DNA of 63,900 bases, the filler included, from Craspedostauros australis (lineage: Eukaryota): the NCBI GenBank assembly GCA_030167865.1. It is 15 parts of 15 records of this genome, joined end to end, with 100 filler letters (N's around TTAATTAATTAA, not from the genome) between each part and the next. Parts side by side here need not be neighbours in the genome. Positions count along the whole stretch, not along the records: positions 23,770 to 31,011 come from JALAGF010005479.1; 14 more parts are not named here. One strand, 5' to 3'. This document shows positions 1 to 63,900 of this stretch, one piece after another. How positions within the stretch are numbered: the stretch's first letter is position 1; each line of letters starts with the position of its first letter. The notes beneath the pieces were generated by a model. The model searched no databases, had not been told where the DNA came from, and worked only from the letters and a program-made list of their open reading frames with translations. Both the position numbers and the translations under genes were made by a program.

Positions 1-1
1 C

Positions 2-391
2 TTCTCCAGGAAACAACAAACATCCATCACAACATCAACATACAGCGCGGAATTCAAGGCGATGAGATCGGTGAACGAGGAGACCATTTCACTCAGATAC
101 GCACTCCGATCGCTGGGAGTCCAAGTCAAGTCTTCGGCTATCACATTATGCGACAGCAATGATGTGATCTCAAACAAGACGATCGCAGACAGCCTACTAC
201 AAAAGAAGCGTGTGGCAATATCATTCCACAAAGTGCGCAAGTCTGTGGAAGCCGATATACTGGTTCCAGTATACGTTTCATCAGCACAGAACTTCGCGGA
301 TATGCTCACAAAGGCATTGGCGCGGCCAACACTAACCACTTNCGTCACAGCTCTGTTCTACAGGGGTCATCCTCAAGATCAAGGGGCATGA
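2..391 (+). mobile_element. Ty1/copia pol C-terminus (RNase H domain), 5'-truncated by window edge
   Basis: Frame from base 2 reads FSRKQQTSITTSTYSAEFKAM...LRYALRSLGV...LCDSNDVI...KKRVAISFHKVR...NFADMLTKAL, matching the copia RNase H motifs (ST.EAE, CDN, ADMLTKAL). Confidence 0.9.
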
Positions 392-1332
392 CAGCTTTCG
401 CTGTACATCATACCTTTTACTATTCGTATTAATCGGAAATACTGGTCAGAGATCGTCGTCGAACGACTCACAATACAACAACAAGAGCTCCGACCAGGGC
501 ACGCAACAACGGGCCAATACGTCTTCAGTAGTTACTTGTGCAGTTTGACAATTGATACCAAAATACAAAGCCAAGAGGAGAGCAGATGAACAATGGCCAG
601 AAGCCAACAATGGCTGTTGGCGACGACTAGCAGAGAGGAGGTCCNNNNNNNNNNNNNNNNNNNNNNNNNNNNNNNNNNNNNNNNNNNNNNNNNNNNNNNN
701 NNNNNNNNNNNNNNNNNNNNNNNNNNGACATATGGAGGGAAGGCAGTGTGTGCTGATTGGGATGAGGACGATGCTCAACGTCCCAGTGCATGAACAGCGG
801 CAGAACCGAGGACAAGACAGTGTGAAAGTCAAGCTGGGGGTCAAGATCTGGATTACCCACCAACCCAAAACTCTAGATTTCGACCACTGATCCACGGTCC
901 AGACGAAGTAGCAGCCTCATCATGCCTACCGCTACCACGCAATCCTCAACAATTCATCGAAACGGACCACCTCACCCACGCGAAATGTGGGAGCGTCGAT
1001 AATAGACACTACTGGACAGCAAGCCGAAGCACGACTGGCGATTCGGAATCGCATTTGTCCCTCGACGTCTGCATGCTTGGCGTTTTTAGACGTAGACTAG
1101 TGCGAAAAATATAAACTTTTTAACTACGGCGCCCAGGACCTTGTTACTTCACACATATACTCTCTACAACATAATAGGATGATCTAAGTGTTTATCTCAA
1201 AAATCCGCAAATGACTACATGAGAACCCTGAACGGGGTCATACGACAATTATTCACAAGTATTCTACTCGTATGTTTCATATATTACAACCAACTCTATT
1301 GGCAGTCAACCACACGGCATCCCCAACCGCGC

Positions 1333-2973
1333 TTACTTCTTGGCCAGACTGCGACGGCACATCGCAACGCGAGCCTTGGCGACGTCGTTGGGCACCTCGA
1401 TCCACCAATCTTCCGCGTGCTTCTTGAGAAATCGGATGCCCCGCGTCTGCTGCAGCATCTGTACGAGCTGCTCCGACGATGGTTGGCAGTTCTGCTGCTG
1501 CTCGAACTCCATGATGGATTGCTGCACCCAGAATCGGAATTGGATGTTGCCTTCATGCTTCTGATACGGCGTGCCGCGCCCGATGAGCAAATCGGTGGTG
1601 CGCACGGACCAAACGACAGGGAGGTCATCATCGTTGCGTCCATGATTGTGATTGCTCTTGGTGCCATCGCCGTTGCCTTGGCCATTGCTGGTTCCATCTG
1701 GATGACTATCAGCAGTGCCATCGCAATTGCAACTGCTACTTCCATTTCCATCACCATGATCATTGCCTGGCAAACTGGACAGGTAGTCAGCTTCGATTTG
1801 TTTGGAATGCTGGCGCACCTCCTGCACCGTCTTGTCAATGAGGCTGGACTGGAAGGTGCCATTCTCGTCGATGGGCAGGACGGAGAACGAGATGCCGTAG
1901 GACGCAAGAGAGTAACCGCACTCCATCATGGAACCGAAGTGGACCTTCGTGCGCATGCGGAAGTTGCTGGGCATGACAGACAGGAGGAAGGAGAATATGG
2001 GGCGCAGCTGCGTGTTGGGGAACATGTAGTGCAGGCCGGCAACACGGATCGGCATGGTGTCGAGGAAGTCGTACTTCGCCATCTGGACGGAATCATTGAA
2101 GCACGATCTTGGAGCGTCGAAGAAGTTGGCCACGATAATGACGCCCTTGCACTGCGTTTGGACGGTGTACCGGTAGGAGAAGTTGTAAAACCACATGGCC
2201 TGCACGTGGGAGAGAAGCGAGTTGTACCTCCACTGACTGGGCGAGTTGAAGACGATGATCCTGCCTGCCCTGTCCTTGAACTTCTCGTTCATGTAGAAGG
2301 ATCCGCTGAGCAACGACGCCTGCGCATCGGGTGGCAGGTCTTCCCAGTGGATCGTGTGGGCGATCTTCGTCATGCCGAAGAGCTGGTACTTCATCTGAAA
2401 GTGCTTGCAGTACCGCTCGGCCGCCTTCTGAGGGTCCCATTCCGACGAGCGCAGGTAGAGCAACCGCAACTCCGGATCGCGCGCTACCTTCGGGGCCAGG
2501 AAGGACACCCGGTTGTACATCTCCTTGCGGTTGTTGGGCACCTTCGTGATGTTGCTCGCGAGCATCTTGAGACCGTGATCCTTGAGATCGACCGTCTCTT
2601 TCATGGCCATCGGGACGCCATGAATCTCATTCATCATGGACTCGCGCTCCTGCAGCGACATGTTGGTGAGCTCGTTGACAAGCAGCTTTTCGCCATCCAC
2701 CAGTGCTGGATTGGACGCATCGCCGGTGCTCGCGTTGCCGCTGCCGGCCTCATTGTAGAGAAGGTCGGTCGTCTCCGACAGCTCGGGAGGAGAATGTCGT
2801 CCCGATGGCAACGCCGACAGGATGGAAGTTCCAGCGCCTGCCCTGGAGGCGGTATCGTGGCTACTGTGCTGCGGGAGGCAGAGGCATTTGGATACAGATG
2901 CGGACGAGAATGACATCTCGTCCCCAGACGAGCCCTCCGAATGGTGGTCCGATTCTCGCCATGCGCGCTTCAT
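1333..2973 (-). CDS. Diatom-type protein with Sec14/CRAL-TRIO-like domain, G/N/D-rich linker and C-terminal DUF6824-like domain
   Basis: Uninterrupted ORF, probable start MKRAWRES at 2973. Sec14-like motifs LRLLYLRSSEWDPQKAAERY, KDRAGRII, PIRVAGLHY, RTKVHFGS; C-terminal DLLIGRG...HEGNIQFR...RFLKK...WIEV...AKARVA fits DUF6824. Confidence 0.8.
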   Translation of the reverse strand: MKRAWRESDHHSEGSSGDEMSFSSASVSKCLCLPQHSSHDTASRAGAGTSILSALPSGRHSPPELSETTDLLYNEAGSGNASTGDASNPALVDGEKLLVNELTNMSLQERESMMNEIHGVPMAMKETVDLKDHGLKMLASNITKVPNNRKEMYNRVSFLAPKVARDPELRLLYLRSSEWDPQKAAERYCKHFQMKYQLFGMTKIAHTIHWEDLPPDAQASLLSGSFYMNEKFKDRAGRIIVFNSPSQWRYNSLLSHVQAMWFYNFSYRYTVQTQCKGVIIVANFFDAPRSCFNDSVQMAKYDFLDTMPIRVAGLHYMFPNTQLRPIFSFLLSVMPSNFRMRTKVHFGSMMECGYSLASYGISFSVLPIDENGTFQSSLIDKTVQEVRQHSKQIEADYLSSLPGNDHGDGNGSSSCNCDGTADSHPDGTSNGQGNGDGTKSNHNHGRNDDDLPVVWSVRTTDLLIGRGTPYQKHEGNIQFRFWVQQSIMEFEQQQNCQPSSEQLVQMLQQTRGIRFLKKHAEDWWIEVPNDVAKARVAMCRRSLAKK

Positions 2974-5555
2974 CTTTGAGCGTGCTCGAGTGTGCCTTGA
3001 ATGGATGGCACAATAGCTGAATGTAGTTGTTCTGCTGCACCAGTGTGATGGGTCGAATCGAGTGGCTGTCTGACAGAGCGTCTCGTTGAGTATCGCGAGT
3101 ATTGTGCAGCTCCACAACTCTATTGGTATTATATGTAATGCAATAGGTCGTATATAATATTCGTCTCTGGAGAGCGCAGAATATAGGTAGAGAGTATTGT
3201 CGGCACACTCCGACTGGTTGTACTCTACCGAGTTCTCGCAGGCGTGGTTATCTCCTGAATGTGAAGGCACCGCCAAAGCTGAGTCTGAGGGTGCCTTTGC
3301 CGCGCTTCACGTGACTTCACTTGACTTGGAGTGTGGAAGCACGAGCGGAGCCCCCCAGAGCACTATTATGGCTGCAGCGGCCGACCGCGAGGAATGCGAG
3401 GATCGGTGATGCACTCTGAGAGTGTTGCTGTGTGGGTCCAGACTTGGGCGGCACCTTCAATGGTGATGCTGTGTCGGCAAAGGGGGAGCAAAATACTCTG
3501 GAGAGCAGAGTGAGGCAAAGCAGAGTATGGATCGTTGTCTGTTGGAGGAGGTTTGGACTAGATCGTACTGGCCTGTGGTGTCTGCGATCGGCTCTGGATT
3601 TGTTCCTGATTCCTCCTCTAAATGATGCTGTTGCGCGAGTGGTGTGTGGATGCCACCTTGATTCGTCGATTGCTGGTGACCAGGCACTGCCACCTGCGAG
3701 TTGTTTGGATGGATGGCGATGATGGGTGTCGACAACTGGGTGCTGTGCAACTTCGACTGCGTGTATCTCTTGTCTGCCTCTTGGATGCTGTCGCTGAGTC
3801 ACACCTGAGTTCCGTCCGGCCACCCTCTTCGTTGGCTTGGTACGACTACAACAATAGTGCGTGTTGACATTCATCGGTGTTCGGACTTGGATGCGGTCTC
3901 TCACCTGGCTCGTACTGAAACTGCCGCATGAAGGAACACCAACAACGCACGCCGAATTCGACGGATGTCTTCGGCGAACGAAATCGTGGTGTTTGCTTCT
4001 TCTTCGGAATTATTACGAAGTGTCGCATCTGATGTCTGAACGATAAGAACCAGATTGTTTCAGTCGTTGATATATTGAGGCTATAAATGTACATATCGAG
4101 TCACGTTCATGACTCGTTCGTCTCTCTGCCCAATCATCAATTCGCGAACGATCAGAAAAAGAGGACTGGCGAAACGCGGCGACTCGCGACCAAAAAACAG
4201 CACAACAGTCCCAAGGAGGATGCCCGAAGCCTGAATGCCACAGAGAAGTATCAATGAGTCCCTTGGCGCTGGTGCTGGGGGTTGTTTCATCCACGGAGCT
4301 TGGCACACGAAACTGCAGCTCAGACGACAAAAGTAAGAACGAGCTGGTCGAACGACTATGGTTGTGGGCATGAATGTACTCGTGGAGAAGGTAAAACACA
4401 ACACCGCACAGCAGCCCTGTGGGGCAGAGAAGCAGCAGAGAATCAACCGAAGCAAGGGAAAACCGCCTCAAGTAGATGCAAGAGGCAACTTCTGGAGTCG
4501 CATCATGAGGAGAAGTCGTGGGACGTACATGACACTGAAAAACGCTTCAAAGTTGGCGCAGCGCTCCGCGACCTTGGCATCACCTTGCTGCATCCCTGAT
4601 CACGACGTCTCGTACCCGAGTTTCAGGTGCCACCACTCTTCAAAGGGATGTATGACACTATTCTCCCATCCAAAGATCGTGCTCATCTATTGCGGCTCGG
4701 ACCCACGCTGCGAGTACTGCAGGACATACACTTGCATTTCCGGTCCAGGCCTACGAGTAGCCATGCAGACTCAGCTCTGTCCACATCCGCGAAGGTCTCC
4801 TGTGAAGGGGAGAAGCAGAGGATGCTCTGACATTCAGTTTTGTCTCTGACACTGGAGGTGTTTGCGTGGCTCATAATTTCATAACTGGCGAGGCTGGCGC
4901 GCCCCTATCCCGAGTCACGATCTTAGTCCCGTTAAGGACATCGACTCGATNGATCGTTTTGAGTCGTGTATCTTATCCACGTTTCGTTCTAGATTTACCG
5001 GTTGGCGCCATCGTGCTCTTCATGGCTTTGTTGCCTCCGATTCTTGAGGTGTTTCCCTAACTACTTCAGATGTTCTTCATGTGCTTCCAACTTGCTCGCG
5101 TGCCACACGCGCCAGGGTGTCTTCCGATCGTCTATGTATTGCATCTTTCATGNNNNNNNNNNNNNNNNNNNNNNNNNNNNNNNNNNNNNNNNNNNNNNNN
5201 NNNNNNNNNNNNNNNNNNNNNNNNNNNNNNNNNNNNNNNNNNNNNNNNNNNNNNNNNNNNNNNNNNNNNNNNNNNNNNNNNNNNNNNNNNNNNNNNNNNN
5301 NNNNNNNNNNNNNNNNNNNNNNNNNNNNNNNNNNNNNNNNNNNNTTAATTCGCATCGTCGTTGCATGTCTGCTTTCCTTCATCCTCCAATTTGCTTTCCC
5401 TGTATCTGCTCCACCATCCACGGAGCACTGCACTGCATCAATCGGTCCATACATCCGGAAAATTGACACATACTTCGCGTTCACCTTCGATTGATCCATC
5501 CATCCACCCATTCATACAATCCATCCACCCGCCCACTCTCATCATCATCGTCGCC

Positions 5556-6717
5556 ATGACGCCAACACCATACTCCTGTGAAGATCTCTTCCGTCCTTCC
5601 TCCGAAGGCCGATCCTACCATGACGATGTCGCTTGGTTTTACCGAGTCTTCGTCACTGGCATCGCTCCACCGAAGGAGGTACCACCACTTGAGCGAGTCA
5701 TCGCTGGTATCAATCACTGCGAAGGCGTGGAAGACGAACGTGGCAGCAACATTCTCGCCTCCCTTCGCATGACACCACAGAAGAAGCTCTGGCCTGGATG
5801 CTCTGCTCTACCATCGACCCTTGCAGCCCAACTCTGGCAAGCAGCCGATCAAACAGCATCCATCACATCCGAATCTTCTTGGTGCTCCGCTCCCAGTGAG
5901 TCTGGCAATACGGATGTGCCAGTTGTCATCACAGCGCCTGTGGCCAGCGCAGATCTCTCCAGACCCAAAGGTCGAAAGATCGGATCCACCAAGTGGACCG
6001 ACAAAGAAATCCACCTCTTNNNNNNNNNNNNNNNNNNNNNNNNNNNNNNNNNNNNNNNNNNNNNNNNNNNNNNNNNNNNNNNNNNNNNNNNNNNNNNNNN
6101 NNNNNNNCCATCTGCTTGCGCTTCGCACCAAGCCAACCGGATCATCGCACATCCCTGGTGATGTGCAGTGGGCGCAACAGATTCATGAGAATATCCGAAC
6201 AAAGGAATCGATCGGATTCTCTGGCCTCAATGATGAGGAGTTTGAGCGCATTGCTGACGAGGTGGACAACACCGTCGCTGCTACCACTGCCACCACCATC
6301 GAAGGCAACACCGCAGCCTCCATCGCGGAGCTCGTCGAGAAGCAGGCTGGCAAGCTCAGCAGGGCCCGTATCGCAACGGGTCTCTTCTCTGCTGAAGGAA
6401 CTCCAGTTCGTCCCCTTCCACGCAAGCGCAAGGCCGATATGCTGGCATCGACCATGCTCGACATGCATAACTCGACAAATGAGTTGTCGAACAAGCTCTC
6501 AGGGTGCCTTGGGGAGCTCATCAGTGTGATGAAGGCTCCTCCTCCAAACCACAGCACTGATGATAGCAACAAGCGCCTTGATGCCATGGGCAGGAAGTGC
6601 GCCATGCTCGAAAAAACGTGCACAGAGTTGAAGGAGGCCAACTCCGATCTCAAGGTCGCTTGTGGTGGCCTCTCTCAACAACTCAATGCCATGTTCGACT
6701 ACATGAAGAACAACTAN
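5556..6717 (+). CDS. DUF6818-like (Myb/SANT-like) protein with C-terminal coiled coil, interrupted by a sequence gap; possibly transposon-associated
   Basis: GRKIGSTKWTDKEIHL before the gap and LALRTKPTGSSHIPGDVQWAQQI after it resemble the DUF6818 pattern (GR..G...Y...E; KPTG...P..V..AK.I). Heptad-like C-terminus LDAMGRKCAMLEKTCTELKEANSDLK. End is uncertain because of N bases. Confidence 0.6.
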
Positions 6718-6953
6718 GCCANCCTTCCTATTCCTANCAGTACATGTAAACATCATAGTCACCATTTCTAGTATCATTCTGAAGTTGTGTATGCATGCAT
6801 GTGACAGTTGTAGTGATTGTTGTGAAACCAATGTGACACTAAAAATGGTTGTGCATTTATCGCATGTCGATCCCAACACAAATTTCGTGATACAGAAGCA
6901 AAACAGACCTGGCGAAAAATATGACATAATCCAATCGCGTGGAGCACACCGCT

Positions 6954-7053
6954 NNNNNNNNNNNNNNNNNNNNNNNNNNNNNNNNNNNNNNNNNNNNTTA
7001 ATTAATTAANNNNNNNNNNNNNNNNNNNNNNNNNNNNNNNNNNNNNNNNNNNN
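6954..7053. other. Artificial scaffold-joining spacer (N run + TTAATTAATTAA + N run); first of 14
   Basis: Same 12-mer, with stops in all six frames, at 6998, 9114, 13379, 15631, 23714, 31056, 36023, 37622, 49578, 53656, 56335, 58747, 60949 and 62720, each centred in a run of N. Confidence 0.97.
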
Positions 7054-9069
7054 GGACAGGCAAACCAACTGTAAGCGTCGCTACGAGGCGCCAACGGTGG
7101 ACCAAAGGCCCTCGGCAATGTCCCTGCTGATGGACAGTGTCTTCTGCCGACTTCCGACCCACATGCAGGTGCTCGTCGTGAAGTCTGCGCTTTACTTCCG
7201 CAAACACGGCAAGCCAATCAACGAGGACACGCCCAAGAACCTCAAACNAGCGGAGTACGCAAAGAACCTCCAACTTCCCACCATGTGAAGATCTCACAAG
7301 AGAGCCTGGACCAAAGTGTCCCCANCGTGCAGTGGAAAGGAATACGGACCATGCGACAACAGCTCGTGACAATCAATGACAGACACAACTCGCCGCCAGT
7401 CGGAGATCATCATACATATCAAGCCCCGCGACTGTAGGGGGAGACGCGCGCAGCTGTGGAGAGAAGACCCAGGTGTGCACGCCTGGAGGTACTACAAGAG
7501 TTGGCGCCAAGTGGAACCCACCCGACTGTCCACCACTTTCTTTGCAGGGCAAGAGCAACAAGCAGTAGCCAAGGCTACATCGTTTGACTCAGGGGTGGAC
7601 AGCGACATTGTACATGAATCCNGATGGGTGGTGACCCAACAACNCCAACAGACGTTCCATGCTCACGGGGCAACAATGGCCTCACCAATCAAGGCATTCC
7701 AGATGGTCGACGCGGTGNCAGTATATGAATCTCCAACAGGCGATGTGATCCTCATCAAGGCAAAATATGTGGCTCTGGATAAGCACCCACATCAGATGGA
7801 ATCATTGTTTAAGACACATCACATGCGCGTGCCTGGACTGAATGTATACAATTGCCTCATCCAACACCAGGGGCAACAGCGCATTGCATCAGGTGACACC
7901 AGCATCCCACGGGCCAACCATGGTGGCAACACCCTGCGCATCCCCATTTGGAAATTCACAGCTCATGAGCTAAAACTCAATAATCATGTCACGATATGCN
8001 ACCGACACCAGCGCCTTNGGCGNAATAACCAGGGAATCCATTTCACCGACATGATCAAACACTTCCCACACCAGGTTGTCGAGAAGACAATGGCGGCATC
8101 CACCCAACTGGCGGACAGACCAATCGAGACAGAGTCACGACTCATCCCATGGCAGTACCGAACACAATGAGCTGGAGTGCTCCAGCCGCAATGAATCCAA
8201 GGCAGAGTCAATANNNNNNNNNNNNNNNNNNNNNNNNNNNNNNNNNNNNNNNNNNNNNNNNNNTCCAGCCGCAATGAATCCAAGGCAGAGTCAATACGGA
8301 CCCCTTCTTTTCCACAGTGCAATCAATTTGGCATTCCAAGTGCTTCCGACTCTTTGTCCACAGCAAACCAAAATTCATCTGGGCGAAGCCGCTCCAAAGA
8401 GAGGCAATGGCGCCAGGGGCGCTCATGGACTTCATCCTCAATGTCGACGCACNNNNNNNNNNNNNNNNNNNNNNNNNNNNNNNNNNNNNNNNNNNNNNNN
8501 NNNNNNNNNNNNNNNNNNNNNNNNNNNNNNNNNNNNNNNNNNNNNNNNNNNNNNNNNNNNNNNNNNAACAGAGCGGAACGCATGATCGGCGACATCAAGT
8601 GGCATGCTTATCAGTTGATATGGGCGGCATCCGCGCCACTCGAATTCTGATGTTTGCATTGCAGCATGCCATCGACGTGTGGGACTAGATGGACAAGGGC
8701 AGCATCCAGTGGAGGACACCAATTGAACTTGTCCATAGCAACATGCCCGACATTTCCATGTTCCGATCCACTTTCTTCCGTCCTGTGTTGTTCTTNNGGC
8801 CAATGACAAAGTTCCCTGAGCATCCATTCAAACCNGGCTATATCCTGGGCATCGCGTGAATTCACGGGGATCCATTCACTTACCATATCTGGTTGCCACA
8901 AGACGAGGATATCAAGTGGGGCACAGTCCTCATGTGCAACATTGCCAAGCCGCGTATTCTGGAATACACAGACACTCTGCACATCAGCAATGGAGACATA
9001 CAACGAATCGCAAGGCTCAACCTCATTGACGCAACCACAAACAGCGCTTCGGGTGGCAGGGCATGAGCA
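7054..9069 (+). pseudogene. Degenerate copia family E fragment: gag end, protease, integrase
   Basis: Colinear paralogue of 58803-60904 (DSVFCRLP, DSGVDSDIVHES, YESPTGDVILIKA, QVVEKTMAASTQLADRPI). Integrase-like QNRAERMIGDIK near 8570. Frameshifts and stops present. Confidence 0.85.
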
Positions 9070-9669
9070 NNNNNNNNNNNNNNNNNNNNNNNNNNNNNNN
9101 NNNNNNNNNNNNNTTAATTAATTAANNNNNNNNNNNNNNNNNNNNNNNNNNNNNNNNNNNNNNNNNNNNTGCTGTGGGCGGGGCCTGCCGCCGAGGAACT
9201 CTCGGTTGGACTCTCAGGAGCGACATCACCATCACCCTGGACTCATGTGCAAGTGATAGTTCCTGCGAAGAGGTTTTGAAGGATGCCATCATCCTCAGCA
9301 GCTGTCTGGGACCAAAATCCTGCAAGAATCTTGGATCTTNNNNNNNNNNNNNNNNNNNNNNNNNNNNNNNNNNNNNNNNNNNNNNNNNNNNNNNNNNNNN
9401 NNNNNNNNNNNNNNNNNNNNNNNNNNNNNNNNNNNNNNNNNNNNNNNNNNNNNGGACCCAACACGCAGGATGAAATGGCGGGGACGGCTGCAAAGGCCTT
9501 GGAATTTGCGCCGACCAGTCTCCCAGTATCGCCACACCTACGCTTGCCAACATCGACGTGGGGATGAATAATAATAACTCAAGGATTACATTAGAAATGT
9601 GCTCTGTAGGCTTTATCCTCGCCTCCACTGGCCCCGTAAGGCCAAGCTTCGAACGAGCCGTCGGACACC

Positions 9670-12600
9670 TCAACCCGTCAGGCCGAGCCAACTACTCATG
9701 AGCTGCCTCTCGTTCTGCATGGTGCGCGCCCGTCGCCGGGCAGACACTCTTGCATGAACTGCCGTCACGTCAAGTATCCATTGCCGCATCTGCGACTCCG
9801 CTGCGTATTCCATCTGGTGCCCCTCACGAAGGAGCACCACCTCCGCCTCTGTCATGTCCTGGCTGACACCACCAGTCAACCTCCGCACCTGCCTCCGAAG
9901 ATCCGCAAGCGATGGGTGTTGGTCTGCGTCATGTACCTTCGCATTGCGCGCCAACCAGACTCCCCATGGCACTTTCCAAACCCAACGCACCACCTCCTTC
10001 ATCCACGCCAAGTCGTCATGATATCGACACTCGTGACTCTTCATCCACTGGGCTTGTTGTCGTCGCCAATCCTTGTGGAAGAATCCCAGCATCAACGGAT
10101 ACCACCCGATGCCTTTTTGGATGCCTGCCACCTCCTGACGCCGTCGCCAACGGACCAACCCAACGCGCATGTTCGCCACTAGCCTTGGTGCCGTACCAAT
10201 GGCCAGCATTCTGTCAAACAGCTCCTGGGTCACCTGACTCCACTCGGCCTCATGTTCACCGCATCTCAGGACATGTTGTGTGGTTTCCTCAGACCCGCAA
10301 AAGTTACACTTCGCGCTGTCCTGCTGTCCCATTTGCTTCATCTTGCGACCCACGCCCACAAACCCGGACGACCACTTGGTCACAAACTTCGCCACTTCCC
10401 GGTTTTTCTTCGCGGCTCTCGAGCCTTGGTAGCCCTCCCAATCAACTTCCCGAGCGATATCCATGCTCCAGCCGAACTTCTTGACCCAATACGCCAAAGT
10501 CGCCGTGGACTGAAGAGTCTTGTATATCTCCGACTGTCCAACGTGCGAAAAGTGCTCCCCGCTGATCTCAAGCGTCCACCGTTGTGTCACCGATTTCCAG
10601 CGTCGAACCCTCCTTCGAGAGGCTGTTACCTCCCAGAAGGCCTTAGCTCGCTTGTCGCATTCGACGTTCAGCCTCTCAAGCATGGACAGGGTCTTACCCG
10701 TATCGTCTTGATGGCCGCGCACCCACTCCCATTTCAGATTGGCACGAATTCTCTTTTTCAGCCGATGGATCTCCACAAGGATATCCCAGTCCTTTTTACT
10801 GGGCCGCACAAAGCTTTCCTGAGCCTGGCGGAGAGCTTGCAACCCATCGAGGGCTATGGTAACCGAGCACCCTTCGTCGAGGCCTGGTATCATATCCAGC
10901 ATCTCGAGGGACGCCCACACTCCTGCGAGTTCGCTTCTGTACGAACTGTGAACCGATGCTGGCCCTGGGACAAAAGTGTTGCACGCCACGTGTTGCTGTG
11001 TGACCTCGTCGAACATAATAGAGCAAGAGGTCCCACGAGCCGCCTTGAACGACCCATCACTCACCAGCAGCAGGGTGTGGTTGCGTGCTGCCGTCAGCAA
11101 TCGATCCCATGTGGCATCGCCACCGAGGTCTTCAACCGGATCGTATGGTATCGCGGGTTCGTCAGGCTCACGTTCCAAGCCAATTCGCCCATCCCATGTA
11201 ATCCCCCGTTCGGTAACCGCCACCACCACTCGATTCACTCGATCCGGAAGCTCCGGTGTCGTCCCTCGCAGTCTGTAAGACTTCAGCCGCCTGCTGTGTT
11301 GCCGTACCGGCACAAACACTCGTATTGGATCGGCATGAGAATCAAAGATCTCATTCGTCAACGCCGACCTCCACCACTGCCATGTCCCGTCATTCTCGTA
11401 CCACCGGCCAAGAGTCGTCAGAAGCAGTCGTCCGCGGTAGCACAGACTCTTGCACCACCGTCTCCATTCCCTCCACCACCCACTAGGCAGATCAGCCGGT
11501 CTGTTGGCCCACTGACTCCCTTGAGTTGGCGCACTCACGCCTTCCAACACCTCTGACGCCAACGACACTCCCGACGCTTCCACGATNTCCGACATTCTGG
11601 CAACCCCCAGCTTCATCCGGCACATGTTCAAGTGGTAGAGCTCAGCACCTTTCTTCCCGTCTCTAATCCACCGGTTCATCAGGAATTCATCTCCTTCGCG
11701 TTGTAAGGTGGGGGCCTCCGTGGTCTCAATGACATTCACACCTGTGTCGTGTAGTTGCCTCCACAGGCCTTTCACCCAACATGGGGTTACACATTGGTGC
11801 ACTCTGTCGAACGGATACGAAAACAAGGAACCACCCACTCCCAACTCTGCCTTGACAGCTTGGATAGAACATGTCAACATGCGGCCCGTCGGTGTATCCC
11901 CATGCACTTCCTCAAACGCCAGCTGTATCTGCTGCACTAGTTGGCGGTGCACCGGATTGGGAACCCCGAGTCCTCCGAGCGAAACTGGGGCGTAGACCAG
12001 GTCTCTGGGGAATGTTCTGGAGCATCCCATCTGCGGTAGTGCCGCCAGCAACGCCGGTGCCATAATCCTTCGCCATTGGGCCGCCGTGAGCTGGGTTATC
12101 CCCATCACATATTCGATTGATTTGATGAACCGAAGCACGAGAGCACACCGCGCGTCCTCCTGGGAAAGCTGGGATCGCCTCATTTTGCCGGCAAAATCTT
12201 CCGCCTTCTTTCGGAGCACTTGGATCTGCTGCTCCTCGCTCTCATCGAATGACAGGAACACTCCGAGTGTGAACAATGGCTGCTCCAGGGGTCGGCGCGG
12301 AACGTCTCGGCGCTCCCCGTCCCCGTCCTTGATGGCTATCCCCTCGCTCTCCGTCCCGTCCTTCCATCGCCACTGACCGTTTTCAAACTGGGGAAACATA
12401 GACCACCACGCTGATTTCTCTGGGACAATTGCTCCTCCCGTAACTCGTAGCAGCTCGCTCCAGTCATGCACCATTTCTGCGAAGTTCTCTGCCGTCGCCA
12501 TCGCGTCTCGACCCAACACGACCAGATCGGTGCCATCCACAAACGCAGACCCCAGAATATCGAAGGACCCTTCGCTGCTTGGGTATGCAATGGTCTGTTT

Positions 12601-13334
12601 GTGGCCCCTCTTCTCCATGGCTTTGAACATTACCGAGCTGATGACAGCCCAAATCGCAGGTCCTGCTCCGTTCCCTTGTCCTATGCCATGCATGCAACAG
12701 TCGATTCCACTGCTGTAGGACCGCTTCGAAACTCCGTAGGCCGTGCTAATGCGATGCTCGGCATCTCGAAGAGTTCGGAACATACATCTTGTTGCTGACG
12801 GGTTGGCTCCTGCTGCAATCATTACGGTCGCCGCAAAATTGGGAACTATGCGGTCGTAACACGACTTCGCATCGTTGGAGCAAAACCAGATTGGCACCTT
12901 CTTTTGTTTGCCAATGTCAATGCTCACTCTCTTGTTGAGTGCAGCGCTGATGGCCGATCGACCCTTCCTGCTCCCAAACTGAAACTCGGACAACCACCCG
13001 CGCTCTTCTGCGGTGGCCATCATTTGTCGTCCCAGCCTCTTGTTATTGAGGTTGAATTGAGCATCCATCAGTTGTATGGTTCTCATCTTCTCAATGTTAA
13101 ACACTTGCGCCTTTTTCAGGATCTCCACATCCGTGACACGTTGCCACTCTGCCGGTGAATGGCCTGTTTGATACGGTATTTCACGCATAGCCATGTCCAC
13201 CTCCGCAAGAGTCTCATCCCATACCGCCGACTTGTAGTGCCCAAAGTGTGGATTACTTGGCTCGGAGTTGGTGAGCTCAGTTTGTTTTTTCCACGCCTTC
13301 ACGTGTTCCTTGACTGTGAGCTCGTCCACGTCAC
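9670..13334 (-). mobile_element. Non-LTR retrotransposon ORF2 (RT + RNase H + CCHC finger), Ambal-like; 5'-truncated by scaffold end
   Basis: 1219-aa ORF with RT motifs QFGSRKGRSA, SNDAKSCYDRI, GIGQGNGAGPAIW, AFVDGTDL; RNase H motifs VSDGSF, SYRSELAG, WVRGHQDD, LNVECDKRAK; CNFCGSEETTQHVLRC finger. Short 3' UTR ends in TTATTATTATT at 9567-9577. Clade assignment is from recall only. Confidence 0.88.
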
Positions 13335-13434
13335 NNNNNNNNNNNNNNNNNNNNNNNNNNNNNNNNNNNNNNNNNNNNTTAATTAATTAANNNNNNNNNN
13401 NNNNNNNNNNNNNNNNNNNNNNNNNNNNNNNNNN

Positions 13435-15587
13435 CTCTCCTGACGAGTTCGACGGATACACCGACATGGAGTTATCCATCGATCGCGGGGGGGATTATCC
13501 TGAATTCGCGAAGGTGACAAAGCGGCTACGGGACAAGGATGGAAAGCCCATCGGCACTGCGTCTGACAATCCCATCACGGACACAAGGATGTACGAGGTG
13601 GAGTTTGCGGACGGCCACAAGCAGTCCATGGTGGCAAATGTCATCGCTGAGAACTTGTTCGCACAGGTCGACTCTGAAGGGTATCGACACGTCCTGCTGG
13701 ACGCGATACTCGATCACAGGGCCGATGAGAGCGCCATCAAGCAGCAGGATGCATTTGTGACATCCAGCAACGGGGTTCGACGCCGACGAGAGACGACGGT
13801 GGGCTGGGAGATGCTCGTACAATGGAAGGACGGAAGCACCACATGGAATGCCATGAAAGACATGAAGGATTCATATCCGGTGCAACTCGCAGAGTATGCC
13901 ACCCAGAACCGCATCGCTGGAGAGCCAGCCTTTGCGTGGTGGATTCCNNNNGTCCTCAAGAAACGGGACCGCATCATATCCAAGACCAAGTCCAAGTACT
14001 GGTCCAGGACGCACAAGTACGGGGTCAGGGTTCCCAAGACGGTGAACGAAGCCAGGGCGATTGATCGGGAGAACGGAAATACTCTCTGGTGGGATTCGAT
14101 CCTGAAGGAGATGAAGAACGTTCGACCAGCATTCGAGGCATTCGAAGGCAACGAGTCGGAGCTACCGAAGGGATACCAGCAGATCGAGTGTCATTTGATA
14201 TTCGACGTGAAGCTGGGCGAGAACTTCCGACGGAAAGCAAGGCTCGTAGCTGGGGGACACAAGACCACAACACCATCATCCATCACATATTCNNNNNNNN
14301 NNNNNNNNNNNNNNNNNNNNNNNNNNNNNNNNNNNNNNNNNNNNNNNNNNNNNNNNNNNNNNNNNNNNNNNNNNNNNNNNNNNNNNNNNNNNNNNNNNNN
14401 NNNNNNNNNNNNNNNNNNNNNNNNNNNNNNNGAGTTTGCTGCTGAGGAAGGACAGATCATGCTCGTGCGCAAAGCTCTGTACGGGTTGAAGTCCTCCGGA
14501 GCAGCATTTCGGGCCAAATTGGCAGGTGTACTTCATGACAGCTCGTTCCGATCATCGAAGGCTGATCCAGACGTATGGCTACGAGCGGCTACCAAACCCG
14601 ACGGTTTCGAATACTACGAGATCGTGCTTNNNNNNNNNNNNNNNNNNNNNNNNNNNNNNNNNNNNNNNNNNNNNNNNNNGATGAACGACCTGGAGGTGCT
14701 GGCATGTGACATCCAGAATGCATACCTGACAGCAGACTGCCGAGAGAAGGTCTGGACCAGGGCAGGACCGGAGTTTGCTGCTGAGGAAGGACAGATCATG
14801 CTCGTGCGCAAAGCTCTGTACGGGTTGAAGTCCTCCGGAGCAGCATTTCGGGCCAAATTGGCAGGTGTACTGCATGACAGCTCATTCCGATCATCGAAGG
14901 CTGATCCAGACGTATGGCTACGAGCGGCTACCAAACCCAACGGTTTCGAATACTACGAGATCGTGCTTTGCTATGTTGACGACGTGATGGCAATGAGCCA
15001 TAAGCCCAGAGAGGTCATCGATGGCGTTGCTTCTGTCTTCAAATTGAAAGGGGACAAGGTTGAGCCGCCAGACATGTATCTTGGTGCATCACTCAGTCAG
15101 AAGAGCAATGAACATGACACGCGGTGTTGGAGTGTGTCATCGGAGAAATACTGCAAGGCAGCCATCGAGAACGTCGAGGAGAAGCTTGACAAGCAAGGAC
15201 TACGACTACCATCAGGATGCCGGACACCATTCACTTGCAGCTACCATCCAGCAGAAGATGAGACGCCAGAACTCAAAGCAGATGGATTGCGGCGGTTCCA
15301 GGAGCTGATCGGAGTGCTGCGATGGGCGATTGAGATTGGCAGAGTCGACATCTTGCTGGAAGTGTCACTGCTGTCATCCCACCTTGCCATGCCACGGGTC
15401 GGACATCTCGAGCAGGCTTACCACATCTTCGGATACCTGAAGAACACTTCGCGACGAACGATGCTGATGGACCCTGATCACCCCAGGATATCAGAAGACC
15501 GTTTCCAGTCATTTGAATGGGAGGACTTCTACCGCGATGCTGAGGAAGCCATGCCAATGGACATGCCAGAGCCCAGAGGCAACACAN
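13435..15587 (+). mobile_element. Ty1/copia (CoDi-like) pol fragment: post-integrase/chromo-like region and reverse transcriptase
   Basis: HLIFDVK...RKARLVAGGH, DIQNAYL, KALYGLKSSGAAFR, KADPDVW, YVDD, FQELIGVLRWAIEIGRVDI. 14432-14629 is repeated at 14771-14968 across gaps. Confidence 0.93.
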
Positions 15588-15708
15588 NNNNNNNNNNNNN
15601 NNNNNNNNNNNNNNNNNNNNNNNNNNNNNNTTAATTAATTAANNNNNNNNNNNNNNNNNNNNNNNNNNNNNNNNNNNNNNNNNNNNCCTGATCTATCGTT
15701 TATAAACG

Positions 15709-16526
15709 TGTTGGCAAGTTCCGCTCACGGTAACCTACGATCGTGGAAGATGATGTTGGTTGATAGTCGTTCGTTTGCTATTTCATTACTTGGCTACTCC
15801 GATCCTCTTGGTGTACACCAGTTGTCTTGCCCGATGCTCTCGGTGCTTCAATCTGTTTCGTAGATTCGGTCTCCGACTATGAGTCGGTACGCGAGATCCT
15901 CTCTCGCTCCTCTCTGTATTCTCTCTCTCNNNNNNNNNNNNNNNNNNNNNNNNNNNNNNNNNNNNNNNNNNNNNNNNNNNNNNNNNNNNNNNNNNNNNGA
16001 CACTCTGTTCATTCAGTACTGGCTTCTACTCCATGAGTACTTACCATTTGAAGTTCACCTTCAGTATCCATGATCTTCATGGATCATCGGATCTTTGCCT
16101 CCTGCTCTGACTTGGAGACAGCTGTCGACGTGGTGACATGTTGACATCTTGTCGACGTCAGTAGGCGTCCTTCTGCTCTCCAGATGTCACGTTCCATTGG
16201 TGATGCAGNNNNNNNNNNNNNNNNNNNNNNNNNNNNNNNNNNNNNNNNNNNNNNNNNNNNNNNNNNNNNNNNNNNNNNNNNNNNNNNNNNNNNNNNNNNN
16301 NNNNNNNNNNNNNNNNNNNNNNNNNNNNNNNNNNNNNNNNNNNNNNNNNNNNNNNNNNNNNNNNNNNNNNNNNNNNNNNNNNNNNNNNNNNNNNNNNNNN
16401 NNNNNNNNNNNNNNNNNNNNNNNNNNNNNNNNNNNNNNNNNNNCCAAGTGCGTATGAGAGAATAACGGGTGAACGATGCACATATACACGTACATCTTGA
16501 CATATACTCACATGTACATCTCGACA
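15709..16526 (-). mobile_element. Family A LTR (5' LTR of a minus-strand element) inserted in family B gag
   Basis: TGTTGGCAAGTTCCG...ACATCTCGACA on + strand; same repeat at 18125, 28809, 57310 and partially 53712. Left flank CCTGATCTATCGTTTATAAACG matches the LTR/internal junction at 40946-40967. Confidence 0.88.
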
Positions 16527-17327
16527 GTGGTTGTGCACCAGTTGGATGAACTGTTGCATGTTTCTGCCTTTCTTGAACCTGTCAGTGAATCCCTGTTCTC
16601 GCTTGGATTGATTTGGAGAGTCAGCACTGTTGTGGAGGAGTCTCTGTTGTTGAGAGTTGATCCACAGGGTCTGTGACTTGTCTTGGAGGCCGGTCCATTC
16701 TGCGTTTGGTGTACCTGCAGTCCAGGATACCCAGTTGCGACCTTGCTTGATGAGGCCTCCCATGATGGGAACGACAGGGTTTCTGGAGAGGTCGTTGTCC
16801 TTGTTGTCACTGTCACTTCCTGACTTCTTGTTCTTCTTGGGCATGGGAGTTTCCATGTTGAAGATGCTGTTGTCGAAGAAGGATTTGTTCGTTTGGAATC
16901 AAGTGGCGTCAGCGGATCGGCCGCGCCCGGTACCAGAACGACTTGGGGTGGCTGTGGTTGTGGCTGTTGCTGCTTGAGCAGTGGCTACAGCCGTGTTTGC
17001 TGCTTCTGTAGCGGCTTTGGCCAACAGTGCTGCCTGTGTGAGGCGGGCATTCTTGCATGTGATCGCATAGAGCTGCGATTGCAGCTCTTCCAGCATGGCA
17101 GGGGGTGTCTCTTCCACCATGGTGGATAGCGGGGACTTCTTGAGGGGTCTTTGGACTTCGAGAGGATCGGTTCGCCTTCTTCTACTCTTGCTCGTCTTCA
17201 CTTCGTTTGGAAGGTGTGCACTGAAGTTCGATGCAGGCTTGGAGAGGGATCGTACTCGGTCAGCGAGTGCGGTCATAGCTTGCTTTGGCAGAGGCTACTG
17301 AGGGCCGACGTTTGGTCGCTTTCCTTC
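16527..17327 (-). mobile_element. Copia family B leader and gag N-terminus (fragment)
   Basis: Encodes PIMGGL...WVSWTAGTPNAEWTGL; near-duplicate of about 19177-19947 and homologous to 36079-37577. Confidence 0.85.
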
Positions 17328-18095
17328 TGTTAGGAATCGAGGGTATGACTTTGTCGGAATACCCATGATTGCCGCACCTCCCAACATTATTCGTCACGAC
17401 TTTGAATATTATTCGTCACATGTTCTGAGACTATTTGTCACACCTTTGAATACCATGTCATTATGACTATGACTATGGACACGGACGTGATTGATACCTG
17501 TACTACCGCGAGGAGGGTAGTCTGTCCTCTGGTAATGTAAGAACGACACCTATGGCGGATCAGGAGGTCCCGATACCAAACCAACCATGGCAACCATGCA
17601 GACGACGACGTCGATCAGAACAGCAGGTCAATGGGCAAGTGACGCACCCCCTCCAGAGGACAGCACGCGCCCCTCCTGCGGACAAGAACATCCGCAGGTT
17701 TGGAACATCAGAAAGGATCAGAACATCCGCAGGTTTGGAACATCACCAAGGCTGACATCAATCGTGGGACGATGGCGTCATGAGATCAACAACGGAAACA
17801 TGTGATAGGCAAGTGCTCAGGACTGCAGATCCCTACCATGCGAGCGTAGACAGCTACGACGATGCAGAGGCAAGCAACAACGATGCCAAGACAAGGAAGC
17901 AAGAACAGAGCATGATGAATGGGGAGAGAAGCACCTAAGAGACAACAGGGCGCCCCGTGTCGCCACCGCAACAGATGCCTACCATGAAAAATGGAATCGG
18001 AAGAGAAAGTGAGATTGTGCTCACAGTTCTAAAACGGTACAGTTTCTAACAGCGGATTAGATTACAGTACTAACTATAACCCTGGATTTCCAACA
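17328..18095. mobile_element. Solo LTR-like element (family F) with long imperfect inverted termini
   Basis: Starts TGTTAGGAATCGAGGGTAT and ends ATAACCCTGGATTTCCAACA (reverse complement TGTTGGAAATCCAGGGTTAT); both ends break family B homology sharply. No TSD. Internal 26-bp direct repeat at about 17685-17745. Confidence 0.7.
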
Positions 18096-20160
18096 GCAGT
18101 GATGCTGTTCATGAACTTGATGAATGTCGAGATGTACATGTGAGTATATGTCAAGATGTACGAGTATATGTGCATCGTTCACCCGCTATTCTCTCATACG
18201 CACTTGGACGGTATAACTACATTCGTGTCGATAGTATNNNNNNNNNNNNNNNNNNNNNNNNNNNNNNNNNNNNNNNNNNNNNNNNNNNNNNNNNNNNNNN
18301 NNNNNNNNNNNNNNNNNNNNNNNNNNNNNNNNNNNNNNNNNNNNNNNNNNNNNNNNNNNNNNNNNNNNNNNNNNNNNNNNNNNNNNNNNNNNNNNNNNNN
18401 NNNNNNNNNNNNNNNNNNNNNNNNNNNNNNNNNNNNNGAGAGCAGAAGGACGCCTACTGACGTCAACAGGATGTCATTGTGTCACCACGTCGACATCTGT
18501 CTCCAAGTCAGAGCAGGAGGCGAAGATCCGATGAAAGAAGAGGATCAGCCTCATGGATACAGAAGGTGAACTTCAAATGGTAAGTACTCACGGAGTAGGA
18601 GCCAGTACTGAATGAACGGAGTGTCAAATGCGGAGTACGCATCGAACACGGAGTATCGTGTAGTACGAGCACACGATGTTGAGAGAGAGAGAATACAGAG
18701 AGGAGCGAGAGAGCATCTCGCGTACCGACTCATAGTCGGAGTCTCAATCTACGAAACAGATTGAAGCGCCGAGAGCATCAGGCAAGAGAACGGGCGTACA
18801 CCGAGAGGATCGGAGTAGCCAACTCATGAAATAGCAAACAGACAACTATCAACCAACACCATCTTCCACGATCGTAGGTCACCGTGAGCGGAACTTGCCA
18901 ACAGATGAAGAGGTTGATGAAGTTATTGTGGAACTTTGGCTCGATTCGATTCATGAGCTGGTCTTCGAGCCTTGGATCGAAACAGTCTTGGAAGAACGCT
19001 GCAGCTGTCCAGTTGTTCTGGAGGTTGTAGTGGTCCCACTTTGGGTTGCACTTGCTGTAGTGCTTTGTGGCATCTTCAAGAGTGAAGGAGGCAGGGGCGT
19101 CGAGGACACAGGCCATCTTGGATGTTGAGGTATCGTTGGCGATGTACACCATGGTGAGAAGCCCAGTCTTGGTCATGTGGTTGTGCACCAGTTGGATGAA
19201 CTGTTGCATGTTTCTGCCTTTCTTGAACCTGTCAGTGAATCCCTGCTATCACTTGGATTGATTTGCAGAGTCAGCACCATTGTGGAGGAGTCTCTGTTGT
19301 TGAGAGTTGATCCACAGGGTCTGTGACTTGTCTTGGAGGCCGGTCCATTCTGCATTTGGTGTACCTGCAGTCCAGGATACCCAGTTGCGACCTTGCTTGA
19401 TGAGGCCTCCCATGATGGGAACGACAGGGTTTCCGGAGAGGTCATTGTCCTTGTTGTCACTGTCACTTCCTGACTTCTTGTTCTTCTTGGGCATGGGAGT
19501 TTCCATGTTGAAGATGCTGTTGTCGAAGAAGGACTCGTTCATTTGGAATCGAGTGGGCATCAGCGGATTGGCTGCACCTGGTGCCAGAACGACTTGGGGT
19601 GGCTGTGGCTGTGGCTGCTTCTGTAGCGGCTTTGTCCAACAGTGCTGCCTGTGTGAGGCGGGCATTCTTGCATGTGATCGCATCAAGCTGCGCTTGCAGC
19701 TCTTCCAGCATGGCAGGGGGTGTCTCTTCCACCATGGTGGATAGCGGGGACTTCTCGAGGGGTCTTTGGACTTCGAGAGGATCGATCGGTTCGCCTTCTT
19801 CTGCTCTTGCTCGTCTTCACTTCATTTGGAAGGTGTGCACTGAAGTTCGATGCAGGCTTGGAAAGGGATCGTACTTGGTCAGTGAGTGCGGTCATAGCTT
19901 GCTTCGGCAGAGGCTACTGAGGGCCGACGTTTGGTCGCATACCTTCAGTTGGGACTTTTGTCCTCTTGGGAAACTCGATTTTCGAGTGATGGAATCTGGT
20001 CTTGGATCAGATGCATTCGGTTGGGACTTCAGTCCTACAGAAGATGCTCAGTTTGCAAGCTGTGCCTTTTGGCTTGGTCTCAGAGAGACGTTTGCAATCT
20101 GTTGGCAGAGGAAGATGCTCGATGGAATGGTGAGAGCATATGAATCAGGTCGCAGCTACC
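18096..20160 (-). mobile_element. Copia family B internal region (PBS, leader, degenerate gag), interrupted by family A solo LTR
   Basis: MQQFIQLVHNHM...CVLDAPASFTLED...QNNWTAAAFF matches 36079-37577; in-frame stop near 19249; PBS (T)GGTAGCTGCGA at 20150-20161. Confidence 0.85.
18125..18903 (+). mobile_element. Family A solo LTR with GATGAA target-site duplication
   Basis: GATGAA-TGTCGAGATG...CTTGCCAACA-GATGAA; removing the LTR and one TSD copy restores the family B gag reading seen at about 37080-37125. Confidence 0.92.
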
Positions 20161-20873
20161 AGTTGGAATTCGTGCTCTGTTGGTGACACGATTTGGTGGA
20201 GAGGGCCTCGAAGACTGCCGGTTTCGGGTTAACTGTGCAATGCAGTTCAAGAGGTGTGAACTTTGTCGGAAGATGTGTTACAGTAACAATGAGTAGAGTA
20301 GTGCAGTTTGTACTAATCTCAGATTGTGTTATTTTGAGTTTCTTAGTTGTCTTGGTAGGATGAAGAAACGATGTTGCACTGCTCAATACAGTCCTGCACT
20401 GATTTACTTTGTTCAGGGCTTGAGGGTGGATGTTGATCCTTGGTCCTTGCTCTCTTCATACGTGGTTACATTGCAGTGTAGATCATGACAGCTCAGTATT
20501 CAGTTGAGGTTGAGATGACGATGCGGCAATGGCTGAGGTTGGAATTCACCCTCGGATTCCTTGCTTGAGTTGAAGCAAGTTGGATATGCGTGCTATGGCC
20601 ATGACAACAATGTAGTGGTCATGAGCATGGAGGGAATCGAGGTATGTTGTAGTAGAGAGGATTTGAGGAGCATATAGTTCCCAGAGCAGAATGGAATCAG
20701 GTTGGTCATGGCATTGAGTCAGCACTGATTCGTGAATGGGAAGAGAGAAAGGGGGAGGAAAGGTTTCGTAGTCGATCAAGTCGGAGGGTTTCGCGCAAAA
20801 AAAGCGAGAATCTCAGACATCGGCCGAGGACGCCATGTTTTGGTAATAGTCTGTCCCTGATTGAATTTCAACT
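20161..20873 (-). mobile_element. Family B 5' LTR (AGTT...AACT termini)
   Basis: Homologous to 26158-26964, 54056-54742 and 62858-63900 with the same boundaries; adjacent to PBS and gag. Confidence 0.85.
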
Positions 20874-23086
20874 GTTCCAACAATAGCACGAGTAAATGAT
20901 TGTACAGATTTCGTTTTTACGTAGGTCGTGGTAGGACAAACGCGTTCAAGAAGTACACGGTGTCGAGACAAACGATACAATAGTGTAATTATCTCTGGGT
21001 CATGAAGGGATAAACAATGAAACAACCCAGCCCCCTACTCTTTCCTTTCCCCTCAGCAACCCCAACCCAGGTTCCTTCCATCGTTGCAAAAGCTAAAAGC
21101 TCCTCCCGACGAGCGGAGCATGAACAAAGCGGATCGACCGAAACAACCGCGATGGTCTGGTTCGCTTTCCTTCATCCCCGTGGCGATTTTAGCATCCTTT
21201 TGGTTGGAAAACAATTAAAAAGTGAAGGCAGACTTTCTTTTTCTTTCTCACTTTTTGGCAACGACCGGTCGGGGCATCGTTGAAGCATGATTCATCACAA
21301 AGAACGACAAGATGACCCCTCTTGTGGGTGTTCAGTCAATCTCTCTCTTTCTGTTCGCGACCACGATCAAAACTCCATGTGCGAATTGTTGTACCCGCAT
21401 GTAATGAAATCAATGCGCTGCATAGTACGACAACCAGCACGGTAGCTCATCAAAAACCTGTGCGTAACAACGGTTGAGACAGCAGTGACAACGGTAGCAA
21501 CTTGAGACATGCGCGAAAAGATTCACAGACACAAGGGCGAAAGGCATCGCGGGAGCATCATGCAGCCCTCATTCGATCCCACGCGACTGTGGAGATAACT
21601 GCTCGCGCTTGATTGTCCTCGTACGCAATTGTACTGGTCGCGACATCAGTGACCCAACGGTCATCGATAGTGCCAACCTACTACCACAACAACAGCGCAA
21701 CCACTCCATAAGTATAGTACCACCATCTTGTCTGACATTGCTATCCATACCAGCGAGATTGACGATGGCATCCTTGCGTATTTGTGCTCGCCACGAGCAG
21801 TTGAACGTCGGCACTTCAGACCCGAACTTCAATCTTGTGCTATCGATGCTTCCAACGGAATAGATAATTGCCCTGTGCATTTGCATCTCGATGCATATCA
21901 GTGCTATACAATCGGGAATGAACACGAGACGCTCTGCCAGTTGATCAATTCTAGCTCATCCTTGCGCAACTATGACCAGAGAGCTTGGGCCTCCCAAGAG
22001 AGTCGAAGACCGCGGTTCCAATTGCATCCCAGTAGACCTGTCTTGTGGCTCGTCAAATCGCTTCCGGGTCGAGTGTTCTGCGTCCAAACGCAGAAGGCCA
22101 AAAGTATGGCGGAGGCGGAGATGAAGACTTTCTGATCTTGCGGTCATCGTGCGGAATACAAGAGACTCCGATACAACTCTTCTTGATGTCAATGAATGGC
22201 ACAGCGCCATGGCGACAAGGAATGTAGGAGTGGATGGGGTACAATTATGCGTACTTTTATCAACTGTTTTGCCGAGAGAGCCCAAGCGCATTGCAATCCC
22301 AGAGCAGGATCAGCTCCTTCGCTTCTCGGTCTCTTCGAATTGAAGCTGTGCCTCGTCCAGGGTAGGGGCTCCCCATCGCGAATGAAATCACGAATAGAGG
22401 ATGATATGCAAGCCTCGAGTCCGTGGGAGGACACGTAGGATGGTATGGTGTAGGTAGGTACGAGGAGGCAGGCAGATATTGAGTTTCTGAGTCGAAGCGA
22501 GTTGTATGGTAGAATAGTATATATGGCGCGGTGCTTCACTCCTTTCCAAGGCTTTGGACCATGCTCCCGCCTCCTGAGAATACCTTACTGCACGAGTAAT
22601 GCTTGTCAAGTGCTCTATCAACTCAGCTACGCCTCAATCCCTCCCTCAATCCCTCCCTCGATCCATTTCCATCTCATAAAATCCAACTGCTCTCACAAAG
22701 CAAGCGCAAATCAAACACAAAGAAACGCAAGAAGCAAGCAACCAAACGTGAGTAGCTTCTGCTCGTATTCGTCCTGCTTCATCTCGGTCCTCTTATCATC
22801 CTCCAATACGGCTCCCGCGCTTCTTCCCAATTCCATTTCACTCCTTTGCGATCTGCTACACGCTCTCGCCTCCTCTCGATGGCGTTGCATATTCGTACCA
22901 TTGCTCCACGAGATCCCCAAATTCTAACCTCGTTTCGTCTTCAACCCTTTGCTTCTCCTATCTGCTGGCTCCCCAAACAACCACAAACGTCGGTATGGCA
23001 TGGCATGGCACAATGCCCTACTCTGGGAAATCCTGTCACATCCGCAGCGAGTTCATATCAGACAATCAACGAAGACAACGCTGACC

Positions 23087-23669
23087 ATGAACGTCAAGAC
23101 TCTCCTGGGATCGCTCGTGTTGAGCCAGATCGGCAGCAATGCCGTCCATGGCATGTTCGACACCGTCTCTGACGCTGGTGGATCCAACTCGGAGCCATGC
23201 CCGTTGGACTATCAGTTGCTCCGTTCCAGCGACTTCCAGTACTCGGGAGCACCAATCGAGATCGTGAGCCAGGACACCAGCTCCGTCTCCTTCAAGGTTT
23301 ACAACGTGTGGCCACAAGACGGCCGCCCCACCGCCGAGATCTACACCGAGTACTCCGAGAACAACAGCATCGGCGGTGTCAACTGCGAGATGTTCGCCAA
23401 CGTCCCGGCCAACCAGGACGTGGGCGAAACCTTCACTGCGCAGTGCTTCCAGACCAAGCCAAAATCGGTCGTCACCCTCTACGTGCGTGATCCCGACATC
23501 GACAAGACCATCGGAACTGGCAAAGTTCCGCAGTGCTGCCATGCCGACCTCTCTATCCAGTACGCAGTCCTCAAGTTCACCTACGTGCTCGAGTGCGTCC
23601 CAACCTGCGAAGATCCCACCCCATTCTCCAGCTGCGGTGACGGCACAGTGGATCCAGGTGAAGAGTGCG
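23087..23669 (+). CDS. Secreted Cys-rich diatom-type protein followed by a Myxococcus-type Cys-rich (DUF4215-like) repeat; 3'-truncated
   Basis: Signal-peptide-like MNVKTLLGSLVLSQIGSNAVHG; PIEIVSQDTSSVSFKV...FTAQC...VPQCCH...LECVPTC; then CGDGTVDPGEEC. Strong C-ending codon bias. Confidence 0.75.
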
Positions 23670-23769
23670 NNNNNNNNNNNNNNNNNNNNNNNNNNNNNNN
23701 NNNNNNNNNNNNNTTAATTAATTAANNNNNNNNNNNNNNNNNNNNNNNNNNNNNNNNNNNNNNNNNNNN

Positions 23770-25935
23770 TCTGGCTAACGTCGCCCGCATACACCTCAGA
23801 GCGCTTTGGTTGTCGGACATCACCTCCGCCTGTGGCACACGCATCCTGCCCGACATCCTGCGACGATCCAGGCTGCCACCAGGCACCACCACGTGGCCCA
23901 AGACGGGGACCGTAACCCGGACAGCGTGGGAAGCTTGGGAACATGTGCTGGCAACTCTGGTGGCCGCAGACAGACCAGGTTGGCATGTGCAGGCGACCCT
24001 CGGTCTGTGGTACCACGCGCCCTCACGCCGCGCTGCTCAACTCCCAGACGGAACGATCAGGCTACCAGGCCAGGCGAGAGCCCAAGACACCAACGGCCCC
24101 CTCCCAACGCATGTGGTCGACAGATCTGCTCGGCGATCCGGAGCGGCCACCACAGCATCCGGGGGCATTCAAGCCCGCGCCAACCCGACCTCCATTCGTG
24201 CTTGGCTACACCACAAAGGCCCCGCAGCCATCGCCATGCTACCAACGCTGCAGATCCAAGGCGACGTCCACCAAATCGTTCAGTCGATCACGACCGGCAC
24301 ATGCGCAGCCTGCAGCGATGCATCAGCGAAGCACAGCAAAGGCGCAGCCGCAGCAGTCATCCAAAGTGCGGTCGGAGACGACACGCACCAGATCGTCGCC
24401 ACATCAGCGGTTCCCGAAGGGTCGCACCCGACAGACTCCAACCGGGCCGAGCTTGCTGGAGTGCTCATGTCCATATGGGTGGTGACTTCCATTGCAGAGT
24501 GGGCAGGTGTGACTGGCGGCGCCACCATCGCGTGCGACAACGACAGGGCGCTCAGGTCTGTGACCACTTCCCAGTGGCCCGACCCCAGGCGGCCCGACCA
24601 CGATCTCAGAGCAGAAATCGTCCGACTGCTGCGCAAAACAGTGGTGCAATTCCGGCAGCAGGAAGTGAAAGGTCACGCAGATGACTCCGGCCAGCCTCTC
24701 ACGGAATGGGAAACCATGAACGTCGCCGCCGACGCACACGCAGGCCGACAATGGGAGAGCTCGAGCCAGACCGGATGGAGCAATGATATTCCCCCTGTAC
24801 CCACTGGAGGATGGACCTTGCTCGCAGGCGCCACGCCCATCACCGACCTCGACTACTGGACAGTGCACAATGCCCTTGATGGCACCGGCATCCAACTCAA
24901 GTGGTGTCGGCGCTGGGGACACGCGCACCCCTCTGAGGTGGACTGGATGCCCATGCGTACCAACTCCCGACGTTGGCAAGGCGGCAGGCGACGCACACTG
25001 CTCAAGCTTATGGCTGGTGCAGGCGCTAGCGGCAAGAACATGCAGCGGCGACAGCAGGAGGCCTCTGACACATGCCCCAGATGTGGCCGGCCGGAAGACA
25101 ACTCTCACGTTGTCATGTGCCCCAGTGCATCCAGTCAGGCCATTTGGTCCAGGACGATACTCAAGGTGCGGTCAATCGTGCGACCGCCAACCACGCCACC
25201 GCTCATCGCTCAATTGCTATGTACGGCCATCACCCGCATCTCCACAGGAGGCATTCCCCCGTCAGGCATTCGCGACTCTCCCACCAAGAGTATCCAGCAA
25301 CAGCAAGCGAAAGTGGGGTGGAATGCCATAATGTGGGGCGGGTGGGCCACGGCCTGGCGAGAGCATGCCCCTCCTGCGGATCAGCGCCGCCGCAGACGAC
25401 TGCCCCGACAACTCCGCGACTGGCAAGCCAGTGTGACAAGTCTGCTGTGGCACGCGATCCTGGAGCAGTGGAAAGACCGCAACGAGGTTAAAGCCTCGCA
25501 GCTCGCTGACGGTATGGTGGAGCTGCTCGAACAGCAGGCCCTCCAAGTCCGGTCAGTGGCGCCAGCACTTGTACCGCCCCCGCTGCGGCCCCTCTGGGAA
25601 CAACCACCTCCCATACAGCAAACCCGCGCCCTTGCGGAATGGGTGCAGGCCATGCACAACGCGCTCGGCCACAACAGCCCCCCTCTCCCGAAAGTGCTCT
25701 CCAACTGGATGCTCAACGTCCGGCGAAAGGCGACCTCCGCTTCCGACTCCGCCCACGCCACACCACGCCAATCTCCCACCGATACCTGAAGTGTTCCTCT
25801 TGGCAACCACGGCTGCCACACGACTTCACTCCGTTCCCGCAATGTGCTACCATGTTGAATAAACGAGGCGGAATAAAAGCGCCATCGGCGCATGACGTAA
25901 CCGTTATAATCTGTGTGTTATATATGTAGGTAGAT
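23770..25935 (+). mobile_element. 3' part of a second Ambal-like non-LTR retrotransposon (RNase H, CCHC finger, 3' UTR)
   Basis: ORF to 25789 with CSDASA, DSNRAELAG, ACDND, VKGHADD, MNVAADAHA, CPRCGRPEDNSHVVMC; same domain order as 9670-13334. Confidence 0.85.
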
Positions 25936-26157
25936 CAGCTTTGGCGGTCTGTTGTCGATTTCCTCTGATGCTTCCGGGTATTCCTCCTTCATCTGCAAGG
26001 CCATTTCTGGATTGGATGGTGTTGCATTGAAGTTGTCAAATATCATCGGGCAAGAGTCAATCTGTGTTTGCAATGTGGACTTGTGCTCCAGATATCCCCA
26101 TACTTTGATGGCTCTCTCAAGGCGTCCTTTACAAGATGATGCAGCAAAATGTGAAAG

Positions 26158-26964
26158 AGTTAGGATTCGTGCGTAGGCGTCGCGAATCGGTGGAGAATGC
26201 CTTGTGAATCTGCCGGCTTCGGGATAGCCGTGTAATGCAGTTCAAGAGAGGTGTACTGATTGAAGAGTTATAACTTGTAACGATGAGAAGTAGAGTGCTT
26301 TGTAGCTAATCCTTGTCTGTTTATTATGAGTTAGCTTATTGGTGTTAGTAGGGTAAAGAAACGATGCCACACAACTTGGCGAGACCCTGCACTGATGCAC
26401 TTGATTCAGTGTAACAGAATAGACAATCAATACAGTGCTTTGCTCTCTGCACATGTAGTTACACTGCAGTGTAGGTCATGACAATCAGTGATGACGATCA
26501 TGAAGCAGTGGCTGTGGCTGAAGCTGACCCTCAGATTCCATTGCTTGAGTTGAAGCAAGTTGGATACGCATGTTGGGACCACGGTGGTAGTGTGGTGGTC
26601 ATCAGCATGATGGAATCNNNNNNNNNNNNNNNNNNNNNNNNNNNNNNNNNNNNNNNNNNNNNNNNNNTGAGTTGAAGCAAGTTGGATACGCATGTTGGGA
26701 CCACGGTGGTAGTGTGGTGGTCATCAGCATGATGGAATCGAGGTATGTTGTAGTAAGGAGGATCTGAAGAGCATATAGTTCCCAAGTGGGTGTGAGTCAG
26801 GTCGGTCAGGTTTGAGTCATGATGGATTCGTGAATGGAGGAGAGAAAGGAGGAGAAAAGATTTGGTGGTCGATCAAGTNGGAAGATTTCGCGCCAAAACA
26901 AGAATTTCTCCCATCGGGTTGATACCGTGTTCGGTAATAGTCTGTCCCTCATTGAATCTCAACT
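26158..26964 (-). mobile_element. Family B solo LTR with GAAAG target-site duplication
   Basis: GAAAG(26153-26157)-AGTTAGG...CTCAACT-GAAAG(26965-26969). Confidence 0.92.
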
Positions 26965-27609
26965 GAAAGTGAAGAAGTTGCAAATGCAAAATCAAAACGT
27001 CCAAGTTGAACAACTCAGTTCATCATCCCGATGAGCTGCTGGAACTGGTGATGTTAGTCAGGTGTTCGTAGTTTGGAGCCATCCGTTTCCAGATGATTTT
27101 TGTTCTGCGTGGGACCATGTTGGTTGTGTATTGGTCCCTGTTGTCGTTCCAACTTGTCCAATGCATTTGCAATGTATTTGCTGCAGGCAGGCTTGCAGCA
27201 GATACTGTGATAACGCTTGATCCACAGCCACTGTTGGACCTCAAGAAGCCAATCGGCCACATGAATGATGTCATTGTGCTTCCGCTGACGCTGCATGAGA
27301 GTGCCAGCATGCACCCTGCGGCATTGGCTGCAGTGGGTTGCCGTCAGTGTGTCCACATGGCATGTCATGATGCTCAAAATATCAAGCCATCCCAACAATA
27401 CGGCGTTTGACATCGACATGTCGTCATCAGGCAACCATCCACCTGCTGACATCACCTGGAACAGCATGAACGACCAAGAGCAGCTACAAGTCTTCAACAT
27501 CGCCCCTGGACATCATGCTTGTTGCATTCCGTAGTGGCAATCCAGACTGCGGCATTCATATCTCATGGATAGCAGCGAACATGAGGTGTGGACCCTGGGC
27601 AATGTGGCA

Positions 27610-28465
27610 TATTGGCAAGTTCTGCTCACAGATACTCTTGCGACTGTTGATGGTGGTGGTGGTGGTTGTTACTATTTTTCTTGCTATTTCATTGCATTGT
27701 TCCAATGCCTCTTGGAGTCTCCCAATACTCTTGGTGTCTCTCAACTATCGTCCGACTATGAGTTGGCATGTGAGATGCTCTCCTGCTATTTCTTGTATTC
27801 TCTTGCTCTTTCTCTCTCTCTCTCTCGTGTGTTGGTACTGCGCGATAATCAGTGATAGATACATACTCTGTATTTGATACATATTCCATCATTTTGTCCT
27901 CTACTGGTGCACTACTCTGTGAGTATTTGCCAATGTCTCATCTGAACTCCTCCTTGCATATCCACAATCTTGATGTCACTTGGTCATTGAATCTTCACCT
28001 TCTTGATCTGATGTGGAGACAGATGTTGATGTGGTGACATGATGACATCCTGTTGATGTCAGCTGTCGTCTTCCATGATCCTTCAGATTCCATATTCCAT
28101 CGATGATGCAGTGGTATGGCGAGGATATCGTCATTTGAGGTTTAGTTGTGAAAAACATCGATCCTTGCTCGATGTCATGCATTTCTGTCAGTTGATGGAC
28201 AGACTGCATTCCTGATGCTCTCAGAAATGAGTGTTCACAGATATCCTTCCAAAATTCTGATTTTTTGTGTGTGCCAATTTTGTGATGTGATTTCGATCAA
28301 CCACAGATCATTCACAGATCAATCACAGATCAATCACAGATCACTCACAGATCGCTCACAGATCAATCACAGATCACTCACGACACAAATGTTTGCGCCG
28401 CTTGTGCGTAGAGCATACAAGAACAATGGGTGAGCGATGCACATACACATATGTACATTCCAACA
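27610..28465 (-). mobile_element. Diverged family A-related LTR containing an 11-bp minisatellite
   Basis: TATTGGCAAGTTCTG...ACATTCCAACA, colinear with 40968-42138; about 8 copies of GATCAATCACA-like units at about 28295-28382. Confidence 0.8.
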
Positions 28466-28808
28466 GGCAAGGCAGCAATCACAGGGCACACATTCACAGC
28501 TACTCTGGCTGCTACGGATTTCTGGCTGTTCTTTGCTGTCACAACCATGGAGAACAAGACCATCTATGGCACTGACATTTACAATGCATTTGCTGAGGCT
28601 TCTTGTGGTGCACAGAAGTACTACATGCATGTTGACAGCCCCTTTGCTGACTGGTGGCAGTCGTGGGGACGCGCACCCATTCCGTGCGGCTGCATGACTC
28701 TCATCAGCAAGAATCCTCAGGGTCATTCCTGATCACTATGGCAGTGGGCAGTGCACTTCAATGCACAGCTGCAGCGCATGGGTTTCAGGCCCACCACGCA
28801 TGCTCTAT
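28466..28808 (+). pseudogene. Degenerate copia RT fragment
   Basis: HTFTATL...IYGTDIYNAFAEA...YMHVDSPFADWW...PIP...QGHS*...MGFRPTTH resembles the diatom copia RT pattern D..NAFAEA...QGHPES. Confidence 0.75.
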
Positions 28809-29613
28809 TGTTGGCAAGTTCCGCTCACGGTAACCTACAATCGTGGAAGATGGTGTTGGTCGATAGTCGTCTGTTTGCTATTTCATTAGTTGGCTACTCC
28901 AATCCTCTCGGTGTACGCCCGTTCTCTTGCCCAATGCTCTCGGTGCTTCAATCTGTTTTGTAGATTCGGTCTCCGACTATGAGTCGGTACGCGAGATGAT
29001 CTCTCGCTCCTCTCTGTATTCTCTCTCTCTCTCTCTCTCTCTCAACATCGTGTGCTTGTACTACACGATACTCCGTGTCGAATGCATACTCCGCATTTGA
29101 CACTTCGTTCATTCAGTACTGGCTCCTACTCCATGAGTACTTACCATTTGAAGTTCATCTCCCGTATCCATGATGCTGATCTTCTTTGGTCATCGGATCT
29201 TTGCCTCCTGCTCTGACTTGGAGACAGATGTTGACGTGGTGACACGATGACATCCTGTTGACGTCAGTAGGCGTCCTTCTGCTCTCCAGATGTCATGTTC
29301 CATTGGTGATGCAGCAGTCTGTCAGATGATATCGTCATCTGAGGTTTAGTTGGGAAGTACCTTCAGATTCTCTTGGTACCATTGATGGATGGACGGACGA
29401 TCTTCCAATTCTCTCAGAAATCGTCATTTGCAAATTTCCTCCAGAAATCTTGCTCCTTTTTGTGTGTTCCATTTCCACTGTAATTCTCACGAATCACAGC
29501 ATATTATTGACACGAATGTAGTTATACCGTCCAAGTGCGTATGAGAGAATAACGGGTGAACGATGCACATATACTCATACATCTCGACATGTACTCACAT
29601 GTACATCTCGACA
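28809..29613 (-). mobile_element. Family A LTR, ungapped 805-bp copy
   Basis: TGTTGGCAAG...ATCTCGACA on + strand, internal (CT)n tract; flanks CTCTAT and CCCATG do not match. Confidence 0.9.
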
Positions 29614-29949
29614 CCCATGCACATTTTACATATTTTTTGTATGTGCGGTGATGCTTTGTTTGTGTACTTCATTGGCACTCCATCGGCCAGCAGTTGCATG
29701 CCAGCTTTCCACTGTCGCGAAGATCAGAGAGTGATGGGTTCCATCCAGGATTCTGAGGTTTTGACCTTCTGTAGAAGTAACTGTGTCATGGACATACATG
29801 ACAGGCGTTCCAGTTCAATGCATCCTCATACTGAGATGATGATGGAGAGTGATGCTGTGATCAACAACATGGTTGATGGTTGCGTTGGGCATTTGTGGAT
29901 AGTCCTGTCCACACTGTTTGACATCAGGTATTGGATCCAAGCCATGTTG

Positions 29950-30630
29950 ACACCATCGTCTCTCCGGCGTTCGCGACTCCCCCACCAAATCCATACAGCT
30001 GCAGCAAAGCAAAGTAGGCTGGATGGCCATGATTTAGGGCGGATGGGCAATGCAGTGGAGTGCGCAAGCACCTCCCATGGCACCTCACCATTGCAGGCGC
30101 GCCCTCGACTACTTCACAATTGGCAGGACAGGGTTACCAACCTCATGTGGCATACGACACTGATGCAATGGCAGGACCAGACCAAGGTCAAAGCATCCCA
30201 GACTTCCGATGACACGATGCCCGTGCTGCTCCAATATTTTCAGATACTGCAAACATGCCCACCAGCCACTATCCCTGCAGTCCTGCACCCACTTTAGGAG
30301 CATCATCCGCACACTGAGCAGACGGCCCAGCTCATTCCATTGGTCCAAGCCATGCACCAAGGCCTTGGAGGCAATGCACCACCAGCCACGGCAGTGCTTG
30401 TGAACTGGAAATGGAACTATAGGCGGATTGCACCCTGAGACGATTCCCCTGCCATCACAACATCGCCAGCAAACAGACCTGCCCAGTGGACACAGTCCTC
30501 TCTCCCAACACAATCATAATACTGACACATCCGTTCCCACTGCGTGCAGACATGGAGAATAAACGAGGCAGAATCAAAGTGCCCCCCAGCGCATAACTTA
30601 ACAGTTATAATCAGTAAGGTATATATGACA
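29950..30630 (+). pseudogene. Decayed 3' end of the Ambal-like family seen at 23770-25935
   Basis: WQDRVTNLMWH...QWQDQTKVKASQ versus WQASVTSLLWH...QWKDRNEVKASQ; shared 3' UTR motifs GAATAAACGAGGC, GTTATAATC, TATATATG. Confidence 0.8.
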
Positions 30631-31111
30631 CCATCATTTCGAACCTCAGAAGTAGAGCATTGATGAAGCATTGAAGTGACTGTAGTCTTCTGGGTGGTAG
30701 TGAGGAAGCTGGGGGAGGGAAATGGTGGGACCCTCCTGCTCATCATCACTTTGGAGCAAGGGTGTTCAGTTTACATATTGGCTTGCGTCACGTCCTACAA
30801 TAGAGTTCGTCCTCAAAAGAACTTGTCTACATGATGTCTACATGCGTGATACGTGTATGATGCAGGTTCACATTCAAAATGAGATGATTGTTCACTTGAT
30901 TTCGTCGTTGACACTATCAAACGTCATAGAGCAAGTTATAGGGTCAAACGAGTCGCGTAGCTCGTATTGGTCAAAGATTCTGTGACCGTACAGTCATAAG
31001 CAACCGAGGCGNNNNNNNNNNNNNNNNNNNNNNNNNNNNNNNNNNNNNNNNNNNNTTAATTAATTAANNNNNNNNNNNNNNNNNNNNNNNNNNNNNNNNN
31101 NNNNNNNNNNN

Positions 31112-34100
31112 CTCCAGCGCCTTGTTCGTTGAGAACAGATTCACCCACATCTTGGGCGCGAACTTCACGTTGTTCAGTCTGATGGTGCGCTGTGTGTTGT
31201 CGCGTTGCTTCACTCGGAGATAGATGGATCCCATCTTTGGTGAGTTGAGTTGCGTGTTGTCGCCGACCTTCACAAAGGACTGGATGTGGCGGATGTTGAA
31301 CATCCCCTTATCCGAATTCACAATGTGGCATGAGGCTCCACTGTCGGCGAGCCATGTGTGTTCATTTGGTGTGTCGGTGCGGTGGTCGGATGCACGGAAG
31401 CGCGTGCGATCCACGACCATGATTGCCAACTCGTCGTCATCGGAGGAGTCGTCGTCGTAGGATGACTCGCCCGTGCTGGAATCGTCCCAATCGATTGGAG
31501 GGCGCGTTGGTTCTGCTTGCTGTGGCGGCTCCGGTCTTGCCTGTTGTGGTGGCTCAGGTCGTCTTTCCTGCGGTCGGTGGTAAAGAAGTGCCGCCATACA
31601 TCCTCCGAGGATGAAGTGCCGCTCCATGATGCTCAGTGGTGGTTGGCCGTGACGCTCGAGGATCCTGTTGAGAATCATGCTGTTTGCCAGGATCTCCTCG
31701 ATTGACAGAAGCTCTGCCATGATGAACATTGCTGACACTCGTCCGACGAATGCCATCTGGATGCGTCGATTGTTTGGGAACAGGTTGCGGGCCCCGCAGA
31801 AGATGGCGTTTGCGATCAGCTCGCGTTGTCTGATCTCGGCCGTGAATGTTGGGTACGGCGCAGTGTCATGCCTGCCGTGGGCCCCTCGTTGGTTGAAGAA
31901 GTCCGTGGGCCCAAAGCGTAGGCCGGTTGGGAAGATCACGTCTTCGTGGTGGTTCATGACTCGTNNNNNNNNNNNNNNNNNNNNNNNNNNNNNNNNNNNN
32001 NNNNNNNNNNNNNNTCCGAATTCACAATGTGGCATGAGGCTCCACTGTCGGCGAGCCATGTGTGTTCATCGGGTGTGTCGGTGTGGTGGTCGGATGCACG
32101 GAAGCGCGTGCGATCCACGACCATGATTGCCAACTCGTCGTCGTCGGAGGACTCGTCGTCGTTGGATGAGTCGCTCGTGCTGCAATCGCCCCAATCGATT
32201 GGAGGGCGCATTGGTGCTGGTTGCTGTGGCGGCTCCGGTCTTGCCTGTCGTGGTGGCTCAGGTCGCCTCTCCTGTGGTCGGTGGTGAAGGAGTGCCGCCA
32301 TGCATCCTCCGAGGATGAAGTGCCGCTCCATGATGCTCAGTGGTGGTTGGCCGTGACGCTCGAGGATTCTGTTGAGAATCATGCTGTTTGCCAGGATCTC
32401 CTCAATTGACAGAAGCTCTGCCATGATGAACATTGCCGACACTCGTCCGACGAATGCCATCTGGATGCGTCGATTGTTAGGGAACAGGTTGCGGGCCCCG
32501 CAGAAGATGGCGTTACTGATGATTTCGCGTTGTCTGATCTCGGCCGTGAATGTTGGGTACGGCGCAGTGTCATGCCTGCCGTGTGCCCCTCGTTGGTTGA
32601 AGAAGTCCGTGGGCCCAAAGCGTAGGCCGGTTGGGAAGATCACGTCTTCGTGGTGGTTCATGACTCGTTGACCTTCTGGTCTGGGAGGACGGAATCTGTT
32701 CCGGACGTATAGTGGACGAGTTGCATCGCTGTCGTCATCTCCGTCATCTTGAGCAATCTCTTCTTCGGCGGAGCCAGCAGCTGACGCTTCTTCGAAGAGA
32801 TTGTCGTCCAGGAGCATGTCTTGCTCAATCGGGGGCTCCCCGGCTTCCTCCATGGCGAGGATATCGATATCCTCCTCAGGATCTTCTTCTCGGTTGCTGT
32901 TGCTCGGCAAGTCGTGCGTGTTGAGGCAGTAATCGAAATCGAGATCAAAACGAGGCTTGTTGTTGAGCGTCACCTCGTGGATGATCGGTCCGTCGTTGAG
33001 CCACGCTGGGATGCTCACGTCGTCGTGGACCTCGTCCGTTCCTGGGAAGTGTTGAAAGGTATCAAAGAATGAATCATCGACGGCGTAGGCAGTGTGAGTT
33101 TGTGTGGGTGTGTCGAGCATGGTCATCACCATCTCGAACCTGTCATCGTTGCCGTCTTGCGCCGTGCTTCCTTGCTCTTCCTGCTTTCTCTTTTCGTTGA
33201 ACTTTTTCTTCCTGCAGTCGGCTTCTCGGTGTCCTGGGATGCCACAGTANNNNNNNNNNNNNNNNNNNNNNNNNNNNCGACCTCTTCCTCTGTTGCCGCG
33301 GTTGCCTTGATTGCCGCGCTGATCTCCTCTTCTGTTGCCTCTGTTGTTGTAGCCTCCTCGTCGGCCGTTGTTGGATTGATGGTTGTTGTTGTTGTCGGCC
33401 GCTTGCTTCCTGTCTGGACAATTCGCAGACCGATGGCCGTACTTTCCACAGTTGTGGCAGTTACCCTTGAATCCGCCTGTCGCAGCCATCGCCGCGTCGT
33501 CGCGCTTGCTGCCAGTATCCGCGAAGTCGTCCACGTACGCCTTTCCANNNNNNNNNNNNNNNNNNNNNNNNNNNNNNNNNNNNNNNNNNNNNNNNNNGCT
33601 TCCTTGCTCTTCCTGCTTTCTCTTTTCGTTGAACTTTTTCTTCCTGCAGTCGGCTTCTCGGTGTCCTGGGATGCCACAGTAGTGACACTTCCCACTGAAG
33701 CCGCTGCCACGACCTCTTCCTCTGTTGCCGCGGTTGCCTTGATTGCCGCGCTGATCTCCTCTTCTGTTGCCTCTGTTGTTGTAGCCTCCTCGTCGGCCGT
33801 TGTTGGATTGATGGTTGTTGTTGTTGTCGGCCGCTTGCTTNCTGTCTGGACAATTCGCAGACCGATGGCCGTACTTTCCNCAGTTGTGGCAGTTNCCCTT
33901 GAATCCGCCTGTCGCAGCCATCGCCGCGTCGTCGCGCTTGCTGCCAGTATCCGCGAAGTCGTCCACGTACGCCTTTCCACCTTGGAGTTTGGAGTATCGG
34001 TAGTTCAGCACGTTTCGGATGGCTTCGATCGTCACCTTCTCTGGACCCATCTGTAGTTGGTATTCGAAGTTGCTCACTTCGTCGTCGTAGTCTTTGCTGA

Positions 34101-35820
34101 GGCTGCTGAGTACTTGCATGATCAGCTCTCTCTCGCTGATCTCGTATTTCACATCTTGGAGGCGAGTGCGGAGCAGCTCAAGCCGTGTGACGTAGATGTC
34201 GGGATCCGTATCCCTCGCCATGCGTTCCGTGTTGAATTGGCGCTTCAGCCGCAGCACCGTGGATGCATCGGTCGGCTGGTACTTCTCCTTCAGCATCTTC
34301 CATGCTGCCGCTGGGTTCCCCTCGCGGTGCTGCTCGTCGCAGCATTGGTTGATCAGTTGGATCGCTTGCTTTCCAGTGCCTTGCTCTGCATCCATCATCA
34401 GGATCAGATCGCTGAAGCAGTCCAGCGCCAGTTCGCGCGTCTCTTCGAGGGCCTCCCTCTTCTCTTCATCACTCTCTCTCTCGATGTCTTCTTTCGTCGG
34501 GATGGTCTTCTCTCCCATCATGATGTCCTTGTATCGCTGCGTACGCGCGTACGCTTTTGCCTGCGACTCCCACGCGTTGTAGTCTTCCTTCTTCCCGCTG
34601 AAGAGTGGGGCCTTGCGCCTCTTGTACGTGTCCTTCGTCATCTTCTTTCTCGTTGTTGTCTGCTTGCTCGTGTCTCGTGTGCCGCCTGTTGATTGGCTCT
34701 CTTCTTTCTCTTCTTCTCTCTCTGACTCCTCGTTGTCGTTGGATGCGAGGGGATCGATGCCGCTGTCTCTCTCTGACGCGCTACCCCTGCCTTCTGTTTC
34801 CGTCTGCTGTACTTCTGTCTCGTACGCTTCCACTTTGAACACTCGCTGTGATGGAGTCGATGTGGGTTGTCCTGTTGATGCCGATGTCGGTCTCGGCTGG
34901 TCTCTCTGCCGCGTCTCTGTGCCGGCTCTTCGTGCAGCTTGCTCTGCTTCTGTCTCGATGATGGCTCCTTGCTGAGCGCTTGGTTGTTGGATGGGCGCAC
35001 CCGCNNNNNNNNNNNNNNNNNNNNNNNNNNNNNNNNNNNNNNNNNNNNNNNNNNAGCATTGGTTGATCAGCTGGATCGCCTGCTTTCCAGTGCCTTGCTC
35101 TGCATCCATCATCAGGATCAGATCGCTGAAGCAGTCCATCGCCAGTTCGCGCGTCTCTTCGAGGGCCTCCCTCTTCTCTTCGTCACTTTCTCTCTCGATG
35201 TCTTCCTTGGTTGGGACGATCTTCTCTCCCATCATGATATCCTTGNATCGCTGNGTACGCGCGTACGCCTTGGCTTGCGATTCCCACGCGTTATAGTCTT
35301 CCTTCTTGCCACTGAAGGATGGGGCCTTGCGCCTCTTGTAGGTTTCCTTCGTCATCTTCTTTCTTGTTGTTGTCTGCTTCCTCGTGCCTCGTGTGCTGCC
35401 TGTGGATTGGCTCTCTTCTCTCTCTTCTTCTCTTTCTGACTCTTTGTTGTCGTTGGATGCGAGGGGATCGATGCCGCTGTCTCTCTCTGACGCGCTACCC
35501 CTGCCTTCTGTTTCCGTCTGCTGTACTTCTGTCTCNNNNNNNNNNNNNNNNNNNNNNNNNNNNNNNNNNNNNNNNNNNNNNNNNNNNNNNNNNNNNNNNN
35601 NNNNNNNNNNNNNNNNNNNNNNNNNNNNNNNNNNNNNNNNNNNNNNNNNNNNNNNNNNNNNNNNNNNNNNNNNNNNNNNNNNNNNNNNNNNNCTTGGTTG
35701 TTGGATGGGCGCACCCGCTCCTTCTCGCGTGAGGTTCAGAGTCTCGTCCTCGTCTCCCTCGGTCTCGTCCTCGATCACTGGTGTGAGAGGGAATGCAGTC
35801 TCTTCGGTCTCTTCGCTCAT
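31112..35820 (-). mobile_element. Copia family D gag-protease (two zinc knuckles, inserted domain, aspartic protease), with gap-associated duplications
   Basis: APLFSGKKEDYNAWE, AWKMLKEKY, CHNCGKYGHRSANC, CHYCGIPGHREADC, WLADSGASCHI, VKVGD...NVKFAPKMWVNLFS. Confidence 0.92.
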
Positions 35821-36078
35821 TCAGCGCTCGTCTCGCTTCTCGTCTCTTCCTCGATCACGCGCGTGAGAGGGTATTCTTCCACTTCAGTCTCTTTTGCTCA
35901 TTCAGCGCCTCGCGCTCTTCGTTTCGTCCTCGATCACCGGTGTGAGAGGGTATGCTAGCTCGTCTCTCGCTCGTCGCTNNNNNNNNNNNNNNNNNNNNNN
36001 NNNNNNNNNNNNNNNNNNNNNNTTAATTAATTAANNNNNNNNNNNNNNNNNNNNNNNNNNNNNNNNNNNNNNNNNNNN

Positions 36079-37577
36079 TGGCGTCGACAGCTCTGTTGGG
36101 GCTGTGTCTTCGTGGCACGTTTGAGTGAAGGAGGAGCAGCGTGATGGCAATTATCATCCAGGTGTTAGTAGCCGTGACGTACCACCCGTGCTCGACTCCG
36201 AGAGTGTAGACTTGGAGGCTCACGAAAGAAAGGATTGATCCGATCACACAGCTGAGGTAGTTGAAGGAGGTGAAGAGGTTCCACACAAACGACCACCATT
36301 CCTTTTCGTCTTGGCTAGCGGTGGCTGTNAAGCAGGTCCAAGCGGCCATGTCGACGACGAGGTGGTCAGGCTTGGCGTTGTTATTGCCTTTACCTTTCGG
36401 TTTGAAGTTGTCTTGATGGCTCTCGGTGTTATGCGAAAGACGCCAACGACGACACTTTGCGCACCACATGAACGTCTTGTCGTAGACAAGCTTGCGCTGT
36501 GGTTCACCCGCTTTGGGTGGTGTGGATGCCCAACCTTGGTTCGGTTTTCGATTGCCGTTGTTGTTGTTGGGCTTCTTTGGTTGAGTCTTCTTCTTCGCGT
36601 TGTTCCTTCCGAAACCCTTGTGTTGCTCAAGGATGTTGGCCTTTGGATGCTTGGCTACGTTGTTGAAGTNNNNNNNNNNNNNNNNNNNNNNNNNNNNNNN
36701 NNNNNNNNNNNNNNNNNNNNNNNNNNNNNNNNNNNNNNNNNNNNNNNNNNNNNNNNNNNNNNNNNNNNTGGCTGCGAGCTTTGGAAGCGCTTCTTGGTAC
36801 GTGAATATGGGGAGACGCTTGAGGATTATCTCAAGATCATCCTTCATCACATAAAGGGGACGTCGGTATTGTTCACCGGAAAGGAACTTGCCGCCTGCCT
36901 GAAGGAAGGCGTCGAGGATGTTGCGGAGCAGATGGAGGTCAAAGCGACCAGCGTCATCAAGGCTCTTGCAGAGGGCGCGAAGCTTGACAGCCATGTCTCC
37001 GACGTTCTCACCAGCGAACTGAGAGCAGTCGACTTGACGGATGTCCTTGGCGATCTTGTCTTGCTCGTCAAACGAGTTGGCGGTGATGCTATTCATGAAT
37101 TCGATGAAGAGGGTTAGGAAGTGGCTGTGATACTTCCTTTCGATTTGGTTCATGAGCTGATCTTCAAGAACTGGGTCAAGGCTGTCGAGGAAGAACGCGG
37201 CGGCTGCCCAGTTGTTTTGGACGTCGTAGTTGTCCCATTTTTCGTGGTACGCTTCGAAATGCCTCATTGAGTCTTCAAGGGTGAAGGAGGCAGGTGAGTC
37301 GAGGACACATACCATTGTTGGGGTTGCAGNNNNNNNNNNNNNNNNNNNNNNNNNNNNNNNNNNNNNNNNNNNNNNNNNNNNNNNNNNNNNNNNAATGAAT
37401 TGCTGGATGTTGCCGCCTTTCTTGAACTTGTCGGTCAATCCAGTTTCGCGCTTGGCTTGGTTCGCAGAGTCGGCTCCGTTGTGGAGGATTCTTTGCTGCT
37501 GGGCGTGGGTCCATCTAGTTTGGGATCCTTCCTTGAGGCCAGTCCACTCCACGTTTGGTTCGCCTGCTGTCCAGGGT
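36079..37577 (-). mobile_element. Copia family B gag (diverged subfamily) with zinc knuckle and hydrophobic extension
   Basis: Open frame with QFAGENVGDM, WCAKCRRWRLSHNTESH, then WWSFVWNLFTSFNYLSCVIGSILSFVSLQVYTL and WMIIAITLLLLH. Confidence 0.8.
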
Positions 37578-39523
37578 NNNNNNNNNNNNNNNNNNNNNNN
37601 NNNNNNNNNNNNNNNNNNNNNTTAATTAATTAANNNNNNNNNNNNNNNNNNNNNNNNNNNNNNNNNNNNNNNNNNNNTGGGCTCTTGATGATGGCTGTGG
37701 AAGCCTTGTCATCCTCAGTTGGCATGATGGGATGCATCTGCACTCCTGTGATGAATCTGTTGGATGTTGGGAAGATGCGATCGAAGATGATCTTCTTCCC
37801 AGCTCTGTTGACGATGTCCATCAGAATGCCATTGTTTCCAATCTGGTAACTGTTGTATAGTGCCTTGTTNNNNNNNNNNNNNNNNNNNNNNNNNNNNNNN
37901 NNNNNNNNNNNNNNNNNNNNNNNNNNNNNNNNNNNNNNNNNNNNNNNNNNNNNNNNNNNNNNNNNNNNNNNNNNNATCTTGGGAGAGTCCAGCTTCGTGC
38001 TGTCTCCCACTTGGACGAAGGACTTGATGTGCCGCACGTTGAAGAGGCCGGCGTCTGAGTTGACGATGTGACACGAAGCTCCGCTGTCGGCAAGCCAGGT
38101 GTCCTTGTTGACCTTGTCTTTGTATCGAGTGCTCAGCTCGTGAAGCTGTTCCATGGCAGCTGCTGCCATGTCGTCGTCGTGATCTTCTTCGTTCCCGTCG
38201 TCCATCCTGTGGTAGTCCATGCCGTCGTAGTACGGTTCTCCGACTGCTGATGGAGTCATGTCTTCTCGGTGAGTTCCTGTCACCGAATCGTATGGCGTGA
38301 CTTGTGGTCGCTCGTGCAGGAGTACTTGCATACATCCTCCAAGGACGTAGTGCAATTCCGTCTCTGGAATGAGCTCATCTTTCCTCCAACAGCTGGTTGA
38401 GCATCACTGTGTTGGCGAGAATCTCTTCGATTGATCGGAAATTGTTGGACAGTATGGTGCCAATCACGCGCACCCATACGTGTTGCAGTCCCCCGTTGGT
38501 CATCCCTGGGAAGAGACGCATGCCTGCTACCATCACGGCGTCGTGGATGAGCTGTTGTTGCATTGTCTCTACTGTCAATGTAGGATATGGGATTGTATCA
38601 TGCCTGTGTATGGTGTCGAAGCCTCTGGCGTTCTGGACTGGTGGGAACGAGATGTCTGTTGGATAGATGACTCTCTTGTTTGGATTGAATCAGTCCACTT
38701 CTGGTTCTGATTCATCGCTGCTGTCTTCGTGGAAGATACCCATTCTGTTGTTCCTCGCCACTGGAGGAGGCGGCGCCTCACCGCCGTTTGTCTCGTCGCC
38801 AGAGACGTCTTCGTTGTCNNNNNNNNNNNNNNNNNNNNNNNNNNNNNNNNNNNNNNNNNNNNNNNNNNGAGGAGGCGGCGCCTCACCGCCGTTTGTCTCG
38901 TCGCCAGAGACGTCTTCGTTGTCTTGATCCGCGCCGTTCTCGTTGGTGTCGGTATCGTCTGCATTCGCGGCCACTTCCAACTCGATGGCGATGGTCTCTG
39001 CTCCCATCTCAGCTGCGTCGCCGGACAGATCAATGATGTTGTTCACATTGAAGCAGTACTTGTAGCTGACTTCGCGACGTCAGTCGACTTCATGGATGAT
39101 TGGCTCGTCGCTGAGCCACGCTGGCACGACCTCGTTGTCGTGTACTTTGTCATCATTTTCGAAGTGTTGGAAGTGATCGAAGAATGAATCCTTGATGTCG
39201 TCGGATACCTCCAAGCAGAGCATCATGTCCAGTATAGAGAGCATCATCTCATGGCCGCTCTTCTCATGTCTTTCCTTCGCTGTGTTGGCCTGCTCGTCGG
39301 CCTTCTTCTTTTTGTTGAACTTCTTCTTTCGGCACTCTACCTCGCAATGTCCGATGATGCCGCAGTAGTGGCACTTTCCGTTGAGTCTGCTTCCCTTGCC
39401 TTTGTTGTTTCGGTTTCCGTTCTTTCTGTTGTTGTTGGCGTTTTTCTTGTTGTTTGCCTTCTTCCGTTCGGGACAATTCGCAGATCGATGACCATACACA
39501 CCACAGTTGTGGCAGATTCCCTT

Positions 39524-39726
39524 TATCAGCACAAAATCGAATATTGCTAAGTACGTTACTCCCGTAGCCCCCACTATCTATAAATTTCACTTGTGTTTGG
39601 ATCAGCAATCGCATCGCCTGTAGCTCAACGGTAGAGCACCAGTAATTCTAACTGAGGTTCCGGGTTCGAATCCCGGCATGGTACTTTGCTTTTGCTCACC
39701 CCTTGTGATTTTTCGATAGTGCTCTA
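39524..39726. mobile_element. 203-bp MITE-like insertion with 8-bp TSD (one mismatch) and imperfect TIRs
   Basis: ATTCCCTT (39516-39523) and ATACCCTT (39727-39734) duplicate gag codons KGI. Left end TATCAGCACAAAATCGAA versus right-end reverse complement TAGAGCACTATCGAAA. Confidence 0.75.
39614..39684 (+). ncRNA. tRNA-like/tRNA-derived Pol III unit (pseudo-tRNA; isotype not assignable)
   Basis: D arm GCTC-AACGGTA-GAGC and T arm CCGGG-TTCGAAT-CCCGG are perfect (A and B boxes). Anticodon loop AATTCTA lacks U33; acceptor stem mostly mispaired. Confidence 0.7.
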
Positions 39727-40967
39727 ATACCCTTGAAGTTGCTGGTGCTCGCAAAGCCAGCGTCGTTAGTCTTCATGCTGCTGTCTTGAAATTCGTCGAC
39801 GCAGGCCTTCCCTCCTTGGTTGGTTGTGTATGCTGTGCGAAGTAGTGCTCTGATTGTGTTGATTGTGACGACAGTTGGGTTGAATGTGAGTTGATGTTCG
39901 AAGTTGATGACTTGTGCTTTGTACTCAGCACTCACTGTGCTGAGGATCTGCATGATCATATCCTCGTTGCTGATCTTGTGCCTGACGTCTTGAAGGCAGG
40001 AGTGCAGTAGCTTGAGCCATGCAATGTAGACATCTGGATCAGTGTCCTTCTTCATCTTCTCGTTGTTGAACTGCCTCTTGAGCTTGATCTTGGTGGCGGC
40101 GTCGGATGGCTTGTGCTTCTCCATGAGAAGTTTCCACACCTTGTGTGGGTTCCCCTCAGGGAATATGTTGGAAATGCATTGGTTGTTGTATTGGATGGCT
40201 TGCTTGCCTGTACCCTTCTCTGCATCCATCATGAGGATCAGATCGCTGAAGCAGTCGGCTGCCAGCCTGTAGGTCTCCTCCAATACTTCCTTGTCTGCTT
40301 CTGTGGCAGCTCCAATTTCGCTCTTGGTTGGGATCTTTGTCTTCCCCAACATCACATCTCTTGTTCTCTGCGCACGTGTGTACGCCTTCGCTTGGGACTC
40401 CCAGGCATTGTAGTCCTCCTGACTACCACTGAATAGCGGCGCCTTGATGGGTTGCTTGTTCACNNNNNNNNNNNNNNNNNNNNNNNNNNNNNNNNNNNNN
40501 NNNNNNNNNNNNNNNNNNNNNNNNNNNNNNNNNNNNNNNNNNNNNNNNNNNNNNNNNNNNNNNNNNNNNNNNNNNNNNNNNNNNNNNNNNNNNNNNNNNN
40601 NNNNNNNNNNNNNNNNNNNNNNNNNNNNNNNNNNNNNNNNNNNNNNNNNNNNNGCCACACCTGTCTCTTCTTGCTTCATATTTGTGAGAATGCTCTTCTG
40701 CACAAGTTGTAGTCTCGCAAACCGTTCCTCATTGGTCTCGTCGATCGCGCTTCCTTCTGTGCTAGAGAGGACAGTGGGCGCACCTGCTTCCTTCTGTGGT
40801 TGAAGTGGAGTCTCACTTGCACCTTCTTCTTGTTTGATAGTTGGGTTGGACAGAGGGATGTCTTTCAATTCCTCTTCCTCNCTAATTCAGCGTGCTGCTC
40901 TTGAATGATGTGGTCTTCTTCGCACGATCTGATCCGCGGGCTTGCCCTGATCTATTGTTTATAAACG

Positions 40968-42138
40968 TGTTGGAAAGTTCCGTAGACGGATACCTTGCAA
41001 TTGTGGAAGACAGTGATGGCTGTTATGATGACAATTGCTATTTCATGACATTGTTCCTCTGATGCTCTTGGTGTCTCTCTCTGACTATGAGTTGGCACAC
41101 TAGATACTCTCTTGCCATTACTCGTATTCTCTCTCTCTCGATATTTCGCGTCCACAACAAGCAATATTTCGTACTCGATATGTGCTCTGTATTCGACACA
41201 TNNNNNNNNNNNNNNNNNNNNNNNNNNNNNNNNNNNNNNNNNNNNNNNNNNNNNNNNNNNNNNNNNNNNNNNNNNNNNNNNNNNNNNNNNNNNNNNNNNT
41301 GGCCATTGAATCTTTGCCTTCTTGATCTGATGTGGAGACAGCTGCCAACGTGGTGACATGATGACATCCTGTCAATGTCAGCTGTTGTCTTCCATGGTCC
41401 TTCAGATTCCAGATTCCATTGATGATGCAGTGGTCTGGCGAGAGTGTTGTCATTTGAGGTTTAGTTGGGAAACATATCAAGCCTGACTCGATATCACATG
41501 TTTTGTTGATGGATGGACGGACGATGTTCCTTNNNNNNNNNNNNNNNNNNNNNNNNNNNNNNNNNNNNNNNNNNNNNNNNNNAATATTTCGTACTCGATA
41601 TGTGCTCTGTATTCGACACATACTCAGCCGTCTTGTCCTCTACTGGCCCACTACTCTGCGAGTATTCGCCAATGTTATGTCCAAACTCCTCCTTGTATAT
41701 CTATGATCTTGATATTTCTTGGCCATTGAATCTTTGCCTTCTTGATCTGATGTGGAGACAGCTGCCAACGTGGTGACATGATGACATCCTGTCAATGTCA
41801 GCTGTTGTCTTCCATGGTCCTTCAGATTCCAGATTCCATTGATGATGCAGTGGTCTGGCGAGAGTGTTGTCATTTGAGGTTTAGTTGGGAAACATATCAA
41901 GCCTGACTCGATATCACATGTTTTGTTGATGGATGGACGGACGATGTTCCTTATGCTCTCATAAATGGTTGTTCACAAATTTCCCCAAAATGTTGGTGGT
42001 TTTTGTGTGTCCGAATTCGTGATGTGATTTCGATCAATCACAGTTCACTATCAACACGAATGTAGTTGCGCCGTCTGTGCATATAGTATAAGAGAACAAT
42101 GAGTGAGCAATGCACATACACATATGCACATTCCAACA
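40968..42138 (-). mobile_element. 5' LTR of the family D element (family A-related LTR), inflated by gap duplication
   Basis: TGTTGGAAAGTTCCG...ACATTCCAACA lies directly upstream of the minus-strand gag, which links the family A LTR type to family D internal sequence. Confidence 0.85.
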
Positions 42139-43705
42139 TTGGTAGCCTCATCCACAGGGACATCATCGTTGGCAGGAGCCTTAGAAATCCTGGCATCACT
42201 GTCTGTGGTGATGTCAACTGCATCAAGTGCGGGATCTGGTGGTGGCGCAATGCATGTTGGCAGAGTGATGCCATTGGCACTTGGAACAGTGATGAAGTGG
42301 TGCAGATACATGCAGAACTTGCAGGCCTGGAAGTTGGCGACCCAATTGTTGTTGCCATCATCTCCACAAGCATGAAACCATGATCAAAGCTTCCACCTGC
42401 CATGGACATGGACAAGATTGGCACATCAATGCACCAATTGGGCATGGAAGAAGTCATCATCACTGTTGAGCAAATTGTAGAATTCACCGTTGGTGGTAGT
42501 CTTGAGGTCATCCCACATGAGGGGAACCACGTCCAACTGAGCCACGCAGAGATGAGGGAGGCATCAACAAGAGCATGGCGCTACCATTGTTGAAGCCATG
42601 ATGGAAGGAAGAAGGAAGCAAGAATGGAGAGCACGGGCAAAGACGTTGAGGGAAGATACTGTGAATGCAACGGAATGTGATGTCCCTGAGCACTTGCGAA
42701 GAGAGGAAGTAATGAAAGNNNNNNNNNNNNNNNNNNNNNNNNNNNNNNNNNNNNNNNNNNNNNNNNNNTTGCGAAGAGAGGAAGTAATGAAAGATTCACG
42801 TGACACGTGAAAAAGCCATCACTTGTCACTATTGTGCGAGTGTGGTGTGTTTAAGATGGTACTAATGGTGGATTTAGAGTATTGGAGATGTGATTATCTA
42901 GGTCTGTGGCAGCCGAGGTGCCTCCATCAGCATCTGTCATCATACGGAAGTACGTATGCCAACAAGCGAGTTTGCAAAAGCTGAACACAACAAAGCCAAC
43001 TAAAAAATACGCAAAAATACTAACTTCGACCAATTCGCGCTGTCATTATTTGTATTTTGGCACATTTCTGACAGCTGCATCATCCAAAACATAAGAAAAT
43101 TAACAATTATGANCGCTTTCGAACACCTGATGTGACGTCACGACACAGAATTGCGGGAAGACATCCACGAACAGAGGAGAGGGGACGGAACGCATCGATG
43201 ATAAAAACCTGTCAGAGCGACACACAGGATGGTATCGCATTCTGCTGTCGTGGTACCTGGCACTGTCAGAGACCAGTGGCGAGGGCGTCAGTTTCGAAGG
43301 AAGGAAGAGTTACTAAAAACAGGCAATTTGGTTACCGCAACCCCCACTTTTGATGACGTCGCTGGTGTCTCAACACATGTCGCAAAAAAGATAAGTGGAA
43401 ATCATTTCACAACGGAGGAATAGAATATTATATTAGTGCCTATCCGCTTTTTTGCCGAAAAGGGGCGCAAAGGGGCTACAATGGGCCACATGGGGCTACA
43501 AATTTCCCGGATAAAAACAACCAACCCTTATCACCAACAACAATGTNNNNATAATGGTATCAATTGAAAGCCAAGAGTGAGATCTATCTGATGATGTTGT
43601 CAAACTTGCTGTGTGTTGATCGCTTGGATTCCATTTTCTTGCTTGTGTTGACCCCATTTTGGAGGTTTTCCCCAAACCGACCGCGAAAAAAGCGGTGGGA
43701 AACGC

Positions 43706-43804
43706 AGGGGCTACACAGGGGCTACACAGGGGCTACACAGGGGCTACACAGGGGCTACACAGGAGCTACACAGGGGCTACACAGGGGCTACACAGGGGCT
43801 ACAC
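43706..43804 (+). repeat. Tandem array of 11-bp GGGGCTACACA (about 9 copies)
   Basis: Directly visible; same core as the subterminal motifs at both transposon ends. Confidence 0.92.
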
Positions 43805-44403
43805 GTACAATTCTACTGGGCCCTGGTACAAAATAATTTTCGGAACCCGTTCAACACAGGCGCGCAAGCCTCTTCCATCCCCGGTTGGCACTTTGTTTCG
43901 TCTGTTGGACCTGTTCGTGGCATCGATGGAATCGCGAGTCTCTTTCGGTTGCGGTGGTGTGGTGGTTGCCTGCTGTGTGTTGTTCGTCGGCCCCTTGTGT
44001 GCCGTTGAAGTTGGTGCTCCCGGCTCGTGATTCGAAAATTTTTGTCGTGTCGGTTGGCGTCAATCTCCATTCATTTTCTGCGCGCTGGACCGCGTGTGTC
44101 GTGTCGGCGACTTCAAACACACCAACACCTGTATTTGAATCCAATGTTCACATGCAGCAATGAACACGAGGCCGTTCCAAGATGTTGCCACCATCTATCA
44201 ATGATCGTTGCTGGCAACAATGGTTTCAGAGCAGTGCAACGGATCCATAACAGTCGGCGATCGCTTGATTTGTTGGGGCGTGATGCTGTATCACTTCTTG
44301 CACATCAACATGCACACAACATTTGATTGAGACATCAACACTTTCATCGCACACATTCTGATCATCCCCCTCCCAACATCTTCGCAACACGAACAACATC
44401 AAC

Positions 44404-47063
44404 ATGAGGATCACTCTCAGAGCCAAGGTCACTGGCAGATGCGGGCCTCGTCGGTCCAACGCACCTCGCAAACAGCATGACTACATCGTGGGACACACGA
44501 TCAAGGTTCTTCCCAAGCACAACTGGATCGTCCATTGGGAATCCTTGGGTGTCGTATGCAAACACAGTTCCCAAACCCTCATTTGCCTGGAAGGCAATGA
44601 AAGTCCACTTCCTGACACCAAGGTCAAAGAATACATTCAAACCATCTTTGTTGGAAAAGGAGTTGCAGCGTTGGATGCTTTTGCAAAGAGCCACAGATTC
44701 CTCCTGCCACCAGAGGCAATCACTGGACCAGCGGATGTGCCTGCAGTCAGCCAAGACTTGGGTGTTGGGACAAACTCTCCATCCAGCAACATTCTCCCAA
44801 GCAACAGTCCGGCTGCGACTTCTCTACCACTGAGCTCTCCTCCCATCAACATTCACCTGACCAACATTCCAGCCACGACTTCCCAACCAACAAACTCTTC
44901 GCGCATGCTCCAACCAACAAAGTCAGTATTGATGGCGGATCCGAAGAGCCGGAGGATGACACATCTATGGATTGCAACATTGACAACAACTTTGACAACA
45001 ATATGTTGAATTATGCAATTGAGATGGAGGAACAAACCCTCCACTACAAACCACATCATGCAGAGAAGGCCACACTGATCTCCGACAACACCTCCATCAG
45101 CATGGGATCTCAAGCCGACATAATGACATGGAAGGTTGTACCAGATGACCACATTGGCAGCCCCAAAGATGGATCTTTGCGGGAGTGGGTGGGGGTTGCA
45201 AACTTTGACTTCACCAACCTAATCGTCGCGGGCAGGGGCAGGGACAGCAGGTACCAACGTATCAACATGCTGCATCTCCTACAGCACATGTGGCCTGGCG
45301 ACTCGAAGGCCCAGGTTGACAAGCTCCATCAAAGGATCATCATGAGGCAACTTCCCACAAGAATATCGGAGGACCAGATTGACAATCACCTCATATCTCA
45401 TCACAAGTTTTGGGTGTTCTTTGGATTGCTCCTTCTGGGCACTATCAAAGGCACATCCTGCCTGTGGGGCGACAGAGACACTGAAGGATTCAAACAGCCA
45501 ATGGACGTCGCCGACCACATGAAGAATTATTGGTTTCGTGCCATCTGAGAATCACTGATCCCACACATCTTCGTGGATGCATCCAAGCAATTCTCGGATC
45601 CATGGTGGCAAATTCAACCAGGTGTGGATGCTTTCAATGCGAAGCAGGCGGAGATCATGTGCGCGAGCACACTGAAGGTGATGGATGAATCCATGAGTGC
45701 CTTCAAGACACAAACAACCAAGAATGGGAACCTTCCTCACCTATCCTTCGTCCGTCGCAAACCTGAGCCGCTGGGCGTGGAATTCAAGACCGTCGCCGAT
45801 GGAGAGACAGGGATCATGCTGTTCTTGGAGATCCAACGGGGCAAGGAGGGCATGGAGGGTGTGGCCTTCCTCGACAGGGTGAAGGGCAAGAACGCTGCAT
45901 GCACCCTTCGCATGGCAGCAGCAACCAATGTCTGCACCGATCCTTCGAAATCTCTGGATGATCCGCAGTTCAACCAGGGCAAGAGCATCTTCCTGGGAGA
46001 CTCGTGGTTCGCGTCTGTGGAGGCCACCAAGGCGCTTGAAACAGAGCTGGGTGCGAAGTTCATTGGCATCGTGAAGACGGCTCATCGGTTGTACCCCAAA
46101 GTCTTCCTGGAGACCACAATGAAGGCGTGGCCATCCGGAAGCCAGCTGCTGATGGAAAGCGAGCGCGGTGGCCACAAGTACTATGCACTGGGGTACAAGT
46201 ACTGCAAGGCCAAGGTACTCTGTTTCGTCTTTTCCGCGGGAGCTGGGCATGCAAGCCGTGGGGCGCCGTATTTGTCGAAGTGGATCTTGGACGATGGGTG
46301 CCCCATGACAAAGAAAGTGGATCGGCCGAGTGTCGCTTCGAAGTACTTCGAAAGCTGCAACAAGGTTGATGTCCACAACCAGGCTCGACAGGACATCCTT
46401 GGTCTGGAGAGAACTTGGCCCACACGCGACGGATACTTCAGGCTTGTCGCGACTCTCTTTGGGATAACCGTTGTGGATGCATGGAGGGCATACCGATGCC
46501 ACTTGGCAGGCAAGCATCGACACAAGAATGTGCCTCTCATGGATTTCGTGAACATGATGGTCAAAGACATGCTCCACAACAACGAAGCCCCTGATCCACC
46601 AAGCTCATTTGCCAGGATGAGAAGCNACCAGCCATCGGAAGTGCAATGTGGTGGCAATGGTGGCTCCTTGTCTTTGTTGACAACCGACAGTCCAGCCCAT
46701 GCGACAACACAGGTGGCCCGTGCGACAACACAGGTGGCTGAGTGGCCCCGAGCAGACTTGATCAATGGCCACCACTTGGTAAAGCACCCAGGTAGAGTCC
46801 GGAACGGGAAGATTGACCATACGAAGCAGGGGATCGCCAGGTTCATGACGAGGGGGAAACGGAGCAGATGCTGTGTGTGCACGAACTCGTCAAGGTACCA
46901 TTGCCTGAACTGTCGAATGGGGTCTCCAGGCCAAACTGTTTGGTGCTGCGAAATGAAGAAGTACGACGGAATATTTCGACGATGTTTCGAAATCCATGCA
47001 GAGAAACACGCAGGTTCAAGGTCGCGTAGTTCCACACATCCAGACACCATGACAGATAGTTAA
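44404..47063 (+). pseudogene. piggyBac-like (DDE_Tnp_1_7-type) transposase with a frameshift near 44900-45000 and in-frame TGA at 45546-45548
   Basis: DESM, RKPEPLGVEFKTVAD, GDSWFASV, IGIVKT, KVDVHN (three catalytic Asp positions intact) and C-terminal Cys/His-rich domain. ORFs 44967-45548 and 45573-47063 share a frame. Confidence 0.85.
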
Positions 47064-47789
47064 AGAAAGATGAGTGAAGAAGTCTGTGTCACAACTCTTT
47101 CTATGTTCAATGGATCGTATGCAAAAGCCAATGCAATGCAGGAAAGGAAGTGAAACGCCGCAGGGGGAGGGATGATTGGCAGGAAGAAGCGATGCCACCG
47201 GTTTCCAGTGACTGGACCCGACGATATTGGATGTGGCAGAACTCAACGAGGAGAAGAGATGTGAACACCAAACTTCGGGGAGGGATGCAGCAGATGCAGG
47301 ACAGATAGCTGGTAAAGTTTGGTGTTGGTAGGATTGAGTGAATGTTAATCCGAAGCAAAAGAGTGCGGATGTTGGTGGTTTTTTGCAAGTTGGTGCTGTC
47401 TCCCTCGTAGCGGCTCCGTAGAGTTGTACCAGGATTCGACTACTTCGACCCTGTAGCCCCTTGTGGCCCCTTGTGGCCCCAAATGGGGGCGACACAAAAA
47501 GCGGATAGGCACTAGAGAATTCTCGCAAGCAGCCACTTCCCGATTTCAAGCACACCGGTTTGGTTTGCTCCGAAATCGCAAAAAAGTTGTTCGGAGGAAT
47601 CAAATTCGGAGCTTTTCGTGAACAAAACGGTACTCGAATAATTCCTCGGAGGCACTGTTTCAGTACCCATGTTATCTCGTTATCGTACACAGCGAAATCA
47701 CACGAGTCCTTCAAGAGAGATCAAGTCTTTCAGGACGAGGGTGACAAGCTGGTAAGTGAAGACACTGTTTGAGTTGAGTGACTTCTGGT

Positions 47790-48085
47790 TCTTATGTTAT
47801 CTTCATTGAGTTGTATCTCATGTTGCTGTCTTCAAGGTCAGCTCTCAGTCATTGCACCTCGAATCCGATCTTGTTCTGATGTGGAGATGACCCATGATGT
47901 GGCGATGATGTCTTCTGTGTCGATGTCACTCATCACCGTTCCATGGCTCTGTCGATTCCACATTCCATTGATGATGCTTGAGGTCATCGAGTGTGTTGTC
48001 ATTTCAGGTTTAGTTGGGAAGTATATCAGGTCGAATTGGGCATCACATGTTTGCCGGGCGATGGCCAGACCGAATCTCTGATGTT
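47790..48085. repeat. Highly decayed fragment related to the family A LTR
   Basis: Shared blocks CTGATGTGGAGA, ATTCCATTGATGATGC, GTTGTCATTT..GGTTTAGTTGGGAA. Confidence 0.6.
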
Positions 48086-49189
48086 CTCCCTAGTGTGTCC
48101 CTCTTATGCCGAACATCATGTGTCGGAGAAAAGCATCGTTTCAGCACATACCAGGACAGACTAATCAGAAAACGAATCAGGTGAATAAAGCGTTGTGCTA
48201 ATAACCCATGCGTCTATCCCTCGATCATGTTGAGTCTACTACCCTCCGTTGCGTTTGCCATTGTTGAACAATCTTCAATGAATTTGTCGTTTCATTCATG
48301 TGGCTATCACTCTCTGTTGTTGAATTCCATGCTTCGTTGCTTTTGCATCTGCGTTCTTAGAGGCTTGTCATTCTCTGCCAAGGTGTCCTCGTCCGGTGAG
48401 AAGTTCGAAAGTTCTCGTCACAAACCCAAACACTCTCTCCACTCTTAACCATCTCCAGCATGAGCAAGAAGACTTGAAATAACGTTTATGAGCATCTTGC
48501 TTGCAAACGTGCCAGACTTGCGTTCATCAACGCACCAACCAGCCTAATTGACATGCGTGAGCAGTCTACATCTGGACAGAAGAGCGCAGTCTACAACAAC
48601 AGAAATTTATGATTGGTCAGTTCTGAAATTGCTACACGTAGAAGACCTTTTCGCGGGACACAACGAAATCGGGAAGAAATGATTATCCCGGTTTCAAGAG
48701 TCCATTAGAGAGGTTTCGCTTTCCACTCACCCAGTCACGACCAGTCCCACAAGGGAGTCATAACCTGATAGAGACATTTTTCCGGGGGGTGGCAAGAAAT
48801 CACCCCCTCGCTGAGTGGAAATCATTTCCACTCAGAGAGTCCCGGCTAAAGTGTCACTTCCACATGGATAATATACTTTGGCCAATCATGTTGTGCTATT
48901 TCGTTCTTGTTTAGTCCTTCTTGTCCTCCACATCTGTCTACATTGGCCGCCATCGTAGACTTTTGCGTTCGTTTTGGAACAACAAAGAGAAAAACATCAT
49001 CCATCACATCGCCATCACATCGCCATCGCTCGATTCTCTCATCTCAAGACAATCATCCATCACAACCCACCTTATGACTATACCTCGATGCTCCACTTCG
49101 ACCAACACCTTGCACGAGACAATAACATCACCACCACAGAACACTGCACGTGTCGTTTGTGACGCATAATCTTCTTCCTGCTATTCATC

Positions 49190-49533
49190 ATGGACGGCTC
49201 CCCTCCTCCCGCGGCTTCATCCATTGCCCCGTCGGAGACCAACAGTGACAGCGAGGTCACGACGAGTGGGACCACTGGCACACCAGCAACCTTTGTCTTC
49301 CCACCATCAGTGTTGGGCAAGGATGAGAAACTGCCACCTGGTTTCGAGCGCTGTACTTACAGGTTCACAGTGGCACAACCTACAGCCAACATTGGTGCTG
49401 CCTTCGACGTGCGCAACGGCGACGACATCAACGCGATGGCCGACTCTGGGAAGCCTCGCGCTTCACCATCAGCCACCTATCAGCCTCCGGCGGAACCATT
49501 GCCACTCAACAACAACAACAACAACAACAACAA
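49190..49533 (+). CDS. N-terminus of unknown protein with poly-Asn tract; truncated by scaffold end
   Basis: ATG in ATCATCATGG context, open to the gap, ends in (AAC)n. Confidence 0.45.
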
Positions 49534-49809
49534 NNNNNNNNNNNNNNNNNNNNNNNNNNNNNNNNNNNNNNNNNNNNTTAATTAATTAANNNNNNNNNNN
49601 NNNNNNNNNNNNNNNNNNNNNNNNNNNNNNNNNTACCGCAGCTTCCAACTTAACCCTTTACCGTTAATGACAGTCCCAACTCATGTCCCACAGCAAACTT
49701 GTCCGAGCGGAGTAGTATGTCTCAGTGAGGGCCCAATCATGTCGTAGTTATGTCTTGGGAATTGTGGTTGTGCAGGGAAAGTGCCTGCATAGTCGAAGCG
49801 GATGTACGG

Positions 49810-50105
49810 TCGAAGTGCATGTGCAGTGCATGCGCACGAGCAGGGAAAATGCAGGCGCAGGAAAAGTGCAGTGCATGTGCATGCGCATGTTCAGTTGAAG
49901 TGCAGTGCATGTGCGTGCGCAGGGAAAACGCAGGCTCTGGAAAAGTGCAGTGCATGCGCATGCGCATGTTCAGTCGAAGTGCAGGTGCAGTGCAGTCCCT
50001 GTGCAGTGCAGTCCCTGTGCAGTGCAGTCCCTGTGCAGTGCAGTCCATGTGCAGTGCAGTCCATGTGCAATGCAGTCCATGTGCAATGCAGTCCATGTGC
50101 ACGCG
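49810..50105. repeat. TGCA-rich tandem repeats (16-bp GTGCAGTGCAGTCC[C/A]T units plus longer degenerate units)
   Basis: About 7 16-bp units at 49986-50100, preceded by repeated GAAAAGTGCAGTGCATG blocks. Confidence 0.85.
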
Positions 50106-51598
50106 CGCATCCACTTTCCACGTGCAACGACGCAACGATCAGACGCGCGGGGCGACACATGGACAGAAAATTGCATGCCGGCGCAGGTCCGTCGCACACT
50201 GTTGGAGCACATCGATAATCGCGTTTGTTGATGCATCACGACCAACCAGTTTGCGAATGACATTTATGCTTGTGGTGGAAACAAACGCATGCTTCCAGAC
50301 GAGAATCATTTTACCCTGTCCTCCAGACCTGTAATGCTTTGCTGAAACGAACACGAACGTCAGATGTTGCGCCATTGCTTTGACGCAAATAGCGCACACC
50401 ACTACTATGCTATCATGGAGAAGTGCAATGCAATTGTTCCACCGTATTCGTTGCAAAGTACTATATGCAAGTACATCAACATTACTGGTGGTTACACTTT
50501 GATTGGGAATCGGCACTCGCTGACCACACAATCTTGCTTCACAGGGGAGGTGCACTAAGAACACCGCGAAACACAGCTCACAGGAATCTCCTCGTTGCCT
50601 CCGAAATCGAAACAAAGTCTCATAAAACAAATCGGTCATCAGATTGAAAACGCCAACAACCAGCAATCAACTGACAACCAGCAATCAACTGACAACCAGC
50701 AGTTGCAAGGAGACGACTCGCCCCTCTGAGGTCGCAACGAAGAGAAACAAACCAAAAAGGTACGCGCACATCACGAAGAAAGGGGGAGGGAAGCTTGGCT
50801 GATGGATGAGGAAGATCGGACAGCACACACGCACACGCGCACGAACACGCTCACCTACACAACGGAGCATGCAGTCATTTGCAAAACCGAGGTCAAGACG
50901 CACACGAACTGCGGACAGCGTCGCAGATGATGCAGCAGCACTGATGAAACGGCAGCACGCACCAACGCTGGAGATGCAAGATACCTGCGAGTGTGAGCAC
51001 CATACCTACATTCCAGTCAATCTTCGCGGCTCGTTATGCAGCGGTGCTGCGGCCCCTGTCGGTGGCGCCCATCTCGTTCGGGATGCCTCGTATCATGTCA
51101 ATGTCCAACGCGCGCCACTCCACATCCAGGCGCTCAAACTCCGCACCTCCTCCAAGCCGAATTAACCCATGCTCTGCTCTTTTCCATCACCATCATTCCT
51201 TCTCTTCCCTTCCCTTCGCACGCGCAACTGATGCCTCCTGTGTGCGCAATCTTGACGTGATCGAATCGTCACGATGTTGTGTCGATTGATGGATATCGTT
51301 GATCTCCATTGATTGTCGTCGTTGTCGTTGCTCGCCACCGCGTCTCGCGTCATTTCACACACCAACAATTATGCTCACACAAATGAACACATCGCTACGA
51401 CACTCACAATCGTTGCCGTTCTTCGTGGGACGGAACTCGCTGCCAAACTCACACATGATGCTTGCATTGCCAATCCCAACCCATACGTGATCCGTACCAA
51501 CCCATTCTCGTGGCACGTACGCATACATGCACGCAAACAAAATGCCCCCGCCATACAGAACCAACAGTCTCACGACAGCACCGAAGACAACAGCAAAG

Positions 51599-53611
51599 AT
51601 GCTCTGCACCAACACAGCCTTCGCGGCTTTTATCGCTGTCGCCAACACGGCAACAACCCACGCTATCCTCCGCGGCAACAGGATTCCTGTGGATCCAACC
51701 GAGGAACTCCACATAATGATGATGAAGACCCGCATCCTCAAGGACACCAACGGCGACGTGAAAACCAACAAGAACAACAAGAACAACCAAGTGCCACCCT
51801 CTGAAAACCCAACTGATCCAGAAACGACCCCGCCAACCGCGTCGCCGACCTCCCAGCCCACGCTCCTACCATCTGCCAAACCATCAGCTGCCCCAATTGT
51901 CTTCGATTCCACCATCTCCGTTGTCTGCAAGCCGGATGGCGCTACCGATCTCACAATGGAAGAGAGAAGCACCAAGACCATCATCTGTAACTCTGCCAAG
52001 CCATCATGCCGCGAAGCCATCACCGCCGTCAAGGAATCCGAGCAGCTGCAGAACTTCTTCGGATGTGCAGGAGACCTCGGCGAAGGAGCTGCACGCAAGC
52101 TCTTCAGCAAGTACGCATCCAGCGATATCCTTGCTGGCCAATTGGCCATGGTCGCTACCACCAATCCAGTCCTGGTCACCGAACGACCAGATGAAATGAA
52201 CGCAGCGTGCGCGGCCATCGCGGCGATGCAATCGCCTGCCGTCGCAGACCCATGCTGCCAAGGATCCTCGGGATGCACCTCAGTCACCGGTTCCGCCTCC
52301 AACTCTCCTCCATTCATGACCGTCGCTATCACTGCATGCACCGGTGACAGCGCCTGCAAGGACATGGGCCCCAACCCACTCATTCTCGATTCCTCCTGCA
52401 CTGGCGCGAGTGCATGCGAGTTGATGAACGAAAATGAAATCAACCCGTCCATCACAGGAGTCACCTTCGTCGGTGAGATGGCATGCACCACTCCTCAATC
52501 TTGTGAGGGAGTGGGACGTCGTTCTCATGGTGATGTCACCATCCAGACCGGTGCATGCGTTGGGCCAGACGCATGCAAGGCAGCTGGACGCCGTGTCGTG
52601 CAGAAGGCCCTCTCCAACAACCGCAGCCACATCGACATCGGGGCGAATGCGTGCGTCGGCAGCAATGCCTGCAAAGATGCCCATTCCACTGTCAACTATG
52701 GTACTGCTGGCAAGCGTGCAGGCAGCCTGACCATTGGTGCTGGTGGTTGCGGCGCCGATGGGTCATGCGAGAAGATGGGCTTCAATGACAAGATGACAAC
52801 CGACCTCGTCGTCCCTCCTGGTGGATGCAGCAGTGTCAAAGGCTGCAGGGGATGCATGACGAAGACAGAGTGCGGCTCCGACGAAGTCTACATCATCAGC
52901 GATGTTGATGGGGCCTGCCCAAAGGGAGGCAATGACAGCAACATGAATCCCACTGGTGACAAGATGGACGAGTATTGCATTGGCAAGGACACCTTGCCCA
53001 CAGACTGTCCGACCTTTTCTCCCACCCCTTTCCCAACACCTGTCACGTCACCTCCCACATCAGCACCCACAGCTCCAACTGCTTCACCGACTTCGGCACC
53101 GACCAGTGCCCCGACAAGCGCCCCAACTTCAGCACCGACCAGTGCCCCAACTTCAGCACCAACAAGCGCTCCGACGTCAGCACCGACCAGTGCCCCGACA
53201 AGCGCCCCAACTTCAGCACCAACAAGCGCTCCGACGCCAGCACCGACGTCAGCACCGACGTCAGCACCGACCAGTGCCCCGACCAGTGCCCCGACAAGCG
53301 CCCCAACTTCAGCACCAACAAGCGCTCCGACGTCAGCACCGACCTCAGCACCGACCGGTGCCCCGACCAGCGCCCCAACTTCAGCACCAACAAGCGCTCC
53401 GACGTCAGCACCGACCTCGGCACCGACCAGTGCCCCGACAAGCGCCCCAACTTCAGCACCGACGAGCACTCCGACTTCGGCGCCAACGAGCTCTCCAACA
53501 AGCGCCCCGACTTCGGCTCCAACTTCAGCTCCAACATCGGCTCCTACCTCGGCACCGACGAGCGCACCAAGCGCGCCAACATCCGCGCCAACCAGCGCCC
53601 CAACTGCCCTG
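51599..53611 (+). CDS. Secreted/cell-surface mucin-like protein: signal peptide, C-x5-C repeat domain, long (PTSA)n stalk; 3'-truncated
   Basis: MLCTNTAFAAFIAVANTATTHAILRG; repeats ACTGDSAC, SCTGASAC, ACVGPDAC, ACVGSNAC; more than 40 PTSA-type units from about 53050 with varied synonymous codons. Confidence 0.85.
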
Positions 53612-53711
53612 NNNNNNNNNNNNNNNNNNNNNNNNNNNNNNNNNNNNNNNNNNNNTTAATTAATTAANNNNNNNNNNNNNNNNNNNNNNNNNNNNNNNNN
53701 NNNNNNNNNNN

Positions 53712-53795
53712 TCCAAGTGCGTATGAGAGAATAGCGGGTGAGCGATGCACATATACTCGTACATCTCGACATATACTCACATGTACATCTCGACA
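53712..53795 (-). mobile_element. End of a family A LTR inserted into the family B leader
   Basis: ...CATGTACATCTCGACA abuts TTGGCAGAGGCTACTGAGG (compare 17285 and 19905). Confidence 0.85.
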
Positions 53796-54742
53796 TTGGC
53801 AGAGGCTACTGAGGTCTGACCTTGGGTCGCTTACCTTCAGCTGGGACATTGTCCTCTTGAGTGGCTCGGTTTTCGAGCGGTGGGGATCTGATTTCAGATC
53901 AGATGCATGCGATGAGGACGTGGTCCTTGTTGGAAGCTCGGTCTGCGAGCTGTGCCTTTTGGCTTCGTCTCAGAGAGACTCTTTGCGATCGGTTGGCAGA
54001 GGAAGATGCTCGGTGGAGTTGATTAGAGAGTATTTGGCAACCACTCGCAGCTACCAGTTAGGATTCGAGCGTGGTTGGCACGAATCGGTGGAAGATGTCT
54101 CTTGGTTCTGCCAGCTTCGAGATAGCCGTGTGATGCAGTTCAAGAGAGGTGTACTAATTGAAGAGTTATAACTGTAACAATGAGTAGTAGAGTGCATTGT
54201 AGCTAATCCTTGTCTGTGTTGATTATGAGTTAGCTTGTTGGTGTTAGTAGGGTGAAGAAACGATGCCACACAACTTGGTGAGACCCTGCACTGATGCACT
54301 TGATTCAGTGCAACAGAACAGACAATCAATACTGTACTTTGCTCTCCTCACATGTAGTTACACTGCAGTGTAGGTCATGACAATCAGTGATGACGATCAT
54401 GAAGCAGTGGCTGTGGTTGAAGCTGACCCTCGGATTCCATTGCTTGAGTTGAAGCAAGTTGGATACGCATGTTGAGACCACGGTGGTAGTGTGGTGGTCA
54501 TCAGCATGAAGGAATCGAGGTATGTTGTAGTAAGGAGGATCTGAAGAGCATATAGTTCCCAAGTGGGTTGTGAGTCAGGTCGGTCAGGTTTGAGTCATGA
54601 TGGATTCGTGAATGGAGGAGAGAAAGGAGGAGAAAAGATTTGGTGGTCGATCAAGTCGGAAGATTTCGCGCCAAAACAGGAATTTCTCCCATCGGGTTGA
54701 TACCGTGTTCGGTAGTAGTCTGTCCCTTATTGAATCTCAACT
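53796..54742 (-). mobile_element. Family B leader, PBS and 5' LTR (LTR 54056-54742)
   Basis: Minus strand AGTTGAGATTC...CCTAACT-GGTAGCTGCGA; abuts family C leader sequence (54743 onward matches 55326 onward). Confidence 0.88.
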
Positions 54743-55386
54743 AATTTCTATCACATCAATCACATCAACTATCACCCATCACCCATCTCCGAACGCTTTC
54801 ACCATGGCTACCAACACCAACGTCACCGACACCNNNNNNNNNNNNNNNNNNNNNNNNNNNNNNNNNNNNNNNNNNNNNNNNNNCGTTTTCATTATCGTTT
54901 TATCAGATTAACAGTCGCACTCGCTCCACACCTGTGTTGATCGAGTGAATATCCACTTCATCTGCTTTCAGCATTCTCAGCTTCCTCACGTGACGACGTG
55001 ACACTCTCTGCCCAGTCCTCTGTGCAGACACACTCTTCTGTTCGGAATCCACCGTTCAGCTCCACTCGGCTTCGGCCCTCGCGCGCTCACCACACTCCAG
55101 ACATCACAGTCCAAGTGTGTAAACTCTCTCTTTCCAAACTGCTTCACACGCCAATCCTCTCTTGAATCGNAAACAACTCGTCACAGACGATTGATCAAGT
55201 GTGCTTTCCTGCTCTATTTCTTGAATCGTACAACAACATCGCCCACGGCGATCTACGCGAGAAACCAGAAATATCAAGACAAACAAATACTCCGCCAACT
55301 ACAACAAAACAAACACAAAACAAACAATTTCCATCACATCAATCACATCAACTATCACCCATCACCCATCTCCGAACGCTTTCACC

Positions 55387-56290
55387 ATGGCTACCAACAC
55401 CAACGTCACCGACACCAACGAGTACACCATACTCAACCACGTCTTGTCTACCATCGGTATTCAGGCCCATTCTTGGCAACGTCGCGCTCTCAACGAGGCC
55501 GGCATCGCCAACGCAATGGATCTGATTCATCTCGATAAGCCTGCCCTCTTGGCAATCGAGGTGACCGACGACGACGACAACACATTCCGTCCCATGAATG
55601 TGCTTGTTGTCAACAAGATCCTCGCATTGGTACGCTGAATCAATCTCCAACCCCGATTGACTCCCGATGAATGGATGAGTGTCGACATGTACGACATCTC
55701 GCACCTATCTGTCATCGGGGCCGCGGGTCCTCGGACCCTGGCCAGCTACCATCCACGAGGAGGTGTCGGCATCATTCCTCCCAGTACTCGCACTCGCCGT
55801 ACTGTGGACGATGATGAGGACATCGAATCTGTGTCCCTGCCTGATCGGGCCAGATTTGCTACTCCGGTGACCAACCCTTCGGCACGCGTTGCAACAGCGG
55901 ACACTCCAATCGCTGCTACTCCCGTGCCGAGTGTTGCATTCGCTCCGTCGAGCGCTCTCCCAGAGTCGTTCACCAAGGAGTTCAGCCGTGGTGTTAAGCG
56001 TGAGGCCCTCGCATTCCCCACCCTGAAGGATGACAAGCGCTTCCTTTCGTTCCGGCGCCAATTCGAAGCGATCGCGTATACTCATGGACTTGAGTATCAC
56101 ATCGATCCTTTGTGGGAGCCGGGTCCATCGGACATGTTGTTCTACAACATGCAGAACAGGTACTTGTACTCTGTTCTGAGCCTCCATGTCAAGACCACGC
56201 GTGGCAACCAACTCCTTCGCAAGCATCAAGCGAGCAAGGACGGTCGAGCTGTCTATCAGAGTCTCATTGAGATTTACACCAATGGTGTCA
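55387..56290 (+). pseudogene. Copia family C gag N-terminal part with in-frame TGA at 55636-55638
   Basis: FSRGVKREALAFPTLKDDKRFLSFRRQFEAIAYTHGL...QNRYLYSVL...DGRAVYQSL resembles diatom copia gag; the two ORF-track pieces share a frame. Confidence 0.8.
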
Positions 56291-56390
56291 NNNNNNNNNN
56301 NNNNNNNNNNNNNNNNNNNNNNNNNNNNNNNNNNTTAATTAATTAANNNNNNNNNNNNNNNNNNNNNNNNNNNNNNNNNNNNNNNNNNNN

Positions 56391-57309
56391 GGAGCGAAAA
56401 TGGGGTGACATCCTCCAGGAACGCAACCTGCTGATCAGAGGGTCTGAACCCTTTGTGCACACGATGAGGGAAGAAGGCGCTATGGATGAAGTACTGGCAT
56501 TTGTGAAGGACCTGGATGAGGCCCTGAAAGAGGGCGCCTCTCTTGATGACTCAACGGGCATGTTTCACGATGCGTACTTCAACAAGATGTCTGCAGACAT
56601 GAACCTACGCATGGTCAAGCTGATGGTCAGACTGGTTGCCACCTCCAACAAATTCTCTGGAGGGCTGTGGAAGTCCAAGCAGATCAAGGCAACACACAAG
56701 ACAGCAGCATGGATTGGTGTGAGGATGGCACTCATGATGGTCAAAGGCATGCCTCTGGACAACGAAAAAGAAGAACTGGCAAAATCCCTCAACCTGGTGG
56801 CAAAACAAGAAACAGTGAAAACTAAGACACAAAGTTGTGACGTTTCCGCACAAGCAGCCAAAACCGCAGGGCCTCCACAGTGTGAATGATGTGCTCAGCA
56901 AGTACCACAAGATGTTCTTTGACGTCCAACTCCCCATGACGCGTGAAGGCCATGACTCCCCGCTGGTGCAGGTTATCGCCAGTATGAACGCCCTTCGTGC
57001 ATTCATTTTCAGGGCGGACTCAAAGGCGCAGATCATGGCGTGGCATAAGAACAACACAATTCGTCCATGGACCTCCGCTGACGTACCATGGTCCACGAGG
57101 GAGACCCTGAAACAAATTGTGGAGAGTCTCTATGCAAAGACGGGACCCATGACATACAACAGACTGCGGGCTGCTCATAAGCAGGAGATTGAAGCATTTG
57201 ACAATGACGGTACCCTGAGCATGGCAGCCATTCATTTTNGCAAGTCAGATATCCAGGAGCACAACATCATTGCAGCTAGCTGGTTGTTTGGGAGCCACAG
57301 CACTACCAA
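56391..57309 (+). pseudogene. Frameshifted ORF fragment, possibly ORF1 of an Ambal-like non-LTR element, cut by a family A LTR
   Basis: Two overlapping ORFs; FIFRADSKAQIMAW and DIQEHNIIAASWLFGSH resemble diatom LINE ORF1 proteins by recall only. Confidence 0.45.
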
Positions 57310-58424
57310 TGTTGGCAAGTTCCGCTCACGGAAACCTACGATCGTGGAAGGTGGTATTGGTTGATAGTCGTTTGTTTGCTATTTCATTAGTTGGTTACTC
57401 CGATACTCTCGGTGTACGCCCGTTCTTCTTGCCCGATGCTCTCGGCGCTTCAATCTGTTTTGTAGATTCAGTCTCCGACTATGAGTCGGTATGCGAGATC
57501 CTCTCTCGCTCCTCTCTCTTTACTCTCTCTCTCTCTCTCTCAACATCGTGTGCTCGTGCTACACGATACTCCGTGTTCGATGCGTACTCCGCATTCGACA
57601 CTCCGTNNNNNNNNNNNNNNNNNNNNNNNNNNNNNNNNNNNNNNNNNNNNNNNNNNACCTACGATCGTGGAAGGTGGTATTGGTTGATAGTCGTTCGTTT
57701 GCTATTTCATTAGTTGGTTACTCCGATCCTCTCGGTGTACGCCCGTTCTTCTTGCCCAATGCTCTCGGTGCTTCAATCTGTTTCGTAGATTTGGTCTCCA
57801 ACTATGAGTCGGTACGCGAGATGCTCTCTCGCTCTTCTCTCTTTACTCTCTCTCTCTCTCAACATCGTGTACTTGCGCTACACGATACTCCGTGTTCGAT
57901 GCGTACTCCGCATTCGACACTCTGTTCGTTCAGTACTGGTTCCTACTCCATGAGTACTCACCATTTGAAGTCCATCTTCAGTATCCATGATCTTCATGGG
58001 TCATCGGATCTTCGCCTCCTGCTCTGACTTGGAGACAGATGTCNNNNNNNNNNNNNNNNNNNNNNNNNNNNNNNNNNNNNNNNNNNNNNNNNNNNNNNNN
58101 NNNNNNNNNNNNNNNNNNNNNNNNNNNNNNNNNNNNNNNNNNNNGTCATCTGAGGTTTAGTTGGGAAGTACCTCAAGATTCTCTTGGTACCATTGATGGA
58201 TGGACGGACGATATTCCAATTCTCTCAGAAATCGTTGATTGCAAATTTCCTCCAGAAATCTTGCCCCTTTTCATGTGTTCCATTTCCGCTGTAATTCTGA
58301 CGAATCACAGTATACTATCGACACGAATGTGATTATACCGTCCAAGTGCGTATGAGAGAATAACGGGTGATCGATGCACATATACACGTATATCTCGACA
58401 TATACTCACATGTACATCTCGACA
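57310..58424 (-). mobile_element. Family A LTR (two non-identical copies merged across gaps)
   Basis: TGTTGGCAAG...ATCTCGACA; 57334-57606 recurs with substitutions from 57657. Confidence 0.87.
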
Positions 58425-58802
58425 TTCTCACGATATTGGAAGAGCAAAACCTTGAATTCGACTTGTTGGCTGTGCTGTCGGCTGTCTGCTGCCTGCTATG
58501 TGCTGCTGTGTGATGATTCCCAAACTTGTTGNNNNNNNNNNNNNNNNNNNNNNNNNTAAGCGAAAAGAGACATCGAGTCAAACAAGTCAAAGATATCACG
58601 ATTAGCACAGGAGGTACGAGAGCACAGGAAACACAGAGGATGACCAGTGAGGACAGGTCAGCCACTGACATCAACAGCAACAAAAACAAACACAGGGGCG
58701 GCNNNNNNNNNNNNNNNNNNNNNNNNNNNNNNNNNNNNNNNNNNNNTTAATTAATTAANNNNNNNNNNNNNNNNNNNNNNNNNNNNNNNNNNNNNNNNNN
58801 NN

Positions 58803-60904
58803 ATCATTGCGCAATTCTTCCGCAATATACGCGATGAACGATACATGAGCGAGGTGTCGCGTCTCCGAAAGCAGAAGCTCACCTTCGCAGAGATCCGCAA
58901 GGAACTCATGGAACATGATCGTGTGCTGACCAACATCGAAGCACATCAATCTCCTCGGCGCAACCGCCGATTCCAAACCAAGCAGGGCGGACGCAACGAC
59001 CGCAAGCGACCACATGATGGCCAATCCGGCGACCGCAAATCCGCGCCCGCATTTCGGCTGTCGGACAGCGTATTCAGACGCCTCCCAGCCTGCCAACAGG
59101 CGCTCCTTGTGGAGGCCACGAGGCACTACCGCAAGAACGGGAAGAACATCGACGATGAGACCCTCAAGAAACTCAAGCCAGCGGAGTTCGCACAGAATCT
59201 CCAGCTGCCGCTCACACGCAGAGCAGCCAAGCGCGACCGGCCCCACGGGACCCCGACTCGCGACGGCAAGAAACGCGGATCATTCGGCGACAGCTCTTGA
59301 CAACCAACGGCGGGCACACTTCGCCGTCAGTCTGAGGTTGCCATCCGTATCAAGCCCCGCGACTGTAGNNNNNNNNNNNNNNNNNNNNNNNNNNNNNNNN
59401 NNNNNNNNNNNNNNNNNNNNNNNNNNNNNNNNNNNNNNNNNNNNNNNNNNNNNNNNNNNNNNNNNNNNNNNNNNNNNNNNNNNNATGGACGGTAGCCAGG
59501 GCTACATCATATTGGACTCAGGGGCGGACGGCGACATCGTGCATGAATCCGGATGGGTGGTGACCCGACAACACAAGCAGACTTTCCAAGCCCGCGGGGC
59601 GACAATGGAATCACACATCGAGACCTTCCAGATGGTCGACGCGGTGGCAGCATATGAATCACCCACAGGGGATGTGGTTCTGATCAAGGCAAACTACGTG
59701 GCGCTCGACGAGCACCCAAGGCAGACNNNNNNNNNNNNNNNNNNNNNNNNNNNNNNNNNNNNNNNNNNNNNNNNNNNNNNNNNNNNNNNNNNNNNNNNNN
59801 NNNNNCAGCGCATCGCGTCAGGGGGGATCAGTATACCACTGGCCAATCATGACGGCAACACTCTGCGCATACCCATACGAAAACCGACGGCTCATGAGCT
59901 CGATAACATTACTAAGCATATCACGATATGCGACAGACACCAACGACTTCGACGTAACAACCAACGGGTTGACTTCGGCNNNNNNNNNNNNNNNNNNNNN
60001 NNNNNNNNNNNNNNNNNNNNNNNNNNNNNTACAGCTGCAGAGGGACGGCCCAAGCGTGCACGCATTGTGGAACCCCGAGTGCCGCCGTCAAGCATAACCC
60101 ACCCGCATGTCGAACACTGTCTTCGCAGGGCAAGAGTGATGGACGGTAGCCAGGGCTACATCATATTGGACTCAGGGGCGGACGGCGACATCGTGCATGC
60201 ATCCGGAATGGGTGGTGACCCGAAAACACAAGCAGACTTTCCAAGCCCGCGGGGCGACAATGGAATCACAAATCGAGACCTTCCAGATGGTCGACGCGGT
60301 GGCAGCATATGAATCACCCACAGGGGATGTGGTTCTGATCAAGGCAAACTACGTGGCGCTCGACGAGCACCCAAGGCAGACAGAATCGTTGATGAATACT
60401 CATCATATGCGCGCGTCCGGACTGAACGTCTACGATCGCCTACTTCAACACCAAGGGCAACAGCGCATTGCGTCAGGGGGGATCAGTATACCACTGGCCA
60501 ATCATGACGGCAACACTCTGCGCATACCCATACGAAAACCAACGGCTCACGAGCTCGATAACATTACTAAGCATATCACGATATGCGACAGACACCAACG
60601 ACTTCGACGTAACAACCAACGGGTTGACTTCGGCGAAGTGTTCAAGCATCTCCCACAGCAGGTGGTTGAGAAGACCATGGCGGCATCAACCCAGCTGGCG
60701 GACCGACCGATCGAGGCCGAGTCACGACTCATCCCACGGCAGTACCGTACGCAGCGCGCAGGGGTATTGCAGCCACACCGGCTACACGGAAGAGTTGACA
60801 CCGATCCATTCTTTTCCACCATCCAGTCGATCCGACACTACAAATGCTTCCAGCTGTTCATACACAGCGAATCCAAGCTGATTTGGACCAAGCCACTCCG
60901 ACGG
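58803..60904 (+). mobile_element. Copia family E: gag C-terminus, TGA, protease and start of integrase
   Basis: gag ORF ends at 59300; IILDSGADGDIV protease; GRVDTDPFFSTIQSIRHYKCFQLF integrase start. 59485-59979 is repeated from 60139. Confidence 0.88.
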
Positions 60905-61004
60905 NNNNNNNNNNNNNNNNNNNNNNNNNNNNNNNNNNNNNNNNNNNNTTAATTAATTAANNNNNNNNNNNNNNNNNNNNNNNNNNNNNNNNNNNNNNNN
61001 NNNN

Positions 61005-62675
61005 TCCCAGCTTGAGGAGGAGGCAACTCGTCGCGGTTCACCTCGTCGTCTTCATCTACGCCGTCCTCGTCGGCGTCGTCGTCGTCATTGCTCATGGCCT
61101 CTTCGATGTCGCTATCGTTGGCCTCGTTGTCCATCTCAGCTTCGTCGCCGTATGAATCGATCAGGTCGTGCGCGTTGAAGCAGCATTCGTAGCTTACTTC
61201 GCGTCTTGGATCCACCTCGTGGATGATTGGCTCCTCACTGAGCCACNNNNNNNNNNNNNNNNNNNNNNNNNNNNNNNNNNNNNNNNNNNNNNNNNNNNNN
61301 NNNNNNNNNNNNNNNNNNNNNNNNNNNNNNNNNNNNNNNNNNNNNNNNNNNNNNNNNNNNNNNNNNGAGAGTACCATCTCGTGCCCGCTCTTGTCGTGTC
61401 CTTGTGTTGCTGTGTTGGCCTGCTCGTCGGCCTTCTTCTTCTCGTTGAACTTCTTCTTTCGGAACTCCGCCTCGCGGTGTCCGAAGATGCCGCAGTAGTT
61501 GCACTTGCCCTTGAAGCCGCTTCCCTTGTTGCGCTTTCCGTTCATCTNNNNNNNNNNNNNNNNNNNNNNNNNNNNNNNNNNNNNNNNNNNNNNNNNNNNN
61601 NNNNNNNNNNNNNNNTGGGCAATCGGCGGATCTATGACCATACACGCCACAGTTGTGACAAGTACCCTTGAAGTTACCGGTGCTTGTGAAGCCGGTGTCA
61701 TTGCTCTTCGTGTTGCTGTCTTGGAAGTCGTCGATGTACGCCTTACCTCCTTGATGAGTGGCGTATGCTGTGCGGAGTACTCCTTTGATCGTGTTGATGG
61801 TGACCAGTTCCGGATTGAACGTGAGTTGGTGATGGAAGTTCACGACGTGGGTTCTGTATTCCACGCTCACCGTGCTGAGGATCTGCATGATCATCTCCTC
61901 GTCCGTGATCTTGTACTTGACATCGTGGAGACGCGATCGTAGACCCTCGAGTCGCATGATGTAGATGTCGGGGTCCGAGTCTCTCTTCATCTTTTCGTTG
62001 TTGAATTGGCGCTTGAGTTTGATCTTCGTCGCCGCGTCGGATGGTCGGAACTTCTCCGCGAGAACGTTCCACGCTNNNNNTGCGTCTCCTTCGGGGTAGT
62101 CGTCGGAGATGCATTGGTTGATGTACTGGATGGCCTGCTTGCCTTTTCCTTTCTCTGCATCCATCATGAGGATCTGATCGCTGAAGCAGTCGCATCCCAG
62201 CTTGTAGATCTCTTCCATCGCTTCCTTGGCTTCTTCGGCGGCTGCCGCGATCTCGCTCACTGTTGGCACCTTGGTCTTGCCCAACATCACGTCTCTCGTC
62301 TTCTGTGCACGAGCGTATGCCTTNNNNNNNNNNNNNNNNNNNNNNNNNNNNNNNNNNNNNNNNNNNNNNNNNNNNNNNNNNATGCGTCGCTTGTTCACGT
62401 TGGCTGATGTCGCCATGTTGATTCGTTGTTTCGTCGTTGGTGCGCTCGCGCCCTTGATTTTCGTCTGTTGTTGCGCGGAGATTGTTTTCGTCACAAATTC
62501 TCCTCCTGGTGGTGTCTCACTTTTCCCACCCTGTTTGGCTGTGCGAATGCTCTCCGTCACACCAGTCTCCTCTTGCTTGTACGCCTTGAGGATCCTCTCC
62601 TCCTCGCGGTGTAGTCTTGCAGACCGTTCTTCTTCGGTCTCGTCGATTGCGCTTGCGTATGCGCCTGATAGGACA
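61005..62675 (-). mobile_element. Copia family D gag fragment
   Basis: DCFSDQILMMDAEKGKGKQAIQYINQC, CHNCGVYGHRSADC, CNYCGIFGHREAEF; paralogous to 33000-35800 and 39000-40870. Confidence 0.9.
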
Positions 62676-62857
62676 NNNNNNNNNNNNNNNNNNNNNNNNN
62701 NNNNNNNNNNNNNNNNNNNTTAATTAATTAANNNNNNNNNNNNNNNNNNNNNNNNNNNNNNNNNNNNNNNNNNNNGTAAAAGTTGCGGTCAAAAACGGAA
62801 TGGAGTGACAATGAAATTTATATTGGATCGAAGTAATCCCCTAGGTCATGAAGGGAT

Positions 62858-63900
62858 AGTTGAGATTCAATGCGGGACAGACTATTACCGGACATGGTAT
62901 CCACCTCTGATGGGAGAAATTCTTGTTTTGGCGCGAAATCTTCCAACTTGACCGACCACCAAATCTTTTCCCCCTTCTTTCTCTCCTCCATTCACAAATC
63001 CATCATGACTCAAACATGACTGACCTGACTCACATCTCACCTTGGGAACTATATGCTCCTCAGATCCTTTCTCTACAACACACCTCGATTCCATCCATGC
63101 TAATGACTGCTGCACTATTGCTGTAGTCTTGACNCGTGTATCCAACCTGNTTCAACTCAAGCAATGGAATCCGAGAGTGAACTCAAGCCACAGTCATTGC
63201 TTCATGACCGTCACCATTGAGTGTCATGACCTACACTACAGTGTGTCTATGTGTGTGGAGAGCAAGGAACTGCAACAATCACCTACCCTCAAGCACTGAA
63301 CCAAGTACATCAGTGCAGGGTCCCACCAAGCTGAGCGACATTGTTTCTTCACCCTACTAACACTACANNNNNNNNNNNNNNNNNNNNNNNNNNNNNNNNN
63401 NNNNNNNNNNNNNNNNNTATATGCTCCTCAGATCCTTTCTCTACAACACACCTCGATTCCATCCATGCTAATGACTGCTGCACTATTGCTGTAGTCTTGA
63501 CGCGTGTATCCAACCTGATTCAACTCAAGCAATGGAATCCGAGAGTGAACTCAAGCCACAGTCATTGCTTCATGACCGTCACCATTGAGTGTCATGACCT
63601 ACACNACAGTGTGTCTATGTGTGTGGAGAGCAANGAACTGCAANAATNNCNTACCCTCAAGCACTGAACCAAGTACATCAGTGCAGGGTCCCACCAAGCT
63701 GAGCGACATTGTTTCTTCACCCTACTAACACTACAAGCTAACTCATAATAAACAGACAAGGCTTAGCTACAAAGCACTCTTCTACTCATCATTACAGCAA
63801 TAACTCTTCAACCAGTACACCTCTCTTGAACTGCATTACATGGCTATCTCGAAGCTGGCAGATTCACGAGGCATCCTCCACTGATCCGCGTCGCCTAAGC
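62858..63900 (+). mobile_element. Family B LTR, forward orientation, truncated by window end
   Basis: Begins AGTTGAGATTCAATG; reverse complement of 26158-26964; internal gap duplication. Confidence 0.87.

What the first reader, a model, noticed from the sequence alone, without database searches (positions are those of the whole stretch)
26153..26969. Copia-type family with non-canonical AGTT...AACT LTR ends and a PBS overlapping the LTR
Seen: a solo LTR bounded by AGTT...AACT with an exact GAAAG duplication. The same boundaries recur at 20161-20873 and 54056-54742, and one at 62858. In both 5' LTRs the terminal T is also the T of TGGTAGCTGCGA, complementary to a tRNA ending UCGCAGCUACCA (compatible with an A1-U72 initiator Met tRNA). 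Known: LTRs nearly always end TG...CA, while AGT-starting termini are typical of insect gypsy-group errantiviruses. Inference: this diatom lineage, copia-like judged from Gag only, has an integrase with altered end recognition and would be missed by TG/CA-constrained LTR finders.
Basis: partly seen in the sequence, partly recalled or inferred. Interest (0 to 1): 0.8.

Follow-up and report, generated by a model that had tools for sequence, protein, structure and literature searches.

The report
Diatom copia retrotransposon with AG...CT ends
A family of copia-type jumping genes in a diatom genome has repeat ends that read AGTT...AACT instead of the almost universal TG...CA, and environmental relatives appear to share this, so standard search programs would overlook them.

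Summary
Four copies of a ~690-bp LTR align, and similarity starts exactly at AGTT and stops exactly at AACT. One copy (26158-26964) is a solo LTR flanked by an exact 5-bp GAAAG duplication. Two copies are 5' LTRs followed by TGGTAGCTGCGA, whose T is the last LTR base. The fourth is a 3' LTR preceded by a polypurine tract.

The window is a chain of unplaced scaffolds joined by stop-codon linkers, so the gag beside copy C belongs to another piece and another family.

The valid copia link is the ORF behind LTR A. It is 51% identical to a gag elsewhere in the window. That gag has 548 remote homologues, and the long ones carry integrase before an RVT_2 reverse transcriptase, with no RVT_1.

In 23 environmental loci encoding this gag, all 13 that hold the 3' untranslated region have ...GGGAG followed by AGT[CT]. 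Fourteen of 16 LTR ends before the primer site end in T (9 ACT, 2 CA). Their primer site matches the anticodon arm of initiator tRNA, as in Drosophila copia and Ty5, not the 3' end.

So AG...CT ends look clade-wide, and the window family has changed its primer site. A 2009 paper already reports three diatom copia families without TG/CA. I rate it a new variant of a known kind.

The parts
26153..26157 (.). Target-site duplication GAAAG, left copy on the + strand
   Evidence: identical to 26965-26969.
26158..26964 (-). Solo LTR of the AGTT...AACT family. Real length is about 685 bp; it contains a 50-N gap (26618-26667) and a 72-bp assembly duplication.
26965..26969 (.). Target-site duplication GAAAG, right copy
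20161..20873 (-). 5' LTR of element A (713 bp), the divergent subfamily, about 73% identical to B
20150..20161 (-). Primer binding site TGGTAGCTGCGA of element A. Its first T (20161) is the last base of the LTR.
18904..20149 (-). Leader and start of gag of element A. The gag begins near ...PIMGG..WTAG. There are two adjacent in-frame stop codons between 19249 and 19245.
   Evidence: (51% identity to P0001).
18125..18903 (-). Solo LTR of a second, canonical family (TGTTGG...CGACA) inserted in the gag of element A, flanked by TTCATC on both sides
16527..17335 (-). Second partial copy of the leader and gag start of the family (90.7% identical to 19177-19954), cut off by the 5' LTR of a canonical-family element at 15709-16526
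54056..54742 (-). 5' LTR of element B (687 bp)
54045..54056 (-). Primer binding site TGGTAGCTGCGA of element B, sharing T 54056 with the LTR
53798..54044 (-). Leader of element B (78% identical to 19906-20160), interrupted by the end of a canonical-family LTR (53712-53797) at the scaffold edge
62848..62857 (+). Polypurine tract ATGAAGGGAT directly before LTR copy C. It matches the ATGAAGGGAG / GAAAGGGAG tract of the relatives.
62858..63900 (+). 3' LTR (copy C). It runs off the window about 15 bases before its expected end and contains a 50-N gap and a 318-bp assembly duplication.
36079..37573 (-). Gag ORF of a related element (P0001, 498 residues including two runs of X), used as the probe for the gag family

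Best explanation
These are copies of a Ty1/copia-type LTR retrotransposon family in a diatom genome. The family belongs to a clade defined by a distinctive gag (consensus MGG..AWTGG.P..DWTGL ... WC.KC.RW..H.T..H) and a single gag-pol polyprotein of about 2000 residues.

Shown:
- The integrated LTR ends are 5'-AGTT...AACT-3'. They are the tips of a 12-base imperfect inverted repeat.
- Integration makes a 5-bp target duplication.
- A polypurine tract (ATGAAGGGAT) abuts the AGTT end.
- TGGTAGCTGCGA abuts and overlaps the AACT end by one T.

Inferred:
- The element's integrase joins a ...CT-3' end to target DNA instead of the usual ...CA-3', without trimming. The AG and CT are present at the outer junctions of integrated copies.
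- Minus-strand synthesis is primed by the 3' end of a tRNA ending UCGCAGCUACCA. That tRNA has A1-U72 and A73, the mark of a eukaryotic initiator tRNA-Met.
- The final T of the LTR pairs with A76 of the primer. For it to appear at the end of the 3' LTR and of the solo LTR, either the terminal ribo-A of the primer is left on the minus strand and copied, or the primer lacks A76.
- Relatives keep the AGT[CT]...T ends but carry a primer site complementary to the anticodon arm of initiator tRNA. The window family has therefore exchanged its primer site while keeping its ends.

All copies seen here are damaged or partial.
For: Boundaries:
- 4 of 4 copies begin to align at AGTT, and 3 of 3 end at AACT.
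- The solo LTR has an exact GAAAG duplication.
- The terminal inverted repeat matches at 9-10 of 12 positions.

Primer site and polypurine tract:
- There are two exact 12-mers, both at 5' LTR ends. The flanks diverge immediately after them.
- Copy C is preceded by ATGAAGGGAT.

Copia link:
- The ORF behind LTR A lies on the same gap-free stretch (18904-20873).
- It is 51% identical to P0001 and matches the gag part of the L009 polyprotein at E = 5e-10.
- P0001 has 548 homologues at E <= 1e-3.
- I scanned 21 of the 150 listed hits: the 18 of at least 1041 aa and the 3 best shorter ones. Fifteen have gag_pre-integrs, 7 have RVT_2 and none has RVT_1.
- 6 of 6 full polyproteins from the loci have gag_pre-integrs upstream of RVT_2.

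Clade-wide ends:
- In 13 of 13 loci that hold the region between the pol stop and the primer site, the only noncoding ..GGGAG is followed by AGT[CT].
- In 16 of 23 loci a GGTTA..CCCA motif lies upstream of gag. The four bases before it are GACT 8, AACT 1, GATT 2, GAGT 2, AAGT 1 and GACA 2.
- Inverted-repeat matches at these inferred ends are 3-7 of 8. The low value for L012 comes from an off-by-one end.
- L008 carries GGTTATGAGCCCAA, the exact complement of an initiator-type anticodon arm with anticodon CAU.

Host: a DUF6824 gene in the window has its nearest clusters in Bacillariophyta.
Against: - No element with both LTRs, and no pol, is linked to this LTR family in the window. The copia assignment rests on gag homology.
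- Only one copy gives a target duplication, and only one gives an outer right-hand junction.
- In the relatives the LTR ends are inferred from polypurine-tract and primer-site adjacency and inverted repeats, not from LTR pairs or target duplications. Those contigs are collapsed or tandem assemblies.
- Some loci are near-duplicates of each other (L002 and L007; L010, L011 and L015).
- 3 relatives end in CA before the primer site (L001, L017; L012), and 3 end in AGT. The 3' end is therefore less uniform than the 5' end.
- The host's initiator tRNA could not be inspected. No genome is held, there is no tRNA in the window or the loci, and no such tRNA turned up in the two collections scanned.
- None of the 23 relatives has a TGGTA[GT]C site within 1.8 kb upstream of gag. 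The 3'-end primer site is seen only in this family.
Confidence: 0.75

Rival explanations
1. The primer is not the intact initiator tRNA, or the shared T is not part of the primer site. The primer could be another tRNA, a tRNA lacking A76, or a fragment. The site proper would then be GGTAGCTGCGA abutting the LTR, as GGTTA... abuts the LTR in the relatives.
For: In 16 of 16 relatives with a recognisable site, the site starts at GG directly after the LTR. The preceding T cannot pair with the tRNA position next to the anticodon-arm match. The host tRNA was not available.
Against: TGG followed by a complement of an acceptor stem with U72 and A73 is the standard signature of a 3'-end primer site for an initiator tRNA (established knowledge). 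The 12-mer including the T is identical in A and B, although the LTRs are about 73% identical and the next bases differ.
Confidence: 0.2
2. The family is a non-autonomous or long-dead derivative moved by the enzymes of another element. Its odd ends would then say nothing about a copia integrase.
For: - Every copy in the window is partial.
- The gag of A has two in-frame stops and a nested LTR insertion, and loses homology after about 18090.
- B is cut 260 bp after the primer site.
- No pol is linked.
Against: - The LTR is followed by its own gag of the same clade whose full-length relatives show the same AGT ends with their own intact copia polyproteins.
- The solo LTR and B are 92-98% identical, which indicates fairly recent activity.
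- The first 11-13 LTR bases resemble those of the relatives (AGTTGAGATTC against AGTCGGAATC and AGTCAAGGAATTC).
Confidence: 0.07
3. The boundaries are mis-set. The true LTR is canonical, and AGT/ACT are flanking or linker bases, as with the two extra bases at the ends of unintegrated retroviral DNA.
For: In the relatives alone, one could read the polypurine tract as ...GGGAGAG and the LTR as T[CT]...[AG]A, with two bases lost on integration.
Against: In the window, AG is present at 3 of 3 outer left junctions that are not preceded by a polypurine tract (A, B, solo). CT is present at the one outer right junction, and the 5-bp duplication lies directly outside them. No TG/CA pair lies within the first and last bases in B or the solo copy.
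Confidence: 0.03

Closest known systems
CoDi elements (Ty1/copia-like elements of diatoms; Maumus et al. 2009, PMC2806351), especially families CoDi3.2, CoDi4.2 and CoDi4.3
   Same: Both are diatom copia elements with LTRs of 153-844 bp and mostly 5-bp duplications. The paper states that the TG/CA terminal repeat is missing in these three of 26 families (section 18, read). CoDi3 and CoDi4 are sister groups (passages).
   Different: The main text gives no terminal sequences, primer sites or polypurine tracts. Those are in Additional file 1, which could not be read. Whether this family or its clade is one of those three families is therefore open. No CoDi reference sequence was available for an RT tree.
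Drosophila copia and yeast Ty5 (priming from the anticodon arm of initiator tRNA-Met)
   Same: The environmental relatives carry, directly after the LTR, a complement of an initiator-type anticodon arm (exact in L008). Priming at the anticodon loop is stated for Ty5 and copia in PMC10886601 (passage).
   Different: The LTR before the site ends in T, not CA, in 14 of 16 loci. The three to six bases opposite the anticodon vary between loci. The window family does not use this site at all.
Ty1-like copia elements primed by the 3' end of initiator tRNA-Met
   Same: The window family has a TGG-type site complementary to CCA, a discriminator A and an acceptor strand starting with U72. It makes a 5-bp duplication. 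The Ty1 comparison is recalled, not tested here.
   Different: The LTR ends in ...ACT, so the T of TGG is inside the LTR. In the canonical arrangement the site follows the CA.
Insect errantiviruses of the Zam clade (Ty3/gypsy)
   Same: Their LTR end motifs are 5' AGTTAYRK and 3' TAAYT, without TG...CA (PMC3601003, Table 3). Here the ends are 5' AGTTGAGA/AGTTGAAA and 3' CCTAACT/TCCAACT.
   Different: Errantiviruses are gypsy-type (RT before integrase) and carry env. This clade has integrase before RVT_2 and no RVT_1, and a 5-bp duplication. The likeness of the ends is convergent or coincidental.

Membership tests
Ty1/copia (Pseudoviridae) | Pol order protease-integrase-RT-RNase H, with an RVT_2-type RT | tested here: inconclusive
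   This is met in the relatives. 6 of 6 full polyproteins have gag_pre-integrs before RVT_2. Of 21 long gag homologues, 7 have RVT_2 and none has RVT_1. No pol is linked to this LTR family inside the window.
Ty1/copia (Pseudoviridae) | Gag homologous to gags of copia elements | tested here: met
   The ORF behind LTR A is 51% identical to P0001 and matches the gag part of the L009 polyprotein at E = 5e-10. The Pfam model Retrotran_gag_2 does not match.
Ty1/copia (Pseudoviridae) | 5-bp target-site duplication | tested here: met
   GAAAG lies on both sides of the solo LTR. This is one copy only.
Ty1/copia (Pseudoviridae) | LTR termini TG...CA | tested here: not met
   The termini are AGTT...AACT in 4 of 4 and 3 of 3 copies. 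This feature is usual rather than defining. Three CoDi families also lack it.
Ty1/copia (Pseudoviridae) | Primer site for initiator tRNA-Met next to the 5' LTR, and a polypurine tract before the 3' LTR | tested here: inconclusive
   The site and the tract are present. The tRNA identity is inferred from A1-U72/A73 complementarity. The host tRNA gene was not available.
CoDi groups of Maumus et al. 2009 | Placement by RT-domain similarity among CoDi1-CoDi7 | not testable with these tools
   No CoDi reference sequences or accession numbers could be obtained (supplement unreadable), and the cluster look-up gave no names.
Errantivirus / Ty3-gypsy | RT (RVT_1) before integrase; env gene; 4-bp duplication | tested here: not met
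   No RVT_1 appears in 21 + 6 polyproteins, and integrase precedes RT. The duplication is 5 bp. An extra ORF after pol exists in 3 relatives, but its nature is unknown.

The most novel reading that the evidence does not exclude
A whole clade of diatom copia retrotransposons has given up the near-universal CA-3' reactive end for CT-3' (integrated ends AG...CT). This is convergent with insect errantiviruses, and the integrase-binding tip (AGTYRRGRATTC) is conserved across the clade. Within this clade one family has swapped its primer, from a fragment ending in the anticodon arm of initiator tRNA to the tRNA's 3' end. The swap re-uses the LTR-terminal T as the first base of the new primer site, so the last base of the cDNA would be specified by A76 of the primer. 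That would give a natural pair of closely related elements for asking how primer choice and end formation are coupled, and a copia integrase with a changed end specificity.
Probability: 0.45. Interest if true: 0.65.

Novelty: new variant of a known kind. Interest (0 to 1): 0.5.

Why it matters
The terminal CA is among the most conserved features of retroviral and LTR-retrotransposon DNA, because it carries the 3'-OH that integrase joins to the target. A copia clade that uses CT instead, apparently across many environmental lineages, would be a natural experiment on integrase end recognition.

It also has a practical side. Diatom genomes are annotated with LTRharvest restricted to the tgca motif (PMC7466962). 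Such elements would be missed or mis-delimited, and copia content under-counted.

The change of primer site inside the clade shows that primer choice can shift while the ends are kept.

The value is tempered. A 2009 survey already noted diatom copia families without TG/CA, and everything beyond the sequence anatomy is inference.

Tried and rejected
- Whole genome: none is held for this window. Genome-wide copies, target duplications and tRNA genes could not be collected.
- Sequencing runs for 53712-54833: none was listed.
- Pfam on P0001 and on three ORF pieces of the family: no family even at E = 10.
- Word-indexed protein search with P0001 at near lengths: 2315 candidates, none at E <= 1e-3. 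The exhaustive HMMER search then found 548.
- The search for related loci:
  - A3 was too diverse.
  - A4 in viral contigs gave 1 pattern match and no relative.
  - A4 was too diverse for metagenomes.
  - A5 worked.
- A pattern for the predicted initiator tRNA (acceptor halves from the window's primer site, anticodon arm from the relatives' site): 0 matches in prokaryotic genome contigs and 0 in viral contigs. Neither collection is expected to hold diatom tRNA genes, so this says nothing.
- The 15-mer AACTGGTAGCTGCGA in viral contigs: 31 loci, none encoding a relative of P0001 or P0004. These are chance matches.
- ARAGORN found no tRNA in the window or in L001-L023.
- Additional file 1 of PMC2806351 could not be read.
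- The cluster look-up of ten homologues gave no names or organisms. The atlas search with P0004 gave unnamed clusters without taxa.
- The copia RT ORF at 13436-15586 is only 22% identical to the L009 polyprotein. It is a different lineage, so it is not the missing pol.
- Earlier findings of this scan: nothing by place, sequence or words.
- Rejected reading: that the 'solo' LTR is the 3' LTR of a long nested element. The base run before it in sense orientation is pyrimidine-rich, and it has its own duplication.
- Literature: searches turned up no paper giving AGT...ACT termini for a diatom or other copia element, beyond the one sentence in PMC2806351. The library does not hold most subscription journals.
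Full report
WHAT THE WINDOW IS

The 63.9-kb window is not one stretch of chromosome. Fourteen linkers of the form N44-TTAATTAATTAA-N44 join at least 15 short unplaced scaffolds. The pieces are 1-6953, 7054-9069, 9170-13334, 13435-15586, 15687-23669, 23770-31011, 31112-35978, 36079-37577, 37678-49533, 49634-53611, 53712-56290, 56391-58702, 58803-60904, 61005-62675 and 62776-63900. Adjacency across a linker means nothing.

Many 50-N gaps are flanked by duplicated sequence, which is an assembly artefact. The pieces are dense in transposable-element remains. A host-type gene with DUF6824 (1336-3306, minus strand) has its nearest atlas clusters in Bacillariophyta. A diatom origin is therefore reasonable. 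No whole genome is held.

THE OBSERVATION

BLASTN with the three named LTRs finds exactly four copies:
- A, 20161-20873
- the solo copy, 26158-26964
- B, 54056-54742
- C, from 62858 to the window end, in the opposite orientation

In sense orientation all four become alike exactly at AGTTGA, and the bases before it all differ. The three copies whose other end is in the window stop being alike exactly after AACT.

The solo copy is flanked by GAAAG on both sides. With boundaries fixed by the alignment, that has a chance of about 1 in 1000. Its real length is about 685 bp once the 50-N gap and the 72-bp duplicate are removed.

The tips form a 12-base imperfect inverted repeat, matching at 9-10 of 12 positions. 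The tips are kept between subfamilies that are only about 73% identical (A against B). B and the solo copy are 92-98% identical.

A and B are followed on the sense strand by GGTAGCTGCGA. Together with the last T of the LTR this reads TGGTAGCTGCGA. These are the only two exact occurrences in the window, and the sequences diverge immediately after the 12-mer. C is preceded by ATGAAGGGAT, a polypurine tract. The window therefore holds two 5' LTRs, one 3' LTR and one solo LTR. The finding is confirmed as described.

WHAT THE LTR BELONGS TO

The copia gag with a Pfam match next to copy C (61238-62719, minus strand) is not linked to it. It lies in another scaffold and on the other strand. It belongs with the gags at 39699-40886 and 31957-35820.

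Those gags go with a second LTR family of about 805-820 bp with canonical ends, TGTTGG...CGACA. Its copies are at 15709-16526, 18125-18903, 28809-29613, 57310-58424 and 53712-53797. Relatives lie at 40968-42138 and 27751-28465.

The true internal region of the AGTT family is read behind LTR A, on a stretch without gaps (18904-20873). It runs primer site, then a leader of roughly 750 bases, then an ORF beginning ...PIMGGLIKQGRNWVSWTAGTPNAEWTGL.

This ORF is damaged in three ways:
- It has two adjacent in-frame stops.
- It is split by a solo LTR of the canonical family, flanked by TTCATC.
- It loses homology about 30 bases after that insertion.

A second partial copy (16527-17335) is cut by another canonical-family LTR. 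Element B is cut about 260 bases after its primer site.

A 74%-identical relative of the ORF fills scaffold 36079-37577 (P0001). Pfam does not recognise it even at E = 10, and the word-indexed search found nothing. The exhaustive HMMER search found 548 homologues at E <= 1e-3 and 173 at E <= 1e-10.

I scanned 21 of the 150 listed hits: all 18 of at least 1041 residues and the three best shorter ones. Fifteen carry gag_pre-integrs, 7 carry RVT_2 and none carries RVT_1. Pol_BBD, SH3_retrovirus, rve and zf-CCHC lie in copia order.

The ORF piece of element A (18904-19245) is 51% identical to P0001. It matches the gag part of a full polyprotein at E = 5e-10. The family is therefore copia-type by its gag. 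No pol of its own is in the window. The RVT_2 ORF at 13436-15586 belongs to a different lineage.

RELATIVES FROM METAGENOMES

A scan of metagenome contigs with a four-sequence gag alignment returned 23 loci. Six hold single open polyproteins of 1997-2101 residues. All six have gag_pre-integrs before RVT_2.

Most long contigs are collapsed or tandem assemblies (internal-LTR-internal). They carry terminal overlaps of 111-158 bases. LTR ends there can only be inferred from the polypurine tract, the primer site and inverted repeats.

The results are uniform at the 5' end.
- In 13 of the 13 loci that contain the region between the pol stop and the primer site, the single noncoding ..GA[AG][AG]GGGAG is followed by AGT[CT]. 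All other GGGAG matches lie in coding sequence.
- In 16 of 23 loci a motif GGTTA(N)CCCA lies upstream of gag. The hit in L006 is inside coding sequence and was dropped. L010 is counted once.
- The four bases before the motif are GACT in 8 loci, AACT in 1, GATT in 2, GAGT in 2, AAGT in 1 and GACA in 2.
- L012 has a variant site preceded by TGCA.
- The remaining six loci have too little upstream sequence or no recognisable site.

So 14 of 16 LTRs end in T, 9 end in ACT, and 2 (3 with L012) end in the canonical CA. L002 and L007 are near-duplicates of each other, as are L010, L011 and L015, so the number of independent families is about 12.

Inverted repeats start exactly at the inferred ends. 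Examples are AGTTG/CAACT in L009, AGTCG/CGACT in L010 and AGTCAA/TTGACT in L014. Contig L003 stops exactly at ...CTTGACT.

The first 10-13 LTR bases resemble those of the window family: AGTCGGAATC, AGTCAAGGAATTC and AGTTGAGATTC.

The primer site of the relatives is of another kind. L008 has GGTTATGAGCCCAA, the exact complement of UUGGGCUCAUAACC. That is an anticodon arm with three G-C pairs and anticodon CAU, the mark of initiator tRNA-Met. In the other loci the bases opposite the anticodon vary, while GGTTA and CCCAA are kept.

Priming from the anticodon loop is known for Drosophila copia and yeast Ty5 (PMC10886601, passage read). None of the 23 loci has TGGTA[GT]C within 1.8 kb upstream of gag.

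HOW IT MOST LIKELY WORKS

Shown: the integrated copies carry AG at the left and CT at the right outer junction, with a 5-bp duplication directly outside them.

Inferred:
- The cDNA is joined through a ...CT-3' end rather than ...CA-3', and without trimming.
- The conserved tip is the integrase binding site.
- Plus-strand synthesis starts after the GAAGGGA(G/T) tract.
- Minus-strand synthesis in the window family is primed by the 3' end of a tRNA ending UCGCAGCUACCA. U72 and A73 imply A1-U72, which in eukaryotes is particular to the initiator (established knowledge).

If A76 pairs with the LTR's last T, the first base copied is the C before it. The T at the end of the 3' LTR and of the solo LTR must then come from somewhere else. 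One source is a ribo-A left on the minus strand when the primer is removed. The other is a primer lacking A76, in which case there is no overlap. I cannot tell these apart.

In the relatives the T cannot pair with the tRNA, so it belongs to the LTR proper. The simplest history is that the T-ending LTR came first, and a new GG... site next to it created the TGG.

COMPARISON WITH WHAT IS KNOWN

- Maumus et al. 2009 (PMC2806351; section 18 read whole, passages) classified diatom copia elements into CoDi1-7. They state that the TG/CA terminal repeat is found in 23 of 26 families and is missing in CoDi3.2, CoDi4.2 and CoDi4.3. The actual termini are in Additional file 1, which I could not read. That file may already list these ends.
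- Benachenhou et al. 2013 (PMC3601003; passages and Table 3) give AGTTAYRK...TAAYT for the Zam clade of errantiviruses as the exception to TG...CA. The likeness to AGTTGAGA...CCTAACT is striking. But this clade is copia by domain order and has a 5-bp duplication.
- The Cyclotella cryptica genome paper ran LTRharvest with -motif tgca (PMC7466962, passage). The practical point about missed elements is therefore real.
- Four literature searches found no paper giving AGT...ACT termini for any copia element. The held library lacks most subscription journals.

VERDICT

The non-canonical ends appear to be a property of a whole gag-defined copia clade rather than of one family. The window family differs from its relatives by a 3'-end-type primer site that shares one T with the LTR.

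Four things remain untested: the tRNA identity, the end chemistry, the family's own pol, and whether these are the families already flagged in 2009.

I rate it a new variant of a known kind, interest 0.5.

Noticed in passing
whole window; linkers at 6954-7053, 9070-9169, 13335-13434, 15587-15686, 23670-23769, 31012-31111, 35979-36078, 37578-37677, 49534-49633, 53612-53711, 56291-56390, 58703-58802, 60905-61004, 62676-62775: The window is a chain of at least 15 unplaced scaffolds joined by N44-TTAATTAATTAA-N44 (a stop codon in all six frames). Any feature that spans a linker is an artefact.
   Followed up: yes
e.g. 26546-26617 = 26668-26739; 63050-63367 = 63418-63735; 41300-41532 = 41720-41952; 14432-14629 = 14771-14968: Many 50-N gaps are flanked by the same sequence on both sides (97-100% identical). 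These are scaffolding overlaps that inflate element lengths.
   Followed up: partly
15709-16526, 18125-18903, 28809-29613, 57310-58424, 53712-53797; relatives 40968-42138 and 27751-28465: A second LTR family has canonical ends, TGTTGG...CGACA. It has inserted three times into internal regions of the AGTT family. The solo copy at 18125-18903 is flanked by a 6-bp match, TTCATC. Where it is a 5' LTR (15709-16526 and 40968-42138, sense on the minus strand), the leader starts with the 12-base palindrome CGTTTATAAACG and shows no TGG-type primer site. Its gag matches Retrotran_gag_2.
   Followed up: partly
L013:6877-8463, L014:6737-8449, L020:2113-3531: Three environmental relatives carry an extra ORF of 473-571 residues between pol and the polypurine tract. 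It starts one codon after the pol stop and has no Pfam match. An env-like or accessory gene in a copia element would be worth a look.
   Followed up: no
52983-53544: A tandem array with a 12-base period and more than 30 copies. It reads as PT repeats on the plus strand and as glycine-zipper-like repeats on the minus strand.
   Followed up: no
45549-47060 (+): An ORF with a piggyBac-type transposase domain (DDE_Tnp_1_7, E = 1.3e-9).
   Followed up: no
9673-13386 (-): A 1238-residue open frame whose only match is a weak RVT_1, at the gathering score (E = 7e-7). This is a retroelement of another kind, neither copia nor clearly gypsy.
   Followed up: no
19246-19251 (-) against 16527-16898 (-): The gag of element A has two adjacent stop codons where the second copy reads Arg-Glu (SK**QG against SKREQG).
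   Followed up: no
L020, L022, L023: In three relatives the LTR appears to both start and end with AGT on the same strand (AGTT...GAGT/AAGT). The second base breaks the inverted symmetry seen in the others.
   Followed up: no

Follow-up and report, generated by a model that had tools for sequence, protein, structure and literature searches.

A window of Craspedostauros australis DNA (the whole stretch analysed, 63,900 nucleotides including filler) was found to contain two homologous retrotransposon fragments, copies E and P, in each of which a gag-like ORF is closed by a TGA codon followed by six bases matching the CARYYA context of leaky stop codons. Sequence comparison assigns both fragments to a single family of Ty1/copia-type LTR retrotransposons, of which they are diverged copies. 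Recoding of one kind or another at this UGA, either readthrough or a +1 shift, is probable. In-frame readthrough is the leading, if not quite probable, explanation for how the family would make Pol.

In the proposed mechanism gag ends at the conserved UGA approximately 72 codons upstream of the protease (PR) active site, where most ribosomes would stop and release Gag, whilst a small minority would accept a near-cognate tRNA at the UGA, aided by the weak-termination context UGA-CAA-YCA (TMV-type CARYYA) and, in copy E, possibly by an 8-bp hairpin 6 nt downstream. Ribosomes that had read through would then continue in frame via a poorly conserved linker into PR-IN-RT, the outcome being a low ratio of Gag-Pol to Gag. 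To our knowledge, all retroelements must make far more Gag than Pol. A fuller version, in which a microalgal copia family has converted the single gag-pol ORF typical of its clade into a system making Gag and Gag-Pol, by means of one in-frame UGA, a type I signal (UGA-CAA-YCA) as in plant viruses and a reinforcing hairpin 6 nt downstream, is offered more tentatively.

The two copies and their relatives

Features of both copies are collected in Table 1. Gag sequences of E and P were 69% identical over 312 nt. Both copies are damaged, E being the better preserved; P is decayed and of low quality, its gag interrupted early by a stop at 7286, with a further stop at 8168 and scattered N. The contigs are approximately 2.1 kb each and their ends fall within gag and integrase (IN).

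Table 1. Positions of features in the window
Feature	Positions	Strand	Remarks
Copy E gag-like ORF fragment, 164 codons	58806..59297	+	5' end cut by contig linker
Copy E gag stop and context, TGA CAA CCA	59298..59306	+	preceded by TCT (Ser)
Copy E post-stop stretch, 22 gag-frame codons (QPTAG...IKPRDC)	59301..59368	+	last 21 nt as in P
Copy E hairpin, 8-bp stem (59307-14 / 59320-27), 5-nt loop	59307..59327	+	begins 6 nt after UGA
Copy E 116-N run over gag-PR linker	59369..59484	.	approximately 109 nt visible in overlapping contig, 60030-60138
Copy E PR N-terminal part, contig A	59485..59726	+	DSG = GAC TCA GGG at 59515-59523
Copy E contig B: pre-PR linker (60030-60138), PR, integrase start (VDTD)	60030..60904	+	overlaps contig A, 98% identity
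Copy P gag-like fragment	7055..7366	+	premature TGA at 7286-7288
Copy P gag stop and context, TGA CAA TCA	7367..7375	+	preceded by TCG (Ser)
Copy P ORF, 266 codons, gag frame, TGA through linker and PR	7370..8167	+	DSG 7586-7594
Copy P integrase region, several frames and N runs	8284..9027	+	tblastn, P0001 residues 211-459
E-clade RT/RH fragments	2-358, 25921-26160, 26964-27188		other contigs; tblastn of P0001

P0001 came out as the nearest relative of both copies, with 50% identity to E contig B. A tblastn search with P0001 placed PR of copy P at 7583-8212, followed by the integrase region, which is the copia order. The same search matched residues 2-16 to 60160-60204 and residues 17-249 to 60206-60904 of contig B, where a 1-nt frame break is present near 60204-60206. 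P0001 itself contains DSG, then D..D..35..E-type integrase motifs (identified by eye) and then RVT_2 at residues 828-1030. This copia-type RT domain is present in P0001 and other relatives; the E and P contigs themselves carry no RT. The PR-IN-RT domain order bears out the assignment to copia made in the earlier note. Of 34 relatives in the alignment, with 35-46% identity to P0001, 20 are single gag-pol ORFs of 1738-1887 aa. P0009, P0014, P0015 and P0022 are pol-only ORFs starting at the same linker motif (V-x-h-K-[DE]), and these relatives may use the same readthrough. The start of P0001 at VIVLDSG was considered as a sign of a nearby break and dropped, as it may simply be a contig edge.

Self-BLAST of the window and pattern searches yielded no third copy of the junction besides E and P, a 2-mismatch match at 21579 being unrelated. 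When metagenome contigs were searched with alignment A1, none of the 513 pattern matches was a relative; P0001 matched two loci there (L001 and L002), at the RNase H end only and with 30-49% identity, and these were left unused. There were 0 matches in viral contigs searched with P0001 and with alignment A2, in genome contigs searched with alignment A2, in genome and viral contigs searched with the conserved 20-mer, and among near-length proteins searched with the E PR-IN fragment.

Across 58806..59297 of E the gag frame is the sole open frame, and comparison of E and P gag gave dN/dS of 0.55 in this frame and of 0.86 and 1.59 in the other two. The E gag fragment matched no Pfam family at E <= 1, and neither Retrotran_gag nor a CCHC knuckle was found in it; for other copia families of the window, matches to Retrotran_gag_2 and zf-CCHC were obtained. 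A search of 1.84 billion representative proteins with E gag plus the post-stop peptide gave 0 matches, and the gag fragment produced noise-level matches only (0.76) in the protein atlas. The name gag is applied to this putative product from its position and basic composition only. The premature TGA in P gag stands where E has CGC.

PR of E contig A gave a weak match to Pfam RVP (E 0.15) and scored 60.8 bits with the relatives' profile. Differences between E and P in PR were distributed 6/6/20 and 10/11/39 over the codon positions, with dN/dS of 0.20 and 0.17, and the protease evolved under purifying selection between the two copies. The shared stop was thus carried by replicating elements, and Pol needs a way past it. 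Since E and P are homologous, the shared stop is one ancestral event in two lineages and not two independent events, and the conservation of the stop described in the earlier note is upheld: the TGA already closed gag in the common ancestor and was retained by two lineages with a protease under selection. In E a single ATG is found ahead of DSG, 10 codons from the D, and P lacks it; there is no plausible separate start for Pol.

The gag stop and its surroundings

In E the stop and the bases after it are TGA (59298-59300), CAA (59301-03) and CCA (59304-06), and in P they are TGA (7367-69), CAA (7370-72) and TCA (7373-75). Both fit stop plus CARYYA, the single C/T difference staying inside the motif. 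The earlier note had reported TGA CAA CCA (59298-59306) and TGA CAA TCA (7367-7375) as a leaky context shared by both copies, and sequence, coordinates and context were all confirmed. Each stop closes a gag-like ORF approximately 72 codons upstream of the DSG motif. TGACARYYA was observed eight times on the two strands of the window against 6.07 expected, with at least eight occurrences in 27 of 100 shuffles; the nine-base motif is not enriched and its weight comes only from its position. The leaky nature of CARYYA, given in the earlier note, is documented with UGA also: the context is described as stimulating readthrough at both UGA and UAG (PMC3542737, citing Skuzeski 1991), and a CARYYA reporter is reported to give approximately 15% readthrough, with UGA about equal to UAG (PMC4132726).

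Beyond the stop, the gag frame reads QPTAGTLRRQSEVAIRIKPRDC in E and QSMTDTTRRQSEIIIHIKPRDC in P, with 14 of 22 residues identical by hand count, and no other frame stays open in both copies across these 22 codons: in P a TGA at 7376-78 interrupts the +1 frame, and a TAG common to both copies, with a further TGA in E, interrupts the -1 frame. The synonymous changes CGT/CGC and TCT/TCG noted previously are real, and ATC/ATA adds a third. Nevertheless, the coding continuity that they had been taken to indicate was without statistical support, as the 15 differences were distributed 5/5/5 over the codon positions (three codons synonymous, eight non-synonymous) and dN/dS was 0.57, 0.55 and 1.19 in the gag, -1 and +1 frames, respectively. 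E and P agree at all of the last 21 nt ahead of the N run (59348-59368 and 7417-7437), so that part of the peptide similarity is plain nucleotide conservation; this block ends in the TAG that closes the -1 frame. In the pre-PR linker, differences of 11/12/6 and dN/dS of 1.35, 0.43 and 0.54 singled out no frame. Profiles of the relatives' gag-PR linker run against all six frames of the window gave nothing significant at the junction; with the relatives' linker-motif profile the gag-frame peptides scored best, yet with negative bits.

The hairpin of copy E has a folding energy of -10.4 kcal/mol and a z-score of -3.9, with one of 200 shuffles folding equally well. P, in which the 5' arm carries four transitions, does not form it (0 kcal/mol), and the hairpin is not conserved. 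Folding of the 71 nt after the stop gave z-scores of -0.8 (E) and +1.1 (P), the consensus fold of the pre-PR linker reached only -9.75 kcal/mol, and no conserved RNA structure was found at the junction in the comparison of E with P. Rfam contained no relevant family, with a single chance-level lncRNA match (E 3.8). The position of the E hairpin at a spacing typical of recoding signals was counted for readthrough, whilst the chance frequency of the motif in the window and the lack of hairpin conservation in P were counted against it.

Frame of the protease and readings of the junction

In copy P the TGA lies 219 nt from DSG and in the gag frame, within the 266-codon ORF. In copy E, with the 116-N run at its written length, TGA 59298 and DSG 59515 are 217 nt apart, which places PR in the +1 frame; the gag frame meets stops beyond the N run, and a +1-frame ORF (58930..60312) spans stop, N run and PR. 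The earlier note had regarded frame continuity as hidden by a gap in E and by indels in P. This caveat is corrected here, since P has one frame from TGA to DSG and E, at the written N length, does not; gag, TGA and DSG are in one frame in P but not in E at face value. Its proposal that family E makes Pol by readthrough stands as the leading hypothesis, with Pol in frame in P and, at the written N length, in the +1 frame in E.

The stretch of P homologous to the N run of E is 120 nt, P having 4 nt more at 7438-7448 and 2 nt fewer just 5' of DSG. Sized N runs in the window were length-exact in four of four same-locus checks (28, 157, 98 and 79 nt) and also matched three further paralogues (69, 101 and 64 nt); they differed from other paralogues (235 vs 216, 200 vs 214 and 120 vs 117). 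Most sized N runs in other ORFs preserve the coding frame. All three frames of the P linker are almost stop-free, and the pre-PR frame identified by homology to E corresponds to the -1 frame of P gag, which, together with the 2-nt shortfall beside the active site, means that the continuity seen in P could be accidental. If Pol is in frame in the intact family, the 116-nt masked linker of E must hold a net 1-nt length lesion or error.

Taken at face value, the layout of E would instead suggest a Pol in the +1 frame, to which ribosomes would switch by programmed +1 frameshifting on the gag stop or immediately ahead of it; a Ser codon (UCU/UCG) would occupy the P site and a slowly decoded UGA-C the A site, with the E hairpin as a possible stimulator and CARYYA a coincidence. 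We consider this rather unlikely, although it has the attraction that the ORF of E is open throughout, that N-run lengths were exact where testable and that lesions have to be assumed only in the decayed copy P, E requiring none. Both copies retain TCN-TGA-C, the hairpin begins 6 nt past the stop, and UGA followed by C is described as a weak terminator (PMC10085805). The only shift-like sites seen were in fact TCT-TGA-C (E) and TCG-TGA-C (P); CUU-AGG-C, GCG-AGU-U, CUU-UGA-C and UCC-UGA-U were absent from the last 370 nt of E gag and from the P gag fragment, so that no Ty1-, Ty3- or RF2/antizyme-type heptamer is present beyond the bare TCN-TGA. A Ser codon followed by UGA resembles the antizyme shift site. 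Against such a shift, the +1 frame of P is closed at 7376 (by a TGA 9 nt past the end of gag) and upstream at 7128 and 7179, post-stop dN/dS is worst in this frame, and by codon shuffling the 122 open codons of the +1 frame ahead of the stop are no more than mildly unusual (P = 0.07). The six-base CARYYA match would moreover be due to chance, approximately 1 in 512 for a random hexamer, and the relatives are in-frame single ORFs. In-frame readthrough, by comparison, needs an in-frame stop that is one point mutation from the usual layout of the clade, as the relatives are mostly single gag-pol ORFs.

It is also conceivable, but unlikely, that nothing is recoded at the stop and that E and P descend from elements, defective or non-autonomous, that were mobilised in trans, or that Pol is produced by an internal promoter or initiation, by reinitiation or by splicing. 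Damage in both copies (7286, 8168 and N in P, the frame break near 60205 in E contig B) and the disagreement between E and P over the gag/PR frame relation are consistent with this, as is the co-evolution of non-autonomous with autonomous sub-families reported for other copia families (PMC9744471). The Tca2 junction is reported to hold a cryptic promoter, and alone it gave no readthrough in S. cerevisiae, a result also counted against readthrough here, but Tca2 Pol was still judged to come from gag-pol RNA (PMC2194720). The PR dN/dS of 0.17-0.20 argues that the lineages encoded their own protease, and a protease needs approximately 20 or more residues before DSG, for which the ATG of E stands too near and P has none. 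Splicing out of the stop was dropped, since by inspection of the E and P sequences no donor upstream of the TGA gives an in-frame join.

A -1 frameshift into Pol in the -1 frame is very improbable. The E frame containing RRAR...GYIILDSG does correspond, by nucleotide homology, to the -1 frame of P gag, and P departs from that layout only by its 2-nt shortfall, but the TAG in the identical 21-nt block, 67 nt past the gag stop, closes this frame, with an extra TGA in E. Because this -1-frame TAG is conserved, a shift upstream of the stop cannot reach PR, and the reading is close to refuted; in addition, no X_XXY_YYZ heptamer was found in the gag 3' region and the N-run length of E does not yield -1. 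That TGA might be a sense codon in this organism, through a variant genetic code, can hardly be entertained: the frame is open if TGA is read but nothing specific favours the idea, the standard code leaves other long ORFs of the window uninterrupted for 1238 and 1288 codons, and P has an additional TGA within gag where E has CGC. Returning to readthrough, the sequences establish that both copies share the stop in its CARYYA context, that the element is copia-type and that PR was under selection; we infer that the stop may be bypassed, that the bypass may be readthrough and that Pol of the intact family would lie in frame.

Comparison with known recoding systems

Copia elements mostly use a single ORF combined with splicing or degradation, and a stop between gag and pol is therefore rare in this group. 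A gag-UGA-pol layout is nonetheless already known in copia elements, in Tca2 and VdLTRE5. In Tca2 (Candida albicans, Ty1/copia-type) Pol is reported to be made from gag-pol RNA, so that the stop must be bypassed (PMC2194720). Tca2 is described as having an 8-nt purine-rich spacer and a pseudoknot and no CARYYA (PMC3441728). The E/P family resembles Tca2 in being copia-type with UGA between gag and pol and differs in having CAA-YCA, a simple hairpin in E only and an in-frame relation seen in P alone. VdLTRE5 (Verticillium dahliae, Ty1/copia) has GAG and POL split by UGA, a layout its authors call very rare, and is reported to be without CARYYA, which the E/P family has in both copies (PMC3441728). 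An in-frame gag-TGA-pol junction with conserved immediate context has been interpreted as programmed readthrough in Tj1, Tosmo1-3 and Tcry1 of fission yeasts, the stop of Tj1 being essential for transposition; these are Ty3/gypsy elements and differ from E and P in superfamily (PR-RT-IN) and in context (GAA-TGA-CT) (PMC10085805). The copia-type element Ty1 has pol in the +1 frame (PMC2194720). In contrast to Ty1 +1, antizyme and RF2 shifts, neither CUU-AGG-C nor GCG-AGU-U is present here and the +1 frame of P is closed; if the +1 reading of E were true, the site would be a retrotransposon example of a stop-dependent +1 shift, likewise an uncommon kind. Diatom copia elements with the order PR-IN-RT-RH have been described as CoDi (Maumus et al. 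2009, PMC2806351).

For annotation, the family would be of value, since gene-calling software breaks elements of this kind into separate 'gag' and 'pol-only' ORFs, an effect visible among the relatives; the family could also show how a single-ORF copia lineage turns into a recoded one. No retrotransposon with a stop plus CARYYA context was found in the literature searched. Natural type I readthrough cases are mostly UAG and occur in plant RNA viruses. If the readthrough reading is true, use of the CARYYA context would be demonstrated in a retrotransposon for the first time, and the family's textbook six-base leaky context would provide a simple test of CARYYA in stramenopile ribosomes. The six bases after the stop of E and P are those of the type I (TMV-type) viral signal, stop plus CAR-YYA.

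The gag/pol junction in copies E and P

The census of N runs indicated that the 63.9-kb window is made up of about 15 short contigs and is not a single locus. Three kinds of run were observed: contig linkers of 44 N, TTAATTAATTAA and 44 N (n = 14, for example 6954-7053); 50-N runs (n = 13, for example 8214-8263), which are placeholders between truly overlapping contigs and whose flanks match each other within 250 nt in 9/13; and sized runs that are neither. The length of sized runs was true in 4/4 same-locus checks (28, 157, 98 and 79 nt) and agreed with more distant paralogues in three cases (69, 101 and 64 nt), while lengths disagreed with other paralogues (235 vs 216, 200 vs 214 and 120 vs 117). 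Reading of the tabulated frames of other ORFs indicated that the sole stop-free frame is unchanged across approximately seven of ten sized runs. ORFs and frames are therefore traceable across sized runs and untraceable across 50-N runs.

Copy E is scaffolded from contig A (58803-59979), 50 N and contig B (60030-60904), which overlap (59485-59979 with 60139-60634) at 98% identity, one indel apart in 495 nt. Its diverged homologue, copy P, occupies contig 7054-9069, where scattered single N indicate low-quality sequence. Identity between the copies is 69% in gag and 76-82% in the protease (PR), and their contigs end short of LTRs. Immediately 3' of the stop, C>T and G>A account for most of the changes in P (7376-7396) relative to E (59307-59327), some of them at CpG, a pattern that fits deamination-type decay of an old copy.

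The TGA followed by CARYYA described in the earlier note is exact to the base in both copies, TGA CAA CCA at 59298-59306 in E and TGA CAA TCA at 7367-7375 in P. In E the gag frame, that ended by this TGA, continues as QPTAGTLRRQSEVAIRIKPRDC, and in P as QSMTDTTRRQSEIIIHIKPRDC; three codons there differ synonymously. The window holds 8 occurrences of TGACARYYA vs 6.07 expected, and the motif alone carries little weight; its weight comes from its place, ending an ORF upstream of PR in two homologous copies. Comparison of the 22 post-stop codons does not pick a frame (differences 5/5/5 by codon position; dN/dS 0.57 in the gag frame, 0.55 in -1 and 1.19 in +1), nor does that of the pre-PR linker (11/12/6).

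Element class and relatives

The post-junction ORF carries the PR motif DSG(A/V)D, and 97% of its length aligns at 50% identity with P0001, the closest relative. This 1322-aa protein has RVT_2 (the copia-type reverse transcriptase family) downstream of an integrase-like region, and its integrase region comes after PR in copy P; the resulting PR-integrase-reverse transcriptase order assigns the element to Ty1/copia. A search with the first 460 residues of P0001 identified 37 further relatives at E <= 1e-76 (35-46% identity, 61-98% query coverage). Single gag-pol ORFs (1738-1887 aa) were observed in 20/34 aligned relatives and pol-only ORFs in four (P0009, P0014, P0015 and P0022), the latter starting within a few residues of a linker motif, V-x-hydrophobic-K-[DE]-x-x-D, which sits 50-75 residues upstream of the PR active site. 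In this clade, some elements may have gag and pol split, and others fused, at this one boundary. The four pol-only relatives span three subgroups, and relatives of 1740-1800 aa are uninterrupted at the same linker motif. No relative of the E gag-like ORF was detected in Pfam, among 1.84 billion representative proteins or in the protein atlas, and the ORF is a putative gag by position only.

Other features are listed below. The different copia family has a single-ORF layout, unlike family E. The match of the 504-codon ORF to DDE_Tnp_1_7 (a piggyBac-type transposase family) begins only at profile position 99, and the stop preceding this ORF may thus lie inside the transposase.

Coordinates of other features in the window
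Feature	Position	Strand	Remarks
Same-clade RT/RNase H-end fragments, other contigs	2-358; 25921-26160; 26964-27188	+; -; -	38-57% identical to P0001
Different copia family, Retrotran_gag_2 and CCHC knuckle	31957-35820	-	One 1288-codon stop-free frame, open across several N runs
Same-locus checked sized N runs	33250-33277; 35536-35692; 41202-41299; 59727-59805		Near-identical overlapping contig shows hidden stretch
Two same-frame ORFs, 310 and 504 codons, split by one TGA	44616-47063	+	Stop 45546-45548 (ATC TGA GAA TCA)
ORF with C-terminal DUF6824 domain (E 4e-12)	1336-3306	-	Unrelated to gag/pol junction
722-codon ORF rich in PT repeats	51491-53656	+	Unrelated to gag/pol junction

Proposed bypass of the gag UGA

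Differences between E and P in PR fall mainly at third codon positions (6/6/20 and 10/11/39; dN/dS 0.20 and 0.17), with dN/dS >1.4 when PR is read in the wrong frames and a weaker signal of selection in gag (dN/dS 0.55). This classic signature of selection indicates that most of the divergence arose in elements needing their PR, with both lineages retaining the same TGA. E has a single ATG upstream of DSG, 10 codons ahead of the catalytic D, and P lacks it, so PR cannot start on its own. Given a PR lacking its own start and a TGA retained in both selected lineages, we infer that some bypass of the gag UGA is needed.

Gag, TGA and DSG share one frame in P, where the TGA (7367) and the GAC of DSG (7586) are 219 nt apart within a 266-codon ORF. 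In E the linker lies under 116 N; if that length is taken at face value, TGA and DSG (59515) are separated by 217 nt, which puts DSG in the +1 frame. A single ORF of that frame in E (58930..60312) then spans stop and PR, while the gag frame hits stops 3' of the N run. As sized N runs are exact where checkable, this geometry counts against in-frame Pol; it is not decisive, since an indel already separates contigs A and B, and readable E ends where P's G run and GC-rich stretch begin. Aligned with E, P is without 2 nt inside the GYIILD codons directly 5' of DSG and has 4 nt beyond E's N-run length in G/C-rich GGGGGAGACGCG (7437-7448). The E frame reading ...CLRRARVMDGSQGYIILDSG matches RRGR...VIDxGTE of the relatives (7.3 bits, alone not significant) and is by homology P's -1 frame.

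In-frame readthrough is the reading we favour, tentatively and at somewhat short of an even chance, because E and P both retain all six bases of CARYYA, the gag frame alone is open past the stop in both, an in-frame single ORF is the clade's usual layout and P is in frame overall. A +1 shift at the stop, rather unlikely, is favoured by the face-value geometry of E, by needing lesions in decayed copy P alone and by the conserved TCN-TGA-C, but the +1 frame of P has a TGA 9 nt past the stop. Ahead of the stop, the open +1 run is only mildly unusual (P = 0.07) and weighs for neither. A motif search of the gag 3' region found no known +1 or -1 shift heptamers, and a -1 frameshift is very improbable: a TAG inside a 21-nt block identical in E and P closes that frame, which rules out a plain -1 event. 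Another form of bypass, or defective lineages, is more doubtful than the +1 shift, and a code variant has a negligible probability.

A hairpin in E (59307-59327; 8-bp stem, 5-nt loop) begins 6 nt past the UGA (-10.4 kcal/mol, z -3.9, 1/200 shuffles as stable), a distance at which a stimulator of recoding would be expected, for readthrough or +1 shift alike. It is missing in P, where four transitions (C>T and three G>A) destroy the 5' arm, leaving the E hairpin without comparative support, and an Rfam search gave no matching family. The stop and its context are confirmed, and the earlier proposal that family E makes Pol by programmed readthrough is partly supported, the frame test having given opposite results in E and P. 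As a candidate site of recoding at a gag UGA the junction is a good one, and cheap to test.

Comparison with known systems

Published work documents that CARYYA acts on UGA (PMC3542737; PMC4132726), and gag-UGA-pol in copia elements is known but rare (PMC2194720; PMC3441728). The Tca2 junction alone gave no readthrough in yeast (PMC2194720), and gypsy-type Tj1/Tosmo elements are described as reading through an in-frame TGA that has a short conserved context (PMC10085805). VdLTRE5 is explicitly described as without CARYYA (PMC3441728), whereas E and P both have it. Searches of a limited literature collection turned up no retrotransposon reported to use the CARYYA context. If readthrough is true, family E would combine the known gag-UGA-pol layout with a signal type new to that layout.
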